Made by a program: the position numbers and the translations under genes
Assembly (NCBI GenBank): GCA_021735655.1
Contig: JAIPGM010000003.1
Location: 32,001-96,000, forward strand
Reading direction: 5' to 3'
DNA: 64,000 nt
Source of the DNA: Candidatus Omnitrophota bacterium
GTDB lineage: Bacteria; Omnitrophota; Gorgyraeia; Duberdicusellales; 4484-171
In this document: positions 1-64,000 of the stretch, in pieces
Numbering within the stretch: position 1 is the first letter of the stretch
Layout of the letters: every line of letters starts with the position of its first letter
Notes under the pieces: model-generated
Database searches by the model: none
Seen by the model: only the letters and a program-made list of their open reading frames with translations
What the model was told of the DNA's origin: nothing

Positions 1-2
1 TC

Positions 3-266
3 GGAAAGAACACAATATTAAATACATTATCTTCTATTGACCATGATTGTCAGATTGCAGATTTTGTCCATATTGCTCCCGGTACCAATTTAAGCGGCGG
101 GGTAACTATTGGCAAATTTACTCATATTGGAGTTGGTACAGTTGTTAACCAGGGAATTAATATAGGTTGTAATTGTTTAATCGGTTCAGGCAGCGTAGTG
201 GTTAAAGATATCATTGATAATTTAAAAGCCTTTGGGAATCCTTGTAAAGCTATGGAGAAGAGATGA
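3..266 (+). CDS. Hexapeptide-repeat acyltransferase, 3' fragment (NeuD/PglD-like sugar N-acetyltransferase); 5' end lies outside the window
   Basis: Frame 3 translates to ...HIAPGTNLSGGVTIGKFTHIGVGTVVNQGINIGCNCLIGSGSVVVKD..., the left-handed beta-helix hexapeptide pattern [LIV]-G-x4 found at the C-terminus of NeuD/PglD. It ends at the TGA at 264-266, overlapping the next start as ATGA. Confidence 0.55.
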   Translation, partial: GKNTILNTLSSIDHDCQIADFVHIAPGTNLSGGVTIGKFTHIGVGTVVNQGINIGCNCLIGSGSVVVKDIIDNLKAFGNPCKAMEKR

Positions 267-1159
267 TAAGAATTATACCGCGTCTTGATATTAAAGGTCC
301 TAATCTAGTTAAAGGAGTTCACCTTGAGGGCCTTAGGGTTTTAGGCAAGGCTGAAGATTTTGCTTCAAAATATTATACTGATGGAGCCGACGAGCTTATT
401 TATATTGATGTTGTTGCCAGTCTCTATGGTAGAGAAAATCTTTTAGAGATTGTAAGGAGAACAGCACAAAATATATTTATCCCTTTGACTGCCGGCGGTG
501 GGATAAGGACAATTGACGATATAAAAGAATTATTACGAGCCGGCGCAGATAAGGTAGCAATAAATACTGCTGCCATACGAAATCCAGCCTTTATTAGTGA
601 AGCTGCGAAAGTTTTTGGTTCGCAATGTATTGTTATTTCAATCGAGGCTAAATTTAGAAGTGAAGGTAAGTATGAGGCTTTAACTGATAATGGCAGGGAA
701 AAAACTGATCGTGATGTGTTTGATTGGGTACAGGAGGCGGTTGGCCTTGGTGCCGGAGAACTGCTTATTACTAGTATTGATAAGGAAGGTACTGGTAGAG
801 GATATGATTTGAAGCTAATTAAGAGAATTTCAGAGTCAGTGCCAGTCCCGGTTATTGCCTGTGGCGGTGCTGGAAAGACTAAGCATTTTCTTGAAGTCAT
901 TGAAGACGGTTGCGCCGACGCTATAAGTGCTGCTTCTATTTTTCATTATCATTGTCTAGAAAAGTTGCGCTCCGTTGAAAATTTTAAAGAAGAAGGTAAT
1001 GTTGAGTTCATTAGCCAGAATAGAGAATCATTAGATTTCATGAAAAAGCGGCTTGAACCAGTGGATATTTTAGCTGTTAAAAGATATTTATCTGATTTTG
1101 GTATTGCCTGTAGAGCCATAGAGGCGTTTAGAGAAGTTACAAAAGCAGAAAAGATATGA
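263..1159 (+). CDS. HisF-like imidazole-glycerol-phosphate-synthase cyclase subunit homologue (WbuZ-type, sugar amidotransfer)
   Basis: (beta/alpha)8 HisF motifs: RIIPRLDIKG, DELIYIDV, TAGGGIR and VIACGGAGK. It sits directly beside a HisH-like glutaminase and a PP-loop amidotransferase, as in wbuXYZ/pseA loci. The 298 aa is longer than canonical HisF, indicating a C-terminal extension. Confidence 0.8.
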   Translation: MIRIIPRLDIKGPNLVKGVHLEGLRVLGKAEDFASKYYTDGADELIYIDVVASLYGRENLLEIVRRTAQNIFIPLTAGGGIRTIDDIKELLRAGADKVAINTAAIRNPAFISEAAKVFGSQCIVISIEAKFRSEGKYEALTDNGREKTDRDVFDWVQEAVGLGAGELLITSIDKEGTGRGYDLKLIKRISESVPVPVIACGGAGKTKHFLEVIEDGCADAISAASIFHYHCLEKLRSVENFKEEGNVEFISQNRESLDFMKKRLEPVDILAVKRYLSDFGIACRAIEAFREVTKAEKI

Positions 1160-1848
1160 AAGGATCAAAGCCGATTACTGTGATAGTTGATTATGGAATG
1201 GGCAATCTTTTCAGTCTAGAGAGAGTGATAAGACATCTTGGCGGGACTGCAGTTATATCTTCCGACCCGGAAACTATAGCTTCTGCTGAGCGGGTTATTT
1301 TACCTGGGGTAGGTGCTTTTGGTGATGGTATGGATAAGATAAAAAATCGGGAGTTGGTTGCGCCGATACAAAGAGCTATTGATTCGGGTAAGCCGTTTCT
1401 AGGGATATGTTTAGGCATGCAGCTTCTTATGACCGAGAGTGAAGAGTTTGGTGTTCATGGAGGATTAGATGTTATTTCTGGGTCTGTGCGTAGGTTTTTT
1501 GATTCCAAGGGTGATAAGGCGTCCTATAAGATACCACACGTTGGATGGAACCGCTTGCTTGCTCCTAAGATAGTTGAATTCGGCCAGCCAGTTTCTTGCG
1601 AGGGAAGTAATAAATTTTGGGAGGATACTATTTTAAATACAACTCAAGAGGGTGAATTTGTGTATTTTGTGCATTCGTATACCGTTACCCCTCAGAACCC
1701 TGAGCATATTCTTGCTGAGACTGAATATGGTCAGTCTCGTTTTTGCTCGGCAATACGTTCCAACAATGTGTTTGGCTGCCAGTTTCATCCTGAGGTAAGT
1801 GCGAATGTAGGTTTACGAATCTTAAAAGAGTTTTTATATACTGTTTAA
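1156..1848 (+). CDS. HisH-like class-I glutamine amidotransferase (WbuY-type)
   Basis: VIVDYGMGNLFSL, GVGAFG, a GICLGMQLL catalytic-Cys nucleophile elbow, and a C-terminal FHPE...S motif typical of HisH. The 4-bp overlap with the upstream HisF-like gene suggests translational coupling. Confidence 0.8.
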   Translation: MKGSKPITVIVDYGMGNLFSLERVIRHLGGTAVISSDPETIASAERVILPGVGAFGDGMDKIKNRELVAPIQRAIDSGKPFLGICLGMQLLMTESEEFGVHGGLDVISGSVRRFFDSKGDKASYKIPHVGWNRLLAPKIVEFGQPVSCEGSNKFWEDTILNTTQEGEFVYFVHSYTVTPQNPEHILAETEYGQSRFCSAIRSNNVFGCQFHPEVSANVGLRILKEFLYTV

Positions 1849-1887
1849 GTTTACAAATAGGATTTTTGGCTAGAGAAAGGAGTAATA

Positions 1888-3087
1888 ATGTTATTTCCAG
1901 GAAAAACCTTAGATCGACAGTTGGCAAAAAGCCCCAAAGAGGTTAAATATTGTACAAAGTGCGTGGTTTCAAATCAAAGACCAAGAATTACCTTTGATGA
2001 AAATGGAGTCTGCAGTGCATGTAATTATGCTTATCTTAAGCATAATAAGATTGATTGGGCTAAAAGAGAGAAAATGCTGTTGGAGTTGCTTGATAAGCAT
2101 AGGTCCAGTGATGGAAGTTATGATTGCGTTGTTCCTGGTTCCGGCGGAAAGGATAGTAGTTATGTTGCGCATCAATTGAAATATAAATATCAGATGCACC
2201 CACTTACTGTAACTTGGGCACCTTTTATTTACACAGACGTTGGCTGGCAGAATTATATCGCCTTTAAAGATCATGGGTTTAATAATCTTTTGTGTTTTCC
2301 TGACGGAATAATCCATCGTAAATTAGCTCGTCTTAGTTTTGAATTGTTAGGTGATGCCTGGGAGCCTTTTGCTTATGGGCAAAAGGCATATGCTTTCCAT
2401 ATTGCTACTAAGTTCAAGATTCCTTTAATTTTTTATGGCGAAAGCGGTGAAGTAGAATATGGGGGCTCAACTACTTATATAGATAGTCCGGTAGAGCCAA
2501 CCGATAACTATAGCGAAGTTTATTATAAGGGCTCCGGGGTTGATGAAATTATAAAACATGGTCAAGATGTGGGACTGTTTAGCGAAGAAGAAGTAAAGAG
2601 TAATCCTTTTCAATTTTATCGGATGCCTCCACTTGAGGATGTAGAGAAACTTAAACCACAGATGCACTGGTTTTCTTTTTATAAAAAATGGGTGCCACAG
2701 GAGAATTATTACTACTCTGTTGATCATACTGGTTTTCAAGCAAATTTCGATGGGCGCTCAGAAGGTACCTATTCCAAATATGCTAGCTTAGATGATAAAA
2801 CTGACGGATTCCATTTTTATTTGGCATATATCAAGTTTGGTATTGCCCGAGCTACATCAGATGCTGCGCATGAAATCAGAGACGGGCATCTAACCAGAGA
2901 AGAAGGGGTAGCCTTGGTTCATCGTTACGATGGTGAACTTCCTAAAAAATATTTTAAGGAATTTCTTGAGTATTTAGATATTAAAGAAGAGCAATTCTGG
3001 GAAGTTATTGATTTTTATCGTTCACTTTCTCCCCATCTTTGGGAAAAAATAAATGGTGAATGGAAACTCAAACATAAAGTATTTTGA
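1888..3087 (+). CDS. N-acetyl sugar amidotransferase (WbuX/PseA family, PP-loop ATP pyrophosphatase)
   Basis: PP-loop SGGKDSS at residues 85-91 and a C-x-x-C pair near the N-terminus (CTKCVV...CSACNY). It follows the HisH/HisF pair. An AAGGAG RBS lies 9 nt upstream of the ATG at 1888. Confidence 0.75.
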   Translation: MLFPGKTLDRQLAKSPKEVKYCTKCVVSNQRPRITFDENGVCSACNYAYLKHNKIDWAKREKMLLELLDKHRSSDGSYDCVVPGSGGKDSSYVAHQLKYKYQMHPLTVTWAPFIYTDVGWQNYIAFKDHGFNNLLCFPDGIIHRKLARLSFELLGDAWEPFAYGQKAYAFHIATKFKIPLIFYGESGEVEYGGSTTYIDSPVEPTDNYSEVYYKGSGVDEIIKHGQDVGLFSEEEVKSNPFQFYRMPPLEDVEKLKPQMHWFSFYKKWVPQENYYYSVDHTGFQANFDGRSEGTYSKYASLDDKTDGFHFYLAYIKFGIARATSDAAHEIRDGHLTREEGVALVHRYDGELPKKYFKEFLEYLDIKEEQFWEVIDFYRSLSPHLWEKINGEWKLKHKVF

Positions 3088-3115
3088 AGGTTGAGGATAG
3101 TAAGAAGGATTTAAA

Positions 3116-4195
3116 ATGAAAGACATAAAAAAAATATTTGTAACTAGTAACAATACGATTGAAGAAACTTTAGCTGTTATCCAGCGTGGAGGTGTGGGCA
3201 TAGCTTTGGTTGTAGATAACCAGCAGCATCTAGTTGGCACAATAACTGATGGAGATATCCGTAGGGCTATTTTGAACAAAATCCCTTTAAGTAAAAAAAT
3301 CACTGTCTTGTTTGATTATCGTCCTGAAGACTACCCAGTCCCGGTTTCAATGCCTCATGACATAACTCGTGAAGAGCTCATTGAGATTATGAGTGAGAAA
3401 AAACTAAATCAAATACCGCTCCTCGATAGCGATTCCCACATCGTAGAACTAGCTTTACTTTCGGAGCTTGTCGAAGAAGAGCTTAACTTGCCGGTTAGAG
3501 CAGTAGTTATGGCTGGCGGAAAGGGGCAGCGGTTGCACCCGCTTACTAAAGATACACCAAAACCGATGCTTCTTTTAGAAGATCGTCCCTTGGTGGAACG
3601 TACCATAGCCCAGCTGCGTAGATCAGGAATTACAAAAGTAAATATTTCTACTCATTACAAATCTGATGTGATTATAAAACATTTTGGTAAAGGAGATGCT
3701 TTTGGTGTAGATATTGATTATATTAATGAAGATCAACCATTGGGTACTGCTGGAGCTTTGGGATTAATGAAACCCATTGATGAACCGACTTTAGTTATCA
3801 ATGGAGATGTGTTAACTAAATTAGATTTTCGTAGGTTGCTTGATTTCCATCGCCATCATGATGCGATAATGACTGTAGGGGTGCGCAAGTGCGAGATAGA
3901 GATACCTTACGGAGTTATTGATATTGATGATGTAGTCGTAAAAAAGATTATTGAAAAACCAGTAAAGAATTTTATTGTTAATGCCGGAATTTATTTGTTA
4001 GGACCAATAGCCTATAAGTATATTCCCAAAAATATAAATTTTGATATGACCGATTTAGTTGATGAGTTACTAAAAGCTAAGCATAAAGTAGTCTGCTTTC
4101 CGATACAGGAGTATTGGCTTGACATAGGACATCCTGAAAATTATGAACAAGCAAAGGAGGACATTAAGAATGGCGCACTTCAGCTGGAAAAATAA
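3116..4195 (+). CDS. CBS-domain pair fused to a sugar-1-phosphate nucleotidyltransferase (PtmE-like, possible GlcNAc-1-P guanylyltransferase)
   Basis: The N-terminal ~120 aa look like a CBS pair (VGIALVVDNQQHLVGTITDGDIRRAIL). The C-terminal domain carries the NTP-transferase signature AVVMAGGKGQRLHPLTKDTPKPML. This architecture matches the CBS-nucleotidyltransferase of legionaminic acid pathways. Confidence 0.65.
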   Translation: MKDIKKIFVTSNNTIEETLAVIQRGGVGIALVVDNQQHLVGTITDGDIRRAILNKIPLSKKITVLFDYRPEDYPVPVSMPHDITREELIEIMSEKKLNQIPLLDSDSHIVELALLSELVEEELNLPVRAVVMAGGKGQRLHPLTKDTPKPMLLLEDRPLVERTIAQLRRSGITKVNISTHYKSDVIIKHFGKGDAFGVDIDYINEDQPLGTAGALGLMKPIDEPTLVINGDVLTKLDFRRLLDFHRHHDAIMTVGVRKCEIEIPYGVIDIDDVVVKKIIEKPVKNFIVNAGIYLLGPIAYKYIPKNINFDMTDLVDELLKAKHKVVCFPIQEYWLDIGHPENYEQAKEDIKNGALQLEK

Positions 4196-5171
4196 AAAAG
4201 TTTTTGTTACCGGTGCCGGAGGATTTATCGGAAGTCACTTGTGTGAATGTTTAGTTAAGCTAGGCGCAAAGGTAAAGGCAATGGCAGAGTATAACTCCTT
4301 GGGAAGATGGGGTTGGCTTGATTATTCTAGTTTACATGATGAAATGGATATTTTTTTAGGCGATATCAGAGATAGAGACAGCACCAGAGAAGCTGTTAAG
4401 GGCCAGGATATGGTTTTTCACCTAGCGGCTCTTATAGGTATACCTTATTCTTATATAGCTCCAGCTTCATATATTGAAACTAATATAGCTGGCACTCTTA
4501 ATTTATTGCAAGCAGCAAGAGAGTATGATATCGAATGTTTTTTACAGACCTCAACTAGTGAGACTTATGGAACCGCTCAATATACCCCTATTGATGAAAA
4601 GCATCAACTTCAGGGTCAATCTCCTTATTCAGCTTCGAAAATAGGTGCAGACAAAATGGCAGAGAGTTTTTATCGTTCTTTCAAAGTTCCGGTAGTAACG
4701 GTTAGGCCTTTTAATACCTATGGCCCCAGACAGTCTGCCCGGGCAGTTATACCTACAATTATTACACAAATTTTAGAAAAAGATAAAGTCTGCATTGGTT
4801 CGCTTGCTCCCAGGCGTGATTTGACCTATGTCCAGGATATTGCCTTAGCCTTCATTGGTGCAGCCCAGGCAGGCAAATCTGCCTTTGGTGAAGTGTTTAA
4901 TGTTGGCTCGGGAAAGTCAATATCTATAGGTGAATTAGCCCAAGTGATTGCTAAGCTTATTGGAAAAGAGGTACCCGTAGAAAGCAGTTGCCAGCGTATA
5001 AGGCCAGAGGCTAGTGAAGTAATGTTGTTGATGGCAGATAGTAGTAAAGCTAAAAAAATATTTGGGTGGGAACCAAGCCTTTCTCTAGAAGAAGGACTCA
5101 AGAAAACAATTGAATGGTTTAAGGATAAGGATAATTTAAAGTTATATAAAAATGACCGTTATGTAGTATAA
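4170..5171 (+). CDS. NAD-dependent NDP-sugar 4,6-dehydratase/epimerase (extended SDR, LegB/PseB-like)
   Basis: Rossmann motif VFVTGAGGFIGSHL and catalytic YxxxK (PYSASKIGADK). The start is reassigned to the ATG at 4170, which is preceded by AAGGAGG at 4154-4160; the ORF-track start at 4143 would overlap the upstream gene by 52 nt. Confidence 0.7.
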   Translation: MAHFSWKNKKVFVTGAGGFIGSHLCECLVKLGAKVKAMAEYNSLGRWGWLDYSSLHDEMDIFLGDIRDRDSTREAVKGQDMVFHLAALIGIPYSYIAPASYIETNIAGTLNLLQAAREYDIECFLQTSTSETYGTAQYTPIDEKHQLQGQSPYSASKIGADKMAESFYRSFKVPVVTVRPFNTYGPRQSARAVIPTIITQILEKDKVCIGSLAPRRDLTYVQDIALAFIGAAQAGKSAFGEVFNVGSGKSISIGELAQVIAKLIGKEVPVESSCQRIRPEASEVMLLMADSSKAKKIFGWEPSLSLEEGLKKTIEWFKDKDNLKLYKNDRYVV

Positions 5172-5181
5172 GGTTAAAACA

Positions 5182-6381
5182 ATGAGCTCTATGAATAAAA
5201 AAATTACTGTCAGTACATCAATTAATGACTTAATTCCTTTAAGCGTTCCTGAAATTAAGGGTAATGAATGGAAATATATAAAGGAGTGCCTAGATACCAA
5301 TTGGGTTTCATCAGTAGGAAGTTATGTTGATCAATTTGAAAATGCTGTAGCTGATTATGTTGGGCGCGGTTATGGTGTAGCTTGTGTTAATGGTACATCA
5401 GCCTTGCATGTAGCTCTTTTACTTTCGGGTATAAAATCTCAAGAGGAAGTTTTACTTCCGGCGCTTACCTTTGTCGCACCGGCCAATGCTATTTGCTATA
5501 CTGGGGCAAAGCCAGTTTTTATTGACGTTGATCTTGATAATTGGCAAATAGATACAGGAAAGATTTTAGGGTTTTTGAAAAAAGAGTGTAAATATCAAAA
5601 AGGAAAGTTAATTAATAAGAATACCGGTAGAGTAATTAAAGCAATAATGCCTGTGCATATACTAGGACACCCGGCTGATATGGACGCTATCATGAGCATT
5701 GCCCGAAAATATAAACTAAAAGTTATTGAAGATGCTGCTGAAGGATTAGGGTCAGCCTATAAAAATCGACCTCTGGGAATTTCAGGAGATATTGCTTGTT
5801 TTAGCTTTAATGGAAACAAGATATTAACTACTGGCGGCGGAGGTATGGTTGTTGTTGATAAAAAATCCTGGTCTGATCGGGCCCGTTATCTTATAACTCA
5901 AGCCCGGAATAATGTCTTAGAGAATATTCACAATGAAATTGGCTACAATTACCGCCTGACCAATATTCAAGCTGCTATGGGTTTTGCCCAGATGGAGCAA
6001 CTCGATAAATTTGTTGAGAAAAAGAGAGATATTGCTCGTCGATATAATGAGCAATTAAAAGATGTACCGGGAATCGGCTTACCAAAAGAAGCTTCCTGGG
6101 CTAAATCCAATTACTGGCTATATACAATCTTTGTTGACAGAGCTAAATATAGAATTGATAGCAGAGCTTTATTAGAAAAACTAAAAAGATCTAATATCCA
6201 GACTCGGCCTCTGTGGCACCCTTTACATTCCCTAAAGCCGTTTAAAAAGTGTTTTTCTTACAAGATAAAAGTAGCCAATAAATTGTATAAAAATTGTTTG
6301 AGCTTGCCTTCATCAGTAGGGCTTACCAAGAGCGATCAAAAGAAAGTCATCGACATTATAAAACGCAGTAGGAGCTTGTAA
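5182..6381 (+). CDS. DegT/DnrJ/EryC1/StrS family PLP-dependent sugar aminotransferase (LegC/PseC-like)
   Basis: Fold-type I aminotransferase motifs: a GTSALHVAL, DAAEGLGS, and SFNGNKILTTGGGG in which the PLP lysine is present. Confidence 0.75.
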   Translation: MSSMNKKITVSTSINDLIPLSVPEIKGNEWKYIKECLDTNWVSSVGSYVDQFENAVADYVGRGYGVACVNGTSALHVALLLSGIKSQEEVLLPALTFVAPANAICYTGAKPVFIDVDLDNWQIDTGKILGFLKKECKYQKGKLINKNTGRVIKAIMPVHILGHPADMDAIMSIARKYKLKVIEDAAEGLGSAYKNRPLGISGDIACFSFNGNKILTTGGGGMVVVDKKSWSDRARYLITQARNNVLENIHNEIGYNYRLTNIQAAMGFAQMEQLDKFVEKKRDIARRYNEQLKDVPGIGLPKEASWAKSNYWLYTIFVDRAKYRIDSRALLEKLKRSNIQTRPLWHPLHSLKPFKKCFSYKIKVANKLYKNCLSLPSSVGLTKSDQKKVIDIIKRSRSL

Positions 6382-6393
6382 AAGGAGTAGTCT

Positions 6394-7434
6394 ATGAGCC
6401 CAGACATGAATATAGTGCGTTCCCAGAAACTTGCCGATAAAATTGTTATTGTAGACGGACAACCCGGTTGCGGTAAAACTATGCTTTCACCGATTGTTGC
6501 TGCTTTGGATAGGGTGGAGTTACTTATGTTTGTTTATGAGATAGAATATTTTTGCGCTTTAAGATATTTACAAAAAATGGATAAAGATACAGCCGAAACT
6601 TTAATTAAATTGATTACTGATTTAAGAATTTATAATGCAATGATGTCGCGGGAAGTAAATTTTCGCTTCAGCGATGCTTCAAGCGCCTTTAAAGATATAA
6701 ATCCCCTGAAATACATTAGGAGGCTTTTTCAAAAGGGTGATGACTTGGTCCCTGAAAGAATAAAGAACCAGAGACCAATTTTGCATTTGGCTACCCATGA
6801 TCTCTTAAGCAGGGCCGATTCAGTTTTTGCTGCTTTAGGTGAAAATCTTGTTTTTATAGAGGTGGTGAGGCATCCTTTATACATGCTTAAACAAGAAGCA
6901 GTTAATATGCAGCGGCTATTCTTATCCGATCCTAAGCATTTTGAAGTATATTTTTCTTATAAGGATAAAGAGTTGCCTTATTTTGTTTATGGGTGGGAGG
7001 ATTTATTTTTTTCTTCTAATCATATTGAAAAAGCTATCTATTTAATCAATAGCATGACTGAGAGAACAGAGGCTTTTAAGAATAATGTAGAGGAAAAGTT
7101 GAACGGAGCTAAGTTGATAACAATTCCTTTTGAAGGTTTTGTGATAAGTCCTGAACCTTATTTGAAAGAAATAGAATTAGCTTTAGACACAAAAGTAACT
7201 AAGGCTACGCGTAAAATGATGAAACGTCAGAATGTGCCACGTAAGATGTATGCTCAAGGTGTTAAACTCGATGTTTACGAAAAGTATGGATGGGAGGCAC
7301 CTAAATCAACAGATGAGTATAGTGAATTAAACCTGCGTCGGAAATTTGCCCAAGATAATGCTTCTGAGGATGCAATGGTTGTGCTTGATAGGCTTTCTAA
7401 AAAGTATGAAGATGAATATTTAAATAAAAAGTAA
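6394..7434 (+). CDS. P-loop (Walker A) protein of unknown function inside the nonulosonic-acid module; candidate kinase or sulfotransferase-like enzyme
   Basis: A Walker-A-like VIVDGQPGCGKTML lies near the N-terminus. No other family signature was recognised by eye. The gene is tightly packed between the aminotransferase and the cytidylyltransferase. Confidence 0.3.
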   Translation: MSPDMNIVRSQKLADKIVIVDGQPGCGKTMLSPIVAALDRVELLMFVYEIEYFCALRYLQKMDKDTAETLIKLITDLRIYNAMMSREVNFRFSDASSAFKDINPLKYIRRLFQKGDDLVPERIKNQRPILHLATHDLLSRADSVFAALGENLVFIEVVRHPLYMLKQEAVNMQRLFLSDPKHFEVYFSYKDKELPYFVYGWEDLFFSSNHIEKAIYLINSMTERTEAFKNNVEEKLNGAKLITIPFEGFVISPEPYLKEIELALDTKVTKATRKMMKRQNVPRKMYAQGVKLDVYEKYGWEAPKSTDEYSELNLRRKFAQDNASEDAMVVLDRLSKKYEDEYLNKK

Positions 7435-7448
7435 AAGAGAGGTTTATT

Positions 7449-8111
7449 GTGAAAACAATTGTATTAGTTCCGGCAAAACTTAAAAGTGACAGAGTTCCTT
7501 TTAAAAATATAAAACAGTTAGGTGGAGTTCCTTTAGTCAATTATACCATGCGTACTTTAAATAAACTTTCAGACATTAATGATATTGTTGTTTTTGCCTC
7601 AGAGCCTTCCATATGCGAGTATATACAGCGCGGATTAAAATATACATTCCTGGAGCGTCCGACAGAGCTGGATACTCAAGATACAAAAATACAGGATATT
7701 ATAAGAGAGTTTTTAAACAGAAGTGATGCCGATATAGTTGTCCTAGTGCATATTACTTCACCATTTTTGCAGGCTGAAACAATCTCTGACTGCATAAAAA
7801 AGGTTCATTCTGGTCAGTATCATACAGCTTTCACTGCATATGAAGTTAGAAAATTCTGTTGGTTTCGCGATAAACCGCTTAACTATTCTTTAGATAAACC
7901 TACACCACGCACTCAGGATATAAACCCGGTAGTTGTAGAGCAGGCTAGTTTATATGTATTTAGGAGAGAGGTTTTTGAAAAAACAGGCCAGCGGATTTGC
8001 TCTAAGCCTTATATTAAATATATTGATCATTTCGAGGGCCATGATATTGATACTCCGGAAGACTTTAGGGTTGCAGAATTGATTGTTAATACAGGTCTCT
8101 TTGCAATATAG
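7449..8111 (+). CDS. Acylneuraminate cytidylyltransferase family (CMP-nonulosonic acid synthetase, NeuA/LegF/PseF-like)
   Basis: N-terminal VLVPAKLKSDRVPFKNIKQLGGVPLVNYT matches the CMP-NeuAc/CMP-Kdo synthetase glycine-rich loop. GTG start with an AGAGAGG RBS upstream. Confidence 0.75.
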   Translation: MKTIVLVPAKLKSDRVPFKNIKQLGGVPLVNYTMRTLNKLSDINDIVVFASEPSICEYIQRGLKYTFLERPTELDTQDTKIQDIIREFLNRSDADIVVLVHITSPFLQAETISDCIKKVHSGQYHTAFTAYEVRKFCWFRDKPLNYSLDKPTPRTQDINPVVVEQASLYVFRREVFEKTGQRICSKPYIKYIDHFEGHDIDTPEDFRVAELIVNTGLFAI

Positions 8112-8122
8112 GATGTAATTAA

Positions 8123-9262
8123 ATGGATCAAGAAACAATTTTTAAGAAAATTTACAATGTCGAACTTAACCAGGATAAGTATGACATTGTAATTGGTAAA
8201 GGTTTACTTGAAACTGCTGTTTTAGAAGCCTTAGAGAAACGGACTAAAAATAAGAATGTTGTTTTTGTCTTTGATGTATTTTTTCAAGATAGAAGCAATG
8301 CTTTTATAGATTTTTTATCTAAGGCTGGCTACAAAGTTTACCCATATTATATGGTAGCTGGCAAGCATAATAAAACTATAAGTGAGGCAATAAAAATATA
8401 CGAAATTCTTGAGGCTAACAGTCTATCTAGAGACTCAACTATAGTAGCTTTAGGAGGTGGTGTTCTTGGCGATTTAGCTGGATTCGTAGCAAGCACATAT
8501 CATCGCGGGATGAAGCTTATAAATATACCGACCACCCTTACGGCCATGATTGACAGTAGCATTGGAGGCAAGGTCGCTATAAATTTCAGAAAGACTATTA
8601 ATGCCATAGGAAATTACTATCATCCTATAGCAAATGTTATTGATTTTAAATTTATTAGTACATTACCTCAACGTGACTTTAAGGCTGGACTGGCTGAGAT
8701 AATAAAATGTGCAATTATTAACGATAAAGAACTGTTTGATTATCTTAAATCTAATAGCCAGAAGATTCTTGACCGGGATGAAGATTCTTTATTCAATATC
8801 ATGTGTCGAGCCATAGAGATTAAACTTGTTCATGTATCAGGGGATGTGAAGGAGAAGAATGAGAGACTCAAGCTCAATTACGGCCACACCTTAGGACATT
8901 CCATAGAGATTTCGACCGATGTCTTAGAGGAGATTTATCGCCATGGAGAGGGGGTGTCTCTTGGCATGGTTGCTGCAGCATTTTTGGCAAGAAAATATTT
9001 TGGACAAGGTCAAGATATCTTAGATGCTCATGAGGAGATTCTTAACCAGTATGGCCTTCCAACCCGAGTTCATGCAAAAGATATTGGTTTTGAATATAAG
9101 AGTTTGATTGAAGAATGTATGCGAAATGTTCATAAAGATAAAAAGAAAAAGGATAACAAACTCAGATTTATTCTTCCTGATGAAATTGGTAAATGCCAGG
9201 TCTACGATCGTGTGGCAGATGATGCTATCAGGGAGGCATTTGTTTATCTTATAAAGGAGTGA
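8123..9262 (+). CDS. 3-dehydroquinate synthase-like sugar-phosphate cyclase superfamily protein
   Basis: Signature of the DHQS/2-deoxy-scyllo-inosose synthase family: ALGGGVLGDLAGFVASTYHRGMKLINIPTTLTAMIDSSIGGKVAINF. Metal-binding histidines are in the C-terminal half (NYGHTLGHSIE). Confidence 0.7.
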   Translation: MDQETIFKKIYNVELNQDKYDIVIGKGLLETAVLEALEKRTKNKNVVFVFDVFFQDRSNAFIDFLSKAGYKVYPYYMVAGKHNKTISEAIKIYEILEANSLSRDSTIVALGGGVLGDLAGFVASTYHRGMKLINIPTTLTAMIDSSIGGKVAINFRKTINAIGNYYHPIANVIDFKFISTLPQRDFKAGLAEIIKCAIINDKELFDYLKSNSQKILDRDEDSLFNIMCRAIEIKLVHVSGDVKEKNERLKLNYGHTLGHSIEISTDVLEEIYRHGEGVSLGMVAAAFLARKYFGQGQDILDAHEEILNQYGLPTRVHAKDIGFEYKSLIEECMRNVHKDKKKKDNKLRFILPDEIGKCQVYDRVADDAIREAFVYLIKE

Positions 9263-9263
9263 T

Positions 9264-10025
9264 ATGAAAGAAAAAAAATCTTTAGAAAGAAAAACTTGTA
9301 TTATAACTGGATCTGGTAAGGGAATTGGAAGAGCAGCCGCAGAGCTTTTTTATAATCATGGGGCTAACTTGGCATTGATTACCAGAGATAAACAAGACTT
9401 GATATCCTTAAGGGACGATGTCGGATTTGACGATGAACGAATTTTTCTAAGCCAGGGAGACGTCTCTGATGAGGAAACGGTTAAAAGATTCATACAAGAA
9501 ACTATAGGAAAATTTAAAAAAATAGATGTTCTTATTAATAATGCCGGTATACGTTTCAGGAAAGATTTTTTAGACACCACGACAGAGGAGTGGGATCAAG
9601 TAATTAATAATAACCTCAATAGCACATATCTTTTTTCTAGGGAAGCAGGGCGAAATATGGTTTCAAGAAAAGAGGGCAAAATTGTTAATATTGTATCGAT
9701 TGTAGGTACGCTTGGATTGCCTCAGCTTTCCGCATACGGAGCATCAAAAGGAGGAGTAATCACGCTTACGAAATGCTTAGCTTTAGAGTGGGCCAAATGC
9801 AATATTAATGTTAACGCTATTGCCCCAGGATTTTGCGAAACATCGTATGTAGAAAAGTTTAGAAAAAAAGAAGAACTATATAAATTTACTATAGAAAGGA
9901 CGCCGCAGAAAAAATGGGGAACTTCTCTTGACATAGCAGAAGCCTGTCTTTTCTTATCCACAGAAGCATCTAAGTATATTACTGGTGAAGTGTTAAATGT
10001 TGATGGTGGTTGGAGTGCTTGGTAA
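9264..10025 (+). CDS. Short-chain dehydrogenase/reductase (SDR, FabG/PtmA-like)
   Basis: TGSGKGIGRAAA (TGxxxGxG), NNAG, and YGASKGG (YxxxK). Confidence 0.8.
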   Translation: MKEKKSLERKTCIITGSGKGIGRAAAELFYNHGANLALITRDKQDLISLRDDVGFDDERIFLSQGDVSDEETVKRFIQETIGKFKKIDVLINNAGIRFRKDFLDTTTEEWDQVINNNLNSTYLFSREAGRNMVSRKEGKIVNIVSIVGTLGLPQLSAYGASKGGVITLTKCLALEWAKCNINVNAIAPGFCETSYVEKFRKKEELYKFTIERTPQKKWGTSLDIAEACLFLSTEASKYITGEVLNVDGGWSAW

Positions 10026-10109
10026 AAATAATAAATTAAGAATAAAAAATGTTTTAAGATAGTAGAAAATTATTGTATTTTGTAATTAATATTGAGACAA
10101 ATATTTAAA

Positions 10110-12260
10110 ATGGGAATGAGGGGTGAGGAGAAAAATAATCAGAGAAGTTATTATATACAAAATCTTACAGTCGCTCCTTGGCTAGTATCGATAGCTCCTT
10201 ATCTAATGCGTAATTTTTTCAAGGGGAATAGAAATATCAAAGTTTATTTTATCGATGCTTCAATATGTGGTTTATGGCTGGCGCGCTTCATGTTATTATT
10301 TTTTGGTCTCAAGCTTAATGAGTTGAAATTTCGTTTGGTTGATGTCCATGATGACGATGGTGTTCTTCTGCATCTACGAGTAGATTATTTTGATTCTACG
10401 GTTGTGCAAAAATATATATTGGAAAGGCCTATTTTCTCGGAGCTGTTTTTAAACAAGCCTGCTAAAAGTAGAATAGCTATGTTTTTGGCAAAACGCATTT
10501 TTGCCTCTGCTAGTAAGCCTGAATCGACATTAGATAGAGCAGTTTATCTCATTCAAGTAGTTAAGCAAAAGTCAAAAGAGTATGTAGCTGAATGCTTGCA
10601 GCCTGTTTTGTTTTTGGACAGAAGGTTGTGGATGAATGAAATTAAAAGATATGCGTGCAAGCATAATATATCTGTTATTGGCGCTAAAAGTTTTAATATC
10701 AATTTTAAATATTTTTTATTAGGGTTTTTGGGACCAAAAATAAATATTTTAAAAAATATCTATTTTTGGTTTTTAAGAATAAAAAGAAGTTTTTGCAGTA
10801 AGTATGGCTGGATTGTTAAAAATAAGAAATCAATTTCAATCGTTATCAGACATAAAAAAAATAATGCAGATAATAGCATTATTGGTAGCCAGGTAAAGCT
10901 TGGGGTTAACTATTATGGTCATCTTAATCTTAATAATCCAGAACTGTATTCGGATTTATTTTTTTTACAGCAGTCAGATTTATCAGGAAAAGATATTTTA
11001 ATCGTATCTAATATGCTGTTTGATCCCATTGATGATAAAAAATTAATGGAGATTGCCAAGCATGATATGAATGTAGTTGCGCTTTCAGCAAAGGCAACTA
11101 ATAGTTTTTCCGTGCCGTTTTTTTACCATTGGCCGAGTCGTAGCTCAAATTCATCGTTTAAGTTTATCTCAAAAAATGCTTATAATGGCGATGAGCGCAG
11201 ATGGTTTCTGCGGCAGATGAGAGACTACTATAAGGATTGTAATTATTGGCAGGATTTTTTTGCAAAGCATAATGTTAAGGCATTTATGACTTGGTATAAG
11301 TATGATGCTTCTCACTGTGTTGTTGCCGATGCCATGCGGAATGTTGGAGGAATAATGGCTGTTTATCAACGCGCCTTTGAGGAATTTCCTTCTTGCAAGA
11401 CAACGATTGCGTCTGATGTTGTGTTTGGTTTTTCGCCTGCAAATGCTGAGATTGAACGTCTTTCCGGTTCACAGATTTCCTACCATATTTCTACAGGTTA
11501 TTATGCTGACTACAGGCTACCTTTGCTAAAGGCGCATGCACAGAGGGTGCGCACATCTCTACAGCAAAGAGGAGCTAAACAAATTATTGCTTATTTTGAT
11601 GAAAATTCCGGAGCTGATTCTCGTTGGCATAATGGGCATGAATCTACAATAGCTAATTATGATTTTTTACTTAAAAAAGTTTTATCTCAAAAATGGTTTG
11701 GTCTTATTTTAAAACCTAAGGTTCCCTCAACGTTAAGATTGAGGCTGGGGCTAACGGCAGACTTACTTAAGGAAGCAGAAGCAACTGGAAGGTGTTTTGT
11801 CTTTGAGGCAGGGGCCTTGCATAGTGCCTACCCTCCCGCTATAGCTGCTCTAGCTTCTGATATCGCCATCCACGGTCATCTGTATGCTGCAACAGCTGGG
11901 CTTGAATCAGCGCTTGCAGGAGTCCCTACTCTTTTACTTGATCGTGAAGGCTGGTCGATTAGTAAATTATACCATTTGGGTTTAGGACGGGTAGTTTTTA
12001 CTGATTGGCAAAGTCTTTGGAAAACATATATTGAATATTGGCAGGATTCCAGGAAGGTGCCAGGCTTCGGCGATTGGTCTTCGATGATAAATGATTTAGA
12101 TCCTTTCAGAGATGGCCGAGCAGCAGAAAGAATAGGTACATACTTGAAGTGGTTGCTTGACGGCTTTAAGCAAGGGCTTAAACGAGAAGATATTATGGCT
12201 TCTGCCGCAGAGCGTTATGCTAGGATTTGGGGAAGTGATAAAATAGCTACACTGGGGTAG
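10110..12260 (+). CDS. Large hypothetical protein (about 715 aa); the C-terminal region resembles GT-B glycosyl/phosphoglycosyl transferases of capsule or teichoic-acid type
   Basis: Long + strand ORF. The start is uncertain: the track gives a TTG at 10092, and the first in-frame ATGs are at 10110 and 10116. The C-terminal segment ...EAGALHSAYPPAIAALASDIAIHGHLYAATAGLESALAGVPTLLLDREGW... looks like a GT-B C-terminal nucleotide-binding fold. An AT-rich 85-bp intergenic precedes it. Confidence 0.3.
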   Translation: MGMRGEEKNNQRSYYIQNLTVAPWLVSIAPYLMRNFFKGNRNIKVYFIDASICGLWLARFMLLFFGLKLNELKFRLVDVHDDDGVLLHLRVDYFDSTVVQKYILERPIFSELFLNKPAKSRIAMFLAKRIFASASKPESTLDRAVYLIQVVKQKSKEYVAECLQPVLFLDRRLWMNEIKRYACKHNISVIGAKSFNINFKYFLLGFLGPKINILKNIYFWFLRIKRSFCSKYGWIVKNKKSISIVIRHKKNNADNSIIGSQVKLGVNYYGHLNLNNPELYSDLFFLQQSDLSGKDILIVSNMLFDPIDDKKLMEIAKHDMNVVALSAKATNSFSVPFFYHWPSRSSNSSFKFISKNAYNGDERRWFLRQMRDYYKDCNYWQDFFAKHNVKAFMTWYKYDASHCVVADAMRNVGGIMAVYQRAFEEFPSCKTTIASDVVFGFSPANAEIERLSGSQISYHISTGYYADYRLPLLKAHAQRVRTSLQQRGAKQIIAYFDENSGADSRWHNGHESTIANYDFLLKKVLSQKWFGLILKPKVPSTLRLRLGLTADLLKEAEATGRCFVFEAGALHSAYPPAIAALASDIAIHGHLYAATAGLESALAGVPTLLLDREGWSISKLYHLGLGRVVFTDWQSLWKTYIEYWQDSRKVPGFGDWSSMINDLDPFRDGRAAERIGTYLKWLLDGFKQGLKREDIMASAAERYARIWGSDKIATLG

Positions 12261-12298
12261 TTATCCAAATGTAACAATAGGTTAGAGAAGATATAACT

Positions 12299-13051
12299 GT
12301 GAATATACAAATTTTTATAAAAAAAGTTAAAAATAAACTGAAAACATTTTGGTTGCAAATAGCTACCTTAAGGAGTGCTAATTTGCGTTGGTTGTTTCGG
12401 AATCGTTATTTGCGTATGGATGCTAATGTAACAACAAATCCGGTTGAGAGAAGGATTTTTCATATTGATCGATATAAATTCGCCGTGAATAAACTTAGAA
12501 AAGTTTATAGCGATACAAGGAATTTACTTATTGTTGATGTTGCTTGTGGTACAGGGTATGGCTCGGATATTTTAAAAAAAGTTAATCCGAAAAAAATAAT
12601 AGGTATTGATATTTGTCCTGAGACAGTTAAATATGCTCAAAAAAAATATGGAACGCATCATTGTATTTTTAATACTAGCGATGCTGTCGAAATGAATATT
12701 ATTAAATCAGGAACTGTCGATGTGGTCGTTTCATTTGAAACCATTGAGCATTTAGAGCAGCCGATAATTTTTTTGAAGAACGTAAAAAGGGTATTGAAGA
12801 ATAAAGGATGCTTAATTATTTCCACACCTAATAGTTGGGGAGAAACAAGAGACCATAGGTTTGATTATGATTATCAATTGCTGAAGACTCACCTTGAACA
12901 ATTCTTCACGATAGACTCTATGTATGTTCAAAATAGCGGAAGTATGAATTTATGGATGAATAGAGGTTTTCAGCGGCGGTTAATTCCAGTGAGTCCCGAT
13001 AACGTTAATGAGGCCGAATGTTTTATAGCCATAGCCAGAAATTATTTTTAA
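12299..13051 (+). CDS. Class I SAM-dependent methyltransferase
   Basis: Motif I LIVDVACGTGYGSDIL, and VVVSFETIEHL as a motif II/post-I region. GTG start at 12299; an alternative ATG lies at 12416. Confidence 0.7.
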   Translation: MNIQIFIKKVKNKLKTFWLQIATLRSANLRWLFRNRYLRMDANVTTNPVERRIFHIDRYKFAVNKLRKVYSDTRNLLIVDVACGTGYGSDILKKVNPKKIIGIDICPETVKYAQKKYGTHHCIFNTSDAVEMNIIKSGTVDVVVSFETIEHLEQPIIFLKNVKRVLKNKGCLIISTPNSWGETRDHRFDYDYQLLKTHLEQFFTIDSMYVQNSGSMNLWMNRGFQRRLIPVSPDNVNEAECFIAIARNYF

Positions 13052-13061
13052 TAGTGTTGTT

Positions 13062-14018
13062 TTGTGCAGAGCGAATAAATTTATGAGAAATAAAATTAAT
13101 TTTTTAAAGGGATATGTCAAAAGGTATGTAGTTGCTGCATATAAACGACAGAAGTTACAGGCAGGTGAGTTTCCCCCCCAGCTATGGATAGAGAATACCA
13201 ATCATTGTAATGCAGCGTGTGTCATGTGTCCTCGTGATAAGCATAATCGGTCGCTTGGTTTTATGGAGTTTTCCCTTTTTGAACGTCTGATTAAGGAAAT
13301 AGCTGTACATAAAAATAATGTTTCAGCTGTTCATATGCATAATTATGGCGAACCGCTTATGGATAAAGAATTAATCAAAAAAGTAAAACTAGCTAAGGAT
13401 TATGGGATAAAACATGTTTATTTTGTTACCAACGCAGCATTGTTGACTAGTGATTTATCAGAAAAGCTAATAGCCTCAGGGCTTGATCAATTTAAAATAA
13501 GTTTTTATGGAACCGATAGACAAACATATAACGCTACAATGAGAGGGCTTGATTTTGATCAAACAATGTCTAATGTTAAGCAATTTTTCCAAATACGAAA
13601 GAAGATGAAGTCCCTTCAACCTAAAGTTATAATTCAATACCTTCCTCAGTCTCACAACAAGGCAGAAATTAGCAAATTTAAAAGTATTTTTGATTCCATG
13701 ATTGATTCTAAATTAGGCGATAGGTTGAATATTTATTCTTTGTTGAATTTCGGGGAAGGGAGAAGTTATAATAACTTTGCCAGAAGAATAGTTAGTTCAA
13801 TATGCAATTATCCGTGGAGGACTATGGTGGTATTGCATGATGGCCGGGTTACGGCTTGCTGTATGGATTATAATGGGGTTTTATCTATGGGAAATGTTAC
13901 TCAGAGCACTATAAAGCAAATATGGAATAACCAAACTTATAAAAAAATCAGAGAGGATTTTAAAAAGCTTGATTACAAAGAATACCAGGTTTGTAGAAAT
14001 TGTGATCTTATTTTTTAG
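13062..14018 (+). CDS. Radical SAM enzyme with SPASM-like C-terminal cysteine cluster
   Basis: CNAACVMCPRD carries the CxxxCxxC 4Fe-4S/SAM motif. Additional C-terminal cysteines (ACCMDYNG ... CRNCD) are consistent with an auxiliary-cluster (SPASM/twitch) domain. Confidence 0.65.
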   Translation: MCRANKFMRNKINFLKGYVKRYVVAAYKRQKLQAGEFPPQLWIENTNHCNAACVMCPRDKHNRSLGFMEFSLFERLIKEIAVHKNNVSAVHMHNYGEPLMDKELIKKVKLAKDYGIKHVYFVTNAALLTSDLSEKLIASGLDQFKISFYGTDRQTYNATMRGLDFDQTMSNVKQFFQIRKKMKSLQPKVIIQYLPQSHNKAEISKFKSIFDSMIDSKLGDRLNIYSLLNFGEGRSYNNFARRIVSSICNYPWRTMVVLHDGRVTACCMDYNGVLSMGNVTQSTIKQIWNNQTYKKIREDFKKLDYKEYQVCRNCDLIF

Positions 14019-14028
14019 GTAAATTTTT

Positions 14029-15828
14029 ATGAGAATAATTTGTTTTTTAAATCCAAAATTAATTAGCAGTCACAAAATTCCCGTTTTTAATAAAAATCGT
14101 TATATTATTTCCTATGATGAGTTTAAACCGCGGGAAGCTATTACTAGAGATAGCAACCTTAAACAAATTATAATTTTTCCAATAACAAATCAAGAGCGGG
14201 CCACTTGCGAAAGAGAGTATATCGCTAATGTTTCAAAATTATCCGAGATTTTTGATTCATTGGAGTGGTGGGCGAATCCAATTTCTGAGAAAAATGAACA
14301 TTCTTCTATACAGTATAAAGATTTGTGTTTATTTTTTTCTTTAATAAAAACTATAGATAAACATAGGGATGAACGATGCGACATTTTGGTTTATGGGGAC
14401 GGTAGTATTTATAATATTCTGAGAAAGCATTATTCGAACAAGGGGATACAGGTAGTATTCATAGGTAGCAAACTCTTTAGAAACATCCAAAGTTTTATAT
14501 ACCAGATACTAAAAATCGTATTATTATTTTTTAAAATTATTTCACGCAAGTTATTTTTGAGGAAAATAGCCAGTAAACTAAGGAAACAATTAAGTAACAA
14601 AAGCTGTTATTATGTAATAAGGACATGGCTTTATAATCAACCAGATGCTAATTTCAGAAATGATGCTTTTTTTGGAAGATTGCCTGAATACGCAGCGAAT
14701 CGAGGCAATAAAGTATTACTGCTAGGTGGAATTATTGATAATTATCGAAAGATTTTGCAAAAAATATTAAAGTCTGATGGTAAAACTATTGTTATTCCGG
14801 AAGAGTATTTTTTAAAATATTCAGATATTTTTAAGTTATTCGTTTATTTTAAATTTAAAATCAGGAAGCTTGATAGCAAAATTATTTTTAAGGGAATTGA
14901 TGTAACAGATTACTATTCTCAAGAGATTTTTAAAGGATTTTGGCAAGACTCATATATTTATAATATTATTCGTTATATGATTGCAAAGCGTTTTGGCGAA
15001 ACTGTTAATTTTAATGTTTTCCTGCAGACTTTTGAAAATTATGCTTGGGAAAAAGTGACCATTAAAGGGATTAAGGCGGCAAGGAGCAATTGTAGGGTAT
15101 TAGGATTTCAGCATGCCTTCGTGTCAAGGAATTCATTTAAGTATTTTCCTGGACAACAGGAATTAGACAGGATTCCTTTACCAGATAAAATTATTACTAT
15201 GGGTGAGAGGACAAAAGAGATTTTGCAAAATTACGGAGCTTATCGCAAAGAACAAATCGTAGTTGGTTGTGCTTTACGCCAACAGTATCTCGATGATTTG
15301 TCTTTTATAGAGAGGCGGCGTTGCAATAAAATACTAGTACCATTGACAATGGTTACTCAGGAGTCAATCAGAATTATTAAGTTTCTTTGCGACTCTAATA
15401 TTTCTAAGACAAATAAAAATATTGTTATTAGGCCTCATCCAGCACGGGATTTTAAATCAGTAAAAGAAAAGATTCCATTTGAAATACCCAGTAATTTTAT
15501 AATTAATAATTGTAAGACGATGAAGGAAGAGTTATCTGATGCAGGTATGGTTTTGTATACTTGGTCAACGATTTCTGCCGAAGCATTAAGATTGGGGTTG
15601 CCGGTAATTTATCTGGATATATTAAGGCCACTTTATGTTGATCCTTTATTTGAATGTGATGCTCTTAAAAGAAAGGTTAGTGAGGCTGATGAGCTTGTGC
15701 CGGCAGTTGACAGCCTTTATGGGATAAGTAATGATGATTTTGAAATTGAACGGAAGATGGCCAGTGAGTATAGTAAAAGTTATTTTTATCCAGTAACAGA
15801 AAGTAATTTAGCACATTTTTTTTCGTAA
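14029..15828 (+). CDS. Large hypothetical protein (599 aa), possibly glycosyl/phosphoglycosyl transferase-like
   Basis: Long ORF in the operon. The C-terminal region ...IVIRPHPARDF...DAGMVLYTWSTISAEALRLGLPVIY... resembles the C-terminal Rossmann half of GT-B enzymes. No definitive motif was identified. Confidence 0.3.
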   Translation: MRIICFLNPKLISSHKIPVFNKNRYIISYDEFKPREAITRDSNLKQIIIFPITNQERATCEREYIANVSKLSEIFDSLEWWANPISEKNEHSSIQYKDLCLFFSLIKTIDKHRDERCDILVYGDGSIYNILRKHYSNKGIQVVFIGSKLFRNIQSFIYQILKIVLLFFKIISRKLFLRKIASKLRKQLSNKSCYYVIRTWLYNQPDANFRNDAFFGRLPEYAANRGNKVLLLGGIIDNYRKILQKILKSDGKTIVIPEEYFLKYSDIFKLFVYFKFKIRKLDSKIIFKGIDVTDYYSQEIFKGFWQDSYIYNIIRYMIAKRFGETVNFNVFLQTFENYAWEKVTIKGIKAARSNCRVLGFQHAFVSRNSFKYFPGQQELDRIPLPDKIITMGERTKEILQNYGAYRKEQIVVGCALRQQYLDDLSFIERRRCNKILVPLTMVTQESIRIIKFLCDSNISKTNKNIVIRPHPARDFKSVKEKIPFEIPSNFIINNCKTMKEELSDAGMVLYTWSTISAEALRLGLPVIYLDILRPLYVDPLFECDALKRKVSEADELVPAVDSLYGISNDDFEIERKMASEYSKSYFYPVTESNLAHFFS

Positions 15829-15852
15829 GTATAAAAAGGAAATTAAGGTTAG

Positions 15853-16737
15853 ATGAAAATACTAATTACAGGGGCAGCGGGCATGCTTGCTGAGGAAGTG
15901 GTATCTAATTTATTAAAGCATGGGCACAAGGTTGTTCAAGCAGACATAAACCAACGTCTTCCAGATATATTAAAAATTAATATTCAAGATCGTGATGGTG
16001 TCATGAGGTTGGTAGAAAAAGAGAGCCCGGATTATATTTTCCATCTTGCTGCTGAGACTGATGTCGATTTATGTGAAGAAGATCCCGATCATGCTTTTAG
16101 AGTGAATAGCCAGGGAACCGAGAATATTGCTCTAGTTTGTTTGGAGCATAAGATACCTTGTCTATATATTAGCACAGGGGCAGTTTTTTCTGGAGTTAAG
16201 CAAGAGCCTTACACAGAGTTCGATACACCTTTACCAGTAAGTGTTTACGGTAGGAGTAAGCTAAAGGGCGAAGAGATAGTTAAAAATACTTTAAATAAAT
16301 ATTTTATAATTCGTGCTGGATGGATGGTTGGTGGTTGGGAACTTGACAAAAAGTTTGTTTATAAGATAGTTCAACAGCTAAAAAAAGGCCAAAAGCAATT
16401 ACGTGTAGTTGCTGATAAATTTGGTTCACCTACCTTTACAAAAGATTTTGCAAATAATCTTATGAGTGTTATTAATAGTAAGCGCTATGGATTGTATCAT
16501 ATGGCAAATACAGGTACATGTTCACGTTATGATATGGCAGTAAAGATAGTTGAATATATGGGGTTGAATGGTCAAGTAACAATTGAGCCTGTTAGCTCTG
16601 AACAATTTCCTTTATCTGCCCCCCGTGCTCGTTCAGAAATGATGCAAAATCACAAGTTGCAATTGTTAGGACTCAACAATATGCCACGTTGGGAAGATTC
16701 TCTCAAAAACTACATTAAAGAGAATAAATGCAGATAA
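15853..16737 (+). CDS. RmlD-like NAD(P)-dependent reductase (dTDP-4-dehydrorhamnose reductase family)
   Basis: ILITGAAGMLA near the N-terminus, catalytic YGRSKLKGE, and FGSPTFTKDFANNL typical of the RmlD substrate-binding family. About 294 aa. Confidence 0.7.
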   Translation: MKILITGAAGMLAEEVVSNLLKHGHKVVQADINQRLPDILKINIQDRDGVMRLVEKESPDYIFHLAAETDVDLCEEDPDHAFRVNSQGTENIALVCLEHKIPCLYISTGAVFSGVKQEPYTEFDTPLPVSVYGRSKLKGEEIVKNTLNKYFIIRAGWMVGGWELDKKFVYKIVQQLKKGQKQLRVVADKFGSPTFTKDFANNLMSVINSKRYGLYHMANTGTCSRYDMAVKIVEYMGLNGQVTIEPVSSEQFPLSAPRARSEMMQNHKLQLLGLNNMPRWEDSLKNYIKENKCR

Positions 16738-16738
16738 A

Positions 16739-17683
16739 ATGACAGAGTCAAAAAAAATAGATATTATTATTCCTGCTTACAATAAAGCAGATTTAACAGT
16801 TAAGGCCATTGATAGCGTATTGCAGCAAACTTACAATAATATAGAAATAATAGTAGTCGATGATGGTTCAACGGATGAAACTAAAAAGTTAATTTCATCC
16901 GTTAAAGATAAAAGCAAGGTAAAGTATATCTATAAAGATAATGGTGGTGCTTGTAGCGCTAGAAATTTAGGTATAAAAGTTTCTCAAGCTCAGTACATCG
17001 GATTTCTCGATTGCGATGATATGTACTTACCTCAAAAGGTGGAATTAAGTCTTGCTTATCTAGAGGATAACCCCGATATTGGGTTTGTTCATACGGCAGC
17101 TTATTTTATAGACGAGAACGACACTATTTTGCGTCAATTTTCTCCTAAGATAAGCACTAAAGTGGGCAAAATTAAAGATAATCTTGTTTTACGTAATTTT
17201 ATTTGTCCATCAACTACGATTATTAGAAAATCGTGCATCGATGAAGTTGGTTACTTTGATGAGTCAATTTTTACTCCGGCAGATTGGGATATGTGGCTAA
17301 GGTTGACAGAAAAATTTAAAGCTAGCTATATTGATATCCCTTTAACTATGTATAGAGTTTCAGATAGCTACATTTTAAGCAATCTAATTCAATCAGAGAA
17401 AGAAGAGCAGATAGTGCTAGATAAGCTATTTGTGAGAAATCTTCAAATTAATGATTTCACTAAAAGCAAAGCAATCTCTAATATGTATCTACGCTCGGCT
17501 ATAAATTACCTAATGACTGGAGATTTGCCTTCATCTAGGAGTAAGTTCCTTGCATCGTTAAGAGAAAACAGATTGAATTTCAAGGCTTTAGCGATGTTCA
17601 TATACTTTACTTTGGCTAAGCAAAACCTAAGAGCAAAAGTGACGAAAAAAATATTCGCTAAAGATTATTTCTCTGACGCATGA
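16739..17683 (+). CDS. Family 2 glycosyltransferase
   Basis: IIIPAYNKADLTVKAIDSVLQQTYNNIEIIVVDDGSTDET and a DCDD (DxD) motif. Confidence 0.8.
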   Translation: MTESKKIDIIIPAYNKADLTVKAIDSVLQQTYNNIEIIVVDDGSTDETKKLISSVKDKSKVKYIYKDNGGACSARNLGIKVSQAQYIGFLDCDDMYLPQKVELSLAYLEDNPDIGFVHTAAYFIDENDTILRQFSPKISTKVGKIKDNLVLRNFICPSTTIIRKSCIDEVGYFDESIFTPADWDMWLRLTEKFKASYIDIPLTMYRVSDSYILSNLIQSEKEEQIVLDKLFVRNLQINDFTKSKAISNMYLRSAINYLMTGDLPSSRSKFLASLRENRLNFKALAMFIYFTLAKQNLRAKVTKKIFAKDYFSDA

Positions 17684-17709
17684 TCAGGAGGATAATTTAA
17701 TTTAACGGT

Positions 17710-19431
17710 ATGGTTTTTACTAATTTTAAAAATAAAAATACCCTTGAAACTTTAATAAACACAACAGGGTTATTGGCTCTTGGTTTAGCCTCTTTTTTAT
17801 ACTGCATTCTTCATAGAAACTTTGCTGAATTAAACCTAAAATTATCCTTTTTGGATTTTCCCATCTTTATTGGGGAAGTACTATTAATTTTTTGTTTACT
17901 TTTTTTAGCAATAAAGCTGACTCTTAATTTTCCCAGATTTAACCGAGGGCATTGTTTAGTATTAATTTATTTTTTATTTATATTAATAAAAGCCTTTTGG
18001 GGATACTCTAAATGGGGACCGCTTGCCTTTCGGCACGCAGCTTTATTTTACTACCCCCTATTTTTTATCTTTGGCTATAAATTTTACCAGAAAAGTTTTT
18101 TTAACAAGTACACAATCCCGATTATATTTTTATTTTTGGTGTACAACACCCGTCAGACTACTTTAGTTTCACTTCTGCTTGCAGTTGTCCTTTTGATTGC
18201 TTATTGGAGGAAAAGTAAGCTATCCTACGTTCTCCTTTTAGGTCTTTTATCCTTTACACCCTTTCACTTGCTCTATAAAAGCTCACGAACAGCAATGATT
18301 AGCAGTTTCCTTACCATACTTTTCATTCTGGCTGCTTTGCTTTTTATATCTAAGCTAAAAATAAGGTATAAAATTTACCTCTTGATAGCTTCTTTTGTTT
18401 TCTCCCTGTTAGTTTTATTTAAGGTTTCACCGACCAATGAATTAAAATCTTTAGTGTCGTTTAAGCATTTACTTAATGGATATAAACTAGAACGCCAAAG
18501 AATAGCTGAAAGAGAGATTAATTTTGGAATTCAGGATATAAAAGTAGCCCTATACAATCCAGAGGTTAAGCAAAATGGCTTAAAACAGACTATTCAAGTA
18601 AAGCCAGATGAACCTCAGGTAGACTTAGAAAGAGTTAAGCCGGCCTTAGAAGAAATAGTAGTTGTTAGCAGCAGTCTTAAAGATCCAGAGGCCGAGGTAA
18701 TACAAGCAAGAATAAGAGAGCTTAAGGATAAGGTGGGAAAAAATGAAGCCACATTATCTAAAAACCAATTGAACACTCAAGAGGGCCTCAATAGCCTATA
18801 TAGAAATGCTAAGGGTGTAGTTCGTATTTTAGAAGATAAATCGAGCATACTTTCTTTGGAGGATATAAGGAAGATTGAGCGAGCTAAGACTTTGCTTGGT
18901 GAACTTTCAGTTATAATCGATAAATCCCAAGCAAAGAGTAAGGCTAAACCAATTACCCGCAATCTAGACGGAGCCAATACTAGTTCTTTGTTTAGGATTT
19001 TTATTTGGGAAGATATGATAAAGCAACTCATAGAAGAAAAACCGCTTTTGGGATTTGACTTTGGCAAACCCCTGCGCTCAAAGAATATTGAAATATTATA
19101 TTTGGCTGAAGCCGATTGGAAAGCCTGCGGTTGGATAACTCCACACAACTCTTATCTTCATGCTGTCTACAGGGCTGGGGTTGTAGGACTATTGTACGTA
19201 ATTATAATTTATATTTTTCTGCTGATAATGATAAAAAACTTTATTTCTTTACGTTCAGTTAAAGGCATACTACTGTCGGGGAGCGTAATGGTTTGGTTGA
19301 TAGCAGCTAATTTTTTTGTTATTTTTGAATTGCCTTATAGTGCTATTCCTTTTTGGAGTCTATTCGGTATGAGCTGGGCTTATCTAAGCGGTCTCAATAG
19401 AAAACTTAACAGTCAGAGGAGGAAGATGTAG
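17710..19431 (+). CDS. O-antigen ligase/polymerase family (Wzy_C) membrane protein with a large, charged, coiled-coil-like periplasmic loop
   Basis: Multiple hydrophobic TM segments at both ends. Wzy_C signature GFDFGKPLRS...PHNSYLHAVYRAGVVGLL. A roughly 220-aa hydrophilic K/E-rich insertion lies between the TM blocks. Confidence 0.6.
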   Translation: MVFTNFKNKNTLETLINTTGLLALGLASFLYCILHRNFAELNLKLSFLDFPIFIGEVLLIFCLLFLAIKLTLNFPRFNRGHCLVLIYFLFILIKAFWGYSKWGPLAFRHAALFYYPLFFIFGYKFYQKSFFNKYTIPIIFLFLVYNTRQTTLVSLLLAVVLLIAYWRKSKLSYVLLLGLLSFTPFHLLYKSSRTAMISSFLTILFILAALLFISKLKIRYKIYLLIASFVFSLLVLFKVSPTNELKSLVSFKHLLNGYKLERQRIAEREINFGIQDIKVALYNPEVKQNGLKQTIQVKPDEPQVDLERVKPALEEIVVVSSSLKDPEAEVIQARIRELKDKVGKNEATLSKNQLNTQEGLNSLYRNAKGVVRILEDKSSILSLEDIRKIERAKTLLGELSVIIDKSQAKSKAKPITRNLDGANTSSLFRIFIWEDMIKQLIEEKPLLGFDFGKPLRSKNIEILYLAEADWKACGWITPHNSYLHAVYRAGVVGLLYVIIIYIFLLIMIKNFISLRSVKGILLSGSVMVWLIAANFFVIFELPYSAIPFWSLFGMSWAYLSGLNRKLNSQRRKM

Positions 19432-20160
19432 ATGCAAGAGAAAGCTTCAGTAGTTGGAATGGATAAATTTTGCAAGAATTCTTTTGATGCTTTCTTTCAA
19501 AAGATACCTTTTTTGTGGCTTAAAAAGTTACTAGATAGAAATAACATTGATTTAAATGAAAAGTCGGTCTTAATCGCTGGATGTGGGATAGGCCGTGACA
19601 TTTACCACTTGCAAGATTTTTATAAATTTGACAGATTGTACGCCTCCGACATTAGTATCGATTCGCTTAAATCAACTATTTCTTCTTTTCCTTTGGCCAA
19701 AGGAGTAATTGTCGATAATCAACGGTTAGGATTGGAAACTGATTCTGTTGATTATGTTTTTGTGGGAACCTCTTTGCATCATTTGAAGGAACCATTGAGA
19801 GGGCTATATGAGCTATTGAGAGTTGCTAAAAAAGGACTGATAGTTATGGAGCCTAACGATACTTGGCTTACCAGACTTTTTGAGAAATTAGGCTTGGCTC
19901 AGGAATACGAAATTGAACATAAAAATTATGTTTATCGATTTAGGAAAAGAGAGGTAGCCAAGATAAGCAATGCCTTATTTTTCAAATACGATCTTTGCCG
20001 TTTTTTTGCTACCCATAGGGCACCAACAACAAAGATAGAGTTTTGTGCCCTAAAAATTATACACAGATTATCTAATTTATTTTTTCCTAGTTTTGGAAAT
20101 CATATTGTGTTTATAATCAAAAAAGAAAAGTTACTTCCTAGATGCTTGCAAGCTAAGTAA
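19432..20160 (+). CDS. SAM-dependent methyltransferase (class I)
   Basis: LIAGCGIGRD (motif I), VFVGTSLHHL and LIVMEP. Confidence 0.6.
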   Translation: MQEKASVVGMDKFCKNSFDAFFQKIPFLWLKKLLDRNNIDLNEKSVLIAGCGIGRDIYHLQDFYKFDRLYASDISIDSLKSTISSFPLAKGVIVDNQRLGLETDSVDYVFVGTSLHHLKEPLRGLYELLRVAKKGLIVMEPNDTWLTRLFEKLGLAQEYEIEHKNYVYRFRKREVAKISNALFFKYDLCRFFATHRAPTTKIEFCALKIIHRLSNLFFPSFGNHIVFIIKKEKLLPRCLQAK

Positions 20161-20167
20161 TGTTTGA

Positions 20168-21343
20168 ATGAAGATTCTTCAGGTTCATAATTATTATAAA
20201 CAGTCCGGAGGTGAGGATGAGGTTTTTGCTGCTGAAACAGAAATCTTACGTCAGAATGGGAACGAAGTTTTAACCCAGACAACTTGCAATAGCTCAATCG
20301 ATGAAATGTCGCGGCCAAGACTGGCTTTGCACACTATATGGTCAGAGAGCTCTAGGAATAATTTCTTTCAATTATTAAAGAATAATCGGCCAGACATAGT
20401 CCACTTTCATAATATTTTTCCTCTTATTTCTCCCTCGGTCTATTACGTTTGCAAGCAGCTTAAAATTCCAACAGTCCAGACTCTCCATAATTATCGGCTG
20501 ATATGCCCGGCGGCTATTCTTTTTAGAGATTCAGCGATATGTGAGGATTGTTTTAATTCTTGTTGTTTTTGTCCCGGGATTCGACATGGCTGTTATCATG
20601 ATTCACATTTACAGACAGCGGTTATTTCTAGTATGTTAATTTCCCATCGTTTATTTGGAACTTGGAAAAACAAGGTTAATTTTTACATAGCTCTTACTGA
20701 ATTTTCACGGAAAAAATTTATCCAAGGGGGCTTGCCAAAAGATAAGGTGGTAGTCAAACCTAATTTTATTTATCCTGAGATAGAATCGGGTAAAAGCAAA
20801 AACAGATATATTCTTTTCGTCGGTCGCCTTTCTCCGGAAAAAGGAATAATGACACTTCTTGGGGCTTGGAAGCTTCTAAAAAATGTTCCTTTAAAGATTG
20901 TTGGGGGAGGACCTCTGGAGAAAACAGCCTTAGAAAACTTAGAAGCAGAAGGTTTAAAAGATATAGAGTTTTTAGGACGGAAGTCTCACCAAGAGACAGT
21001 TGAATTAATAAAGAAGGCTTATTGCTTAATATTTCCTTCAAATTGGTACGAATGTTTTCCGATGGTAATAATTGAGTCTTTTGCTAGTTCAACTCCAGTG
21101 ATTGCTTCTAGACTGGGAGCAATGGAAGATATTATCGATGAGGGCAGAAATGGAATTTTCTTTGAGCCGCAAAATCCTAAAGATCTTGCCCAGAAAGTAA
21201 ACTATGTTTGGAATAATAGTGACAAAATTGCTATAATGGGACAAGAAGCCAGGAAAGACTACCAGGATAAATATTCTGCCAATAGGAACTATAAGCTACT
21301 TATGGATATTTATTATAGAGCTATTGATCAAGCTAATGCTTAA
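20168..21343 (+). CDS. GT-B glycosyltransferase, family 4 type
   Basis: C-terminal EX7E-like region FPSNWYECFPMVIIESFASSTPVIASRLGAMEDIIDEG and FVGRLSPEKG. Confidence 0.8.
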   Translation: MKILQVHNYYKQSGGEDEVFAAETEILRQNGNEVLTQTTCNSSIDEMSRPRLALHTIWSESSRNNFFQLLKNNRPDIVHFHNIFPLISPSVYYVCKQLKIPTVQTLHNYRLICPAAILFRDSAICEDCFNSCCFCPGIRHGCYHDSHLQTAVISSMLISHRLFGTWKNKVNFYIALTEFSRKKFIQGGLPKDKVVVKPNFIYPEIESGKSKNRYILFVGRLSPEKGIMTLLGAWKLLKNVPLKIVGGGPLEKTALENLEAEGLKDIEFLGRKSHQETVELIKKAYCLIFPSNWYECFPMVIIESFASSTPVIASRLGAMEDIIDEGRNGIFFEPQNPKDLAQKVNYVWNNSDKIAIMGQEARKDYQDKYSANRNYKLLMDIYYRAIDQANA

Positions 21344-21480
21344 CTTATGACAAGAAACAATTATAGGAGTTATATATTTTTATTTGATGTTTATTGTTTT
21401 ATTGTTGCCGCTATATATGTAGGGTGGAGAATATTTATTTTTCTAAAAAGATATTTTTAGGATACTGTTTAATCAATAAA

Positions 21481-23127
21481 ATGTTATCGAAAAAGACAAA
21501 TTCCTTTAGTAGCTTTTCAAACCTGCTTCATTTACCTAGTTTTGCATTGATCATAGGCTATATAATTTATTGGTTTGAGATATATTTTTTTAAAAAAGGC
21601 CAAGGTTTAAGCTCACCATTAGCTACCTGTTTGCTTGCCGTTCTTGCTATATATTTATTTTTCGGACAAAGAAAGCTATTTTTCTCAGCAGTTGATTGGT
21701 GCATTAAGGAATATAAACAAGAGAGTAAAATAAGAAAAGCCGTAATATTGCTGGCTTGTTGTATTGTCTTTTTAATACTGTTGACTACATTTTTTGCACT
21801 TTTACTACCGCCGCATCTAGCTCAGGAGTTTGATGCCTTGAATTATCATTTGACGCTTCCTCGGCAGCATTTGATTTTAGGTTCCTTTTCGCATATTCAC
21901 TGGTCTGCGGCCGATTTATTTCCTTTGCCGATACAGTTTGCGCTGGCTCCCTATTGGCTAATTAAGGAGATTCCTAGTAAGTTTATCCATATATTGTTTG
22001 TTTTTGGGTTATTAGCGATTTCTTTAAATCTTATAAGGTGTTTTAGCAACAACAATTTTTTGTCTTTATTTATCGGATTAATGGCTATCTTGGGTTCTCA
22101 TAATGTGGGCATACAAATTCCGATTCTGATGCTTGATATTGTTATATGTTATCTATTTTTAGCTAGTATTGATAGTTTTTTAGAGGGAAAAATTATCCTC
22201 GGGTCTATAGAGTTATCTTTCTTTATATGGTCAAAGTCTTTTGTCCCATTTCAAATGTTGGCAATTTTAACTATAATTTTTCTGATCGGATTACTTTTGA
22301 AAAAGCTTGGGGCCAATAATAGAAGTTGGGTTTTTGAAAAAACTTCTTACGATAAGTTACTCTCCAGAAAATATCTTAAGAAGAGTGTATTGTATCTATT
22401 TCTATCTAGTATGCTTGTCGGCGGACCTTTTATGGCTAAGTCGCTACTTAAGTCAGGAACGCCCTTGTTTCCTTTTTCTCCCGGTCTTCTAAAGACATCT
22501 TCAGTTGACCAAAAAACACCGCATTGGCGATCAATCGTAGCTTCTTCAGAAAGGCATTTTTCCACCAAAGATGCTTATGGATCAGGAAGGTCAATATTAG
22601 AATTCTTACGGCATCTATGGCTTATAGCTGTGCCCGAAGATCAGACTACAAATCGTTACGACTACCCCCTCGGTTTGCCTTATTTACTTTTTCTTGCCCC
22701 TTTTATTTACTTTGTTTTTATATCTTTTAAAAAGAAACAGCTTGTTTTGTTACCTTTATTTGCAGTTAGTTTTTGGATGCTTTGGTGGTTTGGTTCCCAG
22801 CAAGCCAGGTTTCTTTATATTCCTTTATTGATTATTTTTATCAGTGTGGCGGCTAAAATAAAACAACCAAGAAATTCATTTATTTACGCCTTAGTTATCG
22901 CATTACTCTTTAATTTTATATCTATTTTTAGAGCTCACTCAGGTGATCTCTTCAAGCCTTCAGTAAAGGTGTTGCGAACCAAAGACAAACAGCTGATAGA
23001 AATGAATAAAAAGTATCGTGATAGATCTAGTTTGAGTCCAGTAGTTTTAGATTATTATGATGTTGCTTATGCCAATTTTCCTTTAAAGATTGTTGGCAAA
23101 AACCGTTTTTGGGTTTTAGAGGAGTAG
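21481..23127 (+). CDS. Polytopic membrane protein, candidate GT-C-like glycosyltransferase or polymerase (hypothetical)
   Basis: At least 10 predicted hydrophobic helices. The first extracytoplasmic loop has an acidic motif (EFDALNYH). The start is reassigned to the ATG at 21481, in frame with the track start at 21394; a 135-bp intergenic precedes it. Confidence 0.4.
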   Translation: MLSKKTNSFSSFSNLLHLPSFALIIGYIIYWFEIYFFKKGQGLSSPLATCLLAVLAIYLFFGQRKLFFSAVDWCIKEYKQESKIRKAVILLACCIVFLILLTTFFALLLPPHLAQEFDALNYHLTLPRQHLILGSFSHIHWSAADLFPLPIQFALAPYWLIKEIPSKFIHILFVFGLLAISLNLIRCFSNNNFLSLFIGLMAILGSHNVGIQIPILMLDIVICYLFLASIDSFLEGKIILGSIELSFFIWSKSFVPFQMLAILTIIFLIGLLLKKLGANNRSWVFEKTSYDKLLSRKYLKKSVLYLFLSSMLVGGPFMAKSLLKSGTPLFPFSPGLLKTSSVDQKTPHWRSIVASSERHFSTKDAYGSGRSILEFLRHLWLIAVPEDQTTNRYDYPLGLPYLLFLAPFIYFVFISFKKKQLVLLPLFAVSFWMLWWFGSQQARFLYIPLLIIFISVAAKIKQPRNSFIYALVIALLFNFISIFRAHSGDLFKPSVKVLRTKDKQLIEMNKKYRDRSSLSPVVLDYYDVAYANFPLKIVGKNRFWVLEE

Positions 23128-23128
23128 G

Positions 23129-23920
23129 ATGGAGAAAGATATTGAGGCTATTAGCATCTTAGGCACTAAGCTTAACATTATCCAAATCCCAGGAGTTATT
23201 GATATCATGGAGCGTTGGATTAAGGAGGTTGAAACCGGCAATTATATTGTTATAGCCAATGCTAATGATGTAATGATGGGTAGAAAGTATCAAGCTGTTA
23301 ATCAGTCCATTAATGAAAGTAGCCTTTCGGTTGCCGATGGAATTTCTTTAGTTTGGGCAGCCAGAGTTCAAGGTCGGCATCTAGAACGACGGGTCTACGG
23401 CCCGGACCTAATGCTTGAATTTTTAAAAACTAGTTGCCATAAAGAATATTCGCATTTTTTCTATGGTTCCGATCCAGACACTTTAAAAACAATGGTAGAT
23501 AAAATAAAGACAAAATTTCCACAAATAAAAATAAGCGGGTTTTATTCTCCGCCTTTTAGGAAACTGACCGATAGCGAAGATGAGGCTGTAGCTAAGATGA
23601 TTAATCAGTCTTGTCCTGACGTGTTATGGGTGGGGTTGGGTTGTCCCAGACAGCAACTTTGGATGCATGAGCATAGAGATAAACTAAAAGTTCCGGTCAT
23701 GGCAGGGGTGGGGGCGGCTTTTGACTTTATAGCTGGGACTAAGTTACAAGCTCCCCAATGGATGCGTAACAATGGATTTGAATGGTTATTTCGTTTAGTC
23801 ACCGAGCCCAAGAGGTTGTGGAAGCGATATTTGGTTGGTAATTTTATATTTTTATGGTTATACTTAAAAGAGTTAGTTAAAATAAAGTTTTTAAAGTTTT
23901 CGCAGCAATTTAAACCTTAG
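23129..23920 (+). CDS. WecB/TagA/CpsF family glycosyltransferase (GT26)
   Basis: Family-typical N-terminus ILGTKLNIIQIPGVIDIMERWI, a ...VIANANDVMMG region, and a GFYSPPF...LWVGLGCPRQQLWM core. Confidence 0.75.
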   Translation: MEKDIEAISILGTKLNIIQIPGVIDIMERWIKEVETGNYIVIANANDVMMGRKYQAVNQSINESSLSVADGISLVWAARVQGRHLERRVYGPDLMLEFLKTSCHKEYSHFFYGSDPDTLKTMVDKIKTKFPQIKISGFYSPPFRKLTDSEDEAVAKMINQSCPDVLWVGLGCPRQQLWMHEHRDKLKVPVMAGVGAAFDFIAGTKLQAPQWMRNNGFEWLFRLVTEPKRLWKRYLVGNFIFLWLYLKELVKIKFLKFSQQFKP

Positions 23921-23990
23921 GGGTAAATTAAAACTAGGAAGGGTTAAACATGAAGAAAGCTTTAAAGGCTAAAGTTTAGGAGGTTAGTAA

Positions 23991-24776
23991 ATGAAAGCAG
24001 TAATATTATGTGGAGGAAGAGGGACAAGAATTAGAGATGCCTCAGAAGTTTTACCTAAGTCAATGCTTCCGGTGGGCAATATGCCCTTGCTTTGGCATAT
24101 AATGAAAATTTACGCTCATTATGGGATAAAAGATTTCGTTTTATGCCTTGGTTATAAAGGGTGGGCGATAAAAGAGTTTTTTTTAAATTATCAAGCTAAG
24201 GTTTTTGATGTAGTGTTGAAGTTAGATAAAGAAAATTCAATAATTTATGGCCAAAACCATCATGAAAAGTTAGATTGGAAAATCTCGCTTGTAGAAACAG
24301 GCGAAGAATCACAAACCGGAGCAAGAATTTGGAATGCACGCAAATATTTAGAAGATTGTGATATGTTTTGTGTAACTTATGGTGACGGTGTTGGCAATAT
24401 CGACATCAAATCTTTAATAGAAGTTCATAAAAAATCGGGTTTACTTGGCACAATAACTGGAGTTCATCCTTCAGGCCGTTTTGGCGAAATAGAGACAAAA
24501 GGTAAGATTATTTCTTCTTTCGCAGAGAAGCCAAATGTAAGCTTTGGTTCTTATAATGGCGGGTTTATGGTTTTTGATAGAAAAGTTTTAGGAAAATATT
24601 TTAGATCTGGAAAAGATTTGATATTGGAGGCAGAAACTTTGCCTAATATGGTGAATGACAAGCAGTTAGGAATATATGAGCATAATGGTTTTTGGCAATG
24701 TGTTGACACTAATCGGGAATTAGAAATATTGGAGGGTTTATGGAATTCTTCTAATCCTCCTTGGAAAGTATGGTGA
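23991..24776 (+). CDS. rfbF: Glucose-1-phosphate cytidylyltransferase
   Basis: MKAVILCGGRGTRIRDASEVLPKSMLPVGNMPLLWHIMKIYAHYGIKDFVLCLGYKGWAIKEFF is highly similar to the RfbF/DdhA N-terminus (AVILAGGLGTRL...KPILWHIMKIYS). It is followed by a 4,6-dehydratase and the E1 dehydrase. Confidence 0.85.
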   Translation: MKAVILCGGRGTRIRDASEVLPKSMLPVGNMPLLWHIMKIYAHYGIKDFVLCLGYKGWAIKEFFLNYQAKVFDVVLKLDKENSIIYGQNHHEKLDWKISLVETGEESQTGARIWNARKYLEDCDMFCVTYGDGVGNIDIKSLIEVHKKSGLLGTITGVHPSGRFGEIETKGKIISSFAEKPNVSFGSYNGGFMVFDRKVLGKYFRSGKDLILEAETLPNMVNDKQLGIYEHNGFWQCVDTNRELEILEGLWNSSNPPWKVW

Positions 24777-25753
24777 ATACGCAAGTAAAATTTTGGAAAG
24801 GCAAAAGAGTCTTGATTACGGGCTATGAAGGATTCTTAGGATCTAATCTTGCTAAAGTTCTGCTAAACTTTGGTGCAAAGATATCGGGTTTGGATATTTT
24901 GACTAGAAGAAAAGATACAATCCTTACTCAAAAAGAATTAGCCAAGATAAAGATAATTAAAGGAAATGTTGATAATTTATCTTTAGTAAAGAGGATTTTA
25001 AGGAATGATAAAATAGAGGTTATTTTTCATCTCGCTGCAGAGGCTTTAGTTGGCGAGTGTCTAAAAAGACCAGTCAAAGGATTTTCGACCAATATTAAGG
25101 GAACTTGGAATATTTTAGAAGCTTGGCGGCAAACAAAAATAGCCAAAGCAATAGTTGTAGCTTCAAGCGATAAAGCCTACGGAAGTCATTCTAAGCTTCC
25201 TTATAAAGAAGATAGTGCGCTTTGCGGTTTGCATCCCTATGATGTTTCGAAGTCATGTGCTGACTTAATTGCTCATGCTTATCATAATACCTATGGAGCG
25301 CCGGTAGTGATAACTCGCTGTGGTAACATTTTTGGTCCGGGAGACTTCAATTTTTCCAGAATTGTTCCTGAAACCTTACGTTCGGTAATTAGAAATAAAA
25401 CTTTGGTTATTCGTAGTGATGGAAAGTTCACTCGTGATTATGTATATGTTGATGATATTGTAGCCGGATATATAAACTTAGCTCAAAAATCTAAAAAGTT
25501 AAAACTATTTGGCCAGGCTTTTAATTTTAGCGCCGAGCAGCCGCTTTCAGTTTTAGCTTTGGTAAAGTTGATTTATAAATTAGCTGACAGAAGATCTAAC
25601 TATAAAATCTTAAAACAGGCGAAATATGAAATTAAGCATCAATATCTTTCATCTAGGAAGGCTGCTAGAGTTCTTGGCTGGAAACCAAAGCTGAAGCTAG
25701 ATAAGGCTTTGGAGAAAACTTACCAGTGGTATAAAGATAATCTAAGCAAATGA
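24761..25753 (+). CDS. rfbG: CDP-glucose 4,6-dehydratase
   Basis: Extended SDR with VLITGYEGFLGSNL and YDVSKSCADL (YxxxK). Its position immediately after rfbF fits the assignment. Confidence 0.75.
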   Translation: MESMVNTQVKFWKGKRVLITGYEGFLGSNLAKVLLNFGAKISGLDILTRRKDTILTQKELAKIKIIKGNVDNLSLVKRILRNDKIEVIFHLAAEALVGECLKRPVKGFSTNIKGTWNILEAWRQTKIAKAIVVASSDKAYGSHSKLPYKEDSALCGLHPYDVSKSCADLIAHAYHNTYGAPVVITRCGNIFGPGDFNFSRIVPETLRSVIRNKTLVIRSDGKFTRDYVYVDDIVAGYINLAQKSKKLKLFGQAFNFSAEQPLSVLALVKLIYKLADRRSNYKILKQAKYEIKHQYLSSRKAARVLGWKPKLKLDKALEKTYQWYKDNLSK

Positions 25754-26490
25754 AGATAAATTTTTTAGGAACAAATGGATGGTACGATACTGATACCGGA
25801 AATACTCTTTGTATTCTTATTGAAACTAAAAAAGAATATATTATTCTCGATGCCGGAGGCGGTTTTTACAAAATTGGTCAATATATAAAGAAAAAGAAGC
25901 CAATTTATCTTTTCTTAAGCCATTTTCATCTCGACCACATTATTGGACTTCATACCTTATTGCTAGGTAACTTTTCTCAGGGGATTAAGCTTTACGGACC
26001 ACCGGGAGTAAAGAAATACTTATCACAAATAGTAAATTATCCTTATACAGCGCCAATTTCTAAGTTAAAAACAAAGGTTATCGTTAATCAAATTAAAAAA
26101 GAAGTACGTTTTCCTTTTAAGGTTGAGTTTGGCAAGCTGCTTCATCCTTCATTATGTTACGGCTATCGGTTTAATTTGGAAGGCAAAACAATTGTTTATT
26201 GCACCGATACCGGAATTTGCAGTAATTTATATAAGTTAGCTAGGGATTCTGATTTATTTATTACTGAATGCTCGGCGACTGCCGGAAAAAAGGAAAAGGA
26301 TTGGCCTCATTTAACGGCTCAGGATGCAGCTAAGGTTGCTAAGAAATCCCAAGTAAAAAAATTATTTTTAGTTCATTTTAATGCTTCCTTATTTAAAACT
26401 GAAAAGCAACGCAATATGGCTAAGGCACAAGCAAAAGAGATATTTGGGAATACTTTTGCGGCCAGTGACGGACAAGTAGTTAATTTATAA
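25750..26490 (+). CDS. MBL-fold metallo-hydrolase (RNase Z/PhnP-like fold)
   Basis: LSHFHLDHIIGL (HxHxDH) and downstream His/Asp ligands. Embedded in the CDP-sugar module. Confidence 0.6.
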   Translation: MKINFLGTNGWYDTDTGNTLCILIETKKEYIILDAGGGFYKIGQYIKKKKPIYLFLSHFHLDHIIGLHTLLLGNFSQGIKLYGPPGVKKYLSQIVNYPYTAPISKLKTKVIVNQIKKEVRFPFKVEFGKLLHPSLCYGYRFNLEGKTIVYCTDTGICSNLYKLARDSDLFITECSATAGKKEKDWPHLTAQDAAKVAKKSQVKKLFLVHFNASLFKTEKQRNMAKAQAKEIFGNTFAASDGQVVNL

Positions 26491-26501
26491 AGCTTTAAAT
26501 A

Positions 26502-27386
26502 ATGAAGAAAACACCCGTAGCTATAATTGGTACTGGAAATATTGGTACTGATCTTTTAATTAAGATCCAGCGTTCGTCAATTTTAGAATGTGTTCTTTTT
26601 ACTGGCCGGCGTCTAGATTCACGGGGCATGCAAAGAGCAAGGTTGCTTGGCGTACCCATTTCCGATCAATCAATAAAAGCCATTCAGAGAAATCATAATA
26701 TTTGCGATATAGTCTTTGACGCAACCTCAGCTAAAGCTCATCAATATCACGCACCAATTTTAAAGAAATTAGGTAAGATCGCTATAGACTTAACGCCTTC
26801 AAAAGTTGGCAAGATGTGTATACCGGTTATTAACATGAACCAATGTTTAGATGAAAATAATGTGAATTTGGTTACTTGCGGCGGTCAAGCAGCTATTCCA
26901 ATAGCTCATGCAATTATGAGGGTGCATCCGGAGACCGAATATATAGAAGTTGTAGCAAGTATTGCTTCTAAATCCGCGGGCCTTGGGACTAGAGATAATA
27001 TTGATGAGTTTACTCAGACTACCGGTGATGCTATTTTAAATTTTACCGGAGTTCCTCGGGCAAAGGCAATTATTATTTTAAATCCGGCTGAACCACCAGT
27101 TTTAATGCACAATACCATTTATGCCCAGATTACTAAGCCAAAGATCAAAAAAATGACTGCGGCAATAAATGATATTGTTAACAAGGTTCAAAAATATGTT
27201 CCTGGTTATAAAGTAACTGTGGGTCCAGTGGCCGAGGGCAATCGGGTAACGGTTATGATTGAGGTGGTGGGTTTGGGCGATTTTCTTCCTAAATATTCCG
27301 GCAACTTAGATATTATTACCTGCGCTGCTGTGAATATTGCGGAAAGTTTTGCTCAAAAAAAGATAAGAGGCAAAGTGCCTTTATGA
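26502..27386 (+). CDS. Acetaldehyde dehydrogenase (acylating), DmpF/MhpF family
   Basis: VAIIGTGNIGTDLLIKI, DIVFDATSAKAH and IDLTPSKVGKMCIPVINM with the catalytic Cys align closely with MhpF (VAIIGSGNIGTDLMIKI...DIVFDATSAGAH...IDLTPAAIGPYCVPVVN). Confidence 0.75.
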   Translation: MKKTPVAIIGTGNIGTDLLIKIQRSSILECVLFTGRRLDSRGMQRARLLGVPISDQSIKAIQRNHNICDIVFDATSAKAHQYHAPILKKLGKIAIDLTPSKVGKMCIPVINMNQCLDENNVNLVTCGGQAAIPIAHAIMRVHPETEYIEVVASIASKSAGLGTRDNIDEFTQTTGDAILNFTGVPRAKAIIILNPAEPPVLMHNTIYAQITKPKIKKMTAAINDIVNKVQKYVPGYKVTVGPVAEGNRVTVMIEVVGLGDFLPKYSGNLDIITCAAVNIAESFAQKKIRGKVPL

Positions 27387-28435
27387 AAAAAAGGAAAAAG
27401 ATTTTATTCTTTGATTCTACTTTGCGCGATGGGTCTCATGCAATTAGCCATCAGCTGAAAGCTTCCCAGATTAAGCAATATTGTAAGTATGCAGATGACT
27501 CAGGGTTACATACAATTATTGTCGGCCATGGAAATGGTCTAAGTGCCTCATCTTTGCAGGTAGGGTTGTCGGCTCTTTCTGATACAGAGATGATTGTAAC
27601 TGCTCGCAAGAATCTTAAAGCTACGAAATTGGGAGTTTTTTTGATTCCTGGTTTTGGTACAATTAAGGATGATCTTGCTCCGGCAATTGATCAAGGGGTT
27701 GATTTAGTTTGTGTTGCTTCTCATTGTACCGAGGCTAATGTTACTCGTCAACATATCGAATACGTAAGAAAACGAGGCAAAGCCGCTTATGGGGTTTTAA
27801 TGATGCAGCATATGGCTTCAGCCGAACGTTTATCCGAAGAAGCTCACAAAATGCAAGATTATGGCGCATTGGGTGTTATTTTAATGGATTCTGCCGGAGC
27901 TTCTCATCCGGAGATGGTTTCAGAGCGGGTTGGCCTACTAGTTAAGAATCTTGATTGTCAAGTTGGATTCCATGCTCATAATAATTTAGGTTTAGCGATT
28001 GCTAATTCATACAGTGCAATTAAAGCTGGGGCTACAATTATTGATGGAACAGTTAGGGGTTTTGGGGCTGGGGCCGGGAATTGTCAAATTGAAGTTTTAG
28101 CAGGATTGCTCTATAAAATTGGCGTAAAGACAGGTCTAGATTTATATAAATTGATGGATGTTGGTGATGAAGTAGTAACTAAATTGAGTGAGAAATCTCA
28201 AGGTGTGAGCTCAATTAGCCTAATTAGCGGAATAACTGGGGTTTTTTCGGGTTTTTCTAAACATGTTGAGAAAGCAGCTAAGCGATTTGGCGTTGATCCG
28301 CGAGATATTTTTATGGAGTTAGGAAAAAGAAAAATGGTAGCCGGGCAGGAAGATTATATTGTTGACGTGGCAATGTATTTAGCTCAGAAGAAAACTGGCC
28401 AGAAAGACAGCTATCAGATAGAATCACTTTCTTAA
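27383..28435 (+). CDS. 4-hydroxy-2-oxovalerate aldolase-like (DmpG/MhpE family, DRE-TIM metallolyase)
   Basis: DSTLRDGSHAISHQ (DxxLRDG), FHAHNNLGLAIANSYSAIKAGATIIDGTVRGFGAGAGN and ELGKRKMVAGQEDYIVDVA match the MhpE/DmpG catalytic and communication-domain motifs. Confidence 0.75.
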   Translation: MKKRKKILFFDSTLRDGSHAISHQLKASQIKQYCKYADDSGLHTIIVGHGNGLSASSLQVGLSALSDTEMIVTARKNLKATKLGVFLIPGFGTIKDDLAPAIDQGVDLVCVASHCTEANVTRQHIEYVRKRGKAAYGVLMMQHMASAERLSEEAHKMQDYGALGVILMDSAGASHPEMVSERVGLLVKNLDCQVGFHAHNNLGLAIANSYSAIKAGATIIDGTVRGFGAGAGNCQIEVLAGLLYKIGVKTGLDLYKLMDVGDEVVTKLSEKSQGVSSISLISGITGVFSGFSKHVEKAAKRFGVDPRDIFMELGKRKMVAGQEDYIVDVAMYLAQKKTGQKDSYQIESLS

Positions 28436-28448
28436 TAAGGAGTAGACA

Positions 28449-30230
28449 ATGAGAGTGGCCGATTACATTTTTAATTTTTTAGTCGATAAAGGCGTAAGAA
28501 ATGTTTTTATGGTTTCCGGCGGCCAAGCTATGTTTTTGGTTGATGCTGTTGGACGTCAAAAAGAAATAGAAGTTGTTTGTACACATCATGAACAGGCAGC
28601 TGGGATGGCAGCTGAAGCTTATGGGCGAGTAACTCAAAAATTAGGAGTAGCTTTAGTTACTGCCGGGCCGGGCAGTATGAATATTGTAAATGCGGTAGCC
28701 GGAGGCTGGACAGATTCATCACCAATGATGGTTATTTCCGGCCAATCATCTTTATCATATGTACAGTATCAAGAAGAAACTAATATTCGACAGTATGGAA
28801 TTCAAGGAATTTACATTAAGCCAATAGTTCAGAATATTACTAAGTATTTTGTTACTGTTGATGATCCAGCAAAAATTTTATTTTATCTTCAAAAAGCTTA
28901 TTATTATGCAACTACTGGGCGTCCTGGCCCGGTTTGGATCGATGTTCCGATTGATGTGCAAAAGATGGAGGTTCCCGATCGCTTATTAGAAGAGTTTGAA
29001 CCACCGCTTGAGGCTTATCTTCCCGATGAGCTAACAGATAGTGTTGAGCTGTTATTGACGACAATTTCCAAAGCTAAGCGGCCAATATTTTTAGTTGGCC
29101 AGGGTGTTCGCTTGGGCGGTGCGGTTGATCAGTTTTATCAAGTTCTTGAAAGATTAGCGATTCCGGTATTAACCTCGCGTCTGGGAATAGATTTAATTAA
29201 TAGTGATCATCGTCTTTATGTCGGTCGTCCAGGAATTTATGGTGAGCGAGCAGCTAACTTTGCAATTCAGAATGCTGATGTTATAGTGGCTGTTGGCTCG
29301 CGCTTAGCAACAGCATTAGTTGGCTATGATTCTAAAAACTTTGGTAAACAGGCTTATAAAATAGCTGTTGATATTGATAAAAAAGAGCTAAATAAGATCG
29401 GCGTTGAAATAAATTTGCGAATTCATGCTGATGTAAAAGATTTTTTTAAAGAAATCCAGCGGCAGCTAGTTTCGGTTTCAGTTGGCGATTTTAGTCAATG
29501 GATTAAACAATGTAATGATTGGAAAAAGAACTATCCGGTAGTTTTGCCGTCTTATGAGAAGGAGAAACCAGTCAATTCTTATTATTTTACTGAAAAGCTA
29601 TCTCAGGTTACACCTTCTGAGGTAATGGTTTTGGTTGATACTGGTTCTTGTTTTCATGTGGCTTGTCAGGCTTGGAAGATTAAAACCGGGCAACGTTTTC
29701 TTACTACTGGGGGTCTTTCTTCGATGGGTTATTGGGCTGCAGTTTTGGGGGTTTGCGAGGCCAACAATCGAAAGAATACGATTGTTATTACCGGTGATGG
29801 TAGCTTACAGATGAATTTACAGGAATTAGCAACAATTAAACATTACAATTTTCCGATTAAAGTTATTATTTTCAATAACAACGGTTATCTTTTAATAAGG
29901 CATACACAGAAGAACTACATGAATAGTCGTTTTTGCGGTGAAGGGCCGGATAGCGGTGTTTGGTGTCCGGATTCTTTAAGGATAGCCGAGGCCTATGGGA
30001 TTAAAGGTGTCCGCATAGATTCAGTTAAAGGGCTTAGTGAAAAAATTAAAGAAGTAATTGAATATCCCGGCCCGGTGGTTTGCGATGTAATGACTCCTGA
30101 GTGGCAATTACTTATTCCTCGAGTTTCTTCAGAAAAAAAGCCCGATGGAACATTGGTTTCAAAACCCTATGAAGATATGTACCCGTTTTTGAGTAAAAAA
30201 GAATTAAAACAAAACATGCTTTTTGAATAA
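28449..30230 (+). CDS. Thiamine-diphosphate-dependent enzyme of the acetolactate-synthase-large-subunit family (YerE-like candidate C-C branching enzyme)
   Basis: N-terminal Pyr domain (VFMVSGGQAMFLVDA...THHEQAAGMAAEAYGR). ThDP-binding GDG-X24-NN motif ITGDGSLQMNLQELATIKHYNFPIKVIIFNNNGY. Confidence 0.7.
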   Translation: MRVADYIFNFLVDKGVRNVFMVSGGQAMFLVDAVGRQKEIEVVCTHHEQAAGMAAEAYGRVTQKLGVALVTAGPGSMNIVNAVAGGWTDSSPMMVISGQSSLSYVQYQEETNIRQYGIQGIYIKPIVQNITKYFVTVDDPAKILFYLQKAYYYATTGRPGPVWIDVPIDVQKMEVPDRLLEEFEPPLEAYLPDELTDSVELLLTTISKAKRPIFLVGQGVRLGGAVDQFYQVLERLAIPVLTSRLGIDLINSDHRLYVGRPGIYGERAANFAIQNADVIVAVGSRLATALVGYDSKNFGKQAYKIAVDIDKKELNKIGVEINLRIHADVKDFFKEIQRQLVSVSVGDFSQWIKQCNDWKKNYPVVLPSYEKEKPVNSYYFTEKLSQVTPSEVMVLVDTGSCFHVACQAWKIKTGQRFLTTGGLSSMGYWAAVLGVCEANNRKNTIVITGDGSLQMNLQELATIKHYNFPIKVIIFNNNGYLLIRHTQKNYMNSRFCGEGPDSGVWCPDSLRIAEAYGIKGVRIDSVKGLSEKIKEVIEYPGPVVCDVMTPEWQLLIPRVSSEKKPDGTLVSKPYEDMYPFLSKKELKQNMLFE

Positions 30231-31188
30231 TAAAGGACAAATTTTGATTAAGAAAAAAAACGTACTAGTTACTGGTGCTCGTGGATTCATTGGAAAAAAT
30301 ATTGTTGAACATTTCAAAGCTAACCTTTCAAACAATTATACTGTTTTTTCTCCCTATCATAATGAGTTAGAACTGCTTGATTCTCAAGTGGTTATTTCGT
30401 TTATTAAGAGTAAATCAATAGATCTTATTATTCATTGTGCTAATATTGGGGGATCACGTAAAACTGCCTACGATCAAGATCGTACTGATGTGGTATATAA
30501 AAATTTAGCGATGTTTTTTAATCTAGTCGGTGCAATGAATAAAGACACTCGAATGGTATTTTTTGGTAGCGGCGCAGAGTATGCCAGAGCCTATTATAAG
30601 CCCAAGATGAAAGAAGATTATTTCGATGAACACATACCGGAAGATAGCTACGGTTTTTCAAAATACGTATGTTCTAAGTATATAGAAAGTTCTGAGAAAA
30701 TAGTAAATTTGCGTCTTTTCGGAGTTTTTGGAAAGCACGAAGATTATGAGTTTAAATTTATATCTAATGCTATTGTTAAAAATTTATTAGGTTTACCAAT
30801 CACCATAAATCAAAATATTTATTTTGATTATTTGTATATAAACGATTTTTTAAAGATAGTTGAGTATTTTATAGATAAAATGCCTAAACAAAAGTTTTAT
30901 AACGCTGCTAGAGGCCAAACAATTGACTTGGTAACGATAGCTAAAGAAATTAATAAAGTTTCCGAAAAGCAGTCGGAGATAATTGTTAAACATGAAGGTT
31001 TGAATACCGAGTATAGTGCCGATAATTCAAGACTTTTAAAAGAAATCGGTAATTTTGACTTTACTCCTTTTGACCAAGCAATAAAGGAGTTGTATCTTTG
31101 GTATAAATCTAATTTGAATAAAATTAATAAAGCCAAAATTACCAAAGATGAATATATTAAGTATTGTCACATAGATAGCCAACAGTAA
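30223..31188 (+). CDS. NAD(P)-dependent sugar epimerase/reductase (extended SDR; possible 4-ketoreductase of the branched dideoxy pathway)
   Basis: VLVTGARGFIGKNI Rossmann motif and YGFSKYVCSK (YxxxK). Confidence 0.65.
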   Translation: MNNKGQILIKKKNVLVTGARGFIGKNIVEHFKANLSNNYTVFSPYHNELELLDSQVVISFIKSKSIDLIIHCANIGGSRKTAYDQDRTDVVYKNLAMFFNLVGAMNKDTRMVFFGSGAEYARAYYKPKMKEDYFDEHIPEDSYGFSKYVCSKYIESSEKIVNLRLFGVFGKHEDYEFKFISNAIVKNLLGLPITINQNIYFDYLYINDFLKIVEYFIDKMPKQKFYNAARGQTIDLVTIAKEINKVSEKQSEIIVKHEGLNTEYSADNSRLLKEIGNFDFTPFDQAIKELYLWYKSNLNKINKAKITKDEYIKYCHIDSQQ

Positions 31189-32498
31189 TGAATAACCAGA
31201 AGTTATTGCGAAAACAAATCCTTAAAAAGGTGAAGGACTTTCAAGTCAAAAGTCCAAAGTCTAAATTTGTTCCCGGCGAAACTTATATTAACTATGCTGG
31301 GCGTATTTTTGACCATGAAGAACTCATCAATTCAGTTGATGCTTCTTTAGATTTTTGGTTAACTTCTGGACGATTCGCTTGTGAGTTTGAGAAGGAGTTA
31401 GCAAGATTTTTAGGAATTAAACATTGCATGTTAACAAATTCCGGTTCTTCGGCCAATCTTTTAGCTATTTCAGCGTTAAAGTCACCGTTATTAAAGAAAC
31501 GAAGTTTGAAGGCAGGCGATGAAGTTATTACCACTGCTTGCGGATTCCCGACAACTTTAAATCCAATTTTACAAAATAATCTTGTTCCGGTTTTTGTTGA
31601 TTTGGAGTTGGGTACCTATAATATTGATGTTACTAAAATAGAGCGAGCAATTTCTAAGAAAACAAAGGCTATTTTTGTTGCTCATACCTTAGGTAACCCG
31701 GTTGAACTAGATGCAATTATGAAAATAGTTAAAAAGCATAATTTATTTTTTATCGAAGATAATTGCGACAGTCTAGGTTCTAAATATAATGATAAATATA
31801 CCGGCAGTTTTGGTCAAATTTCAACTTGTAGTTTTTATGCCAGCCATCATATCACTATGGGAGAGGGCGGAGCGGTTTTAACCAATGACCCTTTACTTCG
31901 CAAGATAATTCTTTCTTTACGCGATTGGGGCCGTGATTGTTTTTGTGAACCAGGCCGGGATAATAGTTGTGGTAAGCGGTTTTCTAAAAAGCAGGGTAAG
32001 CTCCCCTTAGGGTATGATCACAAGTATATATATTCACATATTGGTTATAATTTAAAAATTACTGATATGCAGGCAGCAATTGGTTTAGCACAACTTAAGA
32101 AACTTAAGAACTTTATTTCTATTCGCAGAAAAAACTTTGACTATCTTTATAAAAATTTATCACAATATGATAAGTATATTGCTTTTCCTAAAGTTAGCAA
32201 TAAGTCTAAGGTTAGCTGGTTTGGATTTCCTGTTTTGATAAAATCTGATGCGCCTTTTAAGCGGATTGAGCTAGTAAGGTACCTAGAGAAAAATAAAATT
32301 GCTACTCGTATGTTATTCGGAGGAAATTTAACTAAGCAACCGGCTTATCAAGGCATAAAATATAGAGTTTCCGGAAGCTTAAATAATACTAACTTAGTTA
32401 TGGACAATCTTTTTTGGATTGGTGTGTACCCAGGCATCACCAAAGATAAGCTTGATTATATAGCAAAAATATTCTCATACTTTTTTAAGAAATTATGA
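31188..32498 (+). CDS. rfbH: CDP-6-deoxy-D-xylo-4-hexulose 3-dehydrase (E1; DdhC/RfbH)
   Basis: DegT-fold protein of 436 aa in which the PLP-lysine position reads SFYASHHITMGEGG. The replacement of Lys by His is the hallmark of E1 PMP-dependent dehydrases. The other three DegT paralogues in this window keep the Lys (SFNGNK, SFYANK, SFYPGK). A CFCEPGRDNSCGKRF cysteine cluster is consistent with the E1 [2Fe-2S] site. Confidence 0.8.
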   Translation: MNNQKLLRKQILKKVKDFQVKSPKSKFVPGETYINYAGRIFDHEELINSVDASLDFWLTSGRFACEFEKELARFLGIKHCMLTNSGSSANLLAISALKSPLLKKRSLKAGDEVITTACGFPTTLNPILQNNLVPVFVDLELGTYNIDVTKIERAISKKTKAIFVAHTLGNPVELDAIMKIVKKHNLFFIEDNCDSLGSKYNDKYTGSFGQISTCSFYASHHITMGEGGAVLTNDPLLRKIILSLRDWGRDCFCEPGRDNSCGKRFSKKQGKLPLGYDHKYIYSHIGYNLKITDMQAAIGLAQLKKLKNFISIRRKNFDYLYKNLSQYDKYIAFPKVSNKSKVSWFGFPVLIKSDAPFKRIELVRYLEKNKIATRMLFGGNLTKQPAYQGIKYRVSGSLNNTNLVMDNLFWIGVYPGITKDKLDYIAKIFSYFFKKL

Positions 32499-33199
32499 AG
32501 CTTTCGGTAATCATAACTTGCTTTAATGAGAAGGCTACTATCCTGGCAGCCATAGAGGAAGCCAGGCAGTTAGATATCGATAAAGAGATAATTGTTATTG
32601 ATAATTGCTCTAGTGATGGCACGAAACAGATTCTAGAAGGGTTAGGCGATAAAACTTTACAGATTGTATTTCAACCTAAGAATTTTGGTGTCGGGCAATC
32701 AGTTAAGCTTGGTGTTGAAATGGCAACCGGCGATTGTTGTTATAGCCCTTGCGCTGATTTAGAGTATAGGATGAATGATGTTTTTAAAATGATTAAAAAA
32801 ATGGAGCAAAATAATTTAGATGCTGTTTTTGGGTCGCGTATTGCTGATAGAAAGAATATTTCAAAATTAGTAATTATTAAAGAAAGACCATACTATGCCG
32901 CAACAATCGTGGCAACGTATCTTATCAATAAGTGGTATGGAAGAAATTTCACGGATATTATTGCTCCGAAGCTTATTAAAGCAGATATTTTTAAAAAACT
33001 AGCTATTAGTTCTAACGGCCAAGCTTTTGAGTTTGAGTTAGTCAGCAGGTTGTGTGAAGTTGGTTGTAGAATAGCTGAAGTGCCTATTTATTATAAGCCT
33101 CGGTCAGCAAAGCAAGGTAAAACTATTAAGCCTTGGGATTTTATTCCTGCTTTGTTAGCTATGATTAAAGTGAGGCTATCTAGAAAAAATAAATCATGA
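32495..33199 (+). CDS. Family 2 glycosyltransferase (DPM1-like)
   Basis: LSVIITCFNEKATILAAIEEARQLDIDKEIIVIDNCSSDGT. Confidence 0.75.
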   Translation: MKLSVIITCFNEKATILAAIEEARQLDIDKEIIVIDNCSSDGTKQILEGLGDKTLQIVFQPKNFGVGQSVKLGVEMATGDCCYSPCADLEYRMNDVFKMIKKMEQNNLDAVFGSRIADRKNISKLVIIKERPYYAATIVATYLINKWYGRNFTDIIAPKLIKADIFKKLAISSNGQAFEFELVSRLCEVGCRIAEVPIYYKPRSAKQGKTIKPWDFIPALLAMIKVRLSRKNKS

Positions 33200-34611
33200 T
33201 TCATTCTTCGAGAAAAATCTATCCTTTTTATATTTTAACTGATGTGTTTTTTATCGTTTTAAGTTTTTTTATACCTTACCTGTTAAAGTATGGCTCTTCG
33301 CAGATATCCTCTAGTTTAAATATTAAACTGCCGAATTTTGAAGAATATGTAGTGATATTTATACTTTGGGGTTTATTTATAATTATTACCTTAAATCGAA
33401 AAGGTTTCTACGCTACTGATCGCTCGCTGAGTATTCCTAAAGAAGCTTTCCGAGTATCAATAAATATTTTATATGTTAGTATTTTTGTGGCCGGATTGAT
33501 ATTTTTTACTAAGTATCAGTTTTTCTCTCGTGAAATATTCTTTAGCAACTTTGTTTTGCTTTGTGTCTTGTTATCTGGATGGAGAGCGCTTAAAAGATTA
33601 GTTTTACGAAAGTTAATATCTCAGGGATTCAAAAATGTAAATGTTTTAATTGTCGGCGCTGGAAAGATTGGTGAGAGTATTGCTGCAGAAATTTACAAAA
33701 ATCCTTATTGGGGATTTAAAATTTCAGGATTTCTTGATGATAGTAAAGTCAAGGCAGTTAGCGACTTACCGATTTTGGGAACCCTGAGTAACTTTATTTC
33801 TGTGGCCAAGAAGTACTTTATTGATGAAGTAATTATATCTATTCCTTCGGAAAGGAAAGCTGTTTCAGAACTAATCAAACAGGCCCAGAAGATGAACTTG
33901 GGTTTAAGAATCATTCCTGATAGTTTTGAAGAACCGCTTCCGGTGGTAGAGATAACTAATCTTGGGTTAATTCCTTTACTTACTTATAAAGAGAGGAAGC
34001 ACCATCCGGCAGAGTTTGCTTTAAAGCGGTTATTTGATATTTTAGTGTCTTTAATTTTGCTGATTTTATTGTTACCGGTTTTTTTAATAGTTTCAATATT
34101 AATAAAAATAGATTCAAAAGGTCCGGTTTTTTATATTCGTAAGCGCTCTGGTTTTAAAGGGAAAATATTTAGTTTTTATAAATTTCGCTCTATGGGTCAA
34201 GACGCCGATAAGCAAAAAGCCGATCTTTTGAGTAAAAATGAATCTAAAGGCAACCTTATTTTTAAGATGAAAAAAGATCCGCGAGTTACTTCGGTAGGTA
34301 AGTTTTTGCGCCGCTATAGCCTAGATGAATTACCTCAAATATTTAATGTTTTAAAGGGTGATATGAGTTTGGTTGGGCCGCGGCCTTTTCCGGTAGAAGA
34401 AAGCGATAAATTTCAGTATGAACATCTCCAGCGGTTGACGGTGCGCCCGGGAATAACCGGTTTAGCCCAGATTAGAGGCCGTTCAGACCTTTCGGTTTAC
34501 CGTTGGATTAAATGGGACCTTTGGTATGTGAACAACTGGTCTTTTCGGCTGGATTTTTTGATTCTTTGGTGGACAATTCCAGTAGTTTTAAAAGGAAGAG
34601 GAGCCTATTAA
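33196..34611 (+). CDS. Undecaprenyl-phosphate hexose-1-phosphate transferase (WbaP/CpsE bacterial sugar transferase family; initiating enzyme)
   Basis: N-terminal TM helices, a central Rossmann-like VLIVGAGKIGE, and the C-terminal catalytic domain KFRSMGQDAD...PRVTSVGKFLRRYSLDELPQIFNVLKGDMSLVGPRP. Confidence 0.8.
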   Translation: MIHSSRKIYPFYILTDVFFIVLSFFIPYLLKYGSSQISSSLNIKLPNFEEYVVIFILWGLFIIITLNRKGFYATDRSLSIPKEAFRVSINILYVSIFVAGLIFFTKYQFFSREIFFSNFVLLCVLLSGWRALKRLVLRKLISQGFKNVNVLIVGAGKIGESIAAEIYKNPYWGFKISGFLDDSKVKAVSDLPILGTLSNFISVAKKYFIDEVIISIPSERKAVSELIKQAQKMNLGLRIIPDSFEEPLPVVEITNLGLIPLLTYKERKHHPAEFALKRLFDILVSLILLILLLPVFLIVSILIKIDSKGPVFYIRKRSGFKGKIFSFYKFRSMGQDADKQKADLLSKNESKGNLIFKMKKDPRVTSVGKFLRRYSLDELPQIFNVLKGDMSLVGPRPFPVEESDKFQYEHLQRLTVRPGITGLAQIRGRSDLSVYRWIKWDLWYVNNWSFRLDFLILWWTIPVVLKGRGAY

Positions 34612-34693
34612 TCTGCGTAATCTCTGCAAAAGATTTATTTTTTCCAAACCGACCATTTTTTTCGCAATATTTATCTTAGTTTCTAGTTCATTC

Positions 34694-35140
34694 ATGCGTC
34701 AGGTGATGAATTTTGTTAAGGCTAATATTGGAGAATTTGGGTTTAGAACTTTAATAAGCTTAATTTTACTAGCTGTCGGATTAGTTTTTGTAGTTTTTGC
34801 AATAAAGAAAATACCGAGCTTAGGGAGAGGTTTTTTTCTTGTTGGACTAACAGCTGTTAGTTTATTATTAGTTTGGCAGATAGAGATAGCTGAGGAAAAA
34901 ATTCATTTATTTGAGTTTGCAGTTTTAGGTTGGCTAGCTTTTAAAGATACTTGGAGTAAAGATAAAAAATCTAAAGGAGTTATTTTAGCTTTAGTTTTTA
35001 CCTTTGCTGTGGGCGTTCTAGATGAAGGATTTCAGGCGGTACTACCCTATCGTTATTTTCAAGGCTGGGATATTTTTTTGAATTGTTTAGGGGGTCTTTG
35101 GGGGGTGCTGTCATTTTTAATTTTCAGAGGCGCAAGATGA
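34694..35140 (+). CDS. VanZ-like small membrane protein
   Basis: Four hydrophobic segments and a GVLDEGFQAVLPYRYFQGWDIFLNCLGGLWG pattern typical of VanZ. Confidence 0.5.
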   Translation: MRQVMNFVKANIGEFGFRTLISLILLAVGLVFVVFAIKKIPSLGRGFFLVGLTAVSLLLVWQIEIAEEKIHLFEFAVLGWLAFKDTWSKDKKSKGVILALVFTFAVGVLDEGFQAVLPYRYFQGWDIFLNCLGGLWGVLSFLIFRGAR

Positions 35141-35979
35141 GAAAGTCTCTATTTTTCTTTTTGTTCACATTTTTCGTTTTTTCTTTTTCTGTTTTCGCTG
35201 ATCAGCAATTAGAAATTCATTTTATTGATGTCGGAGAAGGTAATTCCATTTTTATCGAAACGCCCGGCGGCGAAGTAGTCTTAATTGATGCTGGAAATTT
35301 AATTAGTGGATTTAAGTTGTCGAAATATCTAAAAAAGAATAAAGTTGAAAAAATAGATCATCTTATCTTTACTCATCCTCATCTTGATCATATTGGCGGC
35401 AGTTTTTTCGTAACTCAAGAGTTTCAGATAGAGAATACTTATGATAGCGGAGAGGATTTATTGAATCTGGCTAAAGAGCAAGATGTCTATCGTTGGTATG
35501 CGGATTTAGTAAGAGAGGATAGCAGATATCGAGTTTTAACGGCTGGCGATGGACTTTTAACTGGTGAGGTAAGCTTTAAGGTGCTATGGCCTCGGGATCT
35601 ATCGCTAGGGTCTGATTTTAATATTAATTCTTTAGTGATTATGATAAAATATAAAGATTTTAGATGCCTTTTAATGGCTGATGCGACTATTGAGGCTGAG
35701 CGAGAACTTCTTAAAAGAGGAGAAGTTTTGGGAGCCGATATTCTAAAAGTTGGTCATCACGGTTTTCGTGATGCGTCTTCAGAGCAGTTTTTAGGGGCGG
35801 TATCAGCTGATGTGGCCATAATTAGTGTTAACAAGGATAATCTTCGCGGTTATCCTTCATTAGAGGTTTTAGAGCGCCTAAAAAAAGAAAAAGCCGTAAT
35901 TTATCGAACTGATAAAAGTGGAACTATAGTTATTGAAGTAAATTCTAAAGGGGAATTTTTAGTTAAGGAGGAGTTTTGA
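35137..35979 (+). CDS. Secreted MBL-fold hydrolase (ComEC C-terminal-like metallo-beta-lactamase domain)
   Basis: Signal-peptide-like N-terminus MRKSLFFFLFTFFVFSFSVFA. HFIDVGEGNSIFIETPGGEVVLIDAGN...HPHLDHIGG. The start is set at the ATG at 35137, which overlaps the VanZ stop as ATGA. Confidence 0.6.
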   Translation: MRKSLFFFLFTFFVFSFSVFADQQLEIHFIDVGEGNSIFIETPGGEVVLIDAGNLISGFKLSKYLKKNKVEKIDHLIFTHPHLDHIGGSFFVTQEFQIENTYDSGEDLLNLAKEQDVYRWYADLVREDSRYRVLTAGDGLLTGEVSFKVLWPRDLSLGSDFNINSLVIMIKYKDFRCLLMADATIEAERELLKRGEVLGADILKVGHHGFRDASSEQFLGAVSADVAIISVNKDNLRGYPSLEVLERLKKEKAVIYRTDKSGTIVIEVNSKGEFLVKEEF

Positions 35980-37235
35980 CTGAAAGCCAAAAAATGAAGA
36001 TAGTAGATATAATCGATAGGATTGCTGTTTTTTTCTTTGCAGTTTTAATATTTTTTCTTCCTATTTCTAATGCTGCGATTGAGTCTTGTTTTGGGTTTAT
36101 TTACTTATGCTTCATAACCAGATGTTTTTTTAAGCGGCCGACCCTAAGAGCAATAAGAGAGTTTTTTGCCAATAGGGTAAATTTGTCGTTATTGGTTTTT
36201 TATTGCATTGCCGGAATATCAATGTTAGCCACAGGGTCTTTAATTGGTAAAAGTTTTAATGCTTGGTTCTTTAAATGGGGTGAGGGATTTTTACTATTTT
36301 ATTTTGCTCAAGTTTTTATAAAAAAGGAACATATAAAATATTTATTAGTAGTATTTTTCTGTTCTGCTTTTTTGATTTGCATCAATGGCATATATCAAAA
36401 AATATTTTATTCTGGTTTTATAAGAAATTTCAACCTGTCCATTTTATCAAGTAATTCCGGAATCGCTGCGGTTAGGTCTACTTTTCTTCATTATAATGAT
36501 TTTTCTAGTTATCTAACAGTTATATTTTTTTTGACTTTAGGATTTTTTCTTGACGAAAAAAAAATTATTCGAAGATTATTTATTTTTTGTTTATTCTCGG
36601 TGCTATTAGTTAATTTGTTATTTACACTTTCGCGAGGAGCTTGGCTAGCTTTAATAGTCGTTAGCTTTTTTTCAATAATTATTTTTTTTAGTAAAAGAAG
36701 GATAGCATTATCTTTATTTATTTTGGCCATTCTTGCGGGTACTTTATTCTTAATTCCAGGGTTTAACGGTAGGCTTGTGAGTATTTTCCAAGTTGGCGGT
36801 GATGCTGGTAGATTTTTTATATGGAAAACAGCGATGCTTATGTTTAAGGAATCCCCGTTACTAGGAAGAGGCCCAGGGTTATTCATGGATTATATGAATA
36901 GCTATCAATATCGAGGTATGAGCGGCCTAGGCTTTGCAAGCCCTCTGTATGCCCATAACTGTTACTTGCAAATTCTGGCTGAAATGGGAATATTTGGATT
37001 GTTGTCGTTTTTTTGGTTTTTGGGAGAGTTATTAAAGAAAGGCTATCGTAGGACAAGAAAGAGTGGAGACTTTTTGCTTTTAGGAATATTATTAGCCTTA
37101 GTTGCCTTTTTAATTCATTCTTTTTTTGATACCCAATTCTATTCATTAAAGTTATCGATTTTATTTTGGTTGCTTGTTTCGTTTCTTGGAGTGTGTATTA
37201 CAAAAGAGTCGCCAAAGGTAATTACTAGAAATTAA
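35976..37235 (+). CDS. O-antigen ligase family membrane protein (WaaL/Wzy_C)
   Basis: Polytopic. Signature LSRGAWLALIVVS...YAHNCYLQILAEMGIFGLL. Confidence 0.7.
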   Translation: MTESQKMKIVDIIDRIAVFFFAVLIFFLPISNAAIESCFGFIYLCFITRCFFKRPTLRAIREFFANRVNLSLLVFYCIAGISMLATGSLIGKSFNAWFFKWGEGFLLFYFAQVFIKKEHIKYLLVVFFCSAFLICINGIYQKIFYSGFIRNFNLSILSSNSGIAAVRSTFLHYNDFSSYLTVIFFLTLGFFLDEKKIIRRLFIFCLFSVLLVNLLFTLSRGAWLALIVVSFFSIIIFFSKRRIALSLFILAILAGTLFLIPGFNGRLVSIFQVGGDAGRFFIWKTAMLMFKESPLLGRGPGLFMDYMNSYQYRGMSGLGFASPLYAHNCYLQILAEMGIFGLLSFFWFLGELLKKGYRRTRKSGDFLLLGILLALVAFLIHSFFDTQFYSLKLSILFWLLVSFLGVCITKESPKVITRN

Positions 37236-37239
37236 AGAA

Positions 37240-38598
37240 ATGTTTTTTAAACCGAGAAAGAAAAAAGCATTTGTTATTGGCCTAGATTGTGCTCCGCCGA
37301 GACTTCTCTTTGATAAATTTAAAGATGAGCTGCCTAATTTCAAGATGATGCTAGATAAAGGGGTTCATTGTCCTATGCGTTCAGTGCATCCGCCGATTAC
37401 AATTCCAGCCTGGATGAGCATGTGCTCTGGCTTGGATGTTGGCGAGATTGGCGTTTATGGGTTTAGAACCCGAAAAGATAATTCTTATACAGAATTTGAT
37501 ATCTCTACTTCTAAAAAGTTTTCTCAAATCGATAAGATTTGGGATATTTTAGCAAAATTAAAAAAGAAAAGTGTTCTTGTAGGTGTTCCTCCAAGTTACC
37601 CAACTTATCATATTGATGGAGGTATGATTTCGGGATTTATTTGTCCTGACGCAGCCAGTAATTTTACTTATCCTGAAAGCTTAAAGGGTGAAATTGAAGA
37701 GTTAGTTGGAGAATATAAACTTGATGTGGTGTTTAGAACCGAAGATCGAGATAAGCTAATAAAATCTGCCTGGGAGATGACCGAGAAGAGATTCAAGGTT
37801 ATTGAGTACTTAATAAAAAATAAACAGTGGGATTTTTTTATGTTCGTTGAGATTGGCGTAGACAGAATTCAGCATGCTTTTTGGAAATATTATGATCCGT
37901 CACACCATCTTTATCAACCTGAGCATAAGTATAAAAACGTCATTTTCGATTACTATAAATTTATTGATCAAAAAGTTGGAAAGATTCTTTCAGTTTTGGA
38001 TAAAGATACTACTGTTTTTACAGTATCCGATCACGGGGCAAAGTCAATGAAAGGAGTTTTTTGTCTTAATGAATGGCTTATTGATAAAGGTTATTTAGTG
38101 TTAAATAAATATCCTGATAAGATAGCCAGCTTCAATCAGCTAGATGTTGATTGGCAAAAAACTCGGGCCTGGGGTTGGGGAGGCCATTGTGGAAGGATTT
38201 TTATTAATAAAAAGAACCGCGAAACTCAAGGGTTAGTTAGAGATTCTGAATATGAGAGTTTGCGCGACGGTCTAATTAAGGAGTTAGAAAATGAAACCGA
38301 TCCTTTAGGTAAACCTTGGAATACGAAAGTTTATAAGCCTAAGGATGTCTATAAAGTGTTAAATGGAACCCCTTCGGACCTTGTGGCTTATTTTGATGAC
38401 TTAGCATATAGGGGTGCAGGTACCGTAGGGCATAAAAAGATTTTTCTAGAAGAAAACGATACTGGTCCTGACGATGCCGCACATGATTGGCAAGGTGTAT
38501 TTATTGAGTATAGTCCTTTAAGTAAAAGTGCAGAAGAATTAAACCAAATAAGCATCCTTGATTTCAAAGATAGAGTATTAAAGAGCATGGGAATATGA
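37240..38598 (+). CDS. Alkaline-phosphatase-superfamily enzyme, type I phosphodiesterase/nucleotide pyrophosphatase (NPP, PF01663-like)
   Basis: VIGLDCAPPRLL...VHPPITIPAWMSMCSGLDVGEIGVYGF is comparable to the NPP nucleophile region (PTxTFPNHYxxVTGLYPESHGI). A distal metal-site motif VSDHGA is also present. Confidence 0.55.
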   Translation: MFFKPRKKKAFVIGLDCAPPRLLFDKFKDELPNFKMMLDKGVHCPMRSVHPPITIPAWMSMCSGLDVGEIGVYGFRTRKDNSYTEFDISTSKKFSQIDKIWDILAKLKKKSVLVGVPPSYPTYHIDGGMISGFICPDAASNFTYPESLKGEIEELVGEYKLDVVFRTEDRDKLIKSAWEMTEKRFKVIEYLIKNKQWDFFMFVEIGVDRIQHAFWKYYDPSHHLYQPEHKYKNVIFDYYKFIDQKVGKILSVLDKDTTVFTVSDHGAKSMKGVFCLNEWLIDKGYLVLNKYPDKIASFNQLDVDWQKTRAWGWGGHCGRIFINKKNRETQGLVRDSEYESLRDGLIKELENETDPLGKPWNTKVYKPKDVYKVLNGTPSDLVAYFDDLAYRGAGTVGHKKIFLEENDTGPDDAAHDWQGVFIEYSPLSKSAEELNQISILDFKDRVLKSMGI

Positions 38599-39668
38599 AA
38601 TCATTTTTAATTATTAATCCTTTTGGTATCGGTGATGTTTTGTTTTCTACACCGTTGATAAGGAACATTAAGGAAAACTTGCCTGAAAGTAAGATTTTCT
38701 ACCTTTGCAATCGACGCGCCCAACCGATTCTAGAAAATCACCCCTTAATAGATAAGTGTTTTATCTATGAAAGGGATGAATTCGAAGCCATAAGAAAGAG
38801 ATCAAAGATAAGCTGGTTTAAAAAAATATTAAGTTTTATATCTGAAATAAAAAAAGAGAAAATTGACGTTGCTTTAGACCTGTCTTTAAATCCGCAATTT
38901 GGATTTTTATCTTTTATTGCCGGGATAAAAGAGCGAGTTGGTTATGATTATAAACGGCGGGGTCGATTTTTAACTAAAAAAATTAAGTTTTCCGGCTATA
39001 AGGATAAACATGTCATTGAATATTACCTTGATCTTCTAAAATACATTAATTTAGAACCAATTCATCGAAAAACCGAGCTATTTTTGAGTAAAATAGATAA
39101 AAACAAGTTAGATCTTTGGCAAAGATATAATTTATCTGAAACTAATTTAAATATAGTTATAGCGCCTTGTGGCGGTGCAAGTTGGGGTTTAGAGGCAGGT
39201 TATAAACATTGGAACCTTGAGAAATTTGCTCAGCTAGCCGATAGAAGTATAAGCGAGCTTAAAGCTAGAGTAATCTTAGCCGGCAGTAGACAGGAAAAGG
39301 AAGCCATTGAAAAGGTTGAACGGTTAATGAGCAATAAGCCTCAGAAAGCGATCGGTCTAGAACTTGAAGATTTCCTTGCTATCTTAGCCAAAAGTCAGCT
39401 GGCAGTAGTCAATGACGGTGGAGTATTGCATATGGCCGTAGCCTTGGGGATTAAAACTGTATCTATCTTTGGTCCGGTCAATGAAGTAGTCTATGGGCCT
39501 TACCCGATTGATTCTAGTAAGCATGTTGTGCTTAAGGTTGATATAGGTTGTCGGCCGTGCTATGTAAATTTTCGTTTGCCAGAATGTGTTTATAATAAAA
39601 AATGTTTGAACGATCTCGAAGTCAGTGAAGTTTTTAAAGCGGTTAAGTCTTTAATGGATAAAAAATAG
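38595..39668 (+). CDS. GT9 glycosyltransferase (LPS heptosyltransferase family)
   Basis: IINPFGIGDVLFSTPLIRNIKENLPESKIFYLCN... and a C-terminal GGVLHMAVALGIKTVSIFGP motif. Confidence 0.8.
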   Translation: MKSFLIINPFGIGDVLFSTPLIRNIKENLPESKIFYLCNRRAQPILENHPLIDKCFIYERDEFEAIRKRSKISWFKKILSFISEIKKEKIDVALDLSLNPQFGFLSFIAGIKERVGYDYKRRGRFLTKKIKFSGYKDKHVIEYYLDLLKYINLEPIHRKTELFLSKIDKNKLDLWQRYNLSETNLNIVIAPCGGASWGLEAGYKHWNLEKFAQLADRSISELKARVILAGSRQEKEAIEKVERLMSNKPQKAIGLELEDFLAILAKSQLAVVNDGGVLHMAVALGIKTVSIFGPVNEVVYGPYPIDSSKHVVLKVDIGCRPCYVNFRLPECVYNKKCLNDLEVSEVFKAVKSLMDKK

Positions 39669-39696
39669 TCTGAAGTTAATTTAATAATTTAAGCTA

Positions 39697-41565
39697 ATGG
39701 ATATTTTTATTATTGGAATATTGTGGGCTGCGGCGACTTTTTTTCTTTTTGGGGTCATTGTTGGGATAGGAATAAGTTTTCTAAATAGGTTTAATTTTTC
39801 CTTTATTGGAAACCTATGGTTTTATTTTCTGACCGGCCTTTCCTATATAGCTTATTTAGGCGTAAGAATTATACCCTTGGCTGGTTTGTTGGGATTAATA
39901 TTGGAGGGGTTGCTTGGCATATCAAGATCTGCAGTTATTTTAGTATATCTTGGCTGCACGATTAATCTTCTGACTTACTTTTTTGCCAAATGGTATATTA
40001 CTGGAAAAGAAATACCCTCGACCGTCATAAGTTTCATCCCGGTGGTTCTTTTGGTAATTTTTCGTGAAAGTTTTTCATTGAAAATTATTACTTCTTTGGG
40101 TGCGGTTTGGCTGAGCTTAGTAATTTCAATTAGCTTTCTGGCAGCTTTAATAAGAACTTTTTTTCGTAAGAAAACTACTGGCCAAAAAAGCCAAATTAAA
40201 CCTAATAATTCTTTAAAGCCGGAAGTCAACCAGGTTAATAAAAAAGTAGCTTTTATAGGATTAGATGGTTGCGATTGGCAGTTATTAAAGAGATTTATAG
40301 ATCAAGGTAAATTGCTTACTTTCCGAAGGCTTATTGACGGGGGGGCGTCAGCTAGGCTTAAAACTATTCAGCCGACTCTCTCGCCTTTAATTTGGAACTC
40401 TATACTTACTGGCAAATCGCCTTCCGATCACGGTATCGCCCATTGGTATAAAACTAAATTTCCCCTTCTGCCTCCAGTCGTAGGGGATATTGTCCATCCG
40501 CGCTATTGCCGTTCGAAGCGGATTATTTTATGGTTAATAAAGAAAAATCTGATTAGAAGAATTCCTTTTTCAACCGAGGATAGAGGAGTTAAGGCCATTT
40601 GGAATATATTATCTGATTACGATAAGAGCTCTATTAACGTAGGGTGGATTTTTAGCTGGCCAGCTGAAAAGATTAGGGGGGTTCAGGTAAGTTGGCTTTT
40701 TTATCCTTTTGAGGAGGCAGCTCAAGGTTTTAAAAGATTTAGCTCAAGCAAATTGCCTCAAAGAGTCTATCCGGAAAGTCTATTTGCTGATCTTGAGCGT
40801 TTCATTGTTAGGCCTTCTGATTTAGCCGATGCTGAGTTACGCAGTATGCATTTTACAACCGAAAGTATTAATCCTGAGAAACTTTATGTTGATAAGTTAA
40901 GTCCCTGGGATTATACTAAAGACAAAACTTTTTTACAGGTTAGCAGTTATTTGCTCGACCAAAATAAAGAGTTTGATTTTTTCTCTTTATATCTTTATGG
41001 AATTGACGCCGTTTGTCATAATTACTGGCCATTTTCTAAAGATGCAAGCAACAATCAAAAGCATAAAAACGAGCTACTTTCAGTTAGCGACAGCGAAAAA
41101 TTTAAAAAAGAGGCTGAATCGTTTGATAAATGTATTTTGCGTTATTATGAATATTTAGATAGTGAAATTGCTAAACTTTTAAGTAAGCTTGGTCAAGATT
41201 GCAATATAGTCATAGCTTCTGACCACGGATTTAATTTAGACGGTAGTGAACATGAGAATGCCCCCGATGCGGTGTTGATTGCTTATGGACCTTATATCGC
41301 TAAGGGTAAAAACTTAAGTTCTCTTTCGATATATGATGTTTTGCCTACGGTTTTATGCTTGTTGGGCTTACCATTGGCAAATGATATGCCGGGCAGGGTA
41401 GCTAAGGAGTTGTTTAGCGATCAATTTTTGAATGCTTTTCCTTTTAACTATATTGATAGTTACGAACACACTAGCGATAAGTTAAATGATAGGAGCTTTA
41501 AATTGGATGAGGCTAGCCGCAAAGGTATAGAAGAACGCCTTAGGTCCTTAGGTTATATAGATTAA
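39697..41565 (+). CDS. Membrane-anchored alkaline-phosphatase-superfamily (NPP-type) enzyme
   Basis: About 170 aa of N-terminal TM helices, then VAFIGLDGCDWQLL...PTLSPLIWNSILTGKSPSDHGIAHW and ASDHGF. It is a paralogue of the 37240 gene. Confidence 0.55.
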   Translation: MDIFIIGILWAAATFFLFGVIVGIGISFLNRFNFSFIGNLWFYFLTGLSYIAYLGVRIIPLAGLLGLILEGLLGISRSAVILVYLGCTINLLTYFFAKWYITGKEIPSTVISFIPVVLLVIFRESFSLKIITSLGAVWLSLVISISFLAALIRTFFRKKTTGQKSQIKPNNSLKPEVNQVNKKVAFIGLDGCDWQLLKRFIDQGKLLTFRRLIDGGASARLKTIQPTLSPLIWNSILTGKSPSDHGIAHWYKTKFPLLPPVVGDIVHPRYCRSKRIILWLIKKNLIRRIPFSTEDRGVKAIWNILSDYDKSSINVGWIFSWPAEKIRGVQVSWLFYPFEEAAQGFKRFSSSKLPQRVYPESLFADLERFIVRPSDLADAELRSMHFTTESINPEKLYVDKLSPWDYTKDKTFLQVSSYLLDQNKEFDFFSLYLYGIDAVCHNYWPFSKDASNNQKHKNELLSVSDSEKFKKEAESFDKCILRYYEYLDSEIAKLLSKLGQDCNIVIASDHGFNLDGSEHENAPDAVLIAYGPYIAKGKNLSSLSIYDVLPTVLCLLGLPLANDMPGRVAKELFSDQFLNAFPFNYIDSYEHTSDKLNDRSFKLDEASRKGIEERLRSLGYID

Positions 41566-41566
41566 T

Positions 41567-42436
41567 ATGAAAATAGCTTTAATTTACAATAAGGATAATA
41601 ATTCTACTACTGGTATCTATATCGAGAAGGTATTTCAGGAAAATAGAATCAACTATAGTCATTTCTGGACCAAAGATGCGGATAATATTCCAAAACAGTT
41701 TGATCTTTACTTGCGAATCGATCACGGCGATTACAAATATGATCTTCCTGAGGATCTCCGTCCGGCCGTATTTTATGTTATCGATACCCATTTAAAAAAG
41801 CCTTATAAAAAAATCCGGCGACAAGCAAGACATTACGATGTAGTGTTTTGTTCAGAAAAAACTGGTTTGTTGTCTTTGCGTCGGCAGGTGAGGAATGTTG
41901 ATTTTCAGCGGCTTCCGCTCTCTTGTGATCCCCAGATTCATAAAAAATTAAACTTACCTAAAAAATATGATATCGGCTTTGTTGGTTCCCAAGCCCGTAA
42001 GTTTCCTCGCGGACGCCTGATAGATGTTTTGAGAGAGAAGTACCCGAATAGTTATATCAAGGGGGCAAAGTTTAAACAGATGAGTGAGATCTATAGCTCT
42101 TCTAAAATTGGCTTTAACTATGCTATTGCTAACGGTGTTAATATGCGTAATTTTGAGATAATGTCTTGTGGTTGTTTTTTGTTGACGAATCGGATAAAAG
42201 ATAACGGCTTTTACGAACTATTTGAAGAAGGAAAGCACCTTGTTACCTATAGCAATGAAAAAGAACTTTTGCGATTAATTGAGTATTATTTACATAATGA
42301 TAGCGAGCGAGAGCGTATTGCTCAGGCCGGGTTTGAGCTGGTGACTGAAAGACACACTTATTATCATCGGGTTCAAACCTTGTTTAATTATCTTGCTTTT
42401 AAATGGGGCGGAAAATTTAATCAGTTGAGGATATAG
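41567..42436 (+). CDS. CgeB-like glycosyltransferase domain protein (Glyco_trans_1_2-like)
   Basis: C-terminal FNYAIANGVNMRNFEIMSCGCFLLTNRIKD...HLVTYSNEKELLRLIEYYLHNDSERERIAQAGFELV matches the CgeB-family C-terminal domain. Confidence 0.5.
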   Translation: MKIALIYNKDNNSTTGIYIEKVFQENRINYSHFWTKDADNIPKQFDLYLRIDHGDYKYDLPEDLRPAVFYVIDTHLKKPYKKIRRQARHYDVVFCSEKTGLLSLRRQVRNVDFQRLPLSCDPQIHKKLNLPKKYDIGFVGSQARKFPRGRLIDVLREKYPNSYIKGAKFKQMSEIYSSSKIGFNYAIANGVNMRNFEIMSCGCFLLTNRIKDNGFYELFEEGKHLVTYSNEKELLRLIEYYLHNDSERERIAQAGFELVTERHTYYHRVQTLFNYLAFKWGGKFNQLRI

Positions 42437-42456
42437 GACATATATGAGTAAATGTG

Positions 42457-42485
42457 TTGCCAATACATTATAAATTGGTTAATAT
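42457..42485 (+). promoter_or_regulatory. Candidate sigma70-type promoter for the downstream cupin-aminotransferase-GT2-rSAM-ArnT-like operon
   Basis: -35 TTGCCA at 42457-42462, a 17-nt spacer, then -10 TAATAT at 42480-42485. It lies in the only sizeable intergenic region of this part of the locus. Confidence 0.4.
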
Positions 42486-42495
42486 AAGGAATTTA

Positions 42496-42590
42496 ATCCC
42501 TCGCAGAAATACCCGGGCTTTAGCCCGAGGGATGAATGCTCTTTTAGGATTTCTGCTCGGGAGGAAGCCCCCGGCCTTTTAGTCCGGGGA
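42496..42590 (+). promoter_or_regulatory. GC-rich structured 5' leader with mutually exclusive helices (candidate attenuator or riboswitch-like element)
   Basis: Helix 1: ATCCCTCG (42496-42503) pairs with CGAGGGAT (42526-42533), enclosing an inner GGGC-TTTA-GCCC hairpin. Helix 2: CCCCGG (42569-42574) pairs with CCGGGG (42584-42589). Alternative pairing: GCAGAAAT (42503-42510) is the exact reverse complement of ATTTCTGC (42549-42556) and extends imperfectly to CCCTCG/TCGGGAGG. This alternative competes with helix 1 or forms a pseudoknot. The element sits between the candidate promoter and the RBS/ATG at 42619. Confidence 0.4.
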
Positions 42591-42618
42591 GTCTTCACAA
42601 ATAAAAGAGAGGTAATTT

Positions 42619-43071
42619 ATGAAAGAACGCATAGAACATAAAGGTGAACTTTTAGGCCTTATTATAAGAGGAGACTATAATCCTTCTCAGACTGAGTTTT
42701 TTACACCTAATGAATTTAAGCAACAGGTTGGATATATATTTTACGATACCGGTCAGGAGGTGGCAGCTCATATTCATCATAATATGCCGCGTAGCCTTGA
42801 GGGTACTTCTGAAGTTTTAATTCTTAAAACCGGCCATGCCCGGATTGATTTTTATTCTCAAGATAAACAATATTTAGAAAGCCGGGAGATATTTCCCGGT
42901 GATATTATTATTTTAGTTTTTGGTGGGCATGGTATTCATTTTTATGAACCAAGTTTACTTCTGGAAATAAAACAAGGTCCTTATATCGGAGTTCAGGAAA
43001 AGGAAAGGTTTCCCTCGGCTTACCCAGAGCAAGAAAAGCTAAAGAAGGATGGTGAACCATTATCCCCGTAA
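42619..43071 (+). CDS. Cupin-fold protein (possible NDP-sugar ketoisomerase, FdtA/QdtA-like)
   Basis: 150 aa with a VAAHIHHNMP...E and ...VFGGHGIHF two-motif cupin signature. It lies immediately upstream of a DegT aminotransferase, the arrangement seen for 3,4-ketoisomerase/transaminase pairs. Confidence 0.4.
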   Translation: MKERIEHKGELLGLIIRGDYNPSQTEFFTPNEFKQQVGYIFYDTGQEVAAHIHHNMPRSLEGTSEVLILKTGHARIDFYSQDKQYLESREIFPGDIIILVFGGHGIHFYEPSLLLEIKQGPYIGVQEKERFPSAYPEQEKLKKDGEPLSP

Positions 43072-43079
43072 ATGAACCA

Positions 43080-44222
43080 TTGCTGCCGGGCAATGAATTA
43101 AAGTACGTTTCCGAGTGTCTTAAGACTAATTGGATTTCTTCTTCTGGCAGTTTTCTTGAGCGTTTCGAATCCGAATGGGCAAAGTATTGCGGTCAAAAAT
43201 ATGGTATTGCTGTTTGTAACGGAACGGTTGCTTTAGAGTTAGCTGTAGATGCTTGCAATTTTCCTAAGGGAAGTGAAATAATTCTACCTAGTTTTACTAT
43301 TATTTCTTGCGTCCAGGCGGTTACTAAAGCTGGTTGTAAGCCAGTGCTTGTTGATTGTGATTCGGAAACTTACTGTATGCAAGTAAGCCGGATAGAAGCA
43401 AAAATTACTGACCGGACCGTGGCAATTATGCCGGTACATATGTACGGACATCCAGTTGAAATGAAGCCAATAATGGACATTGCTCAGAAACACGGTCTTG
43501 TTGTTATTGAAGATGTGGCTCAGACCCAGGGAGGTGAATATCGAGGAAAAAAATGCGGTAGTTTTGGTAAGCTTTCCTGTTTTTCATTCTATGCAAATAA
43601 AAATATAACTACTGGCGAAGGAGGTATGGTTTTAACCTCTGATACTGTAATTGCTCAACGTTTGCGTAAGCTCAAAAATCTTTGTTTTTTAAAATCACCA
43701 AGATTTTTGCATTACCGGCTAGGCTATAACTATCGAATGACTAATATCCAAGCTGCTTTAGGCTTAGCCCAATTAGAGAATATCGATAGGTTCATTGAAC
43801 GTAAAATTGACATGGCCAAAAAGTATTCGCAGGCCTTAGTAAATTTACCGCTTCAATTACCTATGGAGCATAAATGGGCCAAGAATGTTATTTGGATGTA
43901 TAATGTGCTCCTTAAGGAAGATAAACAAAGCCAGGAGTTTTTTGAAAAAGACTGGAAAAATATAAGTCCAGAAGAGTATTTTAGATGGCCGGCATACAAG
44001 CTAATGAAAGTTTTAGAGCAGGCTGGAGTACAAACTCGTCCCTTTTTTATTGGAATGCATGAGCAGCCTGTGTTTCATGAGCAGGGGCTGTTTAAGGGTG
44101 AGAGATACCCGGTTACTGAAAAAATTGCTCGTTCTGGTTTTTATCTTCCTAGTGGCCAAGCGATAACTGATTTTCAGATAGATGAAGTTTCGCGAGCTTT
44201 AAAGGAGATATTTAATGAATAA
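43080..44222 (+). CDS. DegT/DnrJ/EryC1 family PLP-dependent aminotransferase (ArnB-like)
   Basis: CNGTVALELAV, DVAQTQG, and SFYANKNITTGEGG with the PLP Lys. Apparent TTG start at 43080. Confidence 0.75.
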   Translation: MLPGNELKYVSECLKTNWISSSGSFLERFESEWAKYCGQKYGIAVCNGTVALELAVDACNFPKGSEIILPSFTIISCVQAVTKAGCKPVLVDCDSETYCMQVSRIEAKITDRTVAIMPVHMYGHPVEMKPIMDIAQKHGLVVIEDVAQTQGGEYRGKKCGSFGKLSCFSFYANKNITTGEGGMVLTSDTVIAQRLRKLKNLCFLKSPRFLHYRLGYNYRMTNIQAALGLAQLENIDRFIERKIDMAKKYSQALVNLPLQLPMEHKWAKNVIWMYNVLLKEDKQSQEFFEKDWKNISPEEYFRWPAYKLMKVLEQAGVQTRPFFIGMHEQPVFHEQGLFKGERYPVTEKIARSGFYLPSGQAITDFQIDEVSRALKEIFNE

Positions 44223-44967
44223 ACATTTATCACTTTCAGTAATTTTGCCTACTTACGATGAGGCTGAAAATATAAGACCTTTGATAGAAAGCATAGCTGA
44301 GGCCACTGAGCATCTTCAGGAAATAATAGTTGTTGATGATGATTCTCCTGATGGGACGGCTGATGTTGTTGAAGATATGATCGAAAGCGGAAAATACCCT
44401 TTTCTAAAACTGGAAAGAAGGCTTAAAAACCCTAGCTTAAGAAATAGTATTTGGAGAGGCATAGAGCTAGCTAGCGGAGATACTGTTGGCTGGATGGATT
44501 GCGATTTTTCCATGCCACCTAGATACTTTCCGGTACTTCTATCTTTAGTAAATGCAGATTATGATATAGCTTTAGGTTCTCGTTTTGTTTTAGGGGGTAC
44601 TTGGAGAGAAGAAACTTTGGAGGATTCAGATACGATTTTAGCGGCTTCAGGTAGCAGGCTGATGAATTTTTTTATTCAGATTTTTCTTGACCACAGAGTT
44701 AGGGATTATACCAGTGGTTTTGTAGTTGCCCGGCGCGATATTTTTAAACGGATTAAATTAAGGGGTGATTATGGTGAGTATTTCATTGATTTTATATATC
44801 GGGCCTTAAAGTTAAGGTATCGGGTGGTTGAAATTCCCTATGTTTGGGCTTCCAGAAGAAGGGGATATTCTAAAACAGGTAATAACCTTAAGGATTATTT
44901 TAAGCGAGGAAGAAAGTATATAGCTACAGTCTTGCGTTTGTTGCTTACGCGAAATTATGAATATTAA
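44215..44967 (+). CDS. GT2 polyprenyl-phosphate sugar transferase (ArnC/DPM1-like)
   Basis: LSVILPTYDEAENIRPLIESIAEATEHLQEIIVVDDDSPDGT. The short soluble GT2 form is typical of Und-P/Dol-P sugar synthases. Confidence 0.65.
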   Translation: MNKHLSLSVILPTYDEAENIRPLIESIAEATEHLQEIIVVDDDSPDGTADVVEDMIESGKYPFLKLERRLKNPSLRNSIWRGIELASGDTVGWMDCDFSMPPRYFPVLLSLVNADYDIALGSRFVLGGTWREETLEDSDTILAASGSRLMNFFIQIFLDHRVRDYTSGFVVARRDIFKRIKLRGDYGEYFIDFIYRALKLRYRVVEIPYVWASRRRGYSKTGNNLKDYFKRGRKYIATVLRLLLTRNYEY

Positions 44968-46396
44968 AAAAAATATGAAACCTAAAGTTTTATTAATTAG
45001 TCCTCCTTTTGAGCATGAAGAAGAGTCAGTAGGCAAAACTAAAAGCATTATAAAGGTGTTAAATATTGTGCCGCCTTTAGGGATTGCTTATATTGCTGCG
45101 GTTTTAGAAAGAATCGGGATAGAAGTAAAAATAGTCGATTGTGCTACCGGAATTTCTTTCGACAGTCTTTTTAATAGCATAAAAATAGAATCTCCGGATG
45201 TAGTTGGTCTCACAGTTACTACTCCGGCATTTCTCAAAGCCAAAAAGGTAGCAGCTTTTGTCCGAAAAAATCTTCCTCAAGCAAAGATTTTGATCGGAGG
45301 CGCTCAGGTAACAGCTTTACCTAAAGAGACCCTAGAGACCGGTCTTTTTGATATTGGAATAATCGGTGAGGGAGAGTTAATTATTGAGCAGTTATTTAAA
45401 AATTATAAAAATGAAGGATTTGAGAATTTAAAAGAAGTTCCTGGTATTATTTATAGAGATGATCAAGGCATTCATCAAAATGAAAAACAGGCTTTTGTTG
45501 AGGATTTAGATTCTTTACCACTCCCGGCAAGGCATCTTTTGCCACATCCTAAATTTTATCGTCCTACTCCAGCTTCTTGTCGTAAAGTCCCTTATGTTGT
45601 GATTATGACTTCTCGTGGTTGTCCTTCAAAATGTACTTTTTGTGATCGAAAAATATTCGGTGAACGCTGCCGGATGAGAAGTGTAGCTAATATTTTTGAA
45701 GAGATAGAAGAGGTAGTATCAAAATATGGAGTAAAAGAGATAAGGTTTTTTGATGATACTTTTACTTTGGATAAAAAAAGAGTTTATAAAATTTGCGATG
45801 AATTTGAAAAGCGAAAACTTAAGCTTGCTTGGACCTGTCTTACCAAAGCAGCCTGCGTGGATGGTCCGCTACTAAAGCGAATGAGGCAGGTTGGTTGTTG
45901 GCAAGTTTTATATGGTTTTGAATCTGGTGATGACCGAGTCCTCAAACTGCTTAAAAAAGGCAATACTGTAGAGTTGAACAAAAGAGCAGTTCGTTTGACT
46001 AAAGAAGCTGGCCTTGAAGTGAGAGGGGATTTTATCGTTGGAACCCCTGGTGAAACTTGGGAGAGTTTAGAGAGAACCGTGCGTTTTGCTATAGATATGG
46101 ATTTAGATTACGCCCATTTTAATAAATTCATACCTTTTCCGGGAACAGAATTGTACCAGAATCTTAGGCAGCAGGGATATTCTTTTGATTTTTCTAAGAG
46201 TACTATATTAGACCACACTCAAATTCATTATGTTAATGAAGGTATGACTGCGGAGGGGTTTTCTCGATTTTTAGATAAAGCTAATAAAAGGTTTTACTTA
46301 AGATGGAAATATATATTAAAAAGACTATTTTCTATCCGAACTTTTCACCAGTTAAAAGGCCAAATAAACGGATTTTTTGCTATTTTTGAGATTTAA
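44957..46396 (+). CDS. B12-binding-domain radical SAM enzyme (class B rSAM, methyltransferase-like)
   Basis: N-terminal cobalamin-binding-like Rossmann domain (KVLLISPP...LGIAYIAAVLERIGIEVKIVDCATG), then CPSKCTFCDRK (CxxxCxxC) and a rSAM core. Confidence 0.75.
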   Translation: MNIKKNMKPKVLLISPPFEHEEESVGKTKSIIKVLNIVPPLGIAYIAAVLERIGIEVKIVDCATGISFDSLFNSIKIESPDVVGLTVTTPAFLKAKKVAAFVRKNLPQAKILIGGAQVTALPKETLETGLFDIGIIGEGELIIEQLFKNYKNEGFENLKEVPGIIYRDDQGIHQNEKQAFVEDLDSLPLPARHLLPHPKFYRPTPASCRKVPYVVIMTSRGCPSKCTFCDRKIFGERCRMRSVANIFEEIEEVVSKYGVKEIRFFDDTFTLDKKRVYKICDEFEKRKLKLAWTCLTKAACVDGPLLKRMRQVGCWQVLYGFESGDDRVLKLLKKGNTVELNKRAVRLTKEAGLEVRGDFIVGTPGETWESLERTVRFAIDMDLDYAHFNKFIPFPGTELYQNLRQQGYSFDFSKSTILDHTQIHYVNEGMTAEGFSRFLDKANKRFYLRWKYILKRLFSIRTFHQLKGQINGFFAIFEI

Positions 46397-47897
46397 AATG
46401 AAAAAAGACGTTGTTTTAATTTTACTTTGTTTTTTTGCAGTGGTAATCCTATTTACTAATTTAGGAGGCACCTATCTTTGGCAAGATGAAGCCACAACCG
46501 CAGTTTTAGGTAGGAACACGTTAAACTTTGGAATCCCTAAGGCTTTTGATGGAAAAAATCTTATTCTCAACATCTATGAAGATCCTTGTGTCGATAAGGG
46601 TTGGAAGTATGCTCCCTGGCTTCAATTTTATCTTGTGGCTGGATCATTTTGGTTATTAGGAGAAACCACCTTTGCTGCTCGCTTGCCTTTTGCTATATTT
46701 GGCGTTGGTGCTTTACTGTTGTGCTTTTTATTGGCCGAGCGGCTGTTTAAAAATAGATTAGTTTCAAGAATTGCTTGCGCCTTCATGGCTTTTTCCAGTA
46801 TTTTTTTCCTCTATATGCGTCAAGCCAGGTGGTATCCACTTACCACTTTTTTCACCCTTTGGCTGCTAGTTTCGTACTTAGATTTAGTCAAAAGTAAGAA
46901 GAAAGCTATTTTAGGTTTTGTGCTTAGCGCTGTATTACTTTTTCACTCTAATTACGGAATTTTCTTTTCCGTATTCTTAGGTCTAGCTTCTCATTTCTTT
47001 ATTTTTAACAGAAGTAACATTAAGGCGATTGGGATAAAAAAGATAGTATTTTGTCTTTTTATGATTACCATATTAACTTTACCTTCTTTATTGTATCTTG
47101 GTAGTGTGGAGTATAGCGGAAAGATAACCTTCGAGCGGACAGAGGACCATTTAGAATTCTATTTTCGTTCACTTAATAAGTATATTTTTCCTGTAGGATT
47201 TTTATTCTTCAGTTTAACTTTTTTTAGCTTCTTTAGGAAAAAAGTTTTTCCAATATTGGGCAAACCGTTAGATAAGCAAAACCTTTGGCTTTTGATTTGT
47301 GTATTTATTTCTACTATTTGTTTTCTTCTTTTGGCCGATGAGAGGCAATTAAGATATCTCGTGCATTTATTGCCAATTTTTTCTATTATCCTAGGAGTTT
47401 TAATTGTCGGATGGTTAAAGATAAATAAAATAGCTGCGGTTTTACTTTTTGTTATTATTTGTTTTACAAATATATTTAATCGGGGAAGTTTCTCTCATAA
47501 TAAACTATCGATTCATCCGGTTAATATAGTTTATGAATTAACCCATGATTATGACGGTCCGGTAGAAGGAATAGTAAAGTTTTTAAATCGCCAGGCAAAG
47601 CCAACAGATACGGTTAAGCTAATTTATGGTGATTATGCTACGATTTTTTATACTGATCTTCGTGTCGACAATAGTTGCTTTAAGTGTAAAACCTTTCCAG
47701 AATGGATTGTTATCAGAGATGGTTGGTTTCCTTTGAAGAATTTAGACAAAGATTATCTTAGAGAGATAAATGAGAGATATCAAAAAATAATACTGGATTA
47801 TCCTGACATAATGTGGGAGAATCGGCCCGACCCTGGTTATCATAAATTCAAAACAGTATCAGATTGGCCGCCGGTTGTAATATATAAGAAAAAATGA
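46377..47897 (+). CDS. ArnT/PMT-family GT-C glycosyltransferase (GT39/GT83-like)
   Basis: LLCFFAVVILFTNLGGTYLWQDEATTAVLGRN in the first periplasmic loop carries the conserved DE-type motif of ArnT/PMT. Multiple TM helices are followed by a C-terminal soluble domain. Confidence 0.7.
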   Translation: MLFLRFKMKKDVVLILLCFFAVVILFTNLGGTYLWQDEATTAVLGRNTLNFGIPKAFDGKNLILNIYEDPCVDKGWKYAPWLQFYLVAGSFWLLGETTFAARLPFAIFGVGALLLCFLLAERLFKNRLVSRIACAFMAFSSIFFLYMRQARWYPLTTFFTLWLLVSYLDLVKSKKKAILGFVLSAVLLFHSNYGIFFSVFLGLASHFFIFNRSNIKAIGIKKIVFCLFMITILTLPSLLYLGSVEYSGKITFERTEDHLEFYFRSLNKYIFPVGFLFFSLTFFSFFRKKVFPILGKPLDKQNLWLLICVFISTICFLLLADERQLRYLVHLLPIFSIILGVLIVGWLKINKIAAVLLFVIICFTNIFNRGSFSHNKLSIHPVNIVYELTHDYDGPVEGIVKFLNRQAKPTDTVKLIYGDYATIFYTDLRVDNSCFKCKTFPEWIVIRDGWFPLKNLDKDYLREINERYQKIILDYPDIMWENRPDPGYHKFKTVSDWPPVVIYKKK

Positions 47898-48916
47898 GCT
47901 GCGACATTATTATTCCGGTTTGGAATCTGATTGATTTTACAAGAGATTGTATAGAGAGCGTATTGAGCCAGACAGAATACCCTTTTCATTTGATTGTTAT
48001 TGATAACGGCAGCGATAGTGAAACTAAAGAATATTTATTCAAGTTGGCTCAACAAAGAAAGAACGAAATTACCCTGATTAGAAATGAAAATAATCTAGGA
48101 TTTATTAAAGCAACTAATCAGGGAATAAGAGCCTCTAAGGCCCCTTATTTATGTCTTTTAAATAACGATACAATAGTCACTAAGGGTTGGCTTAGAGAAA
48201 TGGTTAAATTGGCAACTAGCAGAGAAGATATAGGCATAGTCAATCCTAGTAGTAATACTTTAGGTTGTAATCCAAAGCGCGGAGATTCTTTGGAGTCGTT
48301 TGCCGAGGAGCGGAAATCTTACTCGGGAGAATATTCTGAACTAGCCTGGGCAACTGGATTTTGTATGTTGATTAAACGTAAAATTATTGAAGAGGTAGGG
48401 TTGCTTGATGAAGTATATGGAATGGGTAATTTCGAAGACGCTGATTTTTGCAAAAGAGCTCAAAAACAAGGTTATCTATCTGTTTGCGCCAAGGCTGCCT
48501 ATGTTCATCATCAAGAAAGACGTTCATTTATAAGATTTAAGAAATTCAACCAGAACTTTGAGGACAATAAACAGACCTTCTATGCTAAATGGGGAAGCTT
48601 AAAGCGCATACTTTATGTTTTGAATAAAGAAGACCATCTTTATATAGAAAGAATAGGAGCCGAAGCTTTAAAATTGGCCCGTGAGGGAAATATTGTTTGG
48701 ATTTTTTCAAAAGGCAGAGATAAGTTAGAGATTAGAAAGCACTCTAATATTTATGTCTATAATCGCCCAAAGCCTTTTTTTAATTTAACTAATTTTTTGA
48801 TTATTTTGAAACGTAAGAAGAAATTTGATAAGATATACGTAAATAGCAAGAGTTATGCTAAAAGGTTAAACAGTTTTAAATATATTCATAAAGCAGAGGT
48901 GATCTGCGCAGAATAA
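47894..48916 (+). CDS. Family 2 glycosyltransferase with C-terminal extension
   Basis: IIIPVWNLIDFTRDCIESVLSQTEYPFHLIVIDNGSDSET and an NND (DxD-like) motif. Confidence 0.7.
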   Translation: MSCDIIIPVWNLIDFTRDCIESVLSQTEYPFHLIVIDNGSDSETKEYLFKLAQQRKNEITLIRNENNLGFIKATNQGIRASKAPYLCLLNNDTIVTKGWLREMVKLATSREDIGIVNPSSNTLGCNPKRGDSLESFAEERKSYSGEYSELAWATGFCMLIKRKIIEEVGLLDEVYGMGNFEDADFCKRAQKQGYLSVCAKAAYVHHQERRSFIRFKKFNQNFEDNKQTFYAKWGSLKRILYVLNKEDHLYIERIGAEALKLAREGNIVWIFSKGRDKLEIRKHSNIYVYNRPKPFFNLTNFLIILKRKKKFDKIYVNSKSYAKRLNSFKYIHKAEVICAE

Positions 48917-48966
48917 GGCCTTATATTTTAAAAGAGCATACAAAGAAGCCTTTAAGGGAGAAAAAA

Positions 48967-49974
48967 ATGAAGAGAATTGGAATTATCGGTTGTGGACATT
49001 GGGGCCCGAATTATCTGCGTAATTTTAGTCAGTTAGAAGATTCATCAGTATTAGTTTGTTGTGACTTATCAAAAGATAATTTAGATAAGGTTAAGAAACA
49101 CTACAGATCGATAGAGGTTGTTGAAGATTACAAGGATGTGCTTAGGGACAAGCGTATTGATGCGGTTGTCATTGCTACTCCTGCTCGAACTCATTATAAA
49201 ATCGCTAAAGATGCACTTTCAGCCGGTAAGCATATTTTATTAGAAAAGCCAATGGCTTTAAACTATGCAGATTGTAAAAAGTTGGTCAATTTGGCAAAAG
49301 AAAAGAAAAGAATCCTTATGGTTGGTCACACTTTTTTGTTTAATCCGGCTGTAAGAAAGTTGAAGGATTATATAAAAAAAGGTGCTGTGGGAAAGATTTA
49401 TTATTTGCATGCAACCAGGACACATTTAGGTTTAGTCCGTAACGATGTAAATGTGAGTTGGGATTTAGTACCACATGATATATCTATATTTTCTTATTTA
49501 TTAGGAGAAATGCCGATTAGTGTTTCAGCTTTGGGCGGATCCTTTTTGAGAAGTCCGAAACAAGATGTAGTGTTTATTAATTTAATTTACCCGAAGGGTA
49601 TAATTGCTAATATTCATGCTAGCTGGGCCGATTCCAATAAGGTTAGAGAAATTCAGGTAATCGGCAGTCGGGCCAGAGTGGTTTTTGATGATTTAAATAG
49701 TATGGAAAAGATAAAACTGTACAAGAAAGGAATATCTGTAGATAAGTCATATGCCAATTTTGGTGAATTCCAATTACTTTTAAGAGACGGCGATATTCTT
49801 AGTCCCAAAATTGGTCCCGAGGAACCGCTACGACTTCAATGCCAACATTTTTTAAACTGTCTTAAAAACGGAAAGAAGCCATTTGTTGATGGAGAAGACG
49901 GTGCGAGTGTTGTTAAGATAATGAATGCAATAAATAAATCTTTAGTATTGGGAGCTAGGGTGGTTAAAGTATGA
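48967..49974 (+). CDS. Gfo/Idh/MocA family NAD-dependent sugar-nucleotide oxidoreductase (WbpB/GnnA-like)
   Basis: MKRIGIIGCGHWGPNYL Rossmann start and a central EKPMA motif. Confidence 0.75.
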   Translation: MKRIGIIGCGHWGPNYLRNFSQLEDSSVLVCCDLSKDNLDKVKKHYRSIEVVEDYKDVLRDKRIDAVVIATPARTHYKIAKDALSAGKHILLEKPMALNYADCKKLVNLAKEKKRILMVGHTFLFNPAVRKLKDYIKKGAVGKIYYLHATRTHLGLVRNDVNVSWDLVPHDISIFSYLLGEMPISVSALGGSFLRSPKQDVVFINLIYPKGIIANIHASWADSNKVREIQVIGSRARVVFDDLNSMEKIKLYKKGISVDKSYANFGEFQLLLRDGDILSPKIGPEEPLRLQCQHFLNCLKNGKKPFVDGEDGASVVKIMNAINKSLVLGARVVKV

Positions 49975-50579
49975 AAACGAAGAATTTCTTAATTGGAAAA
50001 AATTCTAAAATTGATAAATCGGTAATCTTAGGTGAGAAAACAGGCAGGAAAATTAAGATTTCAAAGACGATTATCGGAAAAGATGCAAGGGTAAGGTCAA
50101 ATACGGTTATTTATTCAAATACTAAGATTGGCGATGGATTGGAGACAGGGCACAATGTTGTGATTCGCGAACAAAACAAAATCGGCAATAATTTAAGTAT
50201 TTGGAATAACTCTACCATTGATTATGGATGTGAAATTGGCAATAATGTTAAGATCCACGCCAATACTTATGTAGCTCAGTTTACTGTCATTGAAGATGAT
50301 GTTTTTCTAGCTCCCGGGGTAATGATTGCAAATGATCCTCATCCTATCTGTACAAAATGCATGAAAGGCCCATTAATAAAAAAAGGGGCACGGATCGGGG
50401 TGAATGTTACGCTTTTACCTAATATTGTAATTGGGGAAAATTCTTTAGTTGGAGCCGGCAGCGTTGTCACTAAGGATGTTGCGGCTAACGTGGTAGTTTT
50501 TGGCTCACCGGCAAAAGTAGGCGGAAGAATTAAAGATTTAAAGTGCAAAGCAAGAATAAAGGATAGAGCCTATGAGTAA
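49971..50579 (+). CDS. Hexapeptide-repeat N-acetyltransferase (WbpD-like)
   Basis: Repeated [LIV]-G-x4 hexapeptides throughout ([31 protein letters not shown]...[13 protein letters not shown]...). Confidence 0.75.
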
Positions 50580-51693
50580 TAATAAGATGAACGTTCCTTT
50601 TGTGGATTTACAGATTCAATATCGTAAGTTGAGCAAGGAAATCAATCAACGGTTAATTGAAACAGTTGAAAGCGGTTCTTTTATTTTAGGTGAAAGTGTT
50701 CAAAAGTTTGAGCAGGAATTTGCTAATTATTGTGGCGCAAAACATGCTGTAGGTATTGCTTCGGGAACTGCTGCTTTATTTTTGTCTCTAAAAAGCTTAG
50801 GAGTCGGCAGGGGAGATGAAGTAATTACTCCGGCAAATACATTTATTGCAACAGCCTTAGCTATTTATTATACCGGAGCAAAGATTATCTTAGTAGACAT
50901 AGATGAAGAAACCTATAATTTAGATATAAAAAAGACAGAAGCGGTAATAAATAGCAAAACCAAAGCTATCCTACCAGTGCATCTTTATGGTCAACCGATA
51001 GATTTAGAGCCTTTACTTGCTTTAGCTAAGAAACACAACTTAATAGTTGTTGAGGATGCTTGCCAGGCTCACGGTGCTGAATATAAAGGCAAAAAGGTGG
51101 GAGGATTCGGTAACGCTGCAGCCTTTAGCTTTTATCCTGGTAAAAATTTAGGTGCTTTTGGTGATGCCGGTATAGTAGTGACTAACGATGAAAAGGTTAA
51201 AGATGAATTGATCATGTTGAGAAACTATGGCCAGAAACAAAAGTATCATCATTTAGTAAAAGGGTATAATTCTCGTTTAGATACAATTCAGGCAGAAATA
51301 TTGAGAGTTAAGCTTGGCTATTTAGACCAATGTAATGAAGAGCGAAGAAAAAGTGCTCAAGTTTATAAAACCTTGCTTCAAAGCATCAGTGACCGTATCT
51401 TAATTCCTAAAGAAATGTCATCAGTAAAACATGTTTGGCATCTTTATGTAATTAGGGCAGAAAAAAGAGATGACTTACAGGAATATCTTAAAAAGGCAGG
51501 GATTAGTACCGGTATACATTATCCTATTCCGATTCATTTGCAGCCGGCTTTTTCTGATTTAGATTATAAGAAGGGAGACCTTCCTGTTACAGAAAAGACT
51601 GCTGATCAGATTCTTTCTTTGCCGATGTACCCAGGGTTAAAAGAAGAGCAAATTGAATATGTTGTGAAAAAAATAAGTGATTTTTTGCAGTAA
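50572..51693 (+). CDS. DegT family aminotransferase (WbpE/GnnB-like)
   Basis: [29 protein letters not shown], and [15 protein letters not shown] with the PLP Lys. Confidence 0.8.
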
Positions 51694-51709
51694 GCAACCT
51701 AGTTGATAA

Positions 51710-52807
51710 ATGAAGCTATTTTTTAAATCTTGGCAGAAAAAAAGTAAAAAGAAGAGAATTCTTTTTGCTGGAGTCTGCCATGCTAATTTCATACAGTTTA
51801 GGCCAATTTATGAGATCCTTAAGCAGGATCCAAGAGTTGAAATTTTATTCTCTGGTATGTATCAAAGTAAAGACCGGCCGCGTGAACTCTATAAACCTTT
51901 TAATATAGATAAGAAATTCATCATAAGAGAAAAGTTCGCAAAAACTTTGAGTTTTGACATCTATATTAGCCCAGATTATCACATGATTGACAATAACTAT
52001 TCTTCAACTATTCAGTTTTTTCACACCACTTCTTTTAGAAATTTCTCAGTTAGTGAAGAGGCAAAAAGCTTTGATCAGATTTTTTTAATTGGGCCGTACA
52101 TGAAGCGTAAGTTTATCGAGGCAGGTATTTTTGAAGTTGATGATCCGAGATTAAAAGAAGTAGGCATGCCGCAAACAGATGCTCTTTTAGATAATATCGA
52201 CACTGGTTTGTCTGAGAGACTTGGCTTAGATAAGAGTCTTCCGACTATACTTTACGCTCCAGTCTGGGCGCCGATAGAGAGCTTTCTTGAAGATGTTCAA
52301 ACAACACTTAAAACTTTAACCTCAATTAAGGCTAATCTTCTTCTTAAGTTGCACGATAAATTTTATTATCAACAGGTAAATAAAATTAGATGGCGGGAGT
52401 TTTTGAATTTGGTGCTAAGCGAGAATAAGAATGTACATTTAATAGATGATTTTGATATTATACCTTACATGAAAATTAGTGATTTGCTTGTCAGCGACGT
52501 TAGTGCTGTTGTACATCAGTTTTCTATATTAGATAAGCCAATAGTATGCATGAAGGTAGATGTTGATGAGTTTAAAAAGTTCTGGCCAGGGCTTGATCAT
52601 AAAGCCTATTTAGATCGCGCGGTAATAGAAGCTTCTCAAGGAGAGGCTTTAAAAGAGGCAGTTTTGGGAGAACTTGCTAATCCTGGCAATTTGAGTCAAA
52701 AACGGATAGCCATGAGTAAAGAGTATTTTTATAATATTGGGTTTTCTGCAAAATGCGCAGTTTCGCAAATTTATCAGTCTTTTAATCTAAAGAATACAGA
52801 TGAATAA
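51710..52807 (+). CDS. CDP-glycerol glycerophosphotransferase family protein (TagB/TagF-like)
   Basis: The TILYAPVWAP segment resembles the TagF-family ...LYAPT[WF]R core. It is followed by a GT-B-like C-terminal half. Confidence 0.5.
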   Translation: MKLFFKSWQKKSKKKRILFAGVCHANFIQFRPIYEILKQDPRVEILFSGMYQSKDRPRELYKPFNIDKKFIIREKFAKTLSFDIYISPDYHMIDNNYSSTIQFFHTTSFRNFSVSEEAKSFDQIFLIGPYMKRKFIEAGIFEVDDPRLKEVGMPQTDALLDNIDTGLSERLGLDKSLPTILYAPVWAPIESFLEDVQTTLKTLTSIKANLLLKLHDKFYYQQVNKIRWREFLNLVLSENKNVHLIDDFDIIPYMKISDLLVSDVSAVVHQFSILDKPIVCMKVDVDEFKKFWPGLDHKAYLDRAVIEASQGEALKEAVLGELANPGNLSQKRIAMSKEYFYNIGFSAKCAVSQIYQSFNLKNTDE

Positions 52808-53903
52808 AAAGCCGCTTTCCTCAAAAAATAGTTTCTTAGTTAAACTGAAAGTCAGCCAAGAAATCCTTATGGATGCCGAGCAAATAGCTATAGGTGGGTA
52901 CGCTCCAGTTGATGGTTTTATGGGAAAGGCTGACTTTGAATCAGTTTTGAATAATATGCGCCTTGTAAAAGGTGATGTTTGGACTTTGCCAATAGTGTTA
53001 GATATAAGTAAAAAAGAAGCAGCATCAATTAAAATCGGGGATGAAATATTGCTTGGTGACGGCCAGGATCAGGAAAATTTTCTTTTTTCTGTGGAAGATA
53101 TTTATGAACATGATAAATCTTTGTATTGCGATAAGGTTTATGGTACTAAAGATGTAGCTCATTCAGGAGTAGCAAAGGTGCTTAAGATGGGAGAGGTCCT
53201 TGTAGGGGGCCGGGTTATATCGGTTTTAAATAATTTTGATTTTGATATGCGTAAATTCACCATGACCCCGAAAGAGACAAAAGCCCAGTTTGAAAAAAAT
53301 AATTGGAAAACGGTTGTTGCTTTTCATACCCGGAATGTGGTGCACAGAGCCCATGAGTATCTTCAGCGCTGTGCTATGGAATATGCCGATGGAATTTTGA
53401 TCCATCCTGCGGTTGGCTTTACAAAACCCGGTGATTTCAAGAAAGAGCTTATAATAAAGGGCTATCAAAGTTTAATTGATAACTATTATCCAAAAAATAA
53501 AGCTCTTCTCTCGGCTTTGGGCATAGGCATGAAATTTGCCGGGCCAAGAGAAGCTGTATTTCATGCCTTGGTGCGGAAAAATTATGGTTGTACACATATA
53601 ATTATTGGTAGAGATCATGCTGGCGTAGGCGGATACTATGAGAAGTATGCCGGACATAAGATATTTTCTAGTTTGCCATCTTTGGGCATAACCCCTTTAT
53701 TATTTAAGGGACCGTTTTATTGCAATAAATGTGAAGCTATGGCTACCGAAAGCACCTGCTCGCATGATGAGTCTTATAGGTCAGAAGTCAGCGGAACATT
53801 AGCTCGTAAATTCATAAAGGAAAAGAAAAAGCTCCCTAAGTGGCTGATGCGTCCTGAAATCGCAAACTTGCTTGAAGACCTCGGTGAAAGCGTTTTTTCT
53901 TAA
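52800..53903 (+). CDS. sat: Sulfate adenylyltransferase (ATP sulfurylase)
   Basis: FHTRNVVHRAHEYL (QTRN...HRAH motif) and IIIGRDHAGVGGYY (GRDHAG motif) are diagnostic of ATP sulfurylase. No APS-kinase domain is fused or adjacent. Confidence 0.8.
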   Translation: MNKKPLSSKNSFLVKLKVSQEILMDAEQIAIGGYAPVDGFMGKADFESVLNNMRLVKGDVWTLPIVLDISKKEAASIKIGDEILLGDGQDQENFLFSVEDIYEHDKSLYCDKVYGTKDVAHSGVAKVLKMGEVLVGGRVISVLNNFDFDMRKFTMTPKETKAQFEKNNWKTVVAFHTRNVVHRAHEYLQRCAMEYADGILIHPAVGFTKPGDFKKELIIKGYQSLIDNYYPKNKALLSALGIGMKFAGPREAVFHALVRKNYGCTHIIIGRDHAGVGGYYEKYAGHKIFSSLPSLGITPLLFKGPFYCNKCEAMATESTCSHDESYRSEVSGTLARKFIKEKKKLPKWLMRPEIANLLEDLGESVFS

Positions 53904-53926
53904 AACTTAAATAAGGAGTAAACAAG

Positions 53927-54469
53927 ATGTTAATAATTTCACAACATGCAAGATTGTTGCATATTCCTTTTCCTGATACTGCTGTATTTAGGGTAAATGT
54001 TGCTTGGATTAAAAGTCAGGAAGAGTTATTCAGCTTACTAAAGCAAATTAAGAATGATGTATTTTTGGATTTTCCTGAAGGGCGATTCAAACCGCCGATC
54101 CCTATTTTAGGTTTAGACGATTTATTGGGAGCCATGGATAGGTTTGACAATATAAAATATTTTGGGGTGACCAATGTGACAGCAGCCGAACAAATTATTG
54201 AAATGAGAAAGAAAGTTCCTCAGAGAGTAATATTAATACCTAAGGTGGAGTCAAGAGAAGGAATAGACAATTTAGAAAAGATACTTGGCCAGCTAGAAAA
54301 GGGTGAAAAATTTATAATGCTAGATAAAGAGGATCTATATACTGATTTAAAGGAGCATAAGGAATTATTTGAACAATATGTTCAGTTGGTAAAAGATAAA
54401 TGCAGGAAAAATAATATTAGCGTGCTTGAGTTGCAAGGTGTGATATTTGCAGCGAATGAAGACTTATAA
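53927..54469 (+). CDS. Hypothetical 180-aa protein; LIPKVESREGIDNLEKIL resembles the active-site strand of the pyruvate-kinase/HpcH TIM-barrel superfamily
   Basis: ORF with an AAGGAG RBS. The motif is comparable to pyruvate kinase IISKIEN.EGV.N.DEIL, but the protein is too short to be a complete barrel. Confidence 0.3.
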   Translation: MLIISQHARLLHIPFPDTAVFRVNVAWIKSQEELFSLLKQIKNDVFLDFPEGRFKPPIPILGLDDLLGAMDRFDNIKYFGVTNVTAAEQIIEMRKKVPQRVILIPKVESREGIDNLEKILGQLEKGEKFIMLDKEDLYTDLKEHKELFEQYVQLVKDKCRKNNISVLELQGVIFAANEDL

Positions 54470-54481
54470 GAGGATTATGGA

Positions 54482-55231
54482 ATGTCGGATATATCCGTAG
54501 TTATCGTTACCGAGAATGCTCAAGACACTATCAAAGACTGTCTTGATTCAGCAAGCTGGGCTGATGAAATTGTTGTTGCAGATGCTGAAAGCAGTGACCA
54601 AACAATTGAGATTGTTACTAAATATACAGATAGAATAGTCAAGATCGACCCACAGCTTAATTCTGGACAGCGGTGGAATCAAGCTATAGCCGCAGCAAGT
54701 AAAAATTGGATATTTTTGCTTGAATCCGACAAAAGAATACCGTTGGCTCTAAGGCTTGAATTAGAAAAGAGAGTTAAAGAAAATAAGTTAAAGGATGCAG
54801 ATGGGTATTTAATTAATACAAGAAATTATTTTTTGAACCATTGGGTTAAGACGGCCGGTTTTTATCCCGATCGTAAATTATATATTTTTAGAAAAGGTAT
54901 GGCTAAATTCCAAGAGCGACAACGTGGCTGTATTGTTTTTGAAGGCAAGATTGATAATCTAAACGGGTATATTGAACATTACGTTTATAGATCTTTAGAA
55001 CAGTGTTTTTCTAAAGTAAATAAAGAGTCAGATAATTTGGCAGAAGAATTTTTTGGCCAGGGGTTAATTTTTAAAAAGCGGTTTGTAATCACAAAACCCT
55101 TGAGAACATTTAAAAAACAATACTTTCGTCATCGGGGCTCAAAGCAAGGGATGGCAGGGTTGTTGATTTCTCTTGTCGCTGCTTTTGAATGTTTTTTTGT
55201 CTATATAAAGGTGTGGGCAATTAGGAGATAG
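54482..55231 (+). CDS. GT2 glycosyltransferase, KdtX/WaaE-like (LPS core)
   Basis: SVVIVTENAQDTIKDCLDSASWADEIVVADAESSDQTIEIV parallels the KdtX N-terminus. Confidence 0.65.
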   Translation: MSDISVVIVTENAQDTIKDCLDSASWADEIVVADAESSDQTIEIVTKYTDRIVKIDPQLNSGQRWNQAIAAASKNWIFLLESDKRIPLALRLELEKRVKENKLKDADGYLINTRNYFLNHWVKTAGFYPDRKLYIFRKGMAKFQERQRGCIVFEGKIDNLNGYIEHYVYRSLEQCFSKVNKESDNLAEEFFGQGLIFKKRFVITKPLRTFKKQYFRHRGSKQGMAGLLISLVAAFECFFVYIKVWAIRR

Positions 55232-55232
55232 A

Positions 55233-55997
55233 GTGAAAACAAGGTTGAGTTTTTCAGCGGTTATAATCACTAAGAATGCAGAGGCTAAGATAAGAAATTG
55301 CCTCGAGAGTATAAAATGGGCAGATCAGGTGGTAGTGGTTGATGGATTCTCGACCGATTCGACGGTCGATATTTGTAAAGAGTATGGCGCTAAGATCGTT
55401 CAAAGAAAATTCGAAGGTTTTGATAAAGAAAGAAACGCCGGCATTGAACATGCTTCTGGAGATTGGATTCTTCAGTTAGACGCTGATGAGGTAGTGAGCG
55501 AAGATATGCGCAAGGCTGTAAAGGAAGTGCTTAGTGGTGATGAAAAATATAATGCCTATAAATTTCGCAGGCAGAATTTCTTTTTAGGTAAAGCCATGCG
55601 GTATGGAGGATGGTACCACTACTCTGCTCATTTTTTAAGGAAAGGCAAGGCTCATTATGAAGGCAGCATTCATGAAACTCTTGTTGTTGATGGTCCGATT
55701 GGTAAGTTGGAGGCAGCAGTAGAGCATTATCCTTTTGACAATATATCGGATTTCATCAGGCGTCAAAACAGATACACTAACCTTCAGTCACAAAGGATGC
55801 TCGATGATTTAGGCATTAAAGATGATAAATTTATAAAAAAGAATCTTTTAAAACGAATGCGTAAGGTATTTTGGAAGACTTACATAAAGAAAAAAGGGTT
55901 CAAGGAAGGAATGCATGGTTTAGTATTCAGTATTCTTTTTGTTTGGGTGGAATTTATTAAATGGGCAAAGTATTGGGAACTAGTCAGTAAAAAGTGA
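55233..55997 (+). CDS. GT2 glycosyltransferase, KdtX/WaaE-like (tandem paralogue)
   Basis: SAVIITKNAEAKIRNCLESIKWADQVVVVDGFSTDSTVDICKEYGAKIV. GTG start with an AGGAG RBS. Confidence 0.65.
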   Translation: MKTRLSFSAVIITKNAEAKIRNCLESIKWADQVVVVDGFSTDSTVDICKEYGAKIVQRKFEGFDKERNAGIEHASGDWILQLDADEVVSEDMRKAVKEVLSGDEKYNAYKFRRQNFFLGKAMRYGGWYHYSAHFLRKGKAHYEGSIHETLVVDGPIGKLEAAVEHYPFDNISDFIRRQNRYTNLQSQRMLDDLGIKDDKFIKKNLLKRMRKVFWKTYIKKKGFKEGMHGLVFSILFVWVEFIKWAKYWELVSKK

Positions 55998-56938
55998 AAA
56001 AAGTTTTATTCATTCGTTCAGACAGATTGGGAGAGTTTTTATTGAGCCTCCCAGCAATTAAACTTTTCAAACTTAATTATCCTCAAAGTGATGTTTACCT
56101 TTTGGCTCAAAAAACTAATATTGAGCTAACCAAGGATGTCGACTTCATCGATTATTTTTTAGAATATAAAGAAAATAGCTTTTCTGGCTTTAAAGGAGTT
56201 TTTCGTTTAGCAGCCTGCTTAAGAAAAGAAAAAATAGACTGTTTAGTGGCTATGAACCCTAAAAAGGAGTTTCATCTAGCTGCTAAGCTAGCCGGTATAC
56301 CTTTACGGGTTGGCTATGATCGAAAGTGGGGCTGGTGTTTAAATAAAAAAATTAAAGATAAAAAGTATTTGGAAGAGAAACACGAGGTTGAATATAATAT
56401 AGAATTAGTAAGGTTGATTTGTGGGGATTTGCCAGCGCTCGAAGTTGATCTTAAGGTCGACGGGCAAGAGTCACTAGATTTTTTAAAAGAAGATTTAGAT
56501 ATCTCAAGTTCTTATTTAATAGTTCATCCATTTACTTCTAATCCCTTAAAGAAGGTTTATTTTGAGTTCTGGCGAAGCTTAATAAGACGGTTAAAAGAAA
56601 AAGGCTTTGAAAATATTGTACTTATTGGCGCAACCAGCGAAAAAGAAGAGGCTAAGGAATTAGCAGCTGAGCTGGGAATTATTGACTTAGTTGGAACTAT
56701 GAGCTTGCGTAATCTAGCTGCTTTTATGAAATATAACTGCTCAGCCTTTGTTGGGTTAGATTCGGGGCCAATGCATTTAGCCAGTTTATTCAAAATTCCG
56801 GTGGTAAGCTTATTTACCACTTCAAATCCTAAACGTTGGGGTCCCTGGAAAACCAAGTCTTTGGTTTTTGAGCTAAAACCAAAAGAGGATTTTTCTAATC
56901 AAGTTACTGAGGCAGTAAATTTTATCCTTAAACAATAA
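55994..56938 (+). CDS. GT9 glycosyltransferase (LPS heptosyltransferase family)
   Basis: VLFIRSDRLGEFLLSLPAIKLFKLNYPQSDVYLLAQ... and a C-terminal GLDSGPMHLAS motif. Confidence 0.75.
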   Translation: MKKVLFIRSDRLGEFLLSLPAIKLFKLNYPQSDVYLLAQKTNIELTKDVDFIDYFLEYKENSFSGFKGVFRLAACLRKEKIDCLVAMNPKKEFHLAAKLAGIPLRVGYDRKWGWCLNKKIKDKKYLEEKHEVEYNIELVRLICGDLPALEVDLKVDGQESLDFLKEDLDISSSYLIVHPFTSNPLKKVYFEFWRSLIRRLKEKGFENIVLIGATSEKEEAKELAAELGIIDLVGTMSLRNLAAFMKYNCSAFVGLDSGPMHLASLFKIPVVSLFTTSNPKRWGPWKTKSLVFELKPKEDFSNQVTEAVNFILKQ

Positions 56939-56946
56939 TTTTAATT

Positions 56947-58290
56947 ATGGATAGTTTATTCAATATCCCTAAAGTCTACACAGTTTTAGAACTTAATAAT
57001 ACTGTTCGTTCGGCTATTAAAGATAAGTTTCCTGAACAGGTTTGGGTTTGTGGTGAAATTCAAGGATTGCGTCCTGATCGCGGCAAAAGACACACTTACT
57101 TTGAATTAGTTCAAAAGGGTTCTGAAGTTGAAGGAATTGTAGCTAAAGTTAAGGTTGCTCTTTTTGCCGGGCGTAAACCAGTGATTGATCGGAGAATTCA
57201 AGAAACCAAAGGAGCTTTTGAACTCAAGAACGATATTGAGGTAAAGTTTTTATGTGAAGTTAGTCTACATGCTCCGACTGGTCAATATAGCATTGTAATT
57301 GTTGACATTGATACGGTTTATACTTTAGGTAAGGTTGCCCAGAATAGATTAAAAATAATTGAAGAGTTAAAGCAAAAGGGGGCTTTTGAGAAGAATAAGC
57401 TACACCAATTGCCGCTTTTGCCTTTGAAGGTCGGCTTGATCACTGCTTATGATTCAGCTGCTTATCATGATTTTACCAATGAATTAAGCTTAAGCGGCTT
57501 TGCTTTTAAGGTTTTAGCTATTAACTGTCATATGCAGGGCGCCTTAGTCGAGGCTGATTTGCTCAAAGGGTTAGATTTCTTTAACAAATTGAGCCCTAGT
57601 GAGTTAGACGTTGTTATTGTTACCCGAGGTGGTGGCTCAGTAGCTGATTTGAGCTATTTTGATAATAAAAAGATTGCTGAGGCCATAGCTGATTTAAATT
57701 TTCCGGTTATTTCGGCTATCGGGCATCAGATAAACACTACGATTACTGATATGGTTGCTCATACTTTTTGTAAAACTCCGACTAAGGCTGCTCAGGTTTT
57801 AGTTGAAAAGATGCAGGAGCTTTCACAAAAGCTGGATAATTTAGAAAAGGATATCTTAACTAAAGGAGAAAGTTTAGTTGAAAGCGCTAAGAGTCAGCTT
57901 CAAAACGTAGCCATTAGTATTGACTCGATTGTTTCGCGTTATTTTGTGGTTCATCGTGAAGATATTTTAGAAAAGATGCATTCGATAGCAGCAATTTTAA
58001 GAGTTAGTTTAGCTCAGCAAAATGAATTTTTAAAGAGTACTGTTTTGACTCTTAAGACAGCCTTGCCCAATGTTTTTAGAAGTCTTTTTGAGCAGTTGAG
58101 CCATTTAGAAGAGAAGGTGAGCATATTAGATCCGAAACAGGTCTTGCGGCGCGGTTATTCCTTAACTTATAAGAATGGGCAGATATTTAAGTCAATTAAA
58201 GATGTTGAGGTTGGTGATCGGGTTACTACAGTTCTTTATGATGGTAAAATAGATTCTGAAGTTAAGAAAAAGGAGAAAACAAATGAGTAA
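56947..58290 (+). CDS. xseA: Exodeoxyribonuclease VII large subunit
   Basis: N-terminal OB-fold LSELNNTVRSAIKDKFPEQVWVCGEIQG, a central catalytic region (VITRGGGS), and a C-terminal coiled coil. Confidence 0.85.
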   Translation: MDSLFNIPKVYTVLELNNTVRSAIKDKFPEQVWVCGEIQGLRPDRGKRHTYFELVQKGSEVEGIVAKVKVALFAGRKPVIDRRIQETKGAFELKNDIEVKFLCEVSLHAPTGQYSIVIVDIDTVYTLGKVAQNRLKIIEELKQKGAFEKNKLHQLPLLPLKVGLITAYDSAAYHDFTNELSLSGFAFKVLAINCHMQGALVEADLLKGLDFFNKLSPSELDVVIVTRGGGSVADLSYFDNKKIAEAIADLNFPVISAIGHQINTTITDMVAHTFCKTPTKAAQVLVEKMQELSQKLDNLEKDILTKGESLVESAKSQLQNVAISIDSIVSRYFVVHREDILEKMHSIAAILRVSLAQQNEFLKSTVLTLKTALPNVFRSLFEQLSHLEEKVSILDPKQVLRRGYSLTYKNGQIFKSIKDVEVGDRVTTVLYDGKIDSEVKKKEKTNE

Positions 58291-58495
58291 AAAACCCACC
58301 AAGTATCGCGAAGCCATAGTTGAGCTACAGGCTATCCTTAATGGTCTTGAATCTGAGCAGATCGATGTCGATGAAGTTTCACAAAAGGTAAAGCGAGCAG
58401 TTGAGCTGATTAAGCTATGCCGGGAAAGAATTGAAAGTACTGAATTAGAGGTTAGAAAGATAGTAAAAGAGTTCGAAAAGGATCCGGCGAAGTAG
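58283..58495 (+). CDS. xseB: Exodeoxyribonuclease VII small subunit
   Basis: 70-aa helical protein (YREAIVELQAILNGLESEQIDVDEVSQKVKRAVELIKLCRERI) that overlaps xseA by 8 nt. Confidence 0.75.
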   Translation: MSKKPTKYREAIVELQAILNGLESEQIDVDEVSQKVKRAVELIKLCRERIESTELEVRKIVKEFEKDPAK

Positions 58496-58508
58496 ATATT
58501 TAATCTAC

Positions 58509-58537
58509 TTGACCTAATTTGAAGCTTTTGTTATAAT
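58509..58537 (+). promoter_or_regulatory. Strong sigma70-like promoter upstream of rpsO-pnp
   Basis: -35 TTGACC at 58509-58514, a 17-nt spacer, then a perfect -10 TATAAT at 58532-58537. A 110-nt leader follows before the rpsO ATG. Confidence 0.5.
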
Positions 58538-58649
58538 ACCTTCCTACGGTGGCTTCCCGCTTCCTTTCCCAATTTCAATTTTTTTGAAGTGAGGGTTGAG
58601 AAGGTAAGCAAAAGTAGTTAATTAGAGTAGTTAATTAAGGTGATTTATT

Positions 58650-58913
58650 ATGATTGAAAAGAGCAAAAAGAAGAAATTAATTGAGAAATTTAAGGTGCAT
58701 GTTGAGGATACTGGTTCAGCAACGGTCCAGATAGCTCTGCTAAGTGAGAGGATAAATTATCTTACCGATCACCTTAAAAAGCACAAGAAAGATTTTCATT
58801 CCCGCCGTGGCCTGTTAACTCTTGTTGGAAGACGTCGTCGCCTCTTGAGTTATCTCGCTATAAAAGAACCTCAAAGCTATGCTGAGGTCACGAAGGAGCT
58901 TAAACTTAAATAA
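58650..58913 (+). CDS. rpsO: 30S ribosomal protein S15
   Basis: [49 protein letters not shown]. Confidence 0.9.
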
Positions 58914-58914
58914 T

Positions 58915-61008
58915 ATGACCGCTTCAGTATCTACTTCCAAATTAGGAAAGAGTACACTTAGTTTTTCTACCGGACAGTGGGCCAAACAAGCTCATGGAAG
59001 CGTTTGTGCTTCTTTGGGTGATACTTTAGTTTTAACCACGGCCTGTATGTCTAAGGAGCCTTCTCCGGGAAGAGGTTTTTTCCCGCTTACCGTTGAATAT
59101 CAAGAAAGAACCTATGCAATGGGAAAGATACCGGGAGGTTTTTTCAAGAAAGAGGGAAGGTCCAAGGATGATGAAATCTTAACTGCCCGTCTTATTGATC
59201 GACCCTTAAGGCCACTTTTTCCTAAAGGATTAACTAATGAAGTTCAGTTAATCAACATGGTTTTATCTAGTGACGGAGTAAATGATCCGGATATCTTGGC
59301 GGTTAATGCAGCAAGTTGCGCCTTAGTTATTTCTGATATTCCTTTTGATAATCCAGTTGGCGCAGTGAGAGTTTCAAGATTAGAGAATAAGTTAATAATT
59401 AACCCTAGCTATGAACAGAGGACATCTTCGGATATGGACTTAGTAGTAGTGGGGACTGATTCAAAGATTGTGATGCTTGAGGGAGGTCTAAAAGAGGTTG
59501 CTGAAAAAGATGTTTTAGAAGCAATTAATTTTGCCCATCCATTTATAAAAGAAATCATTACTTTACAGAAGGATTTAGCTAAAAAGGTTGGTAAAAAGAA
59601 ACGTCAGCCGGAATTATCCAAGATAAATGAGGATTTACTTAAGCAGGTTAAGGTTAAGGCTAGTGCCAAGCTTGAGAAAATTTACGCCGTTGTTGATCGC
59701 GACCAAAAACATCTTCAGTCAGAGGAAGTTCTTTCTTTTTTGGTTGAAGAGTTAATAACTGAAGATTCTGAAATAACCGAAACAGACATAAAGAATGCAT
59801 TGGAAGTTGTTGAAGAAGATATTTTACGTGAAAAGATCCTTAAAGAAGGTAAGCGACCGGATGGTCGGTCGATAACTGATATTCGTAATATTGAATGTAA
59901 GGTCGGGGTTTTGCCAAGAACTCATGGTTCAGCAACCTTTACCCGCGGTCAGACTCAATCCTTAGCTGTGGTTACTTTGGGTACCAGTTCTGATGAGCAG
60001 CTGATTGAGACTTTAGAAGGAAAAGATTATAAGAATTTTATTTTTCATTATAGTTTCCCGCCTTTTAGTGTTGGTGAAGTTAAATTTATGCGTGGCCCCT
60101 CAAGAAGAGAAGTTGGCCATGGTGCCTTAGCTGAGAAATCACTAACACCGTTAATTCCTTCCAAGGAAGATTTTCCTTACACGATAAGGCTAGTTTCAGA
60201 AATTCTAGAATCAAATGGTTCTTCAAGCATGGCTTCAGCTTGTGCAGCTTCGCTTTCATTGATGGATGCTGGAGTTCCGATAGAGGAGCTAGTTTCCGGA
60301 ATTGCTATTGGTATGGTCACTAAGGGTGAGGAATATAAAATTCTTACTGATATTGCTGGAGCCGAAGATCATTATGGTGATATGGATTTTAAGGTGGCCG
60401 GGACTAAAAATGGTATTACGGCAATTCAACTTGATACAAAAATTGATGGATTAAATTTTAAGATGATTGAAGATACTCTTGCTCGGGCCAAAGAAGCCCG
60501 GGCTAAAATATTAGAGCATATGGTTAAAGCTATATCAGCACCTCGGGAATCTCTTTCTGAATATGCACCGAAGATAAAGTCATTTGATATAAATCCTGAG
60601 AAAATTGGTGCGATTATCGGGCCCGGTGGAAAGATTATTAAAAGAATTCAGCGTGAAAATAATGTTACTGTTGATATTTCTGATGAGACCGGTACAGTTT
60701 CAGTTGCTGCTCAGACTACAGCAGAATTAGAAAAAGCAGTTAGGCAAATCGAAAACCTAGTCAAAGAAGTAGAGGTTGGCGAAATCTATGAGGCTACCGT
60801 CGAGCGTATTGTTAGCTTTGGTGCCTTTTGTGAAATTGCCCCGGGTAAGTCTGGATTAGTACACGTTTCAGAGCTAGCCGATGGATTTGTCAAAGACGTA
60901 AACGAATTTTTGAAACTGGGTGACGTAGTAACCACAAAAGTAATCGGAATAGACCCTCAGGGCAAAATTCGCCTGAGTATTAAACAAGCAAAGCCAGAAA
61001 ACTCATAA
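58915..61008 (+). CDS. pnp: Polyribonucleotide nucleotidyltransferase (PNPase)
   Basis: Two RNase PH domains, then KH (IGAIIGPGGKIIKRI) and S1 (GEIYEATVERIVSFGAFCEI) domains. The start is set at the ATG at 58915, 1 nt after the rpsO stop; the track start at 58879 overlaps rpsO. Confidence 0.9.
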   Translation: MTASVSTSKLGKSTLSFSTGQWAKQAHGSVCASLGDTLVLTTACMSKEPSPGRGFFPLTVEYQERTYAMGKIPGGFFKKEGRSKDDEILTARLIDRPLRPLFPKGLTNEVQLINMVLSSDGVNDPDILAVNAASCALVISDIPFDNPVGAVRVSRLENKLIINPSYEQRTSSDMDLVVVGTDSKIVMLEGGLKEVAEKDVLEAINFAHPFIKEIITLQKDLAKKVGKKKRQPELSKINEDLLKQVKVKASAKLEKIYAVVDRDQKHLQSEEVLSFLVEELITEDSEITETDIKNALEVVEEDILREKILKEGKRPDGRSITDIRNIECKVGVLPRTHGSATFTRGQTQSLAVVTLGTSSDEQLIETLEGKDYKNFIFHYSFPPFSVGEVKFMRGPSRREVGHGALAEKSLTPLIPSKEDFPYTIRLVSEILESNGSSSMASACAASLSLMDAGVPIEELVSGIAIGMVTKGEEYKILTDIAGAEDHYGDMDFKVAGTKNGITAIQLDTKIDGLNFKMIEDTLARAKEARAKILEHMVKAISAPRESLSEYAPKIKSFDINPEKIGAIIGPGGKIIKRIQRENNVTVDISDETGTVSVAAQTTAELEKAVRQIENLVKEVEVGEIYEATVERIVSFGAFCEIAPGKSGLVHVSELADGFVKDVNEFLKLGDVVTTKVIGIDPQGKIRLSIKQAKPENS

Positions 61009-61010
61009 CC

Positions 61011-63236
61011 ATGAAGCATCTCTCTTCTTTTCTGAAGAGTGTTACTTTATTCCTCGCTTCAATTCTGATTCTCTTCAGTCTTATATCTTACAATCCTGTT
61101 GATATTTCTTTTTTAACAGCCCCAAAAGCAGCCGCAATTACCAATCTTATTGGTATTGGTGGAGCCTATTTGGCATTCTTACTATTTTTTCTTATCGGCT
61201 ATACAGCTTATTTTATTCCGGTCTATCTTTTTTTAACTGGTTTTAATACTTTGGGGATTGTGCGTTCTACCGGTTTAGCTAGTCGAAAGACAATCAGTCT
61301 ATTTGCTTTTATATTTTTTGTTTCTTTCCTTGCGGCTTTTATTGGGGTATTTCCTCAAAGCCAGGTCGATATATTTAGTGCTTCTGGGATTATTGGTTTT
61401 TCTTTAGCTTCATTTTTTAAGAAATATCTTGGGACCCACGGCGCCTTACTTACTTTATTTCTACTTATAGCGGTAAACGCAACTCTTTTATTTGGTTTTT
61501 TCTTTGTCGATCTAGTTAAGGCAATTAAAGCTTTAATCATTAGTTTAGTTTCTTTTATTAGAGATCGAAAGGCTAATCAAGGAGAAGGACCTGAATTAGT
61601 ACGCAAGAAAAAGAAATTGATAACACCGGCTAAAATATTTGAAAAAATAAAACCGGAGATAAAAGTATATGCGCCTAAGGTTGAAACTGATTCTAATTTA
61701 ACTTCTCAGCGGGCCAGTAAAGAAGAGCTTAAGCTTAAAAGTGCTAGTTTAAGAGCTTCAGTTGGTAACAAAGATTCTGCCAATAGCGGTTTTGATCCTC
61801 AAAATGAGCAGCCGGGGAAACCTTTTGATCCGCGTAACTACAAGTTGCCTCATCCATCATTGATAAAGTTGCCCCCTTATTCTGATCAACGTCAGTCCAA
61901 AGATGATATAAAGTCTAAGATTAAGGAGTTAGAGAAAACCTTACTTGATTTCGGTGTTGAAGCCAAAGTGGTTAGTGTCCAGAAGGGGCCGGTGGTTACT
62001 ATGTACGAAGTTTCTCCTCAGTCAGGTACGAAAATTCAGAAAATTTCAGTACTCGCTGATGATATAGCTTTATCAATGAAGTCTTCGCATGTTCGGATAG
62101 TCGCTCCGATTCCTGGAAAGGGGACGGTTGGTGTTGAGATTCCTAACAGCGTAAAGAACTTTGTATTTTTAAGAGAAGTTATTGAAGAAAAAGCTTTTAC
62201 TAACGCTACCTCGAAACTCAGCGTTGCTATTGGAAAAGATGTTTCGGGGAATCCGGTGGTTGCCGATCTTACTGAGATGCCGCACCTTTTAATTGCCGGC
62301 GCAACCGGTGCCGGAAAAACCATCTGCGTTAACTCTTTAATTTCATCAATTCTTTTTAAAGCTCGACCGGATGAGGTTAAATTCATAATGGTTGATCCAA
62401 AAATGGTCGAACTAGCAATATTTTCCGGAATTCCTCATCTTATCCATCCGATTATCTCCGAAGCCAAAAAAGCATTTTTAGCTTTGAACTGGGCAACTGA
62501 AGAGATGGAAAGAAGATACCAGCTCTTGGCTGATGAAGGTTGTCGCAATATACAGGCTTACAATAAAAAAGGTAAAAAACTTCCTTATATCGTTATTATT
62601 GTTGATGAGTTGGCCGATTTAATGATAGTTGCTCGTGATAGCATTGAGACTACGATTCAAAGATTGGCTCAGCTTTCCCGGGCAGTAGGTATTCACTTGG
62701 TTTTAGCTACCCAGCGGCCATCAGTGGATGTTATTACCGGAGTAATTAAAGCTAACTTTCCTTCACGTATTTCTTTTAAGGTAGCTTCTAAGGTTGACTC
62801 GCGTACGGTTTTGGATTCAATGGGGGCTGATAAACTTCTTGGTAATGGAGATTTACTTTTCTTAAAGCCAGGCGCTTTAAAGTTAATTCGAGCTCAAGGT
62901 TCTTTTCTTGACGATGAAGATATCGAGATTCTTGCTAATTTTGTCAAAGTTCAAGGAAGGCCAGTTTATGAAGAGGCAATTTCTGAAGCTGAAAAGAAAG
63001 CTAAAACTAATCTAGGTAGCGATGAGCTATTTGATGATGCGGTAAAGGTTATTCTCGGTGCTCGTCAGGCTTCAGCTTCGATACTGCAACGAAGAATGCG
63101 GGTTGGTTATACCCGAGCCGCCCGATTGCTAGATATAATGGAGCAGGAGGGAATTGTTGGTCCGTTTTGCGGAAGCAAGGCTAGGGAGATTATAGTTGAG
63201 CCTGAGAAGTACTTAGCTGAAAGGGGTTGGTTATGA
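61011..63236 (+). CDS. ftsK: DNA translocase FtsK
   Basis: Four N-terminal TM helices and a low-complexity linker. Motor domain with Walker A GATGAGKT and Walker B IVIIVDELAD. C-terminal gamma winged-helix (ILQRRMRVGYTRAARLLDIME). Confidence 0.85.
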   Translation: MKHLSSFLKSVTLFLASILILFSLISYNPVDISFLTAPKAAAITNLIGIGGAYLAFLLFFLIGYTAYFIPVYLFLTGFNTLGIVRSTGLASRKTISLFAFIFFVSFLAAFIGVFPQSQVDIFSASGIIGFSLASFFKKYLGTHGALLTLFLLIAVNATLLFGFFFVDLVKAIKALIISLVSFIRDRKANQGEGPELVRKKKKLITPAKIFEKIKPEIKVYAPKVETDSNLTSQRASKEELKLKSASLRASVGNKDSANSGFDPQNEQPGKPFDPRNYKLPHPSLIKLPPYSDQRQSKDDIKSKIKELEKTLLDFGVEAKVVSVQKGPVVTMYEVSPQSGTKIQKISVLADDIALSMKSSHVRIVAPIPGKGTVGVEIPNSVKNFVFLREVIEEKAFTNATSKLSVAIGKDVSGNPVVADLTEMPHLLIAGATGAGKTICVNSLISSILFKARPDEVKFIMVDPKMVELAIFSGIPHLIHPIISEAKKAFLALNWATEEMERRYQLLADEGCRNIQAYNKKGKKLPYIVIIVDELADLMIVARDSIETTIQRLAQLSRAVGIHLVLATQRPSVDVITGVIKANFPSRISFKVASKVDSRTVLDSMGADKLLGNGDLLFLKPGALKLIRAQGSFLDDEDIEILANFVKVQGRPVYEEAISEAEKKAKTNLGSDELFDDAVKVILGARQASASILQRRMRVGYTRAARLLDIMEQEGIVGPFCGSKAREIIVEPEKYLAERGWL

Positions 63237-63979
63237 TTAAAGAGCTATGTCATAGGTTGAAAGAGAAGCGTTGTGCTCTCGGCTATAGCATTGAATATAC
63301 GGTTGAGAAAACCAAGATCCATCCTTCAGCGATTAGAGATATTGAATCCGGTGATCTTACTAATATAAGCCCGATCTACTTAAGGGGTTTCATGAGAATC
63401 TATGCAGAGTTTCTGGGGGTAGATTTAGGTACGGCCTTAGAAGAAATAAATTCTCTCAGTATTCCGAATAAGAAAGCTAAGTTTATCCGAAAAGTTCCAG
63501 TTGCCAAGGTAGGCCAAGAGGCTAAACCCAAACCAGCTAAGATATCACCGGAATTAAAAAAGAAAATCTTACTTATAGTTTTAGGTCTGGTTTTGCTTTG
63601 GATTTTAGTTGTAGTCGGCGGGAAAATTATTGGCGGAATAGCAAAAATATTTAAAGGTAAACCAAAACAGGAAACAATAGTCCAAACTGAGAATATAACT
63701 ACCCCCTTAGTCACTAAGGGCGAACTTTTAGTTTCTCTGACCGTTAAACGAAAGTGTTTTTTAAGGGTAGTTGTTGATGGTACATTATACTTTGACGGAC
63801 TTCTTGCTAAAGGGGCCCGGGAAAGTTGGAAAGGAAAAAAAGAGATAGAACTCAAGATAAGCGATGGTTCTGCAGTCTATTTAGAAGTGAACGGAAAGTC
63901 AATTCCCACCCTGACATCTCTACGAAAGCCGATAAAGAGCCTTAAGGTCACACATTCGGGCATCTCGGTTGATAAATAA
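63233..63979 (+). CDS. rodZ: RodZ-like cytoskeleton-associated protein (XRE-type HTH, TM segment and C-terminal domain)
   Basis: N-terminal HTH (LKEKRCALGYSIEYTVEKTKIHPSAIRDIESG), a basic linker, a single TM (ILLIVLGLVLLWILVVVGG) and a C-terminal beta domain. Start at the ATG at 63233. Confidence 0.55.
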   Translation: MIKELCHRLKEKRCALGYSIEYTVEKTKIHPSAIRDIESGDLTNISPIYLRGFMRIYAEFLGVDLGTALEEINSLSIPNKKAKFIRKVPVAKVGQEAKPKPAKISPELKKKILLIVLGLVLLWILVVVGGKIIGGIAKIFKGKPKQETIVQTENITTPLVTKGELLVSLTVKRKCFLRVVVDGTLYFDGLLAKGARESWKGKKEIELKISDGSAVYLEVNGKSIPTLTSLRKPIKSLKVTHSGISVDK

Positions 63980-64000
63980 CTCGTACCAAAATGTCTAAAA

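Follow-up and report, generated by a model that had tools for sequence, protein, structure and literature searches.

An E1-type CDP-sugar 3-dehydrase without a linked E3 reductase in a predicted branched-sugar cassette of an Omnitrophota bacterium

The textbook form of E1, the PMP- and [2Fe-2S]-dependent 3-dehydrase of CDP-sugar pathways, is paired with a reductase, E3 (DdhD/AscD/RfbI). How is an E1 supplied with electrons when its locus encodes no such partner? This question is raised by a 64-kb stretch of DNA from a Candidatus Omnitrophota bacterium (GenBank assembly GCA_021735655.1, contig JAIPGM010000003.1, positions 32,001 to 96,000), which we refer to as the window and in which all coordinates below are counted. 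A first-pass annotation, made from the sequence alone, had proposed that one of its DegT-fold proteins is an E1 enzyme, that the locus encodes no E3 and that the electron donor must therefore be encoded elsewhere or be generic. We examined the protein, its gene neighborhood and the loci of its nearest relatives.

The window encodes one E1-type 3-dehydrase

The forward-strand ORF at 31188–32498 encodes a protein of 436 residues, which sequence comparison identifies as an orthologue of E1/RfbH/DdhC, the CDP-6-deoxy-L-threo-D-glycero-4-hexulose (CDP-4-keto-6-deoxyglucose) 3-dehydrase. The protein scored 694.2 bits against the NCBIfam RfbH equivalog model NF011936 (cut-off 423), with residues 3–434 covered, and its top PDB match was Yersinia E1 (3bcx; E = 2.7e-156, 524 bits), to which it is 53.4% identical over 429 residues. 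Its identity to Salmonella RfbH is 53.6%, and Streptomyces rfbH-like genes show ~50–52% identity to it. An identical NCBI protein, from a Candidatus Omnitrophica MAG, bears the name RfbH, and the Pfam annotation of this identical protein includes PF01041. The window E1 is an ordinary member of its family and its public annotation name is already correct.

The window contains exactly four DegT-fold proteins, the E1 and three further PF01041 proteins (5182–6381, 43080–44222 and 50572–51693). The first-pass annotation had singled out E1 as the only one of the four with a histidine in place of the PLP-binding lysine, and the alignments bear this out. Bases 31830–31871 translate as SFYASHHITMGEGG, and the first histidine of the HH pair in this segment, the predicted catalytic His220 (codon 31845–31847), falls in the lysine column of the other three paralogues, which read SFNGNK, SFYANK and SFYPGK. 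The same residue aligns with His220 of Yersinia E1 (3bcx) and with the lysine of the engineered H220K variant (3bb8), and histidine occupies position 220 in all 82 E1 sequences compared.

The Cys-rich segment noted in the first pass was also recovered, as an insertion that among the four window paralogues is confined to E1 (bases 31938–31976, translated as CFCEPGRDNSCGK). Four cysteines, Cys193, Cys251, Cys253 and Cys261 (bases 31764–31970), form the pattern C-X57-C-X1-C-X7-C, which agrees with Yersinia E1 in both numbering and spacing; the two proteins have no other cysteines in common. Cys251, Cys253 and Cys261 are kept in 82 of 82 E1 sequences compared and Cys193 in 81. These four residues are the putative [2Fe-2S] cluster ligands, reportedly assigned as such by Agnihotri et al. 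2004 (cited in PMC8987622).

An enzyme working in the manner of ColD would need no E3, as dehydration and hydrolysis would proceed without a reductase and PMP would be regenerated by transamination with glutamate. ColD likewise carries the His-for-Lys replacement and is reductase-free (PMC8987622), and ColD structures formed the second-best PDB group for the window protein (E = 2.9e-62). However, their score of 214 bits compares with 524 bits for E1, and the putative cluster cysteines, which ColD lacks, are present in the window protein and essentially invariant in its clade. Moreover, E1 is without transaminase activity under such conditions (PMC8987622), and the neighboring genes are of the CDP-glucose and not the GDP-mannose type. 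We regard a ColD-like mechanism as highly improbable and rejected it because the Fe-S ligand cysteines are conserved. The NF011936 score, the 3bcx match and the cysteine spacing agree that the protein is an E1-type PMP/[2Fe-2S] 3-dehydrase, as first suggested, and neither an aminotransferase nor a ColD.

The locus encodes no E3 reductase

Pfam searches detected no Fer2, FAD_binding_6 or NAD_binding_1 domain in the window ORFs of at least 150 residues or in ORF 34694–35140. Salmonella RfbI (E3) served as a phmmer query (--max) against the six-frame translation, cut at stop codons into segments of 40 residues or more, and neither the window nor its upstream 10 kb yielded a match at E ≤ 10. The RfbI query came from the stretch without annotation that separates rfbC and rfbF in the Salmonella locus (L082) and, as a positive control, scored 752 bits against Salmonella's own locus. 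The strict 4Fe-4S ferredoxin motif C-x2-C-x2-C-x3-C-[PGA] was not found at the locus, nor was an FNR-like protein without a Fer2 domain. The search spanned 74 kb, the 64-kb window of the 278,835-bp MAG contig plus the upstream 10 kb, and no ddhD, ascD or rfbI homologue lies from ~41 kb upstream to ~31.5 kb downstream of the E1 gene. These results uphold the first-pass claim that E3 is missing from the locus; the possibility considered there, that ddhD lies just outside the window, found no support in the 10 kb upstream. In the place that ddhD holds in canonical clusters, the window has a gene for a WecG-family glycosyltransferase.

The window also encodes two radical-SAM enzymes (13062–14018 and 44957–46396). 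Enzymes of this class, too, need a low-potential electron donor, and none for them is encoded in the window.

E1 closes an eight-gene cassette for a predicted branched sugar

The E1 gene is the last of an eight-gene, forward-strand cassette (23991–32498) that corresponds, by the genes it contains, to the erwiniose-type branched-sugar pathway described in the literature. This cassette is a new context for E1 that was absent from the earlier reading.

The first gene (23991–24776) encodes a putative glucose-1-phosphate cytidylyltransferase of the DdhA/RfbF type, with 42% identity to Salmonella RfbF and 292.8 bits against TIGR02623, just short of the cut-off of 300.25; a homologue of it occurs in 60 of the 80 related E1 loci surveyed below, among the matches listed. 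The second (24761–25753) encodes an SDR resembling CDP-glucose 4,6-dehydratase (DdhB/RfbG-like), with 30% identity to Salmonella RfbG; the top-scoring NCBIfam model, TIGR02622, gave 220 bits where 278 is the cut-off, and homologues of 56–62% identity hold the same position in E1 loci of Omnitrophota and Elusimicrobia. Both models being below cut-off, it is the best matches and the synteny that point to CDP specificity of the cassette. An MBL-fold hydrolase gene follows (25750–26490; Pfam Lactamase_B_2), with weak similarity to RNase Z/phosphodiesterase models.

The next two genes are a predicted acetylating acetaldehyde dehydrogenase (DmpF/BphJ/ErwJ-like; 26502–27386), scoring 399.6 bits against TIGR03215 (cut-off 282), and a predicted 4-hydroxy-2-oxovalerate (pyruvate) aldolase (DmpG/BphI/ErwI-like; 27383–28435), which scores 383.6 bits against TIGR03217 (cut-off 286) and carries the Pfam HMGL-like and DmpG_comm domains. 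Their putative roles are assigned by analogy with ErwJ and ErwI, respectively (PMC9306805). The sixth gene (28449–30230) encodes a YerE/ErwE-like ThDP-dependent carboligase with all three TPP_enzyme domains. Its best PDB match, 8rph (420 bits, as against at most 254 bits for acetolactate synthases), is JanthE, a YerE-like enzyme (PMC12188165), and the co-located aldolase/dehydrogenase pair suggests its likely donor substrate. Between the ThDP gene and E1 lies an extended-SDR reductase/epimerase gene (30223–31188; Pfam Epimerase), whose product is a candidate ErwF/YerF-like side-chain ketoreductase. Homologues of this SDR (45–60% identity) adjoin E1 or the ThDP gene in three related loci (L003, L009 and L026). 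Downstream of E1, on the same strand, are genes for a GT2 glycosyltransferase (32495–33199; Pfam Glycos_transf_2) and a polyprenyl-phosphate glycosyl-1-phosphate transferase, the initiating transferase (33196–34611; TIGR03025, 434.5 bits, cut-off 295.6; Pfam Bac_transf).

E1 shares start/stop overlaps with both flanking genes, TAATG at its start (with the SDR stop codon) and ATGA at its end (with the GT2 start codon); thus, it is translationally coupled to both neighbors. The same cassette, likewise without E3, occurs in genomes of Elusimicrobia, Methanoregula, Methanocellaceae and Mariprofundaceae. These observations bear on the possibility of a remnant gene, in decay or already without function after the loss of its partner. 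The absence of E3 is the one observation that would fit such a history. However, the full-length ORF shows no disruption, all catalytic and cluster residues are conserved, and the E3-less cassette is itself conserved across phyla and in archaea. We find a remnant scarcely credible; intactness, translational coupling and synteny led us to reject a pseudogene.

A linked E3 is missing from the nearest related E1 loci

To place the window among its relatives, we surveyed E1 loci in GTDB species genomes, taking the nearest 80 among the matches listed, with 10-kb flanks. Phmmer with RfbI detected a full E3 within 10 kb of E1 in none of the 80; 77 have nothing E3-like in that range, and three, all from Bacteroidales, have an FNR-like gene without a ferredoxin domain. 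A regular-expression search for plant-type Fer2 and FNR motifs was also empty across the 80 loci, the phmmer result being preferred as the basis. Three plasmid loci of cultured bacteria (Methylovirgula, Desulfobaculum and Azospirillum) similarly have no full E3 within 10 kb. Complete genomes with E3-less E1 loci include OY969425.1 (L003), OY969786.1 (L037), Paenibacillus anaericanus DSM 15890, Sphingobium chungbukense DJ77 and Azospirillum sp. TSH100. Among the nearest relatives listed, a missing linked E3 is therefore the usual state and no anomaly of the window locus; a linked E3 is a trait of the canonical operon and not of the E1 protein family. As His220 and the cysteine ligands are invariant, or in the case of Cys193 nearly so, across these E3-less loci, the redox chemistry appears to be retained without a linked E3.

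Could the genome encode a dedicated E3, a Fer2-FAD-NAD reductase of the DdhD/AscD/RfbI type, at some other site that is not linked to the polysaccharide locus? The E1 enzymes of Yersinia and Salmonella do work with a dedicated E3 (PMC8987622, PMC5399914), the plasmid NZ_CP010837.1 of Sphingomonas hengshuiensis carries an E3-like gene and rfbH ~1.9 kb apart, and our search covered 74 kb of the genome. Against this stand the 80 genome and three plasmid loci without a full E3, and the fact that known E3 users have E3 linked to E1 in a ddhDABC module (PMC5399914). The hosts of the nearest relatives, among the matches listed, also count against it, as they are anaerobes, archaea and Patescibacteria. 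In such organisms ferredoxins are plentiful. On balance, we judge an unlinked E3 to be unlikely, while allowing it some weight.

Alternatively, a protein of the locus unrelated to E3 might donate the electrons: the FAD-type ThDP enzyme, the MBL-fold protein, a Gfo/Idh/MocA oxidoreductase (48967–49974) or, by way of NADH, the acetaldehyde dehydrogenase. All are encoded near E1, and the MBL-fold gene recurs, adjoining DdhB, in 5 related E1 loci among the matches listed. YerE is reported to be a flavoprotein, and ThDP enzymes resembling pyruvate oxidase are able to transfer electrons to FAD. These candidates are inconsistent partners of E1, the ThDP homologue occurring in 33–34 of the 80 related loci among the matches listed and the DmpF/DmpG homologues in 3–4. 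Furthermore, clustering of the neighboring genes in related loci revealed no widespread redox family except SDRs, and none of the candidates has a recognizable Fe-S or ferredoxin-docking domain. A donor encoded within the locus therefore seems very improbable to us.

A proposed pathway and electron supply

With no linked E3 in the window or in the nearest loci, the likeliest donor would be an unlinked, general ferredoxin/flavodoxin system. We consider it probable, and hold with fair confidence, that the window encodes a functional E1 that draws on such a generic donor, acts on a CDP-sugar and leads to an erwiniose-type product. In this proposal, the DdhA-like and DdhB-like enzymes, encoded 6–7 kb upstream in the co-directional run, would make CDP-4-keto-6-deoxy-D-glucose. 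E1, with bound PMP, would strip the 3-OH from this substrate, with His220 as the acid/base that replaces the aminotransferase lysine. The putative [2Fe-2S] cluster on Cys193, Cys251, Cys253 and Cys261 would hand two electrons to the PMP-glucoseen intermediate, and the product would be CDP-4-keto-3,6-dideoxy-D-glucose. The electrons most likely come from a housekeeping ferredoxin/flavodoxin system encoded elsewhere, as for SpnQ in vitro. In place of E3, SpnQ is served by ferredoxin with ferredoxin reductase or by flavodoxin with flavodoxin reductase (PMC8987622), and both this precedent and the survey of related loci agree with the early suggestion that the donor is encoded elsewhere or generic.

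The E1 product is probably not made into a simple 3,6-dideoxyhexose. Rather, the BphJ/BphI-like pair may convert acetyl-CoA and pyruvate to 4-hydroxy-2-oxopentanoate. From this compound, the YerE/ErwE-like ThDP enzyme would attach a C4 acyl branch to the keto-sugar at C-4. Reduction of that branch by the adjacent SDR would finally yield an erwiniose-type branched octose for a cell-surface polysaccharide.

We also lean towards a broader proposal, in which the textbook E1/E3 pair is the exception. The E1 enzymes of anaerobic bacteria, Patescibacteria and methanogenic archaea would make up a very large population that never had an E3 and whose Fe-S cluster is reduced directly by housekeeping low-potential ferredoxin or flavodoxin, and the window E1 would feed an erwiniose-type C4-branched octose pathway. 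No earlier prediction of such a pathway in Omnitrophota would then exist, and methanogens would have counterparts of it.

Taken alone, the finding matters little, as the protein is a conserved orthologue of a mechanistically well-studied enzyme and SpnQ is a published precedent. A modest wider interest lies in the sample of 80 genome loci and three plasmid loci, in which E3 is as a rule unlinked or absent. Hence, outside Enterobacteria, the pathway would be under-called by annotation pipelines or pathway models in which 3,6-dideoxyhexose synthesis demands DdhD. The cassette, in addition, predicts erwiniose-type acyl-branched sugars in uncultured Omnitrophota, Elusimicrobia and methanogenic archaea, and so carries the scheme of Steitz et al. 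2022 for prediction from sequence into new lineages.

Comparison with known systems

The closest characterized relatives of the window protein are the E1 enzymes (DdhC/AscC/RfbH) of Yersinia pseudotuberculosis and Salmonella enterica, to which it is 53% identical over its full length, with the same His220 and cysteine spacing. Their clusters likewise contain cytidylyltransferase and 4,6-dehydratase genes of the type found in the operon-like run of the window. The canonical clusters, however, have ddhD/rfbI/ascD immediately upstream of ddhA, a partner gene that the window lacks. The downstream chemistry also differs, as canonical E1 leads to paratose, abequose, tyvelose or ascarylose, whereas a branched sugar is predicted for the window.

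ColD, a GDP-4-keto-6-deoxymannose 3-dehydratase, shares the fold and the His-for-Lys replacement with the window enzyme and catalyzes PMP-dependent C-3 deoxygenation, as is predicted for the latter. Unlike the window E1, it has no Cys-rich insertion, and it has no Fe-S cluster and needs no reductase.

For electron supply, the best functional analogy, compared by description, is SpnQ, the TDP-4-keto-2,6-dideoxyglucose 3-dehydrase of Saccharopolyspora spinosa, which is also an E1-type, PMP-dependent [2Fe-2S] enzyme with the His-for-Lys replacement and itself has no dedicated E3 (PMC8987622). SpnQ, however, belongs to an antibiotic pathway of an actinomycete and takes a dTDP-2,6-dideoxy sugar as its substrate, whereas the neighbors of the window E1 are of the CDP-glucose type. 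The window E1 does not lie in a dTDP-2,6-dideoxy context (RmlA/RmlB, a 2,3-dehydratase and a 3-ketoreductase), and Pfam detected no Nudix-type 2,3-dehydratase domain in any window ORF. Membership of the SpnQ family was rejected because the context is CDP and not dTDP.

The erwiniose cluster of Pectobacterium atrosepticum comprises ErwE, ErwF, ErwI and ErwJ together with ddh genes (Steitz et al. 2022, PMC9306805). The window cassette itself has no E3 gene, and compared with the Pectobacterium cluster it has an extra MBL-fold gene. The erwiniose and YerE/YerF systems nevertheless have the same set of functions as the window, namely genes for CDP-4-keto-3,6-dideoxyglucose, BphI-like and BphJ-like enzymes, a YerE-like enzyme and an NAD(P)H reductase, for which the extended SDR is the candidate in the window. 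By predicted function, the cassette of this uncultured Omnitrophota MAG would correspond to ErwE, ErwF, ErwI and ErwJ.

Identity of the E1 dehydrase

The ORF at 31188-32498 (+ strand, 436 residues) almost certainly encodes E1, an RfbH/DdhC-type sugar 3-dehydrase, as the first-pass annotation had proposed. Against the NCBIfam RfbH equivalog model (cut-off 423) the protein reaches 694 bits, with an aminotransferase model ranking second at 195 bits. Its top solved relative is the Yersinia pseudotuberculosis E1 (PDB 3bcx, E=2.7e-156), and structures of ColD, a 3-dehydrase lacking an Fe-S cluster, come next among the PDB matches at about 1e-62. The window and Yersinia proteins show 53.4% identity over 429 residues and their numbering is identical. 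An identical protein in NCBI, from a Candidatus Omnitrophica MAG, is named "lipopolysaccharide biosynthesis protein RfbH"; the window E1 is an ordinary further member of a known family that is already correctly annotated.

The motif reading on which the original assignment rested was correct in every detail: the translations of bases 31830-31871 and 31938-31976 are SFYASHHITMGEGG and CFCEPGRDNSCGK, exactly as reported. Pfam places a DegT_DnrJ_EryC1 domain in three further window ORFs (5182-6381, 43080-44222 and 50572-51693), and alignment of the four proteins puts the first His of the E1 HH pair in the Lys column, where the paralogues read SFNGNK, SFYANK and SFYPGK; E1 alone carries the replacement. 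The Cys-rich stretch is likewise an insertion unique to E1 among the four. The catalytic Lys is known to be replaced by His in these 3-dehydrases (PMC8987622). PDB 3bb8 has a single aligned difference from 3bcx, Lys for His, and is therefore the H220K variant; this position aligns with the first His of the window E1, placing that residue at the PLP-Lys position. The window and Yersinia enzymes have only four cysteines in common, C193, C251, C253 and C261, whose C-X57-C-X1-C-X7-C spacing we take to be the [2Fe-2S] motif that Agnihotri et al. 2004 reported. A four-Cys [2Fe-2S] motif is present in E1 and in SpnQ, an E1-type enzyme without a dedicated E3, unlike ColD (PMC8987622).

No E3 gene in the examined stretch around E1

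The canonical partner of E1 is E3 (DdhD/AscD/RfbI), a Fer2-FAD-NAD reductase. Pfam annotation of every window ORF of at least 150 aa, together with ORF 34694-35140, revealed no Fer2, FAD_binding_6 or NAD_binding_1 domains, and an FNR-like protein without a Fer2 domain was likewise not found. As E3 query we used Salmonella RfbI (324 aa), taken from the unannotated rfbC-rfbF gap of a Salmonella plasmid-collection record, in phmmer --max searches of all six-frame stop-to-stop segments of at least 40 aa. The query recovered itself at 752 bits; neither the window nor L001, a Logan contig covering the 10 kb upstream, gave a match at E<=10. L001 harbors nonulosonic-acid-type genes and no reductase gene, and the strict 4Fe-4S ferredoxin motif is absent from both window and L001. 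Because these searches were all negative, the stretch without E3 covers about 41 kb on the upstream side of E1 and 31.5 kb on the downstream side, which upholds the first-pass observation of a missing E3 and extends it beyond the window edge. The main alternative to a generic electron donor is a dedicated E3 gene at another site in the genome, of which 74 kb were examined; we consider it rather improbable.

In Yersinia and Salmonella, ddhD lies directly upstream of ddhA (PMC5399914), and in the Salmonella record the RfbI gene occupies the gap between rfbC and rfbF. In the window, by contrast, a WecG-family glycosyltransferase gene fills the ddhD position upstream of ddhA. All window genes are on the + strand; the polysaccharide locus continues leftward past the window edge and its right end is near 56.9 kb, followed by xseA, pnp, ftsK and a rodZ-like gene.

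E3 linkage and the electron donor

With an E1 alignment as query we scanned GTDB, each species represented by one genome, and took the 80 nearest loci among the matches listed (53-70% identity), from Patescibacteria, Omnitrophota, Elusimicrobia, Methanoregula, Methanobacteriaceae, Methanocellaceae, Chloroflexota, Acidobacteriota, Planctomycetota, Paenibacillus, Sphingobium and others. RfbI searches extending 10 kb to the left and right of E1, as far as contig ends permitted, found nothing E3-like in 77 of the 80 and three weak matches (E 0.003-0.008), all in Bacteroidales and directly 3′ of E1. The latter genes (L068 11870-12580, L074 2320-3087 and L064 2033-2749) encode FNR-like proteins of about 240 aa with Pfam FAD_binding_8 and NAD_binding_1 domains and no 2Fe-2S ferredoxin domain, candidate truncated E3s and possible direct reductants of the E1 cluster. 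The Methylovirgula, Desulfobaculum and Azospirillum plasmid rfbH loci, from cultured bacteria, have no E3 within 10 kb, and two of the three also contain rfbF and rfbG. Among plasmids carrying E1, a linked E3-like gene was found only in two Salmonella records and Sphingomonas hengshuiensis. The absence of E3 from the window locus is not unusual but the common state among relatives of this E1; in our small survey of the nearest E1 loci, a linked E3 is exceptional.

His220, C251, C253 and C261 are invariant in 82 of 82 E1 sequences and C193 is found in 81, indicating that the internal redox machinery of E1 is retained even at loci lacking a linked E3. A ColD-like mechanism is unlikely, as it conflicts with these conserved cluster ligands. 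Clustering of all neighboring ORFs identified no widespread redox family beside E1 other than SDRs; a non-homologous donor encoded in the locus is also unlikely, given that none co-occurs consistently with E1.

By the published mechanism (PMC8987622), the PMP cofactor of E1 would form a Schiff base with CDP-4-keto-6-deoxyglucose, His220 would abstract the C4′ proton with departure of the 3-OH, and the glucoseen intermediate would be reduced in two one-electron steps via E1's own [2Fe-2S] cluster. Without E3, a housekeeping ferredoxin or flavodoxin system would most plausibly provide the electrons. Such systems have been demonstrated to serve SpnQ in vitro (PMC8987622), so that the "missing partner" has published precedent. 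Together with the survey, this supports the earlier suggestion of a donor that is generic or encoded elsewhere, and a generic ferredoxin/flavodoxin donor is the probable one.

Other genes of the polysaccharide locus

The glycan locus includes two radical-SAM enzymes (13062-14018 and 44957-46396), one with a SPASM and one with a B12-binding domain. Radical-SAM enzymes also depend on a low-potential electron donor, and none for them or for E1 is encoded in the locus. Genes of nonulosonic-acid (legionaminic or pseudaminic acid) type, including NeuB, a 2-epimerase, a CMP-transferase and a PglD-like acetyltransferase, are present in L001 1-10000 and at the left end of the window (263-3087). After them come a HisF/HisH-like pair and a 399-aa Cys-rich ORF without a Pfam match, a layout similar to that of amidotransferase sets producing acetamidino groups. 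Three adjacent genes at 7449-10025, encoding a CTP_transf_3 cytidylyltransferase, a 3-dehydroquinate synthase-like protein (sugar-phosphate cyclase) and an SDR, are unusual for a surface-polysaccharide locus. An ATP-sulfurylase gene (52800-53903) hints at sulfated glycans and precedes a 180-aa ORF (53927-54469) weakly similar to HpcH/HpaI aldolases. Pfam gave no significant match for ORFs 10092-12260, 14029-15828, 21394-23127 and 42619-43071 (722, 599, 577 and 150 aa). About 10 membrane helices are predicted in the 577-aa protein, a possible polymerase or flippase.

E1 lies in a probable erwiniose-type cassette

E1 is the eighth and final gene of a + strand cassette at 23991-32498. The preceding genes encode a glucose-1-phosphate cytidylyltransferase (DdhA, 23991-24776), a CDP-glucose 4,6-dehydratase-like protein (DdhB, 24761-25753), an MBL-fold protein (25750-26490), a BphJ-like acetylating acetaldehyde dehydrogenase (26502-27386) and a BphI-like 4-hydroxy-2-oxovalerate aldolase (27383-28435), both above their NCBIfam equivalog cut-offs, a YerE/ErwE-like ThDP enzyme (28449-30230) and an SDR (30223-31188). 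E1 has overlapping codons with both neighbors: its start overlaps the stop codon of the SDR gene (TAATG), and its own stop codon overlaps the start of a GT2 glycosyltransferase gene (ATGA), which is followed by an initiating phosphoglycosyl transferase gene. That E1 is a dead gene is unlikely, as this conflicts with its intact, translationally coupled and syntenic ORF. The MBL-fold hydrolase, located between the 4,6-dehydratase-like and acetaldehyde dehydrogenase genes, is related to RNase Z, PhnP and phosphodiesterases, and homologs with 47-61% identity adjoin DdhB in five related E1 loci (L003, L004, L007, L011 and L016).

Among solved structures the ThDP enzyme is closest to 8rph (420 bits versus at most 254 bits to acetolactate synthases), which is JanthE, a YerE-like enzyme (PMC12188165). 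Of the 80 loci, 33-34 have a YerE-like gene alongside E1, and the full cassette with BphI-like aldolase, ThDP enzyme and E1 recurs in MAGs of Elusimicrobia (L004 55-11311), Methanoregula (L009 132-11305), Methanocellaceae (L053 347-11128) and Mariprofundaceae (L076 8065-17252). The BphJ-like dehydrogenase was detected in all of these but L053, and over the stretch examined all four lack an E3-like gene. An erwiniose-type branched-sugar cassette can now be recognized in Omnitrophota, Elusimicrobia and methanogens; for archaeal glycans, a branched octose would be an unexpected component.

In the Pectobacterium atrosepticum erwiniose cluster described by Steitz et al. 2022, the BphJ-like dehydrogenase ErwJ and BphI-like aldolase ErwI make 4-hydroxy-2-oxopentanoate, the ThDP enzyme ErwE attaches this unit to CDP-4-keto-3,6-dideoxy-D-glucose, and reduction of the branch falls to ErwF (PMC9306805). 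The window cassette has a matching gene set, in which E1 would provide the keto sugar that accepts the branch, leading to a branched octose. Its product is quite likely destined for an erwiniose-type sugar, and the cassette predicts a C4-branched 3,6-dideoxy octose in an Omnitrophota MAG, as in the Pectobacterium pathway.

Follow-up and report, generated by a model that had tools for sequence, protein, structure and literature searches.

The window analyzed here, a 64,000-nt stretch of DNA from an Omnitrophota MAG, holds a ~58-kb co-directional cluster for a lipid-linked surface glycan (O-antigen/LPS-like), and the genes that we call P1, GT9, and P3 are part of it (Table 1). The Wzy_C, GT9, and Bac_transf genes of the window, together with PagL in the related locus L092, bear out the surface-glycan/LPS-like setting proposed in a preliminary description of this DNA, which also correctly placed a TagF-like gene (PF04464) in the locus. 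The start of the GT9 gene overlaps the P1 stop codon by 4 nt (ATGA). The conserved block is VanZ-MBL-Wzy_C-P1-GT9-P3, and the P1-GT9-P3 synteny recurs in other loci: GT9 orthologs adjoin P1-type genes in loci L004 and L093 and lie near one in L092, the order of VanZ-like and MBL genes before Wzy_C is kept in L093, and an MBL gene is also present in L004. Orthologs of the Glyco_trans_1_2 gene lie directly after the P3 orthologs or one gene further on.

Table 1. Features of the glycan cluster, in window coordinates
Feature	Position	Strand	Remarks
Bac_transf (polyprenyl-phosphate sugar-1-phosphate transferase) with CoA_binding_3	33196..34611	+	Initiating enzyme, lipid-linked glycan pathway
VanZ-like and metallo-beta-lactamase-fold (MBL) genes	34694..35979	+	Upstream of Wzy_C
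Wzy_C membrane protein (O-antigen ligase/polymerase-like)	35976..37235	+	4 nt upstream of P1
P1, soluble 452-aa NPP-fold (PF01663) enzyme	37240..38598	+	Pfam, alignment, X ortholog
GT9-family glycosyltransferase	38595..39668	+	PF01075; between P1 and P3
P3 membrane domain, residues 1-155	39697..40161	+	5 helices (AF2 model), possibly 6
P3 basic linker (RTFFRKKTTGQKSQIK...) and NPP-fold catalytic domain	40162..41565	+	Predicted cytoplasm-facing
Glyco_trans_1_2 glycosyltransferase	41567..42436	+	1 nt after P3
TagF-like glycerophosphotransferase-family gene (PF04464)	51710..52807	+	3' end overlaps ATP-sulfurylase start by 8 nt
ATP-sulfurylase (sulfate adenylyltransferase)	52800..53903	+	Scores above curated cutoffs

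The middle gene belongs to the GT9 family by its PF01075 score of 80.3 bits. It was ruled out as a WaaC, WaaF, or WaaQ equivalog because every equivalog score fell under its cutoff; the best NCBIfam heptosyltransferase model, heptosyltransferase II, gave 117.2 bits against 134.6, and the others were far lower. No SIS (GmhA) or PfkB-type kinase (HldE) domain for ADP-heptose synthesis was found by Pfam in the window ORFs scanned. The earlier designation of this gene as a core heptosyltransferase is thus not established.

P1 and P3 both matched PF01663 in Pfam, with 161.5 and 87.1 bits against a gathering threshold of 23; for the sulfatase family PF00884, P1 scored 17.1 bits, under the cutoff of 25, and P3 had no match. 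Neither is a PglZ protein (no PF08665 match) or a phosphonoacetate hydrolase (PhnA, TIGR02335; 22.8 bits against 407.55, for P3 only). We took the catalytic set of the NPP branch to be a Thr/Ser nucleophile plus six metal ligands (D; D..H; DH; H), and the set is complete in both proteins. The predicted nucleophile of P1 is T54 (codon 37399-37401), which aligns to T90 of Xac NPP, and the ligands D16, D208, H212, D264, H265, and H415 are invariant in an alignment of 56 sequences. For P3, the predicted nucleophile is S229 (codon 40381-40383), and D190, S229, D437, H441, D509, H510, and H519 are invariant in 12 orthologs. These results confirm the original observation of two NPP-type AlkP paralogs around a GT9 gene. 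The best structural matches of both proteins are nucleotide pyrophosphatases/phosphodiesterases, and their fold is nearer to the NPP branch than to the sulfatase, AP, or EptA branches. Neither matched a sulfotransferase family in Pfam or NCBIfam or carried 5'-PSB/3'-PB motifs; P1 and P3 are not members of the canonical PAPS sulfotransferase family, although they could act in a similar way.

P1 differs from the characterized enzymes of its branch in several ways. A scan of P1 found no signal peptide or hydrophobic segment, which marks it as a predicted cytoplasmic enzyme, whereas Xanthomonas NPP, ENPP1/4/6/7, and PafA/PhoK, with which it shares only 14-23% identity, are secreted or ecto-enzymes. 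P1 also adds a conserved Trp/Arg-rich insertion of ~130 residues that P3 does not have, so the pockets of P1 and P3 differ. At the NPP Asn111 position, P1 has an invariant F75 with R76 and R78 close by, as read from a short HMM alignment.

The strongest signal for P1 came from its orthologs. Over its full length (residues ~6-452), P1 shares 46-66% identity with genes of 80 species-representative loci, and an ATP-sulfurylase and/or APS kinase (ATPS/APSK) lies beside the P1-type gene, X, in 74 of these 80 species-level loci from archaea and bacteria; a control clade of P3-like PF01663 genes had such neighbors in 0/80 loci. The order is ATPS-X-APSK in 37 of the P1-type loci, ATPS-DHH-X-APSK in 7, and ATPS-X without APSK in 10, and X accompanies APSK without ATPS in 9; loci with the ATPS-[DHH]-X-APSK arrangement include Archaeoglobi and Thermoplasmatota. 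X lies within 400 nt of ATPS in 48/80 loci and is the sole unassigned enzyme in its operon. PAP phosphatases (DHH or CysQ-type) adjoin X in these sat-X-cysC operons, which argues that PAP is produced, and the PAP phosphatase role of DHH is experimentally proven (PMC8268124, PMC10322725). Families among the 150 nearest neighbors of X include sugar-nucleotide enzymes (18) and extra PF01663 paralogs (6), whereas neither a canonical sulfotransferase nor a PAPS reductase family is among the 25 most frequent.

P1 is 66-70% identical to orthologs that are still inside a sat/cysC/cysQ module. The nearest Omnitrophota ortholog (69% identity, L092) sits in ATPS-APSK-DUF2061-P1-CysQ, followed by ManC, GT9, PagL, and a further PF01663 gene. 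This adjacency to ATPS or APSK is not kept by P1 itself; the ATP-sulfurylase of the window belongs to the same co-directional glycan cluster, 14 kb downstream of P1. The 64,000 nt contain no APS kinase, and Pfam found no sulfotransferase domain in any window ORF scanned. By synteny, P1 is of the same family as PYCH_17550 from the archaeal ATP-sulfurylase/DHH-pApase/X/APS-kinase cluster (PMC8268124); both are soluble PF01663 proteins of about 450-465 aa. P1 differs in being detached from ATPS, in its bacterial glycan setting with Wzy_C and GT9 on either side, and in having a membrane-anchored paralog (P3). We conclude that P1 is very probably an X ortholog. X belongs to a widespread family that has been noticed in the literature without characterization, and we found no biochemical data on any P1/X family member in the searchable literature. 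P1 probably serves sulfate activation or transfer, not phospho-decoration; the phospho-substituent role first suggested for P1 and P3 misses both the orthology to sat-X-cysC genes and the ATP-sulfurylase of the window.

P3 is the polytopic-membrane fusion that had been described. It is only ~25% identical in the X-clade comparison, against 46-66% for P1, and therefore lies outside the X clade; it is a lineage-specific paralog tethered to the inner membrane. Its N-terminal domain matched no Pfam family, EptA_B_N included, and gave no sign of homology to the TM domain of LtaS either. The topology call was made by charge counting alone. With five helices, the counts are 11.3 versus 1.9 K+R, which predicts a cytoplasmic catalytic domain; with six, they are 10.4 versus 3.3, and the short loops alone show no bias (3.0 versus 3.3). 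In all 12 orthologs, the N terminus has 0 K/R and the linker is strongly basic (7.4 K+R in the 31 residues past the last helix). A control protein in locus L097 came out in the EptA-like N-in/catalytic-out orientation. On this moderate evidence, the catalytic domain of P3 seems fairly likely to face the cytoplasm. An extracytoplasmic catalytic domain is doubtful both for P3, for which the preliminary description proposed it, and for P1; a cytoplasmic prediction was among the findings which that description named as speaking against its reading.

The nearest relatives of P3 are mostly cytoplasmic PF01663-TPR proteins, and 52/65 P3-like relatives have no N-terminal hydrophobic segment; some carry lipoprotein (lipobox) signals or EptA-like topology (L097). 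A small canonical sulfotransferase-family gene lies directly downstream in 24/66 P3-like loci, many with a 4-nt overlap. No ATPS or APSK was found within 8 kb of the P3 orthologs.

Based on these results, the P1/P3 pair more likely serves, from the cytoplasmic side, the sulfation of the surface sugar than a periplasmic decoration of LPS with phosphate groups. We propose a sulfation branch at the cytoplasmic face of an Und-P/LPS-like glycan pathway, in which sulfate would be activated by the ATP-sulfurylase of the locus and by an APS kinase encoded elsewhere. With the bimetal site and Thr54/Ser229 as nucleophile, P1 and/or P3 would accept the sulfuryl group of PAPS (or APS), forming a covalent sulfo-enzyme, and then donate it to a hydroxyl group on a nucleotide-sugar or on the undecaprenyl-linked/core glycan, before flipping and Wzy_C-type ligation/polymerization; P3 would work on the membrane-embedded intermediate. 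PAPS is cytoplasmic, and AlkP-superfamily bimetal sites catalyze sulfuryl and phosphoryl transfer alike. Canonical PAPS sulfotransferases (PF00685/PF13469), such as the LPS sulfotransferase LpsS of Sinorhizobium meliloti, likewise draw on cytoplasmic PAPS in surface glycan/LPS sulfation, and a minimal member is translationally coupled to the P3-like PF01663-TPR genes, but their fold is unrelated to that of P1 and P3.

We hold this explanation as a whole, sulfuryl-transfer mechanism included, tentatively. That P1 itself is the sulfotransferase is a possibility that we place somewhat short of probable, and P3 may or may not take part in sulfation, with the balance slightly toward not. Several observations argue against the sulfation reading. 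X keeps ~50% identity across the domains of life, which is more in line with a small substrate common to all of them than with a transferase specific for its acceptor. The canonical sulfotransferase partner in the P3-like TPR clade means that the AlkP domain there need not transfer sulfate. The window has no APS kinase, P3 ortholog loci have no nearby ATPS/APSK, the P3 pocket is unlike that of P1, and some P3 relatives look extracytoplasmic. Jin et al. found neither sulfotransferase nor sulfite reductase in P. yayanosii, which favors the sulfation reading, but they state that in some archaea a sulfotransferase gene is adjacent to the cluster (PMC8268124).

The step of P1 could be either sulfate transfer itself or hydrolysis of PPi or an adenine-nucleotide by-product. 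If the latter, P1 would be a helper of PAPS synthesis, removing PPi to pull the unfavorable ATP-sulfurylase reaction or clearing another adenine-nucleotide by-product, with acceptor-specific sulfotransferases elsewhere or among divergent paralogs such as P3. We regard this as a serious possibility, though one we would not bet on. It matches the sole published idea for X (PYCH_17550), a speculation about PPi hydrolysis (Jin et al. 2021, PMC8268124). It also fits the closeness of X to ATPS, the ATPS-X loci without APSK, and the very high cross-domain conservation, and the divergent PF01663 paralogs that recur next to the sulfate-activation module could be the real transferases. However, X also occurs with APSK alone, P1 here is far from ATPS and coupled to Wzy_C and GT9, and these operons already have DHH or CysQ in the PAP phosphatase role. 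Housekeeping PPases are near-universal, the invariant insertion of ~130 residues would be hard to explain in a simple PPase, and the operon would be left without a PAPS consumer.

It is improbable that P3 is an EptA/LtaS-like periplasmic transferase with an NPP core, which would use a lipid donor to place phosphoethanolamine, phosphoglycerol, or phosphocholine on LPS core or lipid A, and that P1 adds or removes a related phospho-substituent. The architectural likeness stands in part: EptA, MCR-1, LtaS, PbgA, and P3 are all tied to envelope glycolipids and place an AlkP-superfamily domain with a Ser/Thr nucleophile after an N-terminal helical membrane bundle. EptA and LtaS are N-in/catalytic-out with a periplasmic sulfatase-type domain, as in MCR-1 and PbgA, whereas the P3 domain is NPP-type and predicted cytoplasmic, and P3 matches neither EptA_B_N nor PF00884. 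Eukaryotic GPI ethanolamine-phosphate transferases (PIG-N/Mcd4, PIG-O, GPI7) do use a PF01663-type AlkP domain with a polytopic domain on a lipid-linked glycan, but their catalytic domain is N-terminal and luminal and is followed by many C-terminal helices and a PigN domain, which Pfam did not find in P1 or P3. The GT9, Wzy_C, and (in L092) PagL neighbors, the extracytoplasmic relatives, and the unbiased short loops of the six-helix model would suit a periplasmic transferase; the charge pattern kept in all 12 P3 orthologs, the mostly cytoplasmic P3-like relatives, and a cytoplasmic P1 within the sat-X-cysC clade argue against one. It is very improbable that P1 and P3 are generic nucleotide(-sugar) pyrophosphatases/phosphodiesterases for trimming precursor pools or cleaving lipid-pyrophosphate-linked intermediates, with no specific tie to sulfate in this organism and with the operon link of the P1 clade lost after relocation, since the structural matches, the distance of P1 from ATPS, and the missing APS kinase are set against 66-70% identity to module-embedded orthologs, which argues for retained function, an ATPS in the same cluster, and the invariant Phe and nearby Arg unlike classical NPPs.

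A broader and somewhat unlikely prospect is that the P1/X clade, perhaps with paralogs like P3, forms an unrecognized class of PAPS- or APS-dependent sulfotransferases with an AlkP/NPP fold, a bimetal site, and a covalent sulfo-Thr/Ser. X would then fill the place of the "missing" sulfotransferase in the many archaea (Asgard, Bathyarchaeia, Thermococcales, Archaeoglobi) and bacteria in which PAPS is made but has no recognizable consumer, and P3 would be a variant tethered to the membrane and facing inward, with lipid-linked glycan intermediates as its sulfation targets. The locus points to a possible missing sulfotransferase family that is open to direct testing.

We identified P1, the soluble protein of the P1-GT9-P3 locus, as a further member, in a new genomic setting, of a clade of the nucleotide pyrophosphatase (NPP) fold that has been noticed before but is uncharacterized. 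Genes of this clade, here called X, mostly lie in operons for ATP-sulfurylase (ATPS, sat) and APS kinase (APSK, cysC). More than 4,700 relatives of P1 were found. Proteins from Asgard, Thermoplasmata, and Bathyarchaeia are still ~52% identical to it, and such a distribution is incompatible with a role specific to LPS. In one Thermoplasmata and one Odinarchaeota genome, a P1 homologue sits between ATPS and APSK. We surveyed P1 neighborhoods in 80 species-representative loci (46 to 66% identity) from many archaeal and bacterial phyla. Of these, 65 contained ATPS, 63 contained APSK, and 74 contained at least one of the two. The gene orders included ATPS-X-APSK (37 loci), ATPS-X (10), and ATPS-DHH-X-APSK (7, DHH being a PAP phosphatase), and X stood alone in 6. 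In the control set, drawn from the PF01663 clade closest to the membrane-anchored paralogue P3, none of the 80 loci had ATPS, one had APSK, and CysQ-type PAP phosphatase was absent, which led us to reject a general link between PF01663 and sulfate. The neighbors of the X module showed enrichment for sugar-nucleotide enzymes (18 epimerase/dehydratases and 5 UDP-glucose dehydrogenases among 150 neighbors) and for additional PF01663 paralogues (6 of 150). No sulfotransferase or PAPS reductase family was among the 25 most frequent neighbor families, and a crude regex test for 5'-PSB motifs in X-operon neighbors found none.

The X cluster is known from Thermococcales, Archaeoglobales, and others, and its DHH gene encodes a proven pAp phosphatase (PMC8268124); a DHH PAP phosphatase also appears in PMC10322725. 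For PYCH_17550, the PF01663 gene of this cluster in P. yayanosii, PPi degradation was "speculated," and the organism has no identifiable sulfotransferase or sulfite reductase (PMC8268124). Literature searches for COG3379 and for AlkP-fold sulfotransferases returned nothing relevant.

P1, the GT9 gene, and P3 are present precisely as the preliminary description gave them (see the table). The end of the Wzy_C gene is separated from the P1 start by 4 nt, the stop codon of P1 and the start codon of GT9 share the sequence ATGA, and a Glyco_trans_1_2 gene begins 1 nt past the end of P3. P1 and P3 both belong to PF01663, with PF00884 subthreshold in P1 and without a match in P3, and their paralogy is genuine though distant (25% identity, E=2e-19; hhalign, 99.9%). 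They are not members of the PglZ, PhnA, EptA/LtaS, or canonical sulfotransferase families. The predicted nucleophile and metal-ligand sets are complete, with D16, T54, D208, H212, D264, H265, and H415 of P1 invariant in 56 relatives and D190, S229, D437, H441, D509, H510, and H519 of P3 invariant in 12 orthologues (46 to 100% identity). In the family-profile alignment of P1 (PPITIPAW) with the Xanthomonas NPP (PSLTFPNH), T54 falls on the catalytic T90. P1 has a highly conserved insertion of ~130 residues (about 270 to 400) with WGWGG, NDTGPDD, and several invariant Arg and Trp residues; P3 lacks it, so the substrate pockets of the two proteins must differ. Neither P1 nor P3 had a match when its sequence was searched against the PDB, the P1 family profile reached only the Xac NPP in the PDB, weakly, and Foldseek with the P3 model returned generic AlkP matches and nothing more specific.

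Features of the window and of the comparison loci (L numbers)
Feature	Location (strand)	Length	Family or content
P1	window 37240-38598	452 aa	PF01663, E=5.5e-47 (Pfam)
GT9 gene	window 38595-39668	357 aa	PF01075 (Pfam)
P3	window 39697-41565	622 aa	PF01663, E=2.3e-24, residues 184-512 (Pfam)
TagF-like gene	window 51710-52807		PF04464
ATP-sulfurylase	window 52800-53903		
TagF-like gene and ATP-sulfurylase	window 51710-53903 (+)		8-nt overlap
ORF after ATP-sulfurylase	window 53927-54469 (+)	180 aa	ribosome-binding site AAGGAG
Second GT9 gene	window 55994-56938		
Walker-A protein	window 6394-7434 (+)	346 aa	GQPGCGKT
Glycan supercluster	window 1-58290		~55 genes
xseA	window 56947		end of glycan supercluster
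Acetamidino-sugar genes	window 263-3087 (+)		HisF-like, HisH-like, WbuX (342 bits)
CDP/NDP-hexose genes	window 23991-25753		
Dehydrogenase, aldolase, and TPP enzyme genes	window 26502-30230 (+)		
DUF2061 genes	L004:1610-1909; L092:9491-9790; L094:218-517	99 aa	membrane protein
PagL-type gene	L092:16644-17216		lipid A deacylase/OMP beta-barrel
Independent 5-TM + PF01663 gene	L097:362-2314 (+)		30% identity to P3 catalytic domain
PF01663-TPR/sulfotransferase loci (examples)	L114:9908-12765; L140:9938-12708; L112:1450-8211		soil metagenomes

The "core heptosyltransferase" of the preliminary description is a GT9 family member but scores below every heptosyltransferase equivalog cutoff, and no ADP-heptose synthesis domain was among the Pfam matches of the window. 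The TagF-like gene held up at the family level, and its overlap with ATP-sulfurylase suggests translational coupling. In the Odinarchaeota loci L010 and L011, ATP-sulfurylase likewise has a Glyphos_transf fragment, small and weak, upstream of it. The ATP-sulfurylase of the window exceeds curated cutoffs. Searches of the window by tblastn for APS kinase, DHH, and TauE were negative, and no scanned ORF of the window has a canonical sulfotransferase domain. The ORF directly after ATP-sulfurylase occupies the place of APS kinase or X in other genomes; it has only faint pyruvate-kinase/HpcH-barrel similarity, none of the fetched loci holds a relative of it, and an exact-match lookup gave no result. 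The Walker-A protein, in the sugar modification part of the cluster, is kinase-like, in a window without APS kinase; it matched no Pfam or NCBIfam family, and similarity to APS kinase was undetectable.

The window, part of a Candidatus Omnitrophica MAG, is a single codirectional block of ~60 genes with ~36% GC, and tRNA and Rfam searches of it gave no matches. Its successive same-strand genes, with intergenic gaps near zero, form an unusually large single-orientation glycan supercluster that encodes five DegT aminotransferases, two B12/radical-SAM enzymes, two Wzy_C-like proteins, a PMT_2/ArnT-like GT-C, and Leptospira-type "surface carbohydrate biosynthesis" proteins; pnp, ftsK, and rodZ come after xseA. 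The HisF-like, HisH-like, and WbuX (N-acetyl sugar amidotransferase) genes are the signature of acetamidino-sugar synthesis. Adjoining the CDP/NDP-hexose genes are those for an acylating acetaldehyde dehydrogenase, an aldolase of the HMGL/DmpG type, and a TPP enzyme with three domains, a set that resembles a pathway for a branched-chain (yersiniose-like) sugar.

Among the closest orthologues, L093 (70% identity) mirrors the window in the order Bac_transf-VanZ-MBL-Wzy_C-P1-GT9-P3-GT2-GT1_2. L004 keeps Wzy_C-DUF2061-P1-GT9, with P3 four genes beyond, and L094 has DUF2061-P1-CysQ-PF01663 paralogue. In L092 (Omnitrophota, 69% identity), an ancestral-type module is linked to LPS-like genes: ATPS-APSK-DUF2061-P1-CysQ-type phosphatase-ManC is followed, after further genes, by GT9-methyltransferase-PagL-carbamoyltransferase-second PF01663. 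The L092 PagL gene, downstream of sat-cysC-P1-cysQ and between GT9 and the second PF01663 gene, is the clearest hint of a tie between the Omnitrophota module and LPS. In the Omnitrophota/Aureabacteria loci L004, L092, and L094, the DUF2061 gene immediately precedes the P1-type gene, and DUF2061 is missing from the window.

P3 does carry the proposed N-terminal membrane anchor, its first 155 residues being hydrophobic, with helices at 2 to 30, 36 to 71, 77 to 102, 105 to 121, and 128 to 155 in the AlphaFold model. The preliminary description placed the catalytic domain outside the cytoplasm and likened the architecture to that of EptA and LtaS, which are oriented N-in/catalytic-out. The charge pattern of P3 predicts the opposite under the positive-inside rule; some relatives have lipoprotein signals. 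The N terminus has no Lys or Arg in all 12 orthologues, and the 31 residues past the last helix have a mean of 7.4 K+R. In the AF2 five-helix model, K+R count 11.3 on the side of the catalytic domain versus 1.9 on the opposite side (3.9 versus 1.9 without the linker); a six-helix model gives 10.4 versus 3.3, and the short loops alone are unbiased. On these counts, the P3 catalytic domain is rather likely to be cytoplasmic. Identical counting on L097, an independent 5-TM + PF01663 lineage, gave 16 versus 5 in the EptA-like orientation (K/R of 5 at the N terminus and 9 in loop 135 to 166, predicting N-in/catalytic-out, the reverse of P3), so the method is able to give either answer. P3 is new in its architecture, which sets a core of the NPP type on a polytopic anchor, with the core probably facing inward. 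Annotation of this membrane form by analogy to EptA is inadvisable, and its likely topology and chemistry are corrected here.

Full-length P3 orthologues are scarce (12 clusters and one further metagenome match), and their loci always encode Und-P-type glycan functions (Bac_transf, Wzy_C, GT2/GT4/GT9, and Glyco_trans_1_2). ATPS and APSK were absent within 8 kb of these orthologues, so the tie of P3 to sulfation stays indirect. The nearest relatives of P3 are, in 52 of 65 cases, signal-less PF01663-TPR proteins of 700 to 780 aa. Directly downstream in 24 of 66 PF01663-TPR loci, often with a 4-nt overlap, lies a ~190-aa gene whose product has the PAPS-binding motif SGLPRSGTS and is above the PF13469 and PF00685 gathering thresholds. 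This pairing is a second, independent tie of the AlkP superclade to sulfation and shows that in the TPR clade a canonical sulfotransferase accompanies the AlkP protein. In soil metagenomes (L105 to L173), translationally coupled pairs are flanked by tandem ~260-aa secreted proteins, in up to six copies, with the common motif LNLYALAASAAGVG; this arrangement may be a protein or glycan sulfation system.

The operon sequence would run from sulfate uptake (TauE in some loci) through activation and phosphorylation to PAP recycling. X is the sole unassigned enzyme in it, which favors X as the PAPS consumer, and the reaction would proceed via a sulfo-Thr intermediate. The bimetal sites of the AlkP superfamily are promiscuous, and their chemistry includes sulfuryl transfer. 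HVO_2046 (Agl7) of Haloferax volcanii is genetically required for sulfating dolichol-phosphate-linked hexose (PMC3892788), a lead on which the case for P1 does not rely. In this locus, P1 and P3 would serve sulfation of its glycan at the cytoplasmic face. From operon context, we put forward P1/X as a sulfotransferase tentatively. Three points speak against it: X is very strongly conserved, a pyrophosphatase (PPase) role has already been suggested in print, and the TPR clade has a canonical sulfotransferase as its partner. Somewhat doubtful but conceivable is that P1/X is a hydrolytic helper. A PAP phosphatase is rejected as the main reading of P1, because the DHH-type or CysQ-type enzymes of the same operons already cover PAP disposal. 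Periplasmic transfer of phospho-substituents onto LPS, as first proposed, is unlikely, and other roles for the two proteins are about as unlikely.

Many uncultured archaea and bacteria have sat and cysC without a PAPS reductase or recognizable sulfotransferase, and the fate of their activated sulfate is puzzling. A single NPP-fold gene, X, accompanies sat/cysC in ~90% of the sampled species-level loci of both domains, together with PAP phosphatases, and in Omnitrophota it is joined to an O-antigen/LPS-like assembly block and a membrane-anchored paralogue. Thousands of vague "alkaline phosphatase family protein" annotations thus gain a specific hypothesis, in which sulfuryl transfer is set against hydrolysis of PPi or PAP. 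As a PPase, X would drive PAPS synthesis as its dedicated task. As a transferase, it would be a new catalytic scaffold for sulfation, with sulfated envelope glycans predicted in Omnitrophota and many archaea, and this scaffold could account for orphan PAPS synthesis in many lineages.

Follow-up and report, generated by a model that had tools for sequence, protein, structure and literature searches.

A conserved structured element absent from Rfam 15 lies upstream of an Arn-like aminosugar module in Candidatus Omnitrophota

The closest described parallels to the element reported here are found among small structured repeats. ERIC and Correia/NEMIS-type repeats are non-coding sequences of approximately 100 to 150 nt that are scattered over the transcribed spacers of unrelated operons, fold stably as RNA, and affect the processing or stability of mRNA (PMC10969869). 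RPEs are structured repeats of approximately 100 to 150 nt that lie in frame inside protein genes, where the ORF is not destroyed (PMC10969869). The present element was found in a 64-kb stretch of Candidatus Omnitrophota DNA (the window, 64,000 nucleotides of contig JAIPGM010000003.1). Like ERIC and Correia/NEMIS repeats, it is non-coding, dispersed between unrelated genes, and able to fold. Unlike ERIC and Correia repeats, which carry terminal inverted repeats and short target-site duplications and belong to one lineage, it has asymmetric ends and a strongly biased orientation; it also has an internal three-way junction and a separate 3' hairpin, and no sequence match was found in 5,426 E. 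coli genomes. Like an RPE, it was observed in frame within a gene of the ArnT family (locus L024). In-frame insertion is the rule for RPEs, whereas the element provided one clear case in 23 copies and in another phylum; the likeness noted here is one of behavior.

Resemblances to functional RNAs were also apparent. As with twister-, pistol-, and hatchet-type motifs, the element is multi-copy, occupies unrelated spacers, has a conserved core and covarying stems with optional stem insertions, and comes mostly from uncultured bacteria; unlike those ribozymes, it has no Rfam 15 match, and one copy is antisense within an ORF. As with c-di-GMP-I/GEMM riboswitches, a single genome can hold several copies, which are built around a conserved junction and precede envelope and pilus genes of diverse kinds. 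Unlike the GEMM leaders, the element has no expression platform or Rfam match; many of its copies directly adjoin the stop codon before them, and some have their own promoter downstream. The segment at 42489-42599 is a genuine conserved structured element, one copy of a family absent from Rfam 15.

The spacer and the element within it

The first-pass annotation had drawn attention to a 182-bp gap in a locus where genes otherwise abut, and direct reading bore this out: the spacer spans 42437-42618, with a glycosyltransferase gene on its left and a 150-aa ORF on its right. Such a gap is unusual for the window because most of its genes abut and all gene-like ORFs of at least 100 aa lie on the + strand. 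The genes are entirely co-directional, and the GC skew of the 64 kb is monotonic. A scan for tRNA and tmRNA genes found none. The downstream module runs in the order 150-aa protein, DegT aminotransferase, GT2, B12-radical SAM protein, ArnT-like PMT_2, and another GT2. A protein 100% identical to the 150-aa protein was present in a Candidatus Omnitrophica MAG, with the next relatives, mostly Omnitrophota, at 63 to 71% identity. A Pfam search with the 150-aa protein gave no matches; one source labels a homologue "cupin superfamily." The features of the locus are as follows.

41567 to 42436, + strand: upstream gene, a glycosyltransferase (Glyco_trans_1_2; ORF list; Pfam PF13524, E 3.4e-29)
42457 to 42485, + strand: promoter-like site TTGCCA-17-TAATAT in AT-rich spacer, outside the conserved element (consensus scan)
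42489 to 42599, + strand: complete conserved structured element (cmsearch with model R1, aligned with 22 other copies)
42497 to 42508, + strand: 5' strand of P1 (TCCC, TC internal loop, GCAGAA), pairing with 42551-42562
42509 to 42533, + strand: P2 hairpin ATACCCGGGC-TTTA-GCCCG(A)GGGAT (covariation, pair probabilities)
42534 to 42550, + strand: the conserved GAATGC of the junction, then the variable middle (alignments)
42551 to 42562, + strand: 3' strand of P1 (TTCTGC, TC internal loop, GGGA; covariation, pair probabilities)
42564 to 42596, + strand: P4 hairpin GAAGCCCCCGG...CCGGGGAGTCTTC, which holds the second helix of the first-pass annotation (covariation, pair probabilities)
42607 to 42612, + strand: Shine-Dalgarno-like GAGAGG of the downstream gene, outside every helix (sequence, MFE structure)
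42619 to 43071, + strand: first gene of the downstream module, 150 aa (ORF list, Pfam)

The window copy was recovered over the full model (positions 1-108) with 109.7 bits and an E value of 8e-23, with cmsearch filters on and off. It begins 52 nt after the stop codon of the glycosyltransferase gene, at the conserved TTTAAT (42492-97), and ends with CAC(A) (42596-99), leaving 19 nt to the first module gene. Within its P2, an A is bulged at 42528 and the outer pairs are weaker, position 42511 being A instead of the consensus C. No second copy was found inside the window, either in a mismatch search or by cmsearch with filters off. The earlier description of the segment as atypically GC-rich applies to intergenic DNA, for which a GC fraction of 0.58 over 60 nt is high, but not to the window as a whole, several coding stretches of which reach 0.57 to 0.62.

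Folded alone, the + strand gave -44.8 kcal/mol (z = -1.47), and 14 of 200 shuffled sequences folded equally well. The window sequence by itself is thus no proof of structure, its fold being unexceptional; the segment rises above chance because further copies of it, whose helices covary, are found elsewhere. In the ensemble of the window RNA, pair probabilities were 0.76 to 0.95 for P1, 0.84 to 0.98 for the inner part of P2, and 0.75 to 0.96 for P4.

Upstream of the element, the sigma70-like promoter proposed earlier was present as far as its hexamers and their spacing are concerned (TTGCCA at 42457-62, TAATAT at 42480-85, 17 nt between them). It agrees with the consensus at 9 of 12 positions, however, and such sites were not enriched, with 8 in the data versus 5.8 ± 2.4 in shuffles. 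From its sequence, the site at 42457-85 is a plausible candidate promoter that is not part of the conserved element; other copies adjoin a stop codon so closely that a promoter would have no space. If used, it would place the transcript start at approximately 42492, at the 5' edge of the element.

Family members, consensus structure, and covariation

One genome per GTDB species was searched for exact matches to the 21-mer CCGGGCTTTAGCCCGAGGGAT (42513-33). It occurred in 13 stretches of other genomes, 10 of which shared the whole ∼105-nt segment; the other three (Terracidiphilus, Treponema) had the small hairpin alone in common. Eight of the full-segment copies were spread over five genomes of Omnitrophota, one of them a single-cell genome and the other four MAGs, and the remaining two were on one contig labelled Saccharibacteria and one labelled Planctomycetia, the phylum labels (L011 and L015) being those in the MAG records. 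Exact 21-mer copies numbered three in one MAG and two each in another MAG and a single-cell genome, all of these copy numbers being lower bounds. A second and independent pattern, in which the two P1 strands were required and P2 was left free, yielded 15 JGI metagenome loci. A covariance model, R1, was built from the first 11 copies and recovered 23 distinct copies of ∼101 to 154 nt, scoring 60 to 130 bits. Since both collecting patterns demand exact matches to parts of the core, the conservation described below is in part a product of ascertainment, and the set lacks divergent members.

Two copies at different loci of the same MAG (L021 and L022) were 92% identical. The window copy was 86% identical to those at L017 and L038, with surroundings that were otherwise unalignable, and the proteins flanking it had no relative above about 71% identity. 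A break at 42541, within the element, in the Logan assembly of the source run suggested a repeat and is as expected for one. No copy was detected in plasmids, phages, or the E. coli genomes by blastn, or in IMG/VR viral contigs with three patterns. The Rfam search that had been proposed as a check for a riboswitch gave no match for the window at the gathering threshold, and at an E value of 10 or below the window copy and six other loci gave chance-level matches only. A brief literature search found no description of the element.

The consensus reads (A)TTTAAT-CCC-TC-GCAGAA and then ATCCCCGGGC-TTTA-GCCCG(A)GGGAT in its 5' part, and GAATGC-variable-TT, TTCTGC-TC-GGGA, G, GGAGCC-variable hairpin-GGCTCC, ACT in its 3' part. 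In this architecture, the long-range helix P1 meets hairpin P2 and the variable middle arm in a three-way junction, and hairpin P4 follows on the 3' side. The loops of P2 and P4 are alike, of a CTTTAG type. Over the 23 copies, 94.9% of cells were paired, versus 36 to 54% when the partners were slid. Double changes affected 10 pairs in 35 cells versus 4.5 pairs in 10 cells in shuffled alignments, and none of 500 shuffles reached the real values. The covariation check came out in favor of structure for P1, P2, and P4 alike.

P1 was paired in 98.7% of cells, with two pairs changed on both sides, and P2 in 93.9%, with three; P4, which corresponds to helices 3 and 4 of the covariation test, had five pairs with double changes. 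Compensatory replacements included CCC/GGG to CCT/AGG in P1 of L023, CGGGC/GCCCG to TGGCC/GGCCA in P2 of L026, and one P4 pair that was UA in 10 copies and CG in 9. In L022, P1 reads CCCGAG.../...TTCGGG, and the TC/TC internal loop is closed to GA/TC. Insertions were confined to helix tips: the middle arm is longer by 35 nt in L018 and by 12 nt in L034, and the P4 loop by 14 to 46 nt in L025 and L027. The unpaired junction bases (TTTAAT, GAATG, and the 3' ACT) were near-invariant while the stems covaried and the arms expanded.

Conserved junction nucleotides, covarying stems, and arms of variable length are what would be expected if the family were an uncatalogued functional cis-acting RNA, such as a self-cleaving ribozyme, an intercistronic processing signal, or an aptamer for a global signal or a protein through which many envelope-related genes are controlled. 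This reading is possible but doubtful; under it, the window copy would regulate or process the mRNA of the aminosugar module. The RNAalifold consensus fold also favored the gene-sense strand (-44.9 versus -38.0 kcal/mol for the opposite strand), and conservation extends to contigs labelled as three phyla. However, wobble counts in the stems (GU+UG, 21; AC+CA, 16) gave no clear indication of strand-specific selection, and no Rfam ribozyme or riboswitch model matched. Single-sequence MFEs favored neither strand. Several other structured motifs were compared by eye and rejected: a hammerhead core (CUGAUGA is missing, and the position that would be cleaved is a G), domain V of group II introns (bulge position and loop wrong), a tRNA-like minihelix (no T-loop), and boxA, to which TGCTCTTTTAGGA in the window is similar, although that stretch belongs to the variable part of the family.

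Switch and terminator readings of the spacer

The first-pass annotation had interpreted the spacer as a promoter followed by a locus-specific riboswitch or attenuator, in which two mutually exclusive folds would control the Arn-like module. Apart from the correctly spaced hexamers and the proximity of the element to the first gene of the module, this interpretation could draw on helix 1, an 8-bp pairing of ATCCCTCG (42496-503) with CGAGGGAT (42526-33) that 90.8% of cells in the family would allow. The complementarity is real, and the pairing can form so widely because both strands are conserved; it had, however, no double changes, did not exceed shuffles, and in the window RNA costs 5.4 kcal/mol and has an ensemble probability of at most 0.01. 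The competing pairing, of GCAGAAAT (42503-10) with ATTTCTGC (42549-56), was likewise complementary as described, but GCAGAAAT adjoins the 5' strand of helix 1, with one base in common, and is not that strand itself. This supposed alternative is the real helix P1, which covaries over the 23 copies. With helix 1 lacking both covariation and appreciable probability, the proposed pair of exclusive folds was not sustained. The small hairpin (CGGGC/GCCCG) was found as described, as was the second helix (CCCCGG, 42569-74, with CCGGGG, 42584-89), which is part of the covarying P4.

The comparison of homologous operons also spoke against a local switch. The module of the 150-aa protein, DegT, GT2, and B12-radical SAM protein is conserved in related Omnitrophota in different surroundings, and its leaders there are either short and AT-rich, with a promoter near the start codon, or replaced by overlap with the preceding gene. 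A search for the same motif upstream of homologous operons had been proposed as a check; the GC-rich structured segment was absent from all of those inspected (L003, L004, and L006 to L010), where R1 found nothing. This absence argues against a module-specific riboswitch, as does the presence of the element beside unrelated genes. Neither was an expression platform seen in the window: P4 is followed by ACAAAUAAAAG and not by a U tract or terminator, and the Shine-Dalgarno sequence at 42607-12 is unpaired and so not sequestered. The comparative data largely refute the local switch, which is considered very unlikely, and the sequence comparisons indicate that the element is not an operon-specific riboswitch or attenuator for the Arn-like module. 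What survives of the earlier proposal is a structured element that is conserved and RNA-like.

An intrinsic terminator of the upstream glycosyltransferase gene had been named as the other explanation, on the strength of a CTCTTTT that follows the first helix. GC-rich hairpins do lie 3' of the stop codon, the CTCTTTT follows P2 after 8 nt, and a terminator scan listed terminator-like sites at 42557-74 (+) and 42529-12 (-). The U run is nevertheless not adjacent to the stem and is not conserved in the family, and the sequence 3' of P4 provides no substitute. In L018, a canonical terminator already precedes the element, and the conserved 105-nt core far exceeds what a terminator needs. A terminator function is accordingly regarded as highly improbable for this spacer.

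Genomic context and insertion-like behavior

With gene assignments at the element loci taken from simple ORF calls, the copies were found to adjoin unrelated genes. The neighbors included a GT9 heptosyltransferase and a PfkB kinase, an MscS-like channel and a GT4, a radical SAM-SPASM protein and a PMT_2, a TrmA-like methyltransferase and an enolase-superfamily protein, an acylphosphatase and a metallophosphoesterase, BamA and a small ORF, and an MshEN protein and a PilB-GspE ATPase, as well as PqqD-rSAM, proC, ArsR-UvrC, and a truncated DDE transposase. Approximately half of the neighboring genes are concerned with the envelope, glycans, or pili. At least 15 of the 23 copies were co-oriented with the adjacent genes, with one clear antisense copy and two to three ambiguous ones. 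The element was often placed 0 to 60 nt past a stop codon and often 3 to 100 nt ahead of the next start, and approximately 10 copies had a start codon no more than 65 nt downstream. The upstream genes of L017 and L026 use the TAA within the conserved TTTAAT as their stop codon.

This context bears on the functional-RNA reading in both directions. The shared orientation, the position close to start codons, and the many downstream genes for glycans, pili, or outer-membrane proteins favor it. Against it, other neighbors are housekeeping genes or a transposase, the one antisense copy lies inside an ORF, and several copies abut the upstream stop codon and are then followed by a separate promoter 3' of the element (L012 and L021). 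No expression platform is visible: P4 lacks a following U tract, and Shine-Dalgarno sequences are either unpaired or variably spaced. The fuller version of this reading, a new class of functional RNA in Omnitrophota and neighboring uncultured phyla that acts as a small self-cleaving or processing ribozyme between cistrons or as an aptamer for a global signal in control of envelope, glycan, and pilus genes, and whose mobility-like features are secondary, is judged rather unlikely.

Signs of insertion were seen at three loci. In L024, the element is antisense inside a 427-aa ORF of the ArnT family whose frame is intact, and the protein carries a 29-residue insertion exactly at the element that is absent from all eight of the closest homologues (59 to 67% identity, 395 to 402 aa). 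In L028, a 19-nt exact direct repeat, lying within a diverged ∼45-nt duplication of the start of the downstream gene, brackets the element plus 30 nt, and in L031 a 14-nt direct repeat flanks the element; the longest direct repeat in shuffled flanks of these two loci was 9 nt. Significant flanking direct repeats were thus present in 2 of 22 copies, and their lengths (14 and 19/45 nt) and offsets differ. The upstream ORF of L028 was considered as a recent duplicate of the downstream ATPase and rejected, since an identity of 37% marks a paralogue; the 19-nt repeat in the DNA is real all the same. A phmmer search with the antisense peptide against 1.84 billion representatives gave no matches. A longer antisense-peptide profile gave three matches at an E value of 1 or below among 5.8 billion proteins, one of them strong (E 2.8e-11). 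A census of in-frame copies with a 35-aa antisense-peptide profile was dropped, the profile being too short. In-frame copies of the element are rare, with one clear case in 23.

The element was also compared with known classes of small mobile or repeated DNA. It resembles MITEs in being small, non-coding, multi-copy, and dispersed (23 copies at unrelated loci, at least three in one genome). Two other MITE hallmarks were lacking: there were no terminal inverted repeats, the 5' end TTTAATCCCTCG and the 3' end GGCTCCACT not being complementary and the inverted repeats being internal, and no target-site duplication of fixed length was found among 22 copies. REP/BIME sequences, which are associated with RAYTs, are palindromes of 20 to 40 nt with a GTAG/CGTC head, often in inverted pairs; the present unit of ∼105 nt has no such head and no inverted pairs, and without a match in an E. 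coli genome this assignment was rejected. Integron attC sites consist of R''/R' core sites (RYYYAAC...GTTRRRY) flanking an imperfect palindrome and occur in cassette arrays. Neither GTTRRRY nor RYYYAAC was present at the ends of the element on either strand, and each locus has one copy, so attC was rejected as well.

IS200/IS605-derived elements (PATEs) lack terminal inverted repeats and target-site duplications; they have subterminal hairpins and are flanked by a conserved target motif. A hairpin element of this kind, acting at the DNA level, recognized as a single strand and mobilized by IS200/IS605-type or other HUH enzymes, was considered for the family, with P2 and P4 as the left and right subterminal hairpins and TTTAAT as the target or cleavage site. 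The asymmetric ends, the absence of terminal inverted repeats and of a regular target-site duplication, the similar loops of the two hairpins, and the TTTAAT conserved at the 5' edge agree with it, as do wobble counts without strand asymmetry. The orientation bias could then reflect replication-strand-specific insertion, the window being co-directional with a monotonic GC skew. On the other hand, the covarying long-range P1 is not predicted by such a model, P4 differs strongly in sequence between copies of one genome, which is awkward for a single transposase, and the duplications at L028 and L031 do not fit peel-and-paste transposition. No parent IS with the same ends, tnpA, or tnpB was found in about 195 kb of flanking sequence. 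A DNA-level hairpin element is judged unlikely. Nor was a transposase, reverse transcriptase, or HUH gene consistently near the copies; the L022 copy abuts a truncated DDE transposase ORF, and its interpretation as an element within a transposase gene was rejected, as no upstream N-terminal frame was found.

The explanation preferred for 42489-42599, which is given about an even chance of being right, is that it is a copy of an uncatalogued ∼105-nt interspersed structured repeat, ERIC/RPE-like in character and co-transcribed here, whose range takes in Candidatus Omnitrophota genomes and the contigs labelled Saccharibacteria and Planctomycetia. In its favor are the recovery of the family with two patterns and a model, the covarying stems, the unrelated neighbors, the multiple copies in some genomes, the insertion-like features at L024, L028, and L031, the absence of the element from homologous operons, the assembly break, and the lack of a matching Rfam family. 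Such an element would spread duplicatively as a small non-autonomous unit in the manner of ERIC, RPE, or Correia repeats, and one copy would have landed between the glycosyltransferase gene and the aminosugar module. It may be transcribed with its neighbors, whether the RNA starts at the candidate promoter at 42457-85 or arises by read-through from the co-directional 64-kb cluster. The RNA would then fold stably a short way ahead of the ribosome-binding site and, if the hexamers are a promoter, at the extreme 5' end of the module transcript. Its likeliest local effect would be passive or generic, as structural punctuation with an influence on the processing or decay of mRNA from the flanking cistrons, and ligand sensing for the aminosugar pathway appears unlikely.

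Several observations weigh against the repeat interpretation. The ends and flanks show no terminal inverted repeats, regular target-site duplication, or mobilizing enzyme, and near-invariant junctions with covarying stems are what marks a functional RNA and not selfish DNA in decay. The orientation bias, the preference of RNAalifold for the gene-sense strand, and the rarity of in-frame copies also count against it, and the envelope, glycan, and pilus half of the neighbors could reflect a regulon.

For the locus itself, a false lead has been removed, in that the Arn-like module appears to have no dedicated riboswitch. What takes its place is a well-defined family outside Rfam 15, with 23 recorded copies, a consensus, four covarying helices, and a covariance model that works. 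In practical terms, repeats of this kind break short-k assemblies, as in the Logan assembly here, and lead to in-frame insertions and false ORF extensions, of which annotators should be aware. The Omnitrophota are uncultured, and in them the element would represent either a new small mobile repeat without the usual MITE hallmarks or a new class of functional RNA.

Subfamilies of the element and hairpin-only loci

Among copies of the element, in the window and at loci from other genomes and metagenomes (L numbers), two subfamilies were distinguished by the base of the 3' hairpin P4, GAAGCC/GCTTCAC versus GGAGCC/GCTCCAC (L011, L017, L027, L038, and window 42564-42596). Both were common to different genomes, and one MAG contained the two together (L017 and L023). 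For the Terracidiphilus and Treponema contigs, the only part held in common with the element was the hairpin CCGGGCTTTAGCCCGAGGGAT (L013:3500-3520, L014:4920-4940, and L019:150-170). Several further GC-rich hairpins of the GGGCTAAAGCCC type were observed on the Treponema contigs, and these possibly constitute a separate REP-like family.

Sequence context of individual copies

The following features were located within or beside copies of the element:

L024:754-2037, + strand, ArnT-family (PMT_2) ORF holding the element antisense
L024:1341-1445, - strand, element copy in the ArnT-family ORF, in frame
L028:1795-2025, - strand, direct repeats bracketing the element and some extra bases, with a 19-nt exact repeat, TTGGCCAACTTCTTATTGA
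L031:1490-1657, + strand, direct repeats bracketing the element and some extra bases, with a 14-nt repeat, TATGATACTATCTT
L018:1531-1580, + strand, hairpin resembling a canonical terminator (AAGGAGAGCC...GGCTCTCCTT, then ATCTTTT), directly upstream of the element copy

The ArnT-family ORF of L024 contains a 29-residue insertion that corresponds to the element and is missing from all eight of its eight closest homologues, with the reading frame remaining open on both sides. The 19-nt repeat of L028 was found to be part of a diverged duplication of ∼45 nt of the start of a PilB-like gene. Given the terminator-like hairpin directly upstream, the L018 copy would need either read-through or a promoter of its own. 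In the Logan assembly of the source run (SRR12088349), a 90-kb contig ends and a 20-kb contig begins at the same base, window 42541, within the element core (L001/L002); either a repeat-induced break or local population heterogeneity could account for this.

The window and the aminosugar module

All plausible genes across window 1-64000 lie on the + strand, the cumulative GC skew climbs monotonically, and ∼55 kb are occupied without interruption by glycan, LPS, and radical-SAM genes, between which there is hardly any intergenic space. The xseB-rpsO gap was arranged as follows:

58283-58495, xseB, upstream of the rpsO leader
58496-58649, promoter TTGACC-17-TATAAT, close to consensus, and a ∼100-nt leader with many CTTCC repeats
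58650-58913, rpsO, downstream of the leader

This leader, which had no match in Rfam at an E value of ≤1, may be an S15 autoregulatory leader.

For the 150-aa product of the first gene in the module downstream of the window copy (window 42619-46396), 235 homologues were found and no Pfam match was obtained. In Omnitrophota, genes for DegT, GT2, and a radical SAM enzyme that binds B12 always come after it, which suggests a conserved pathway by which a modified aminosugar, possibly a C-methylated one, would be made on a lipid carrier.
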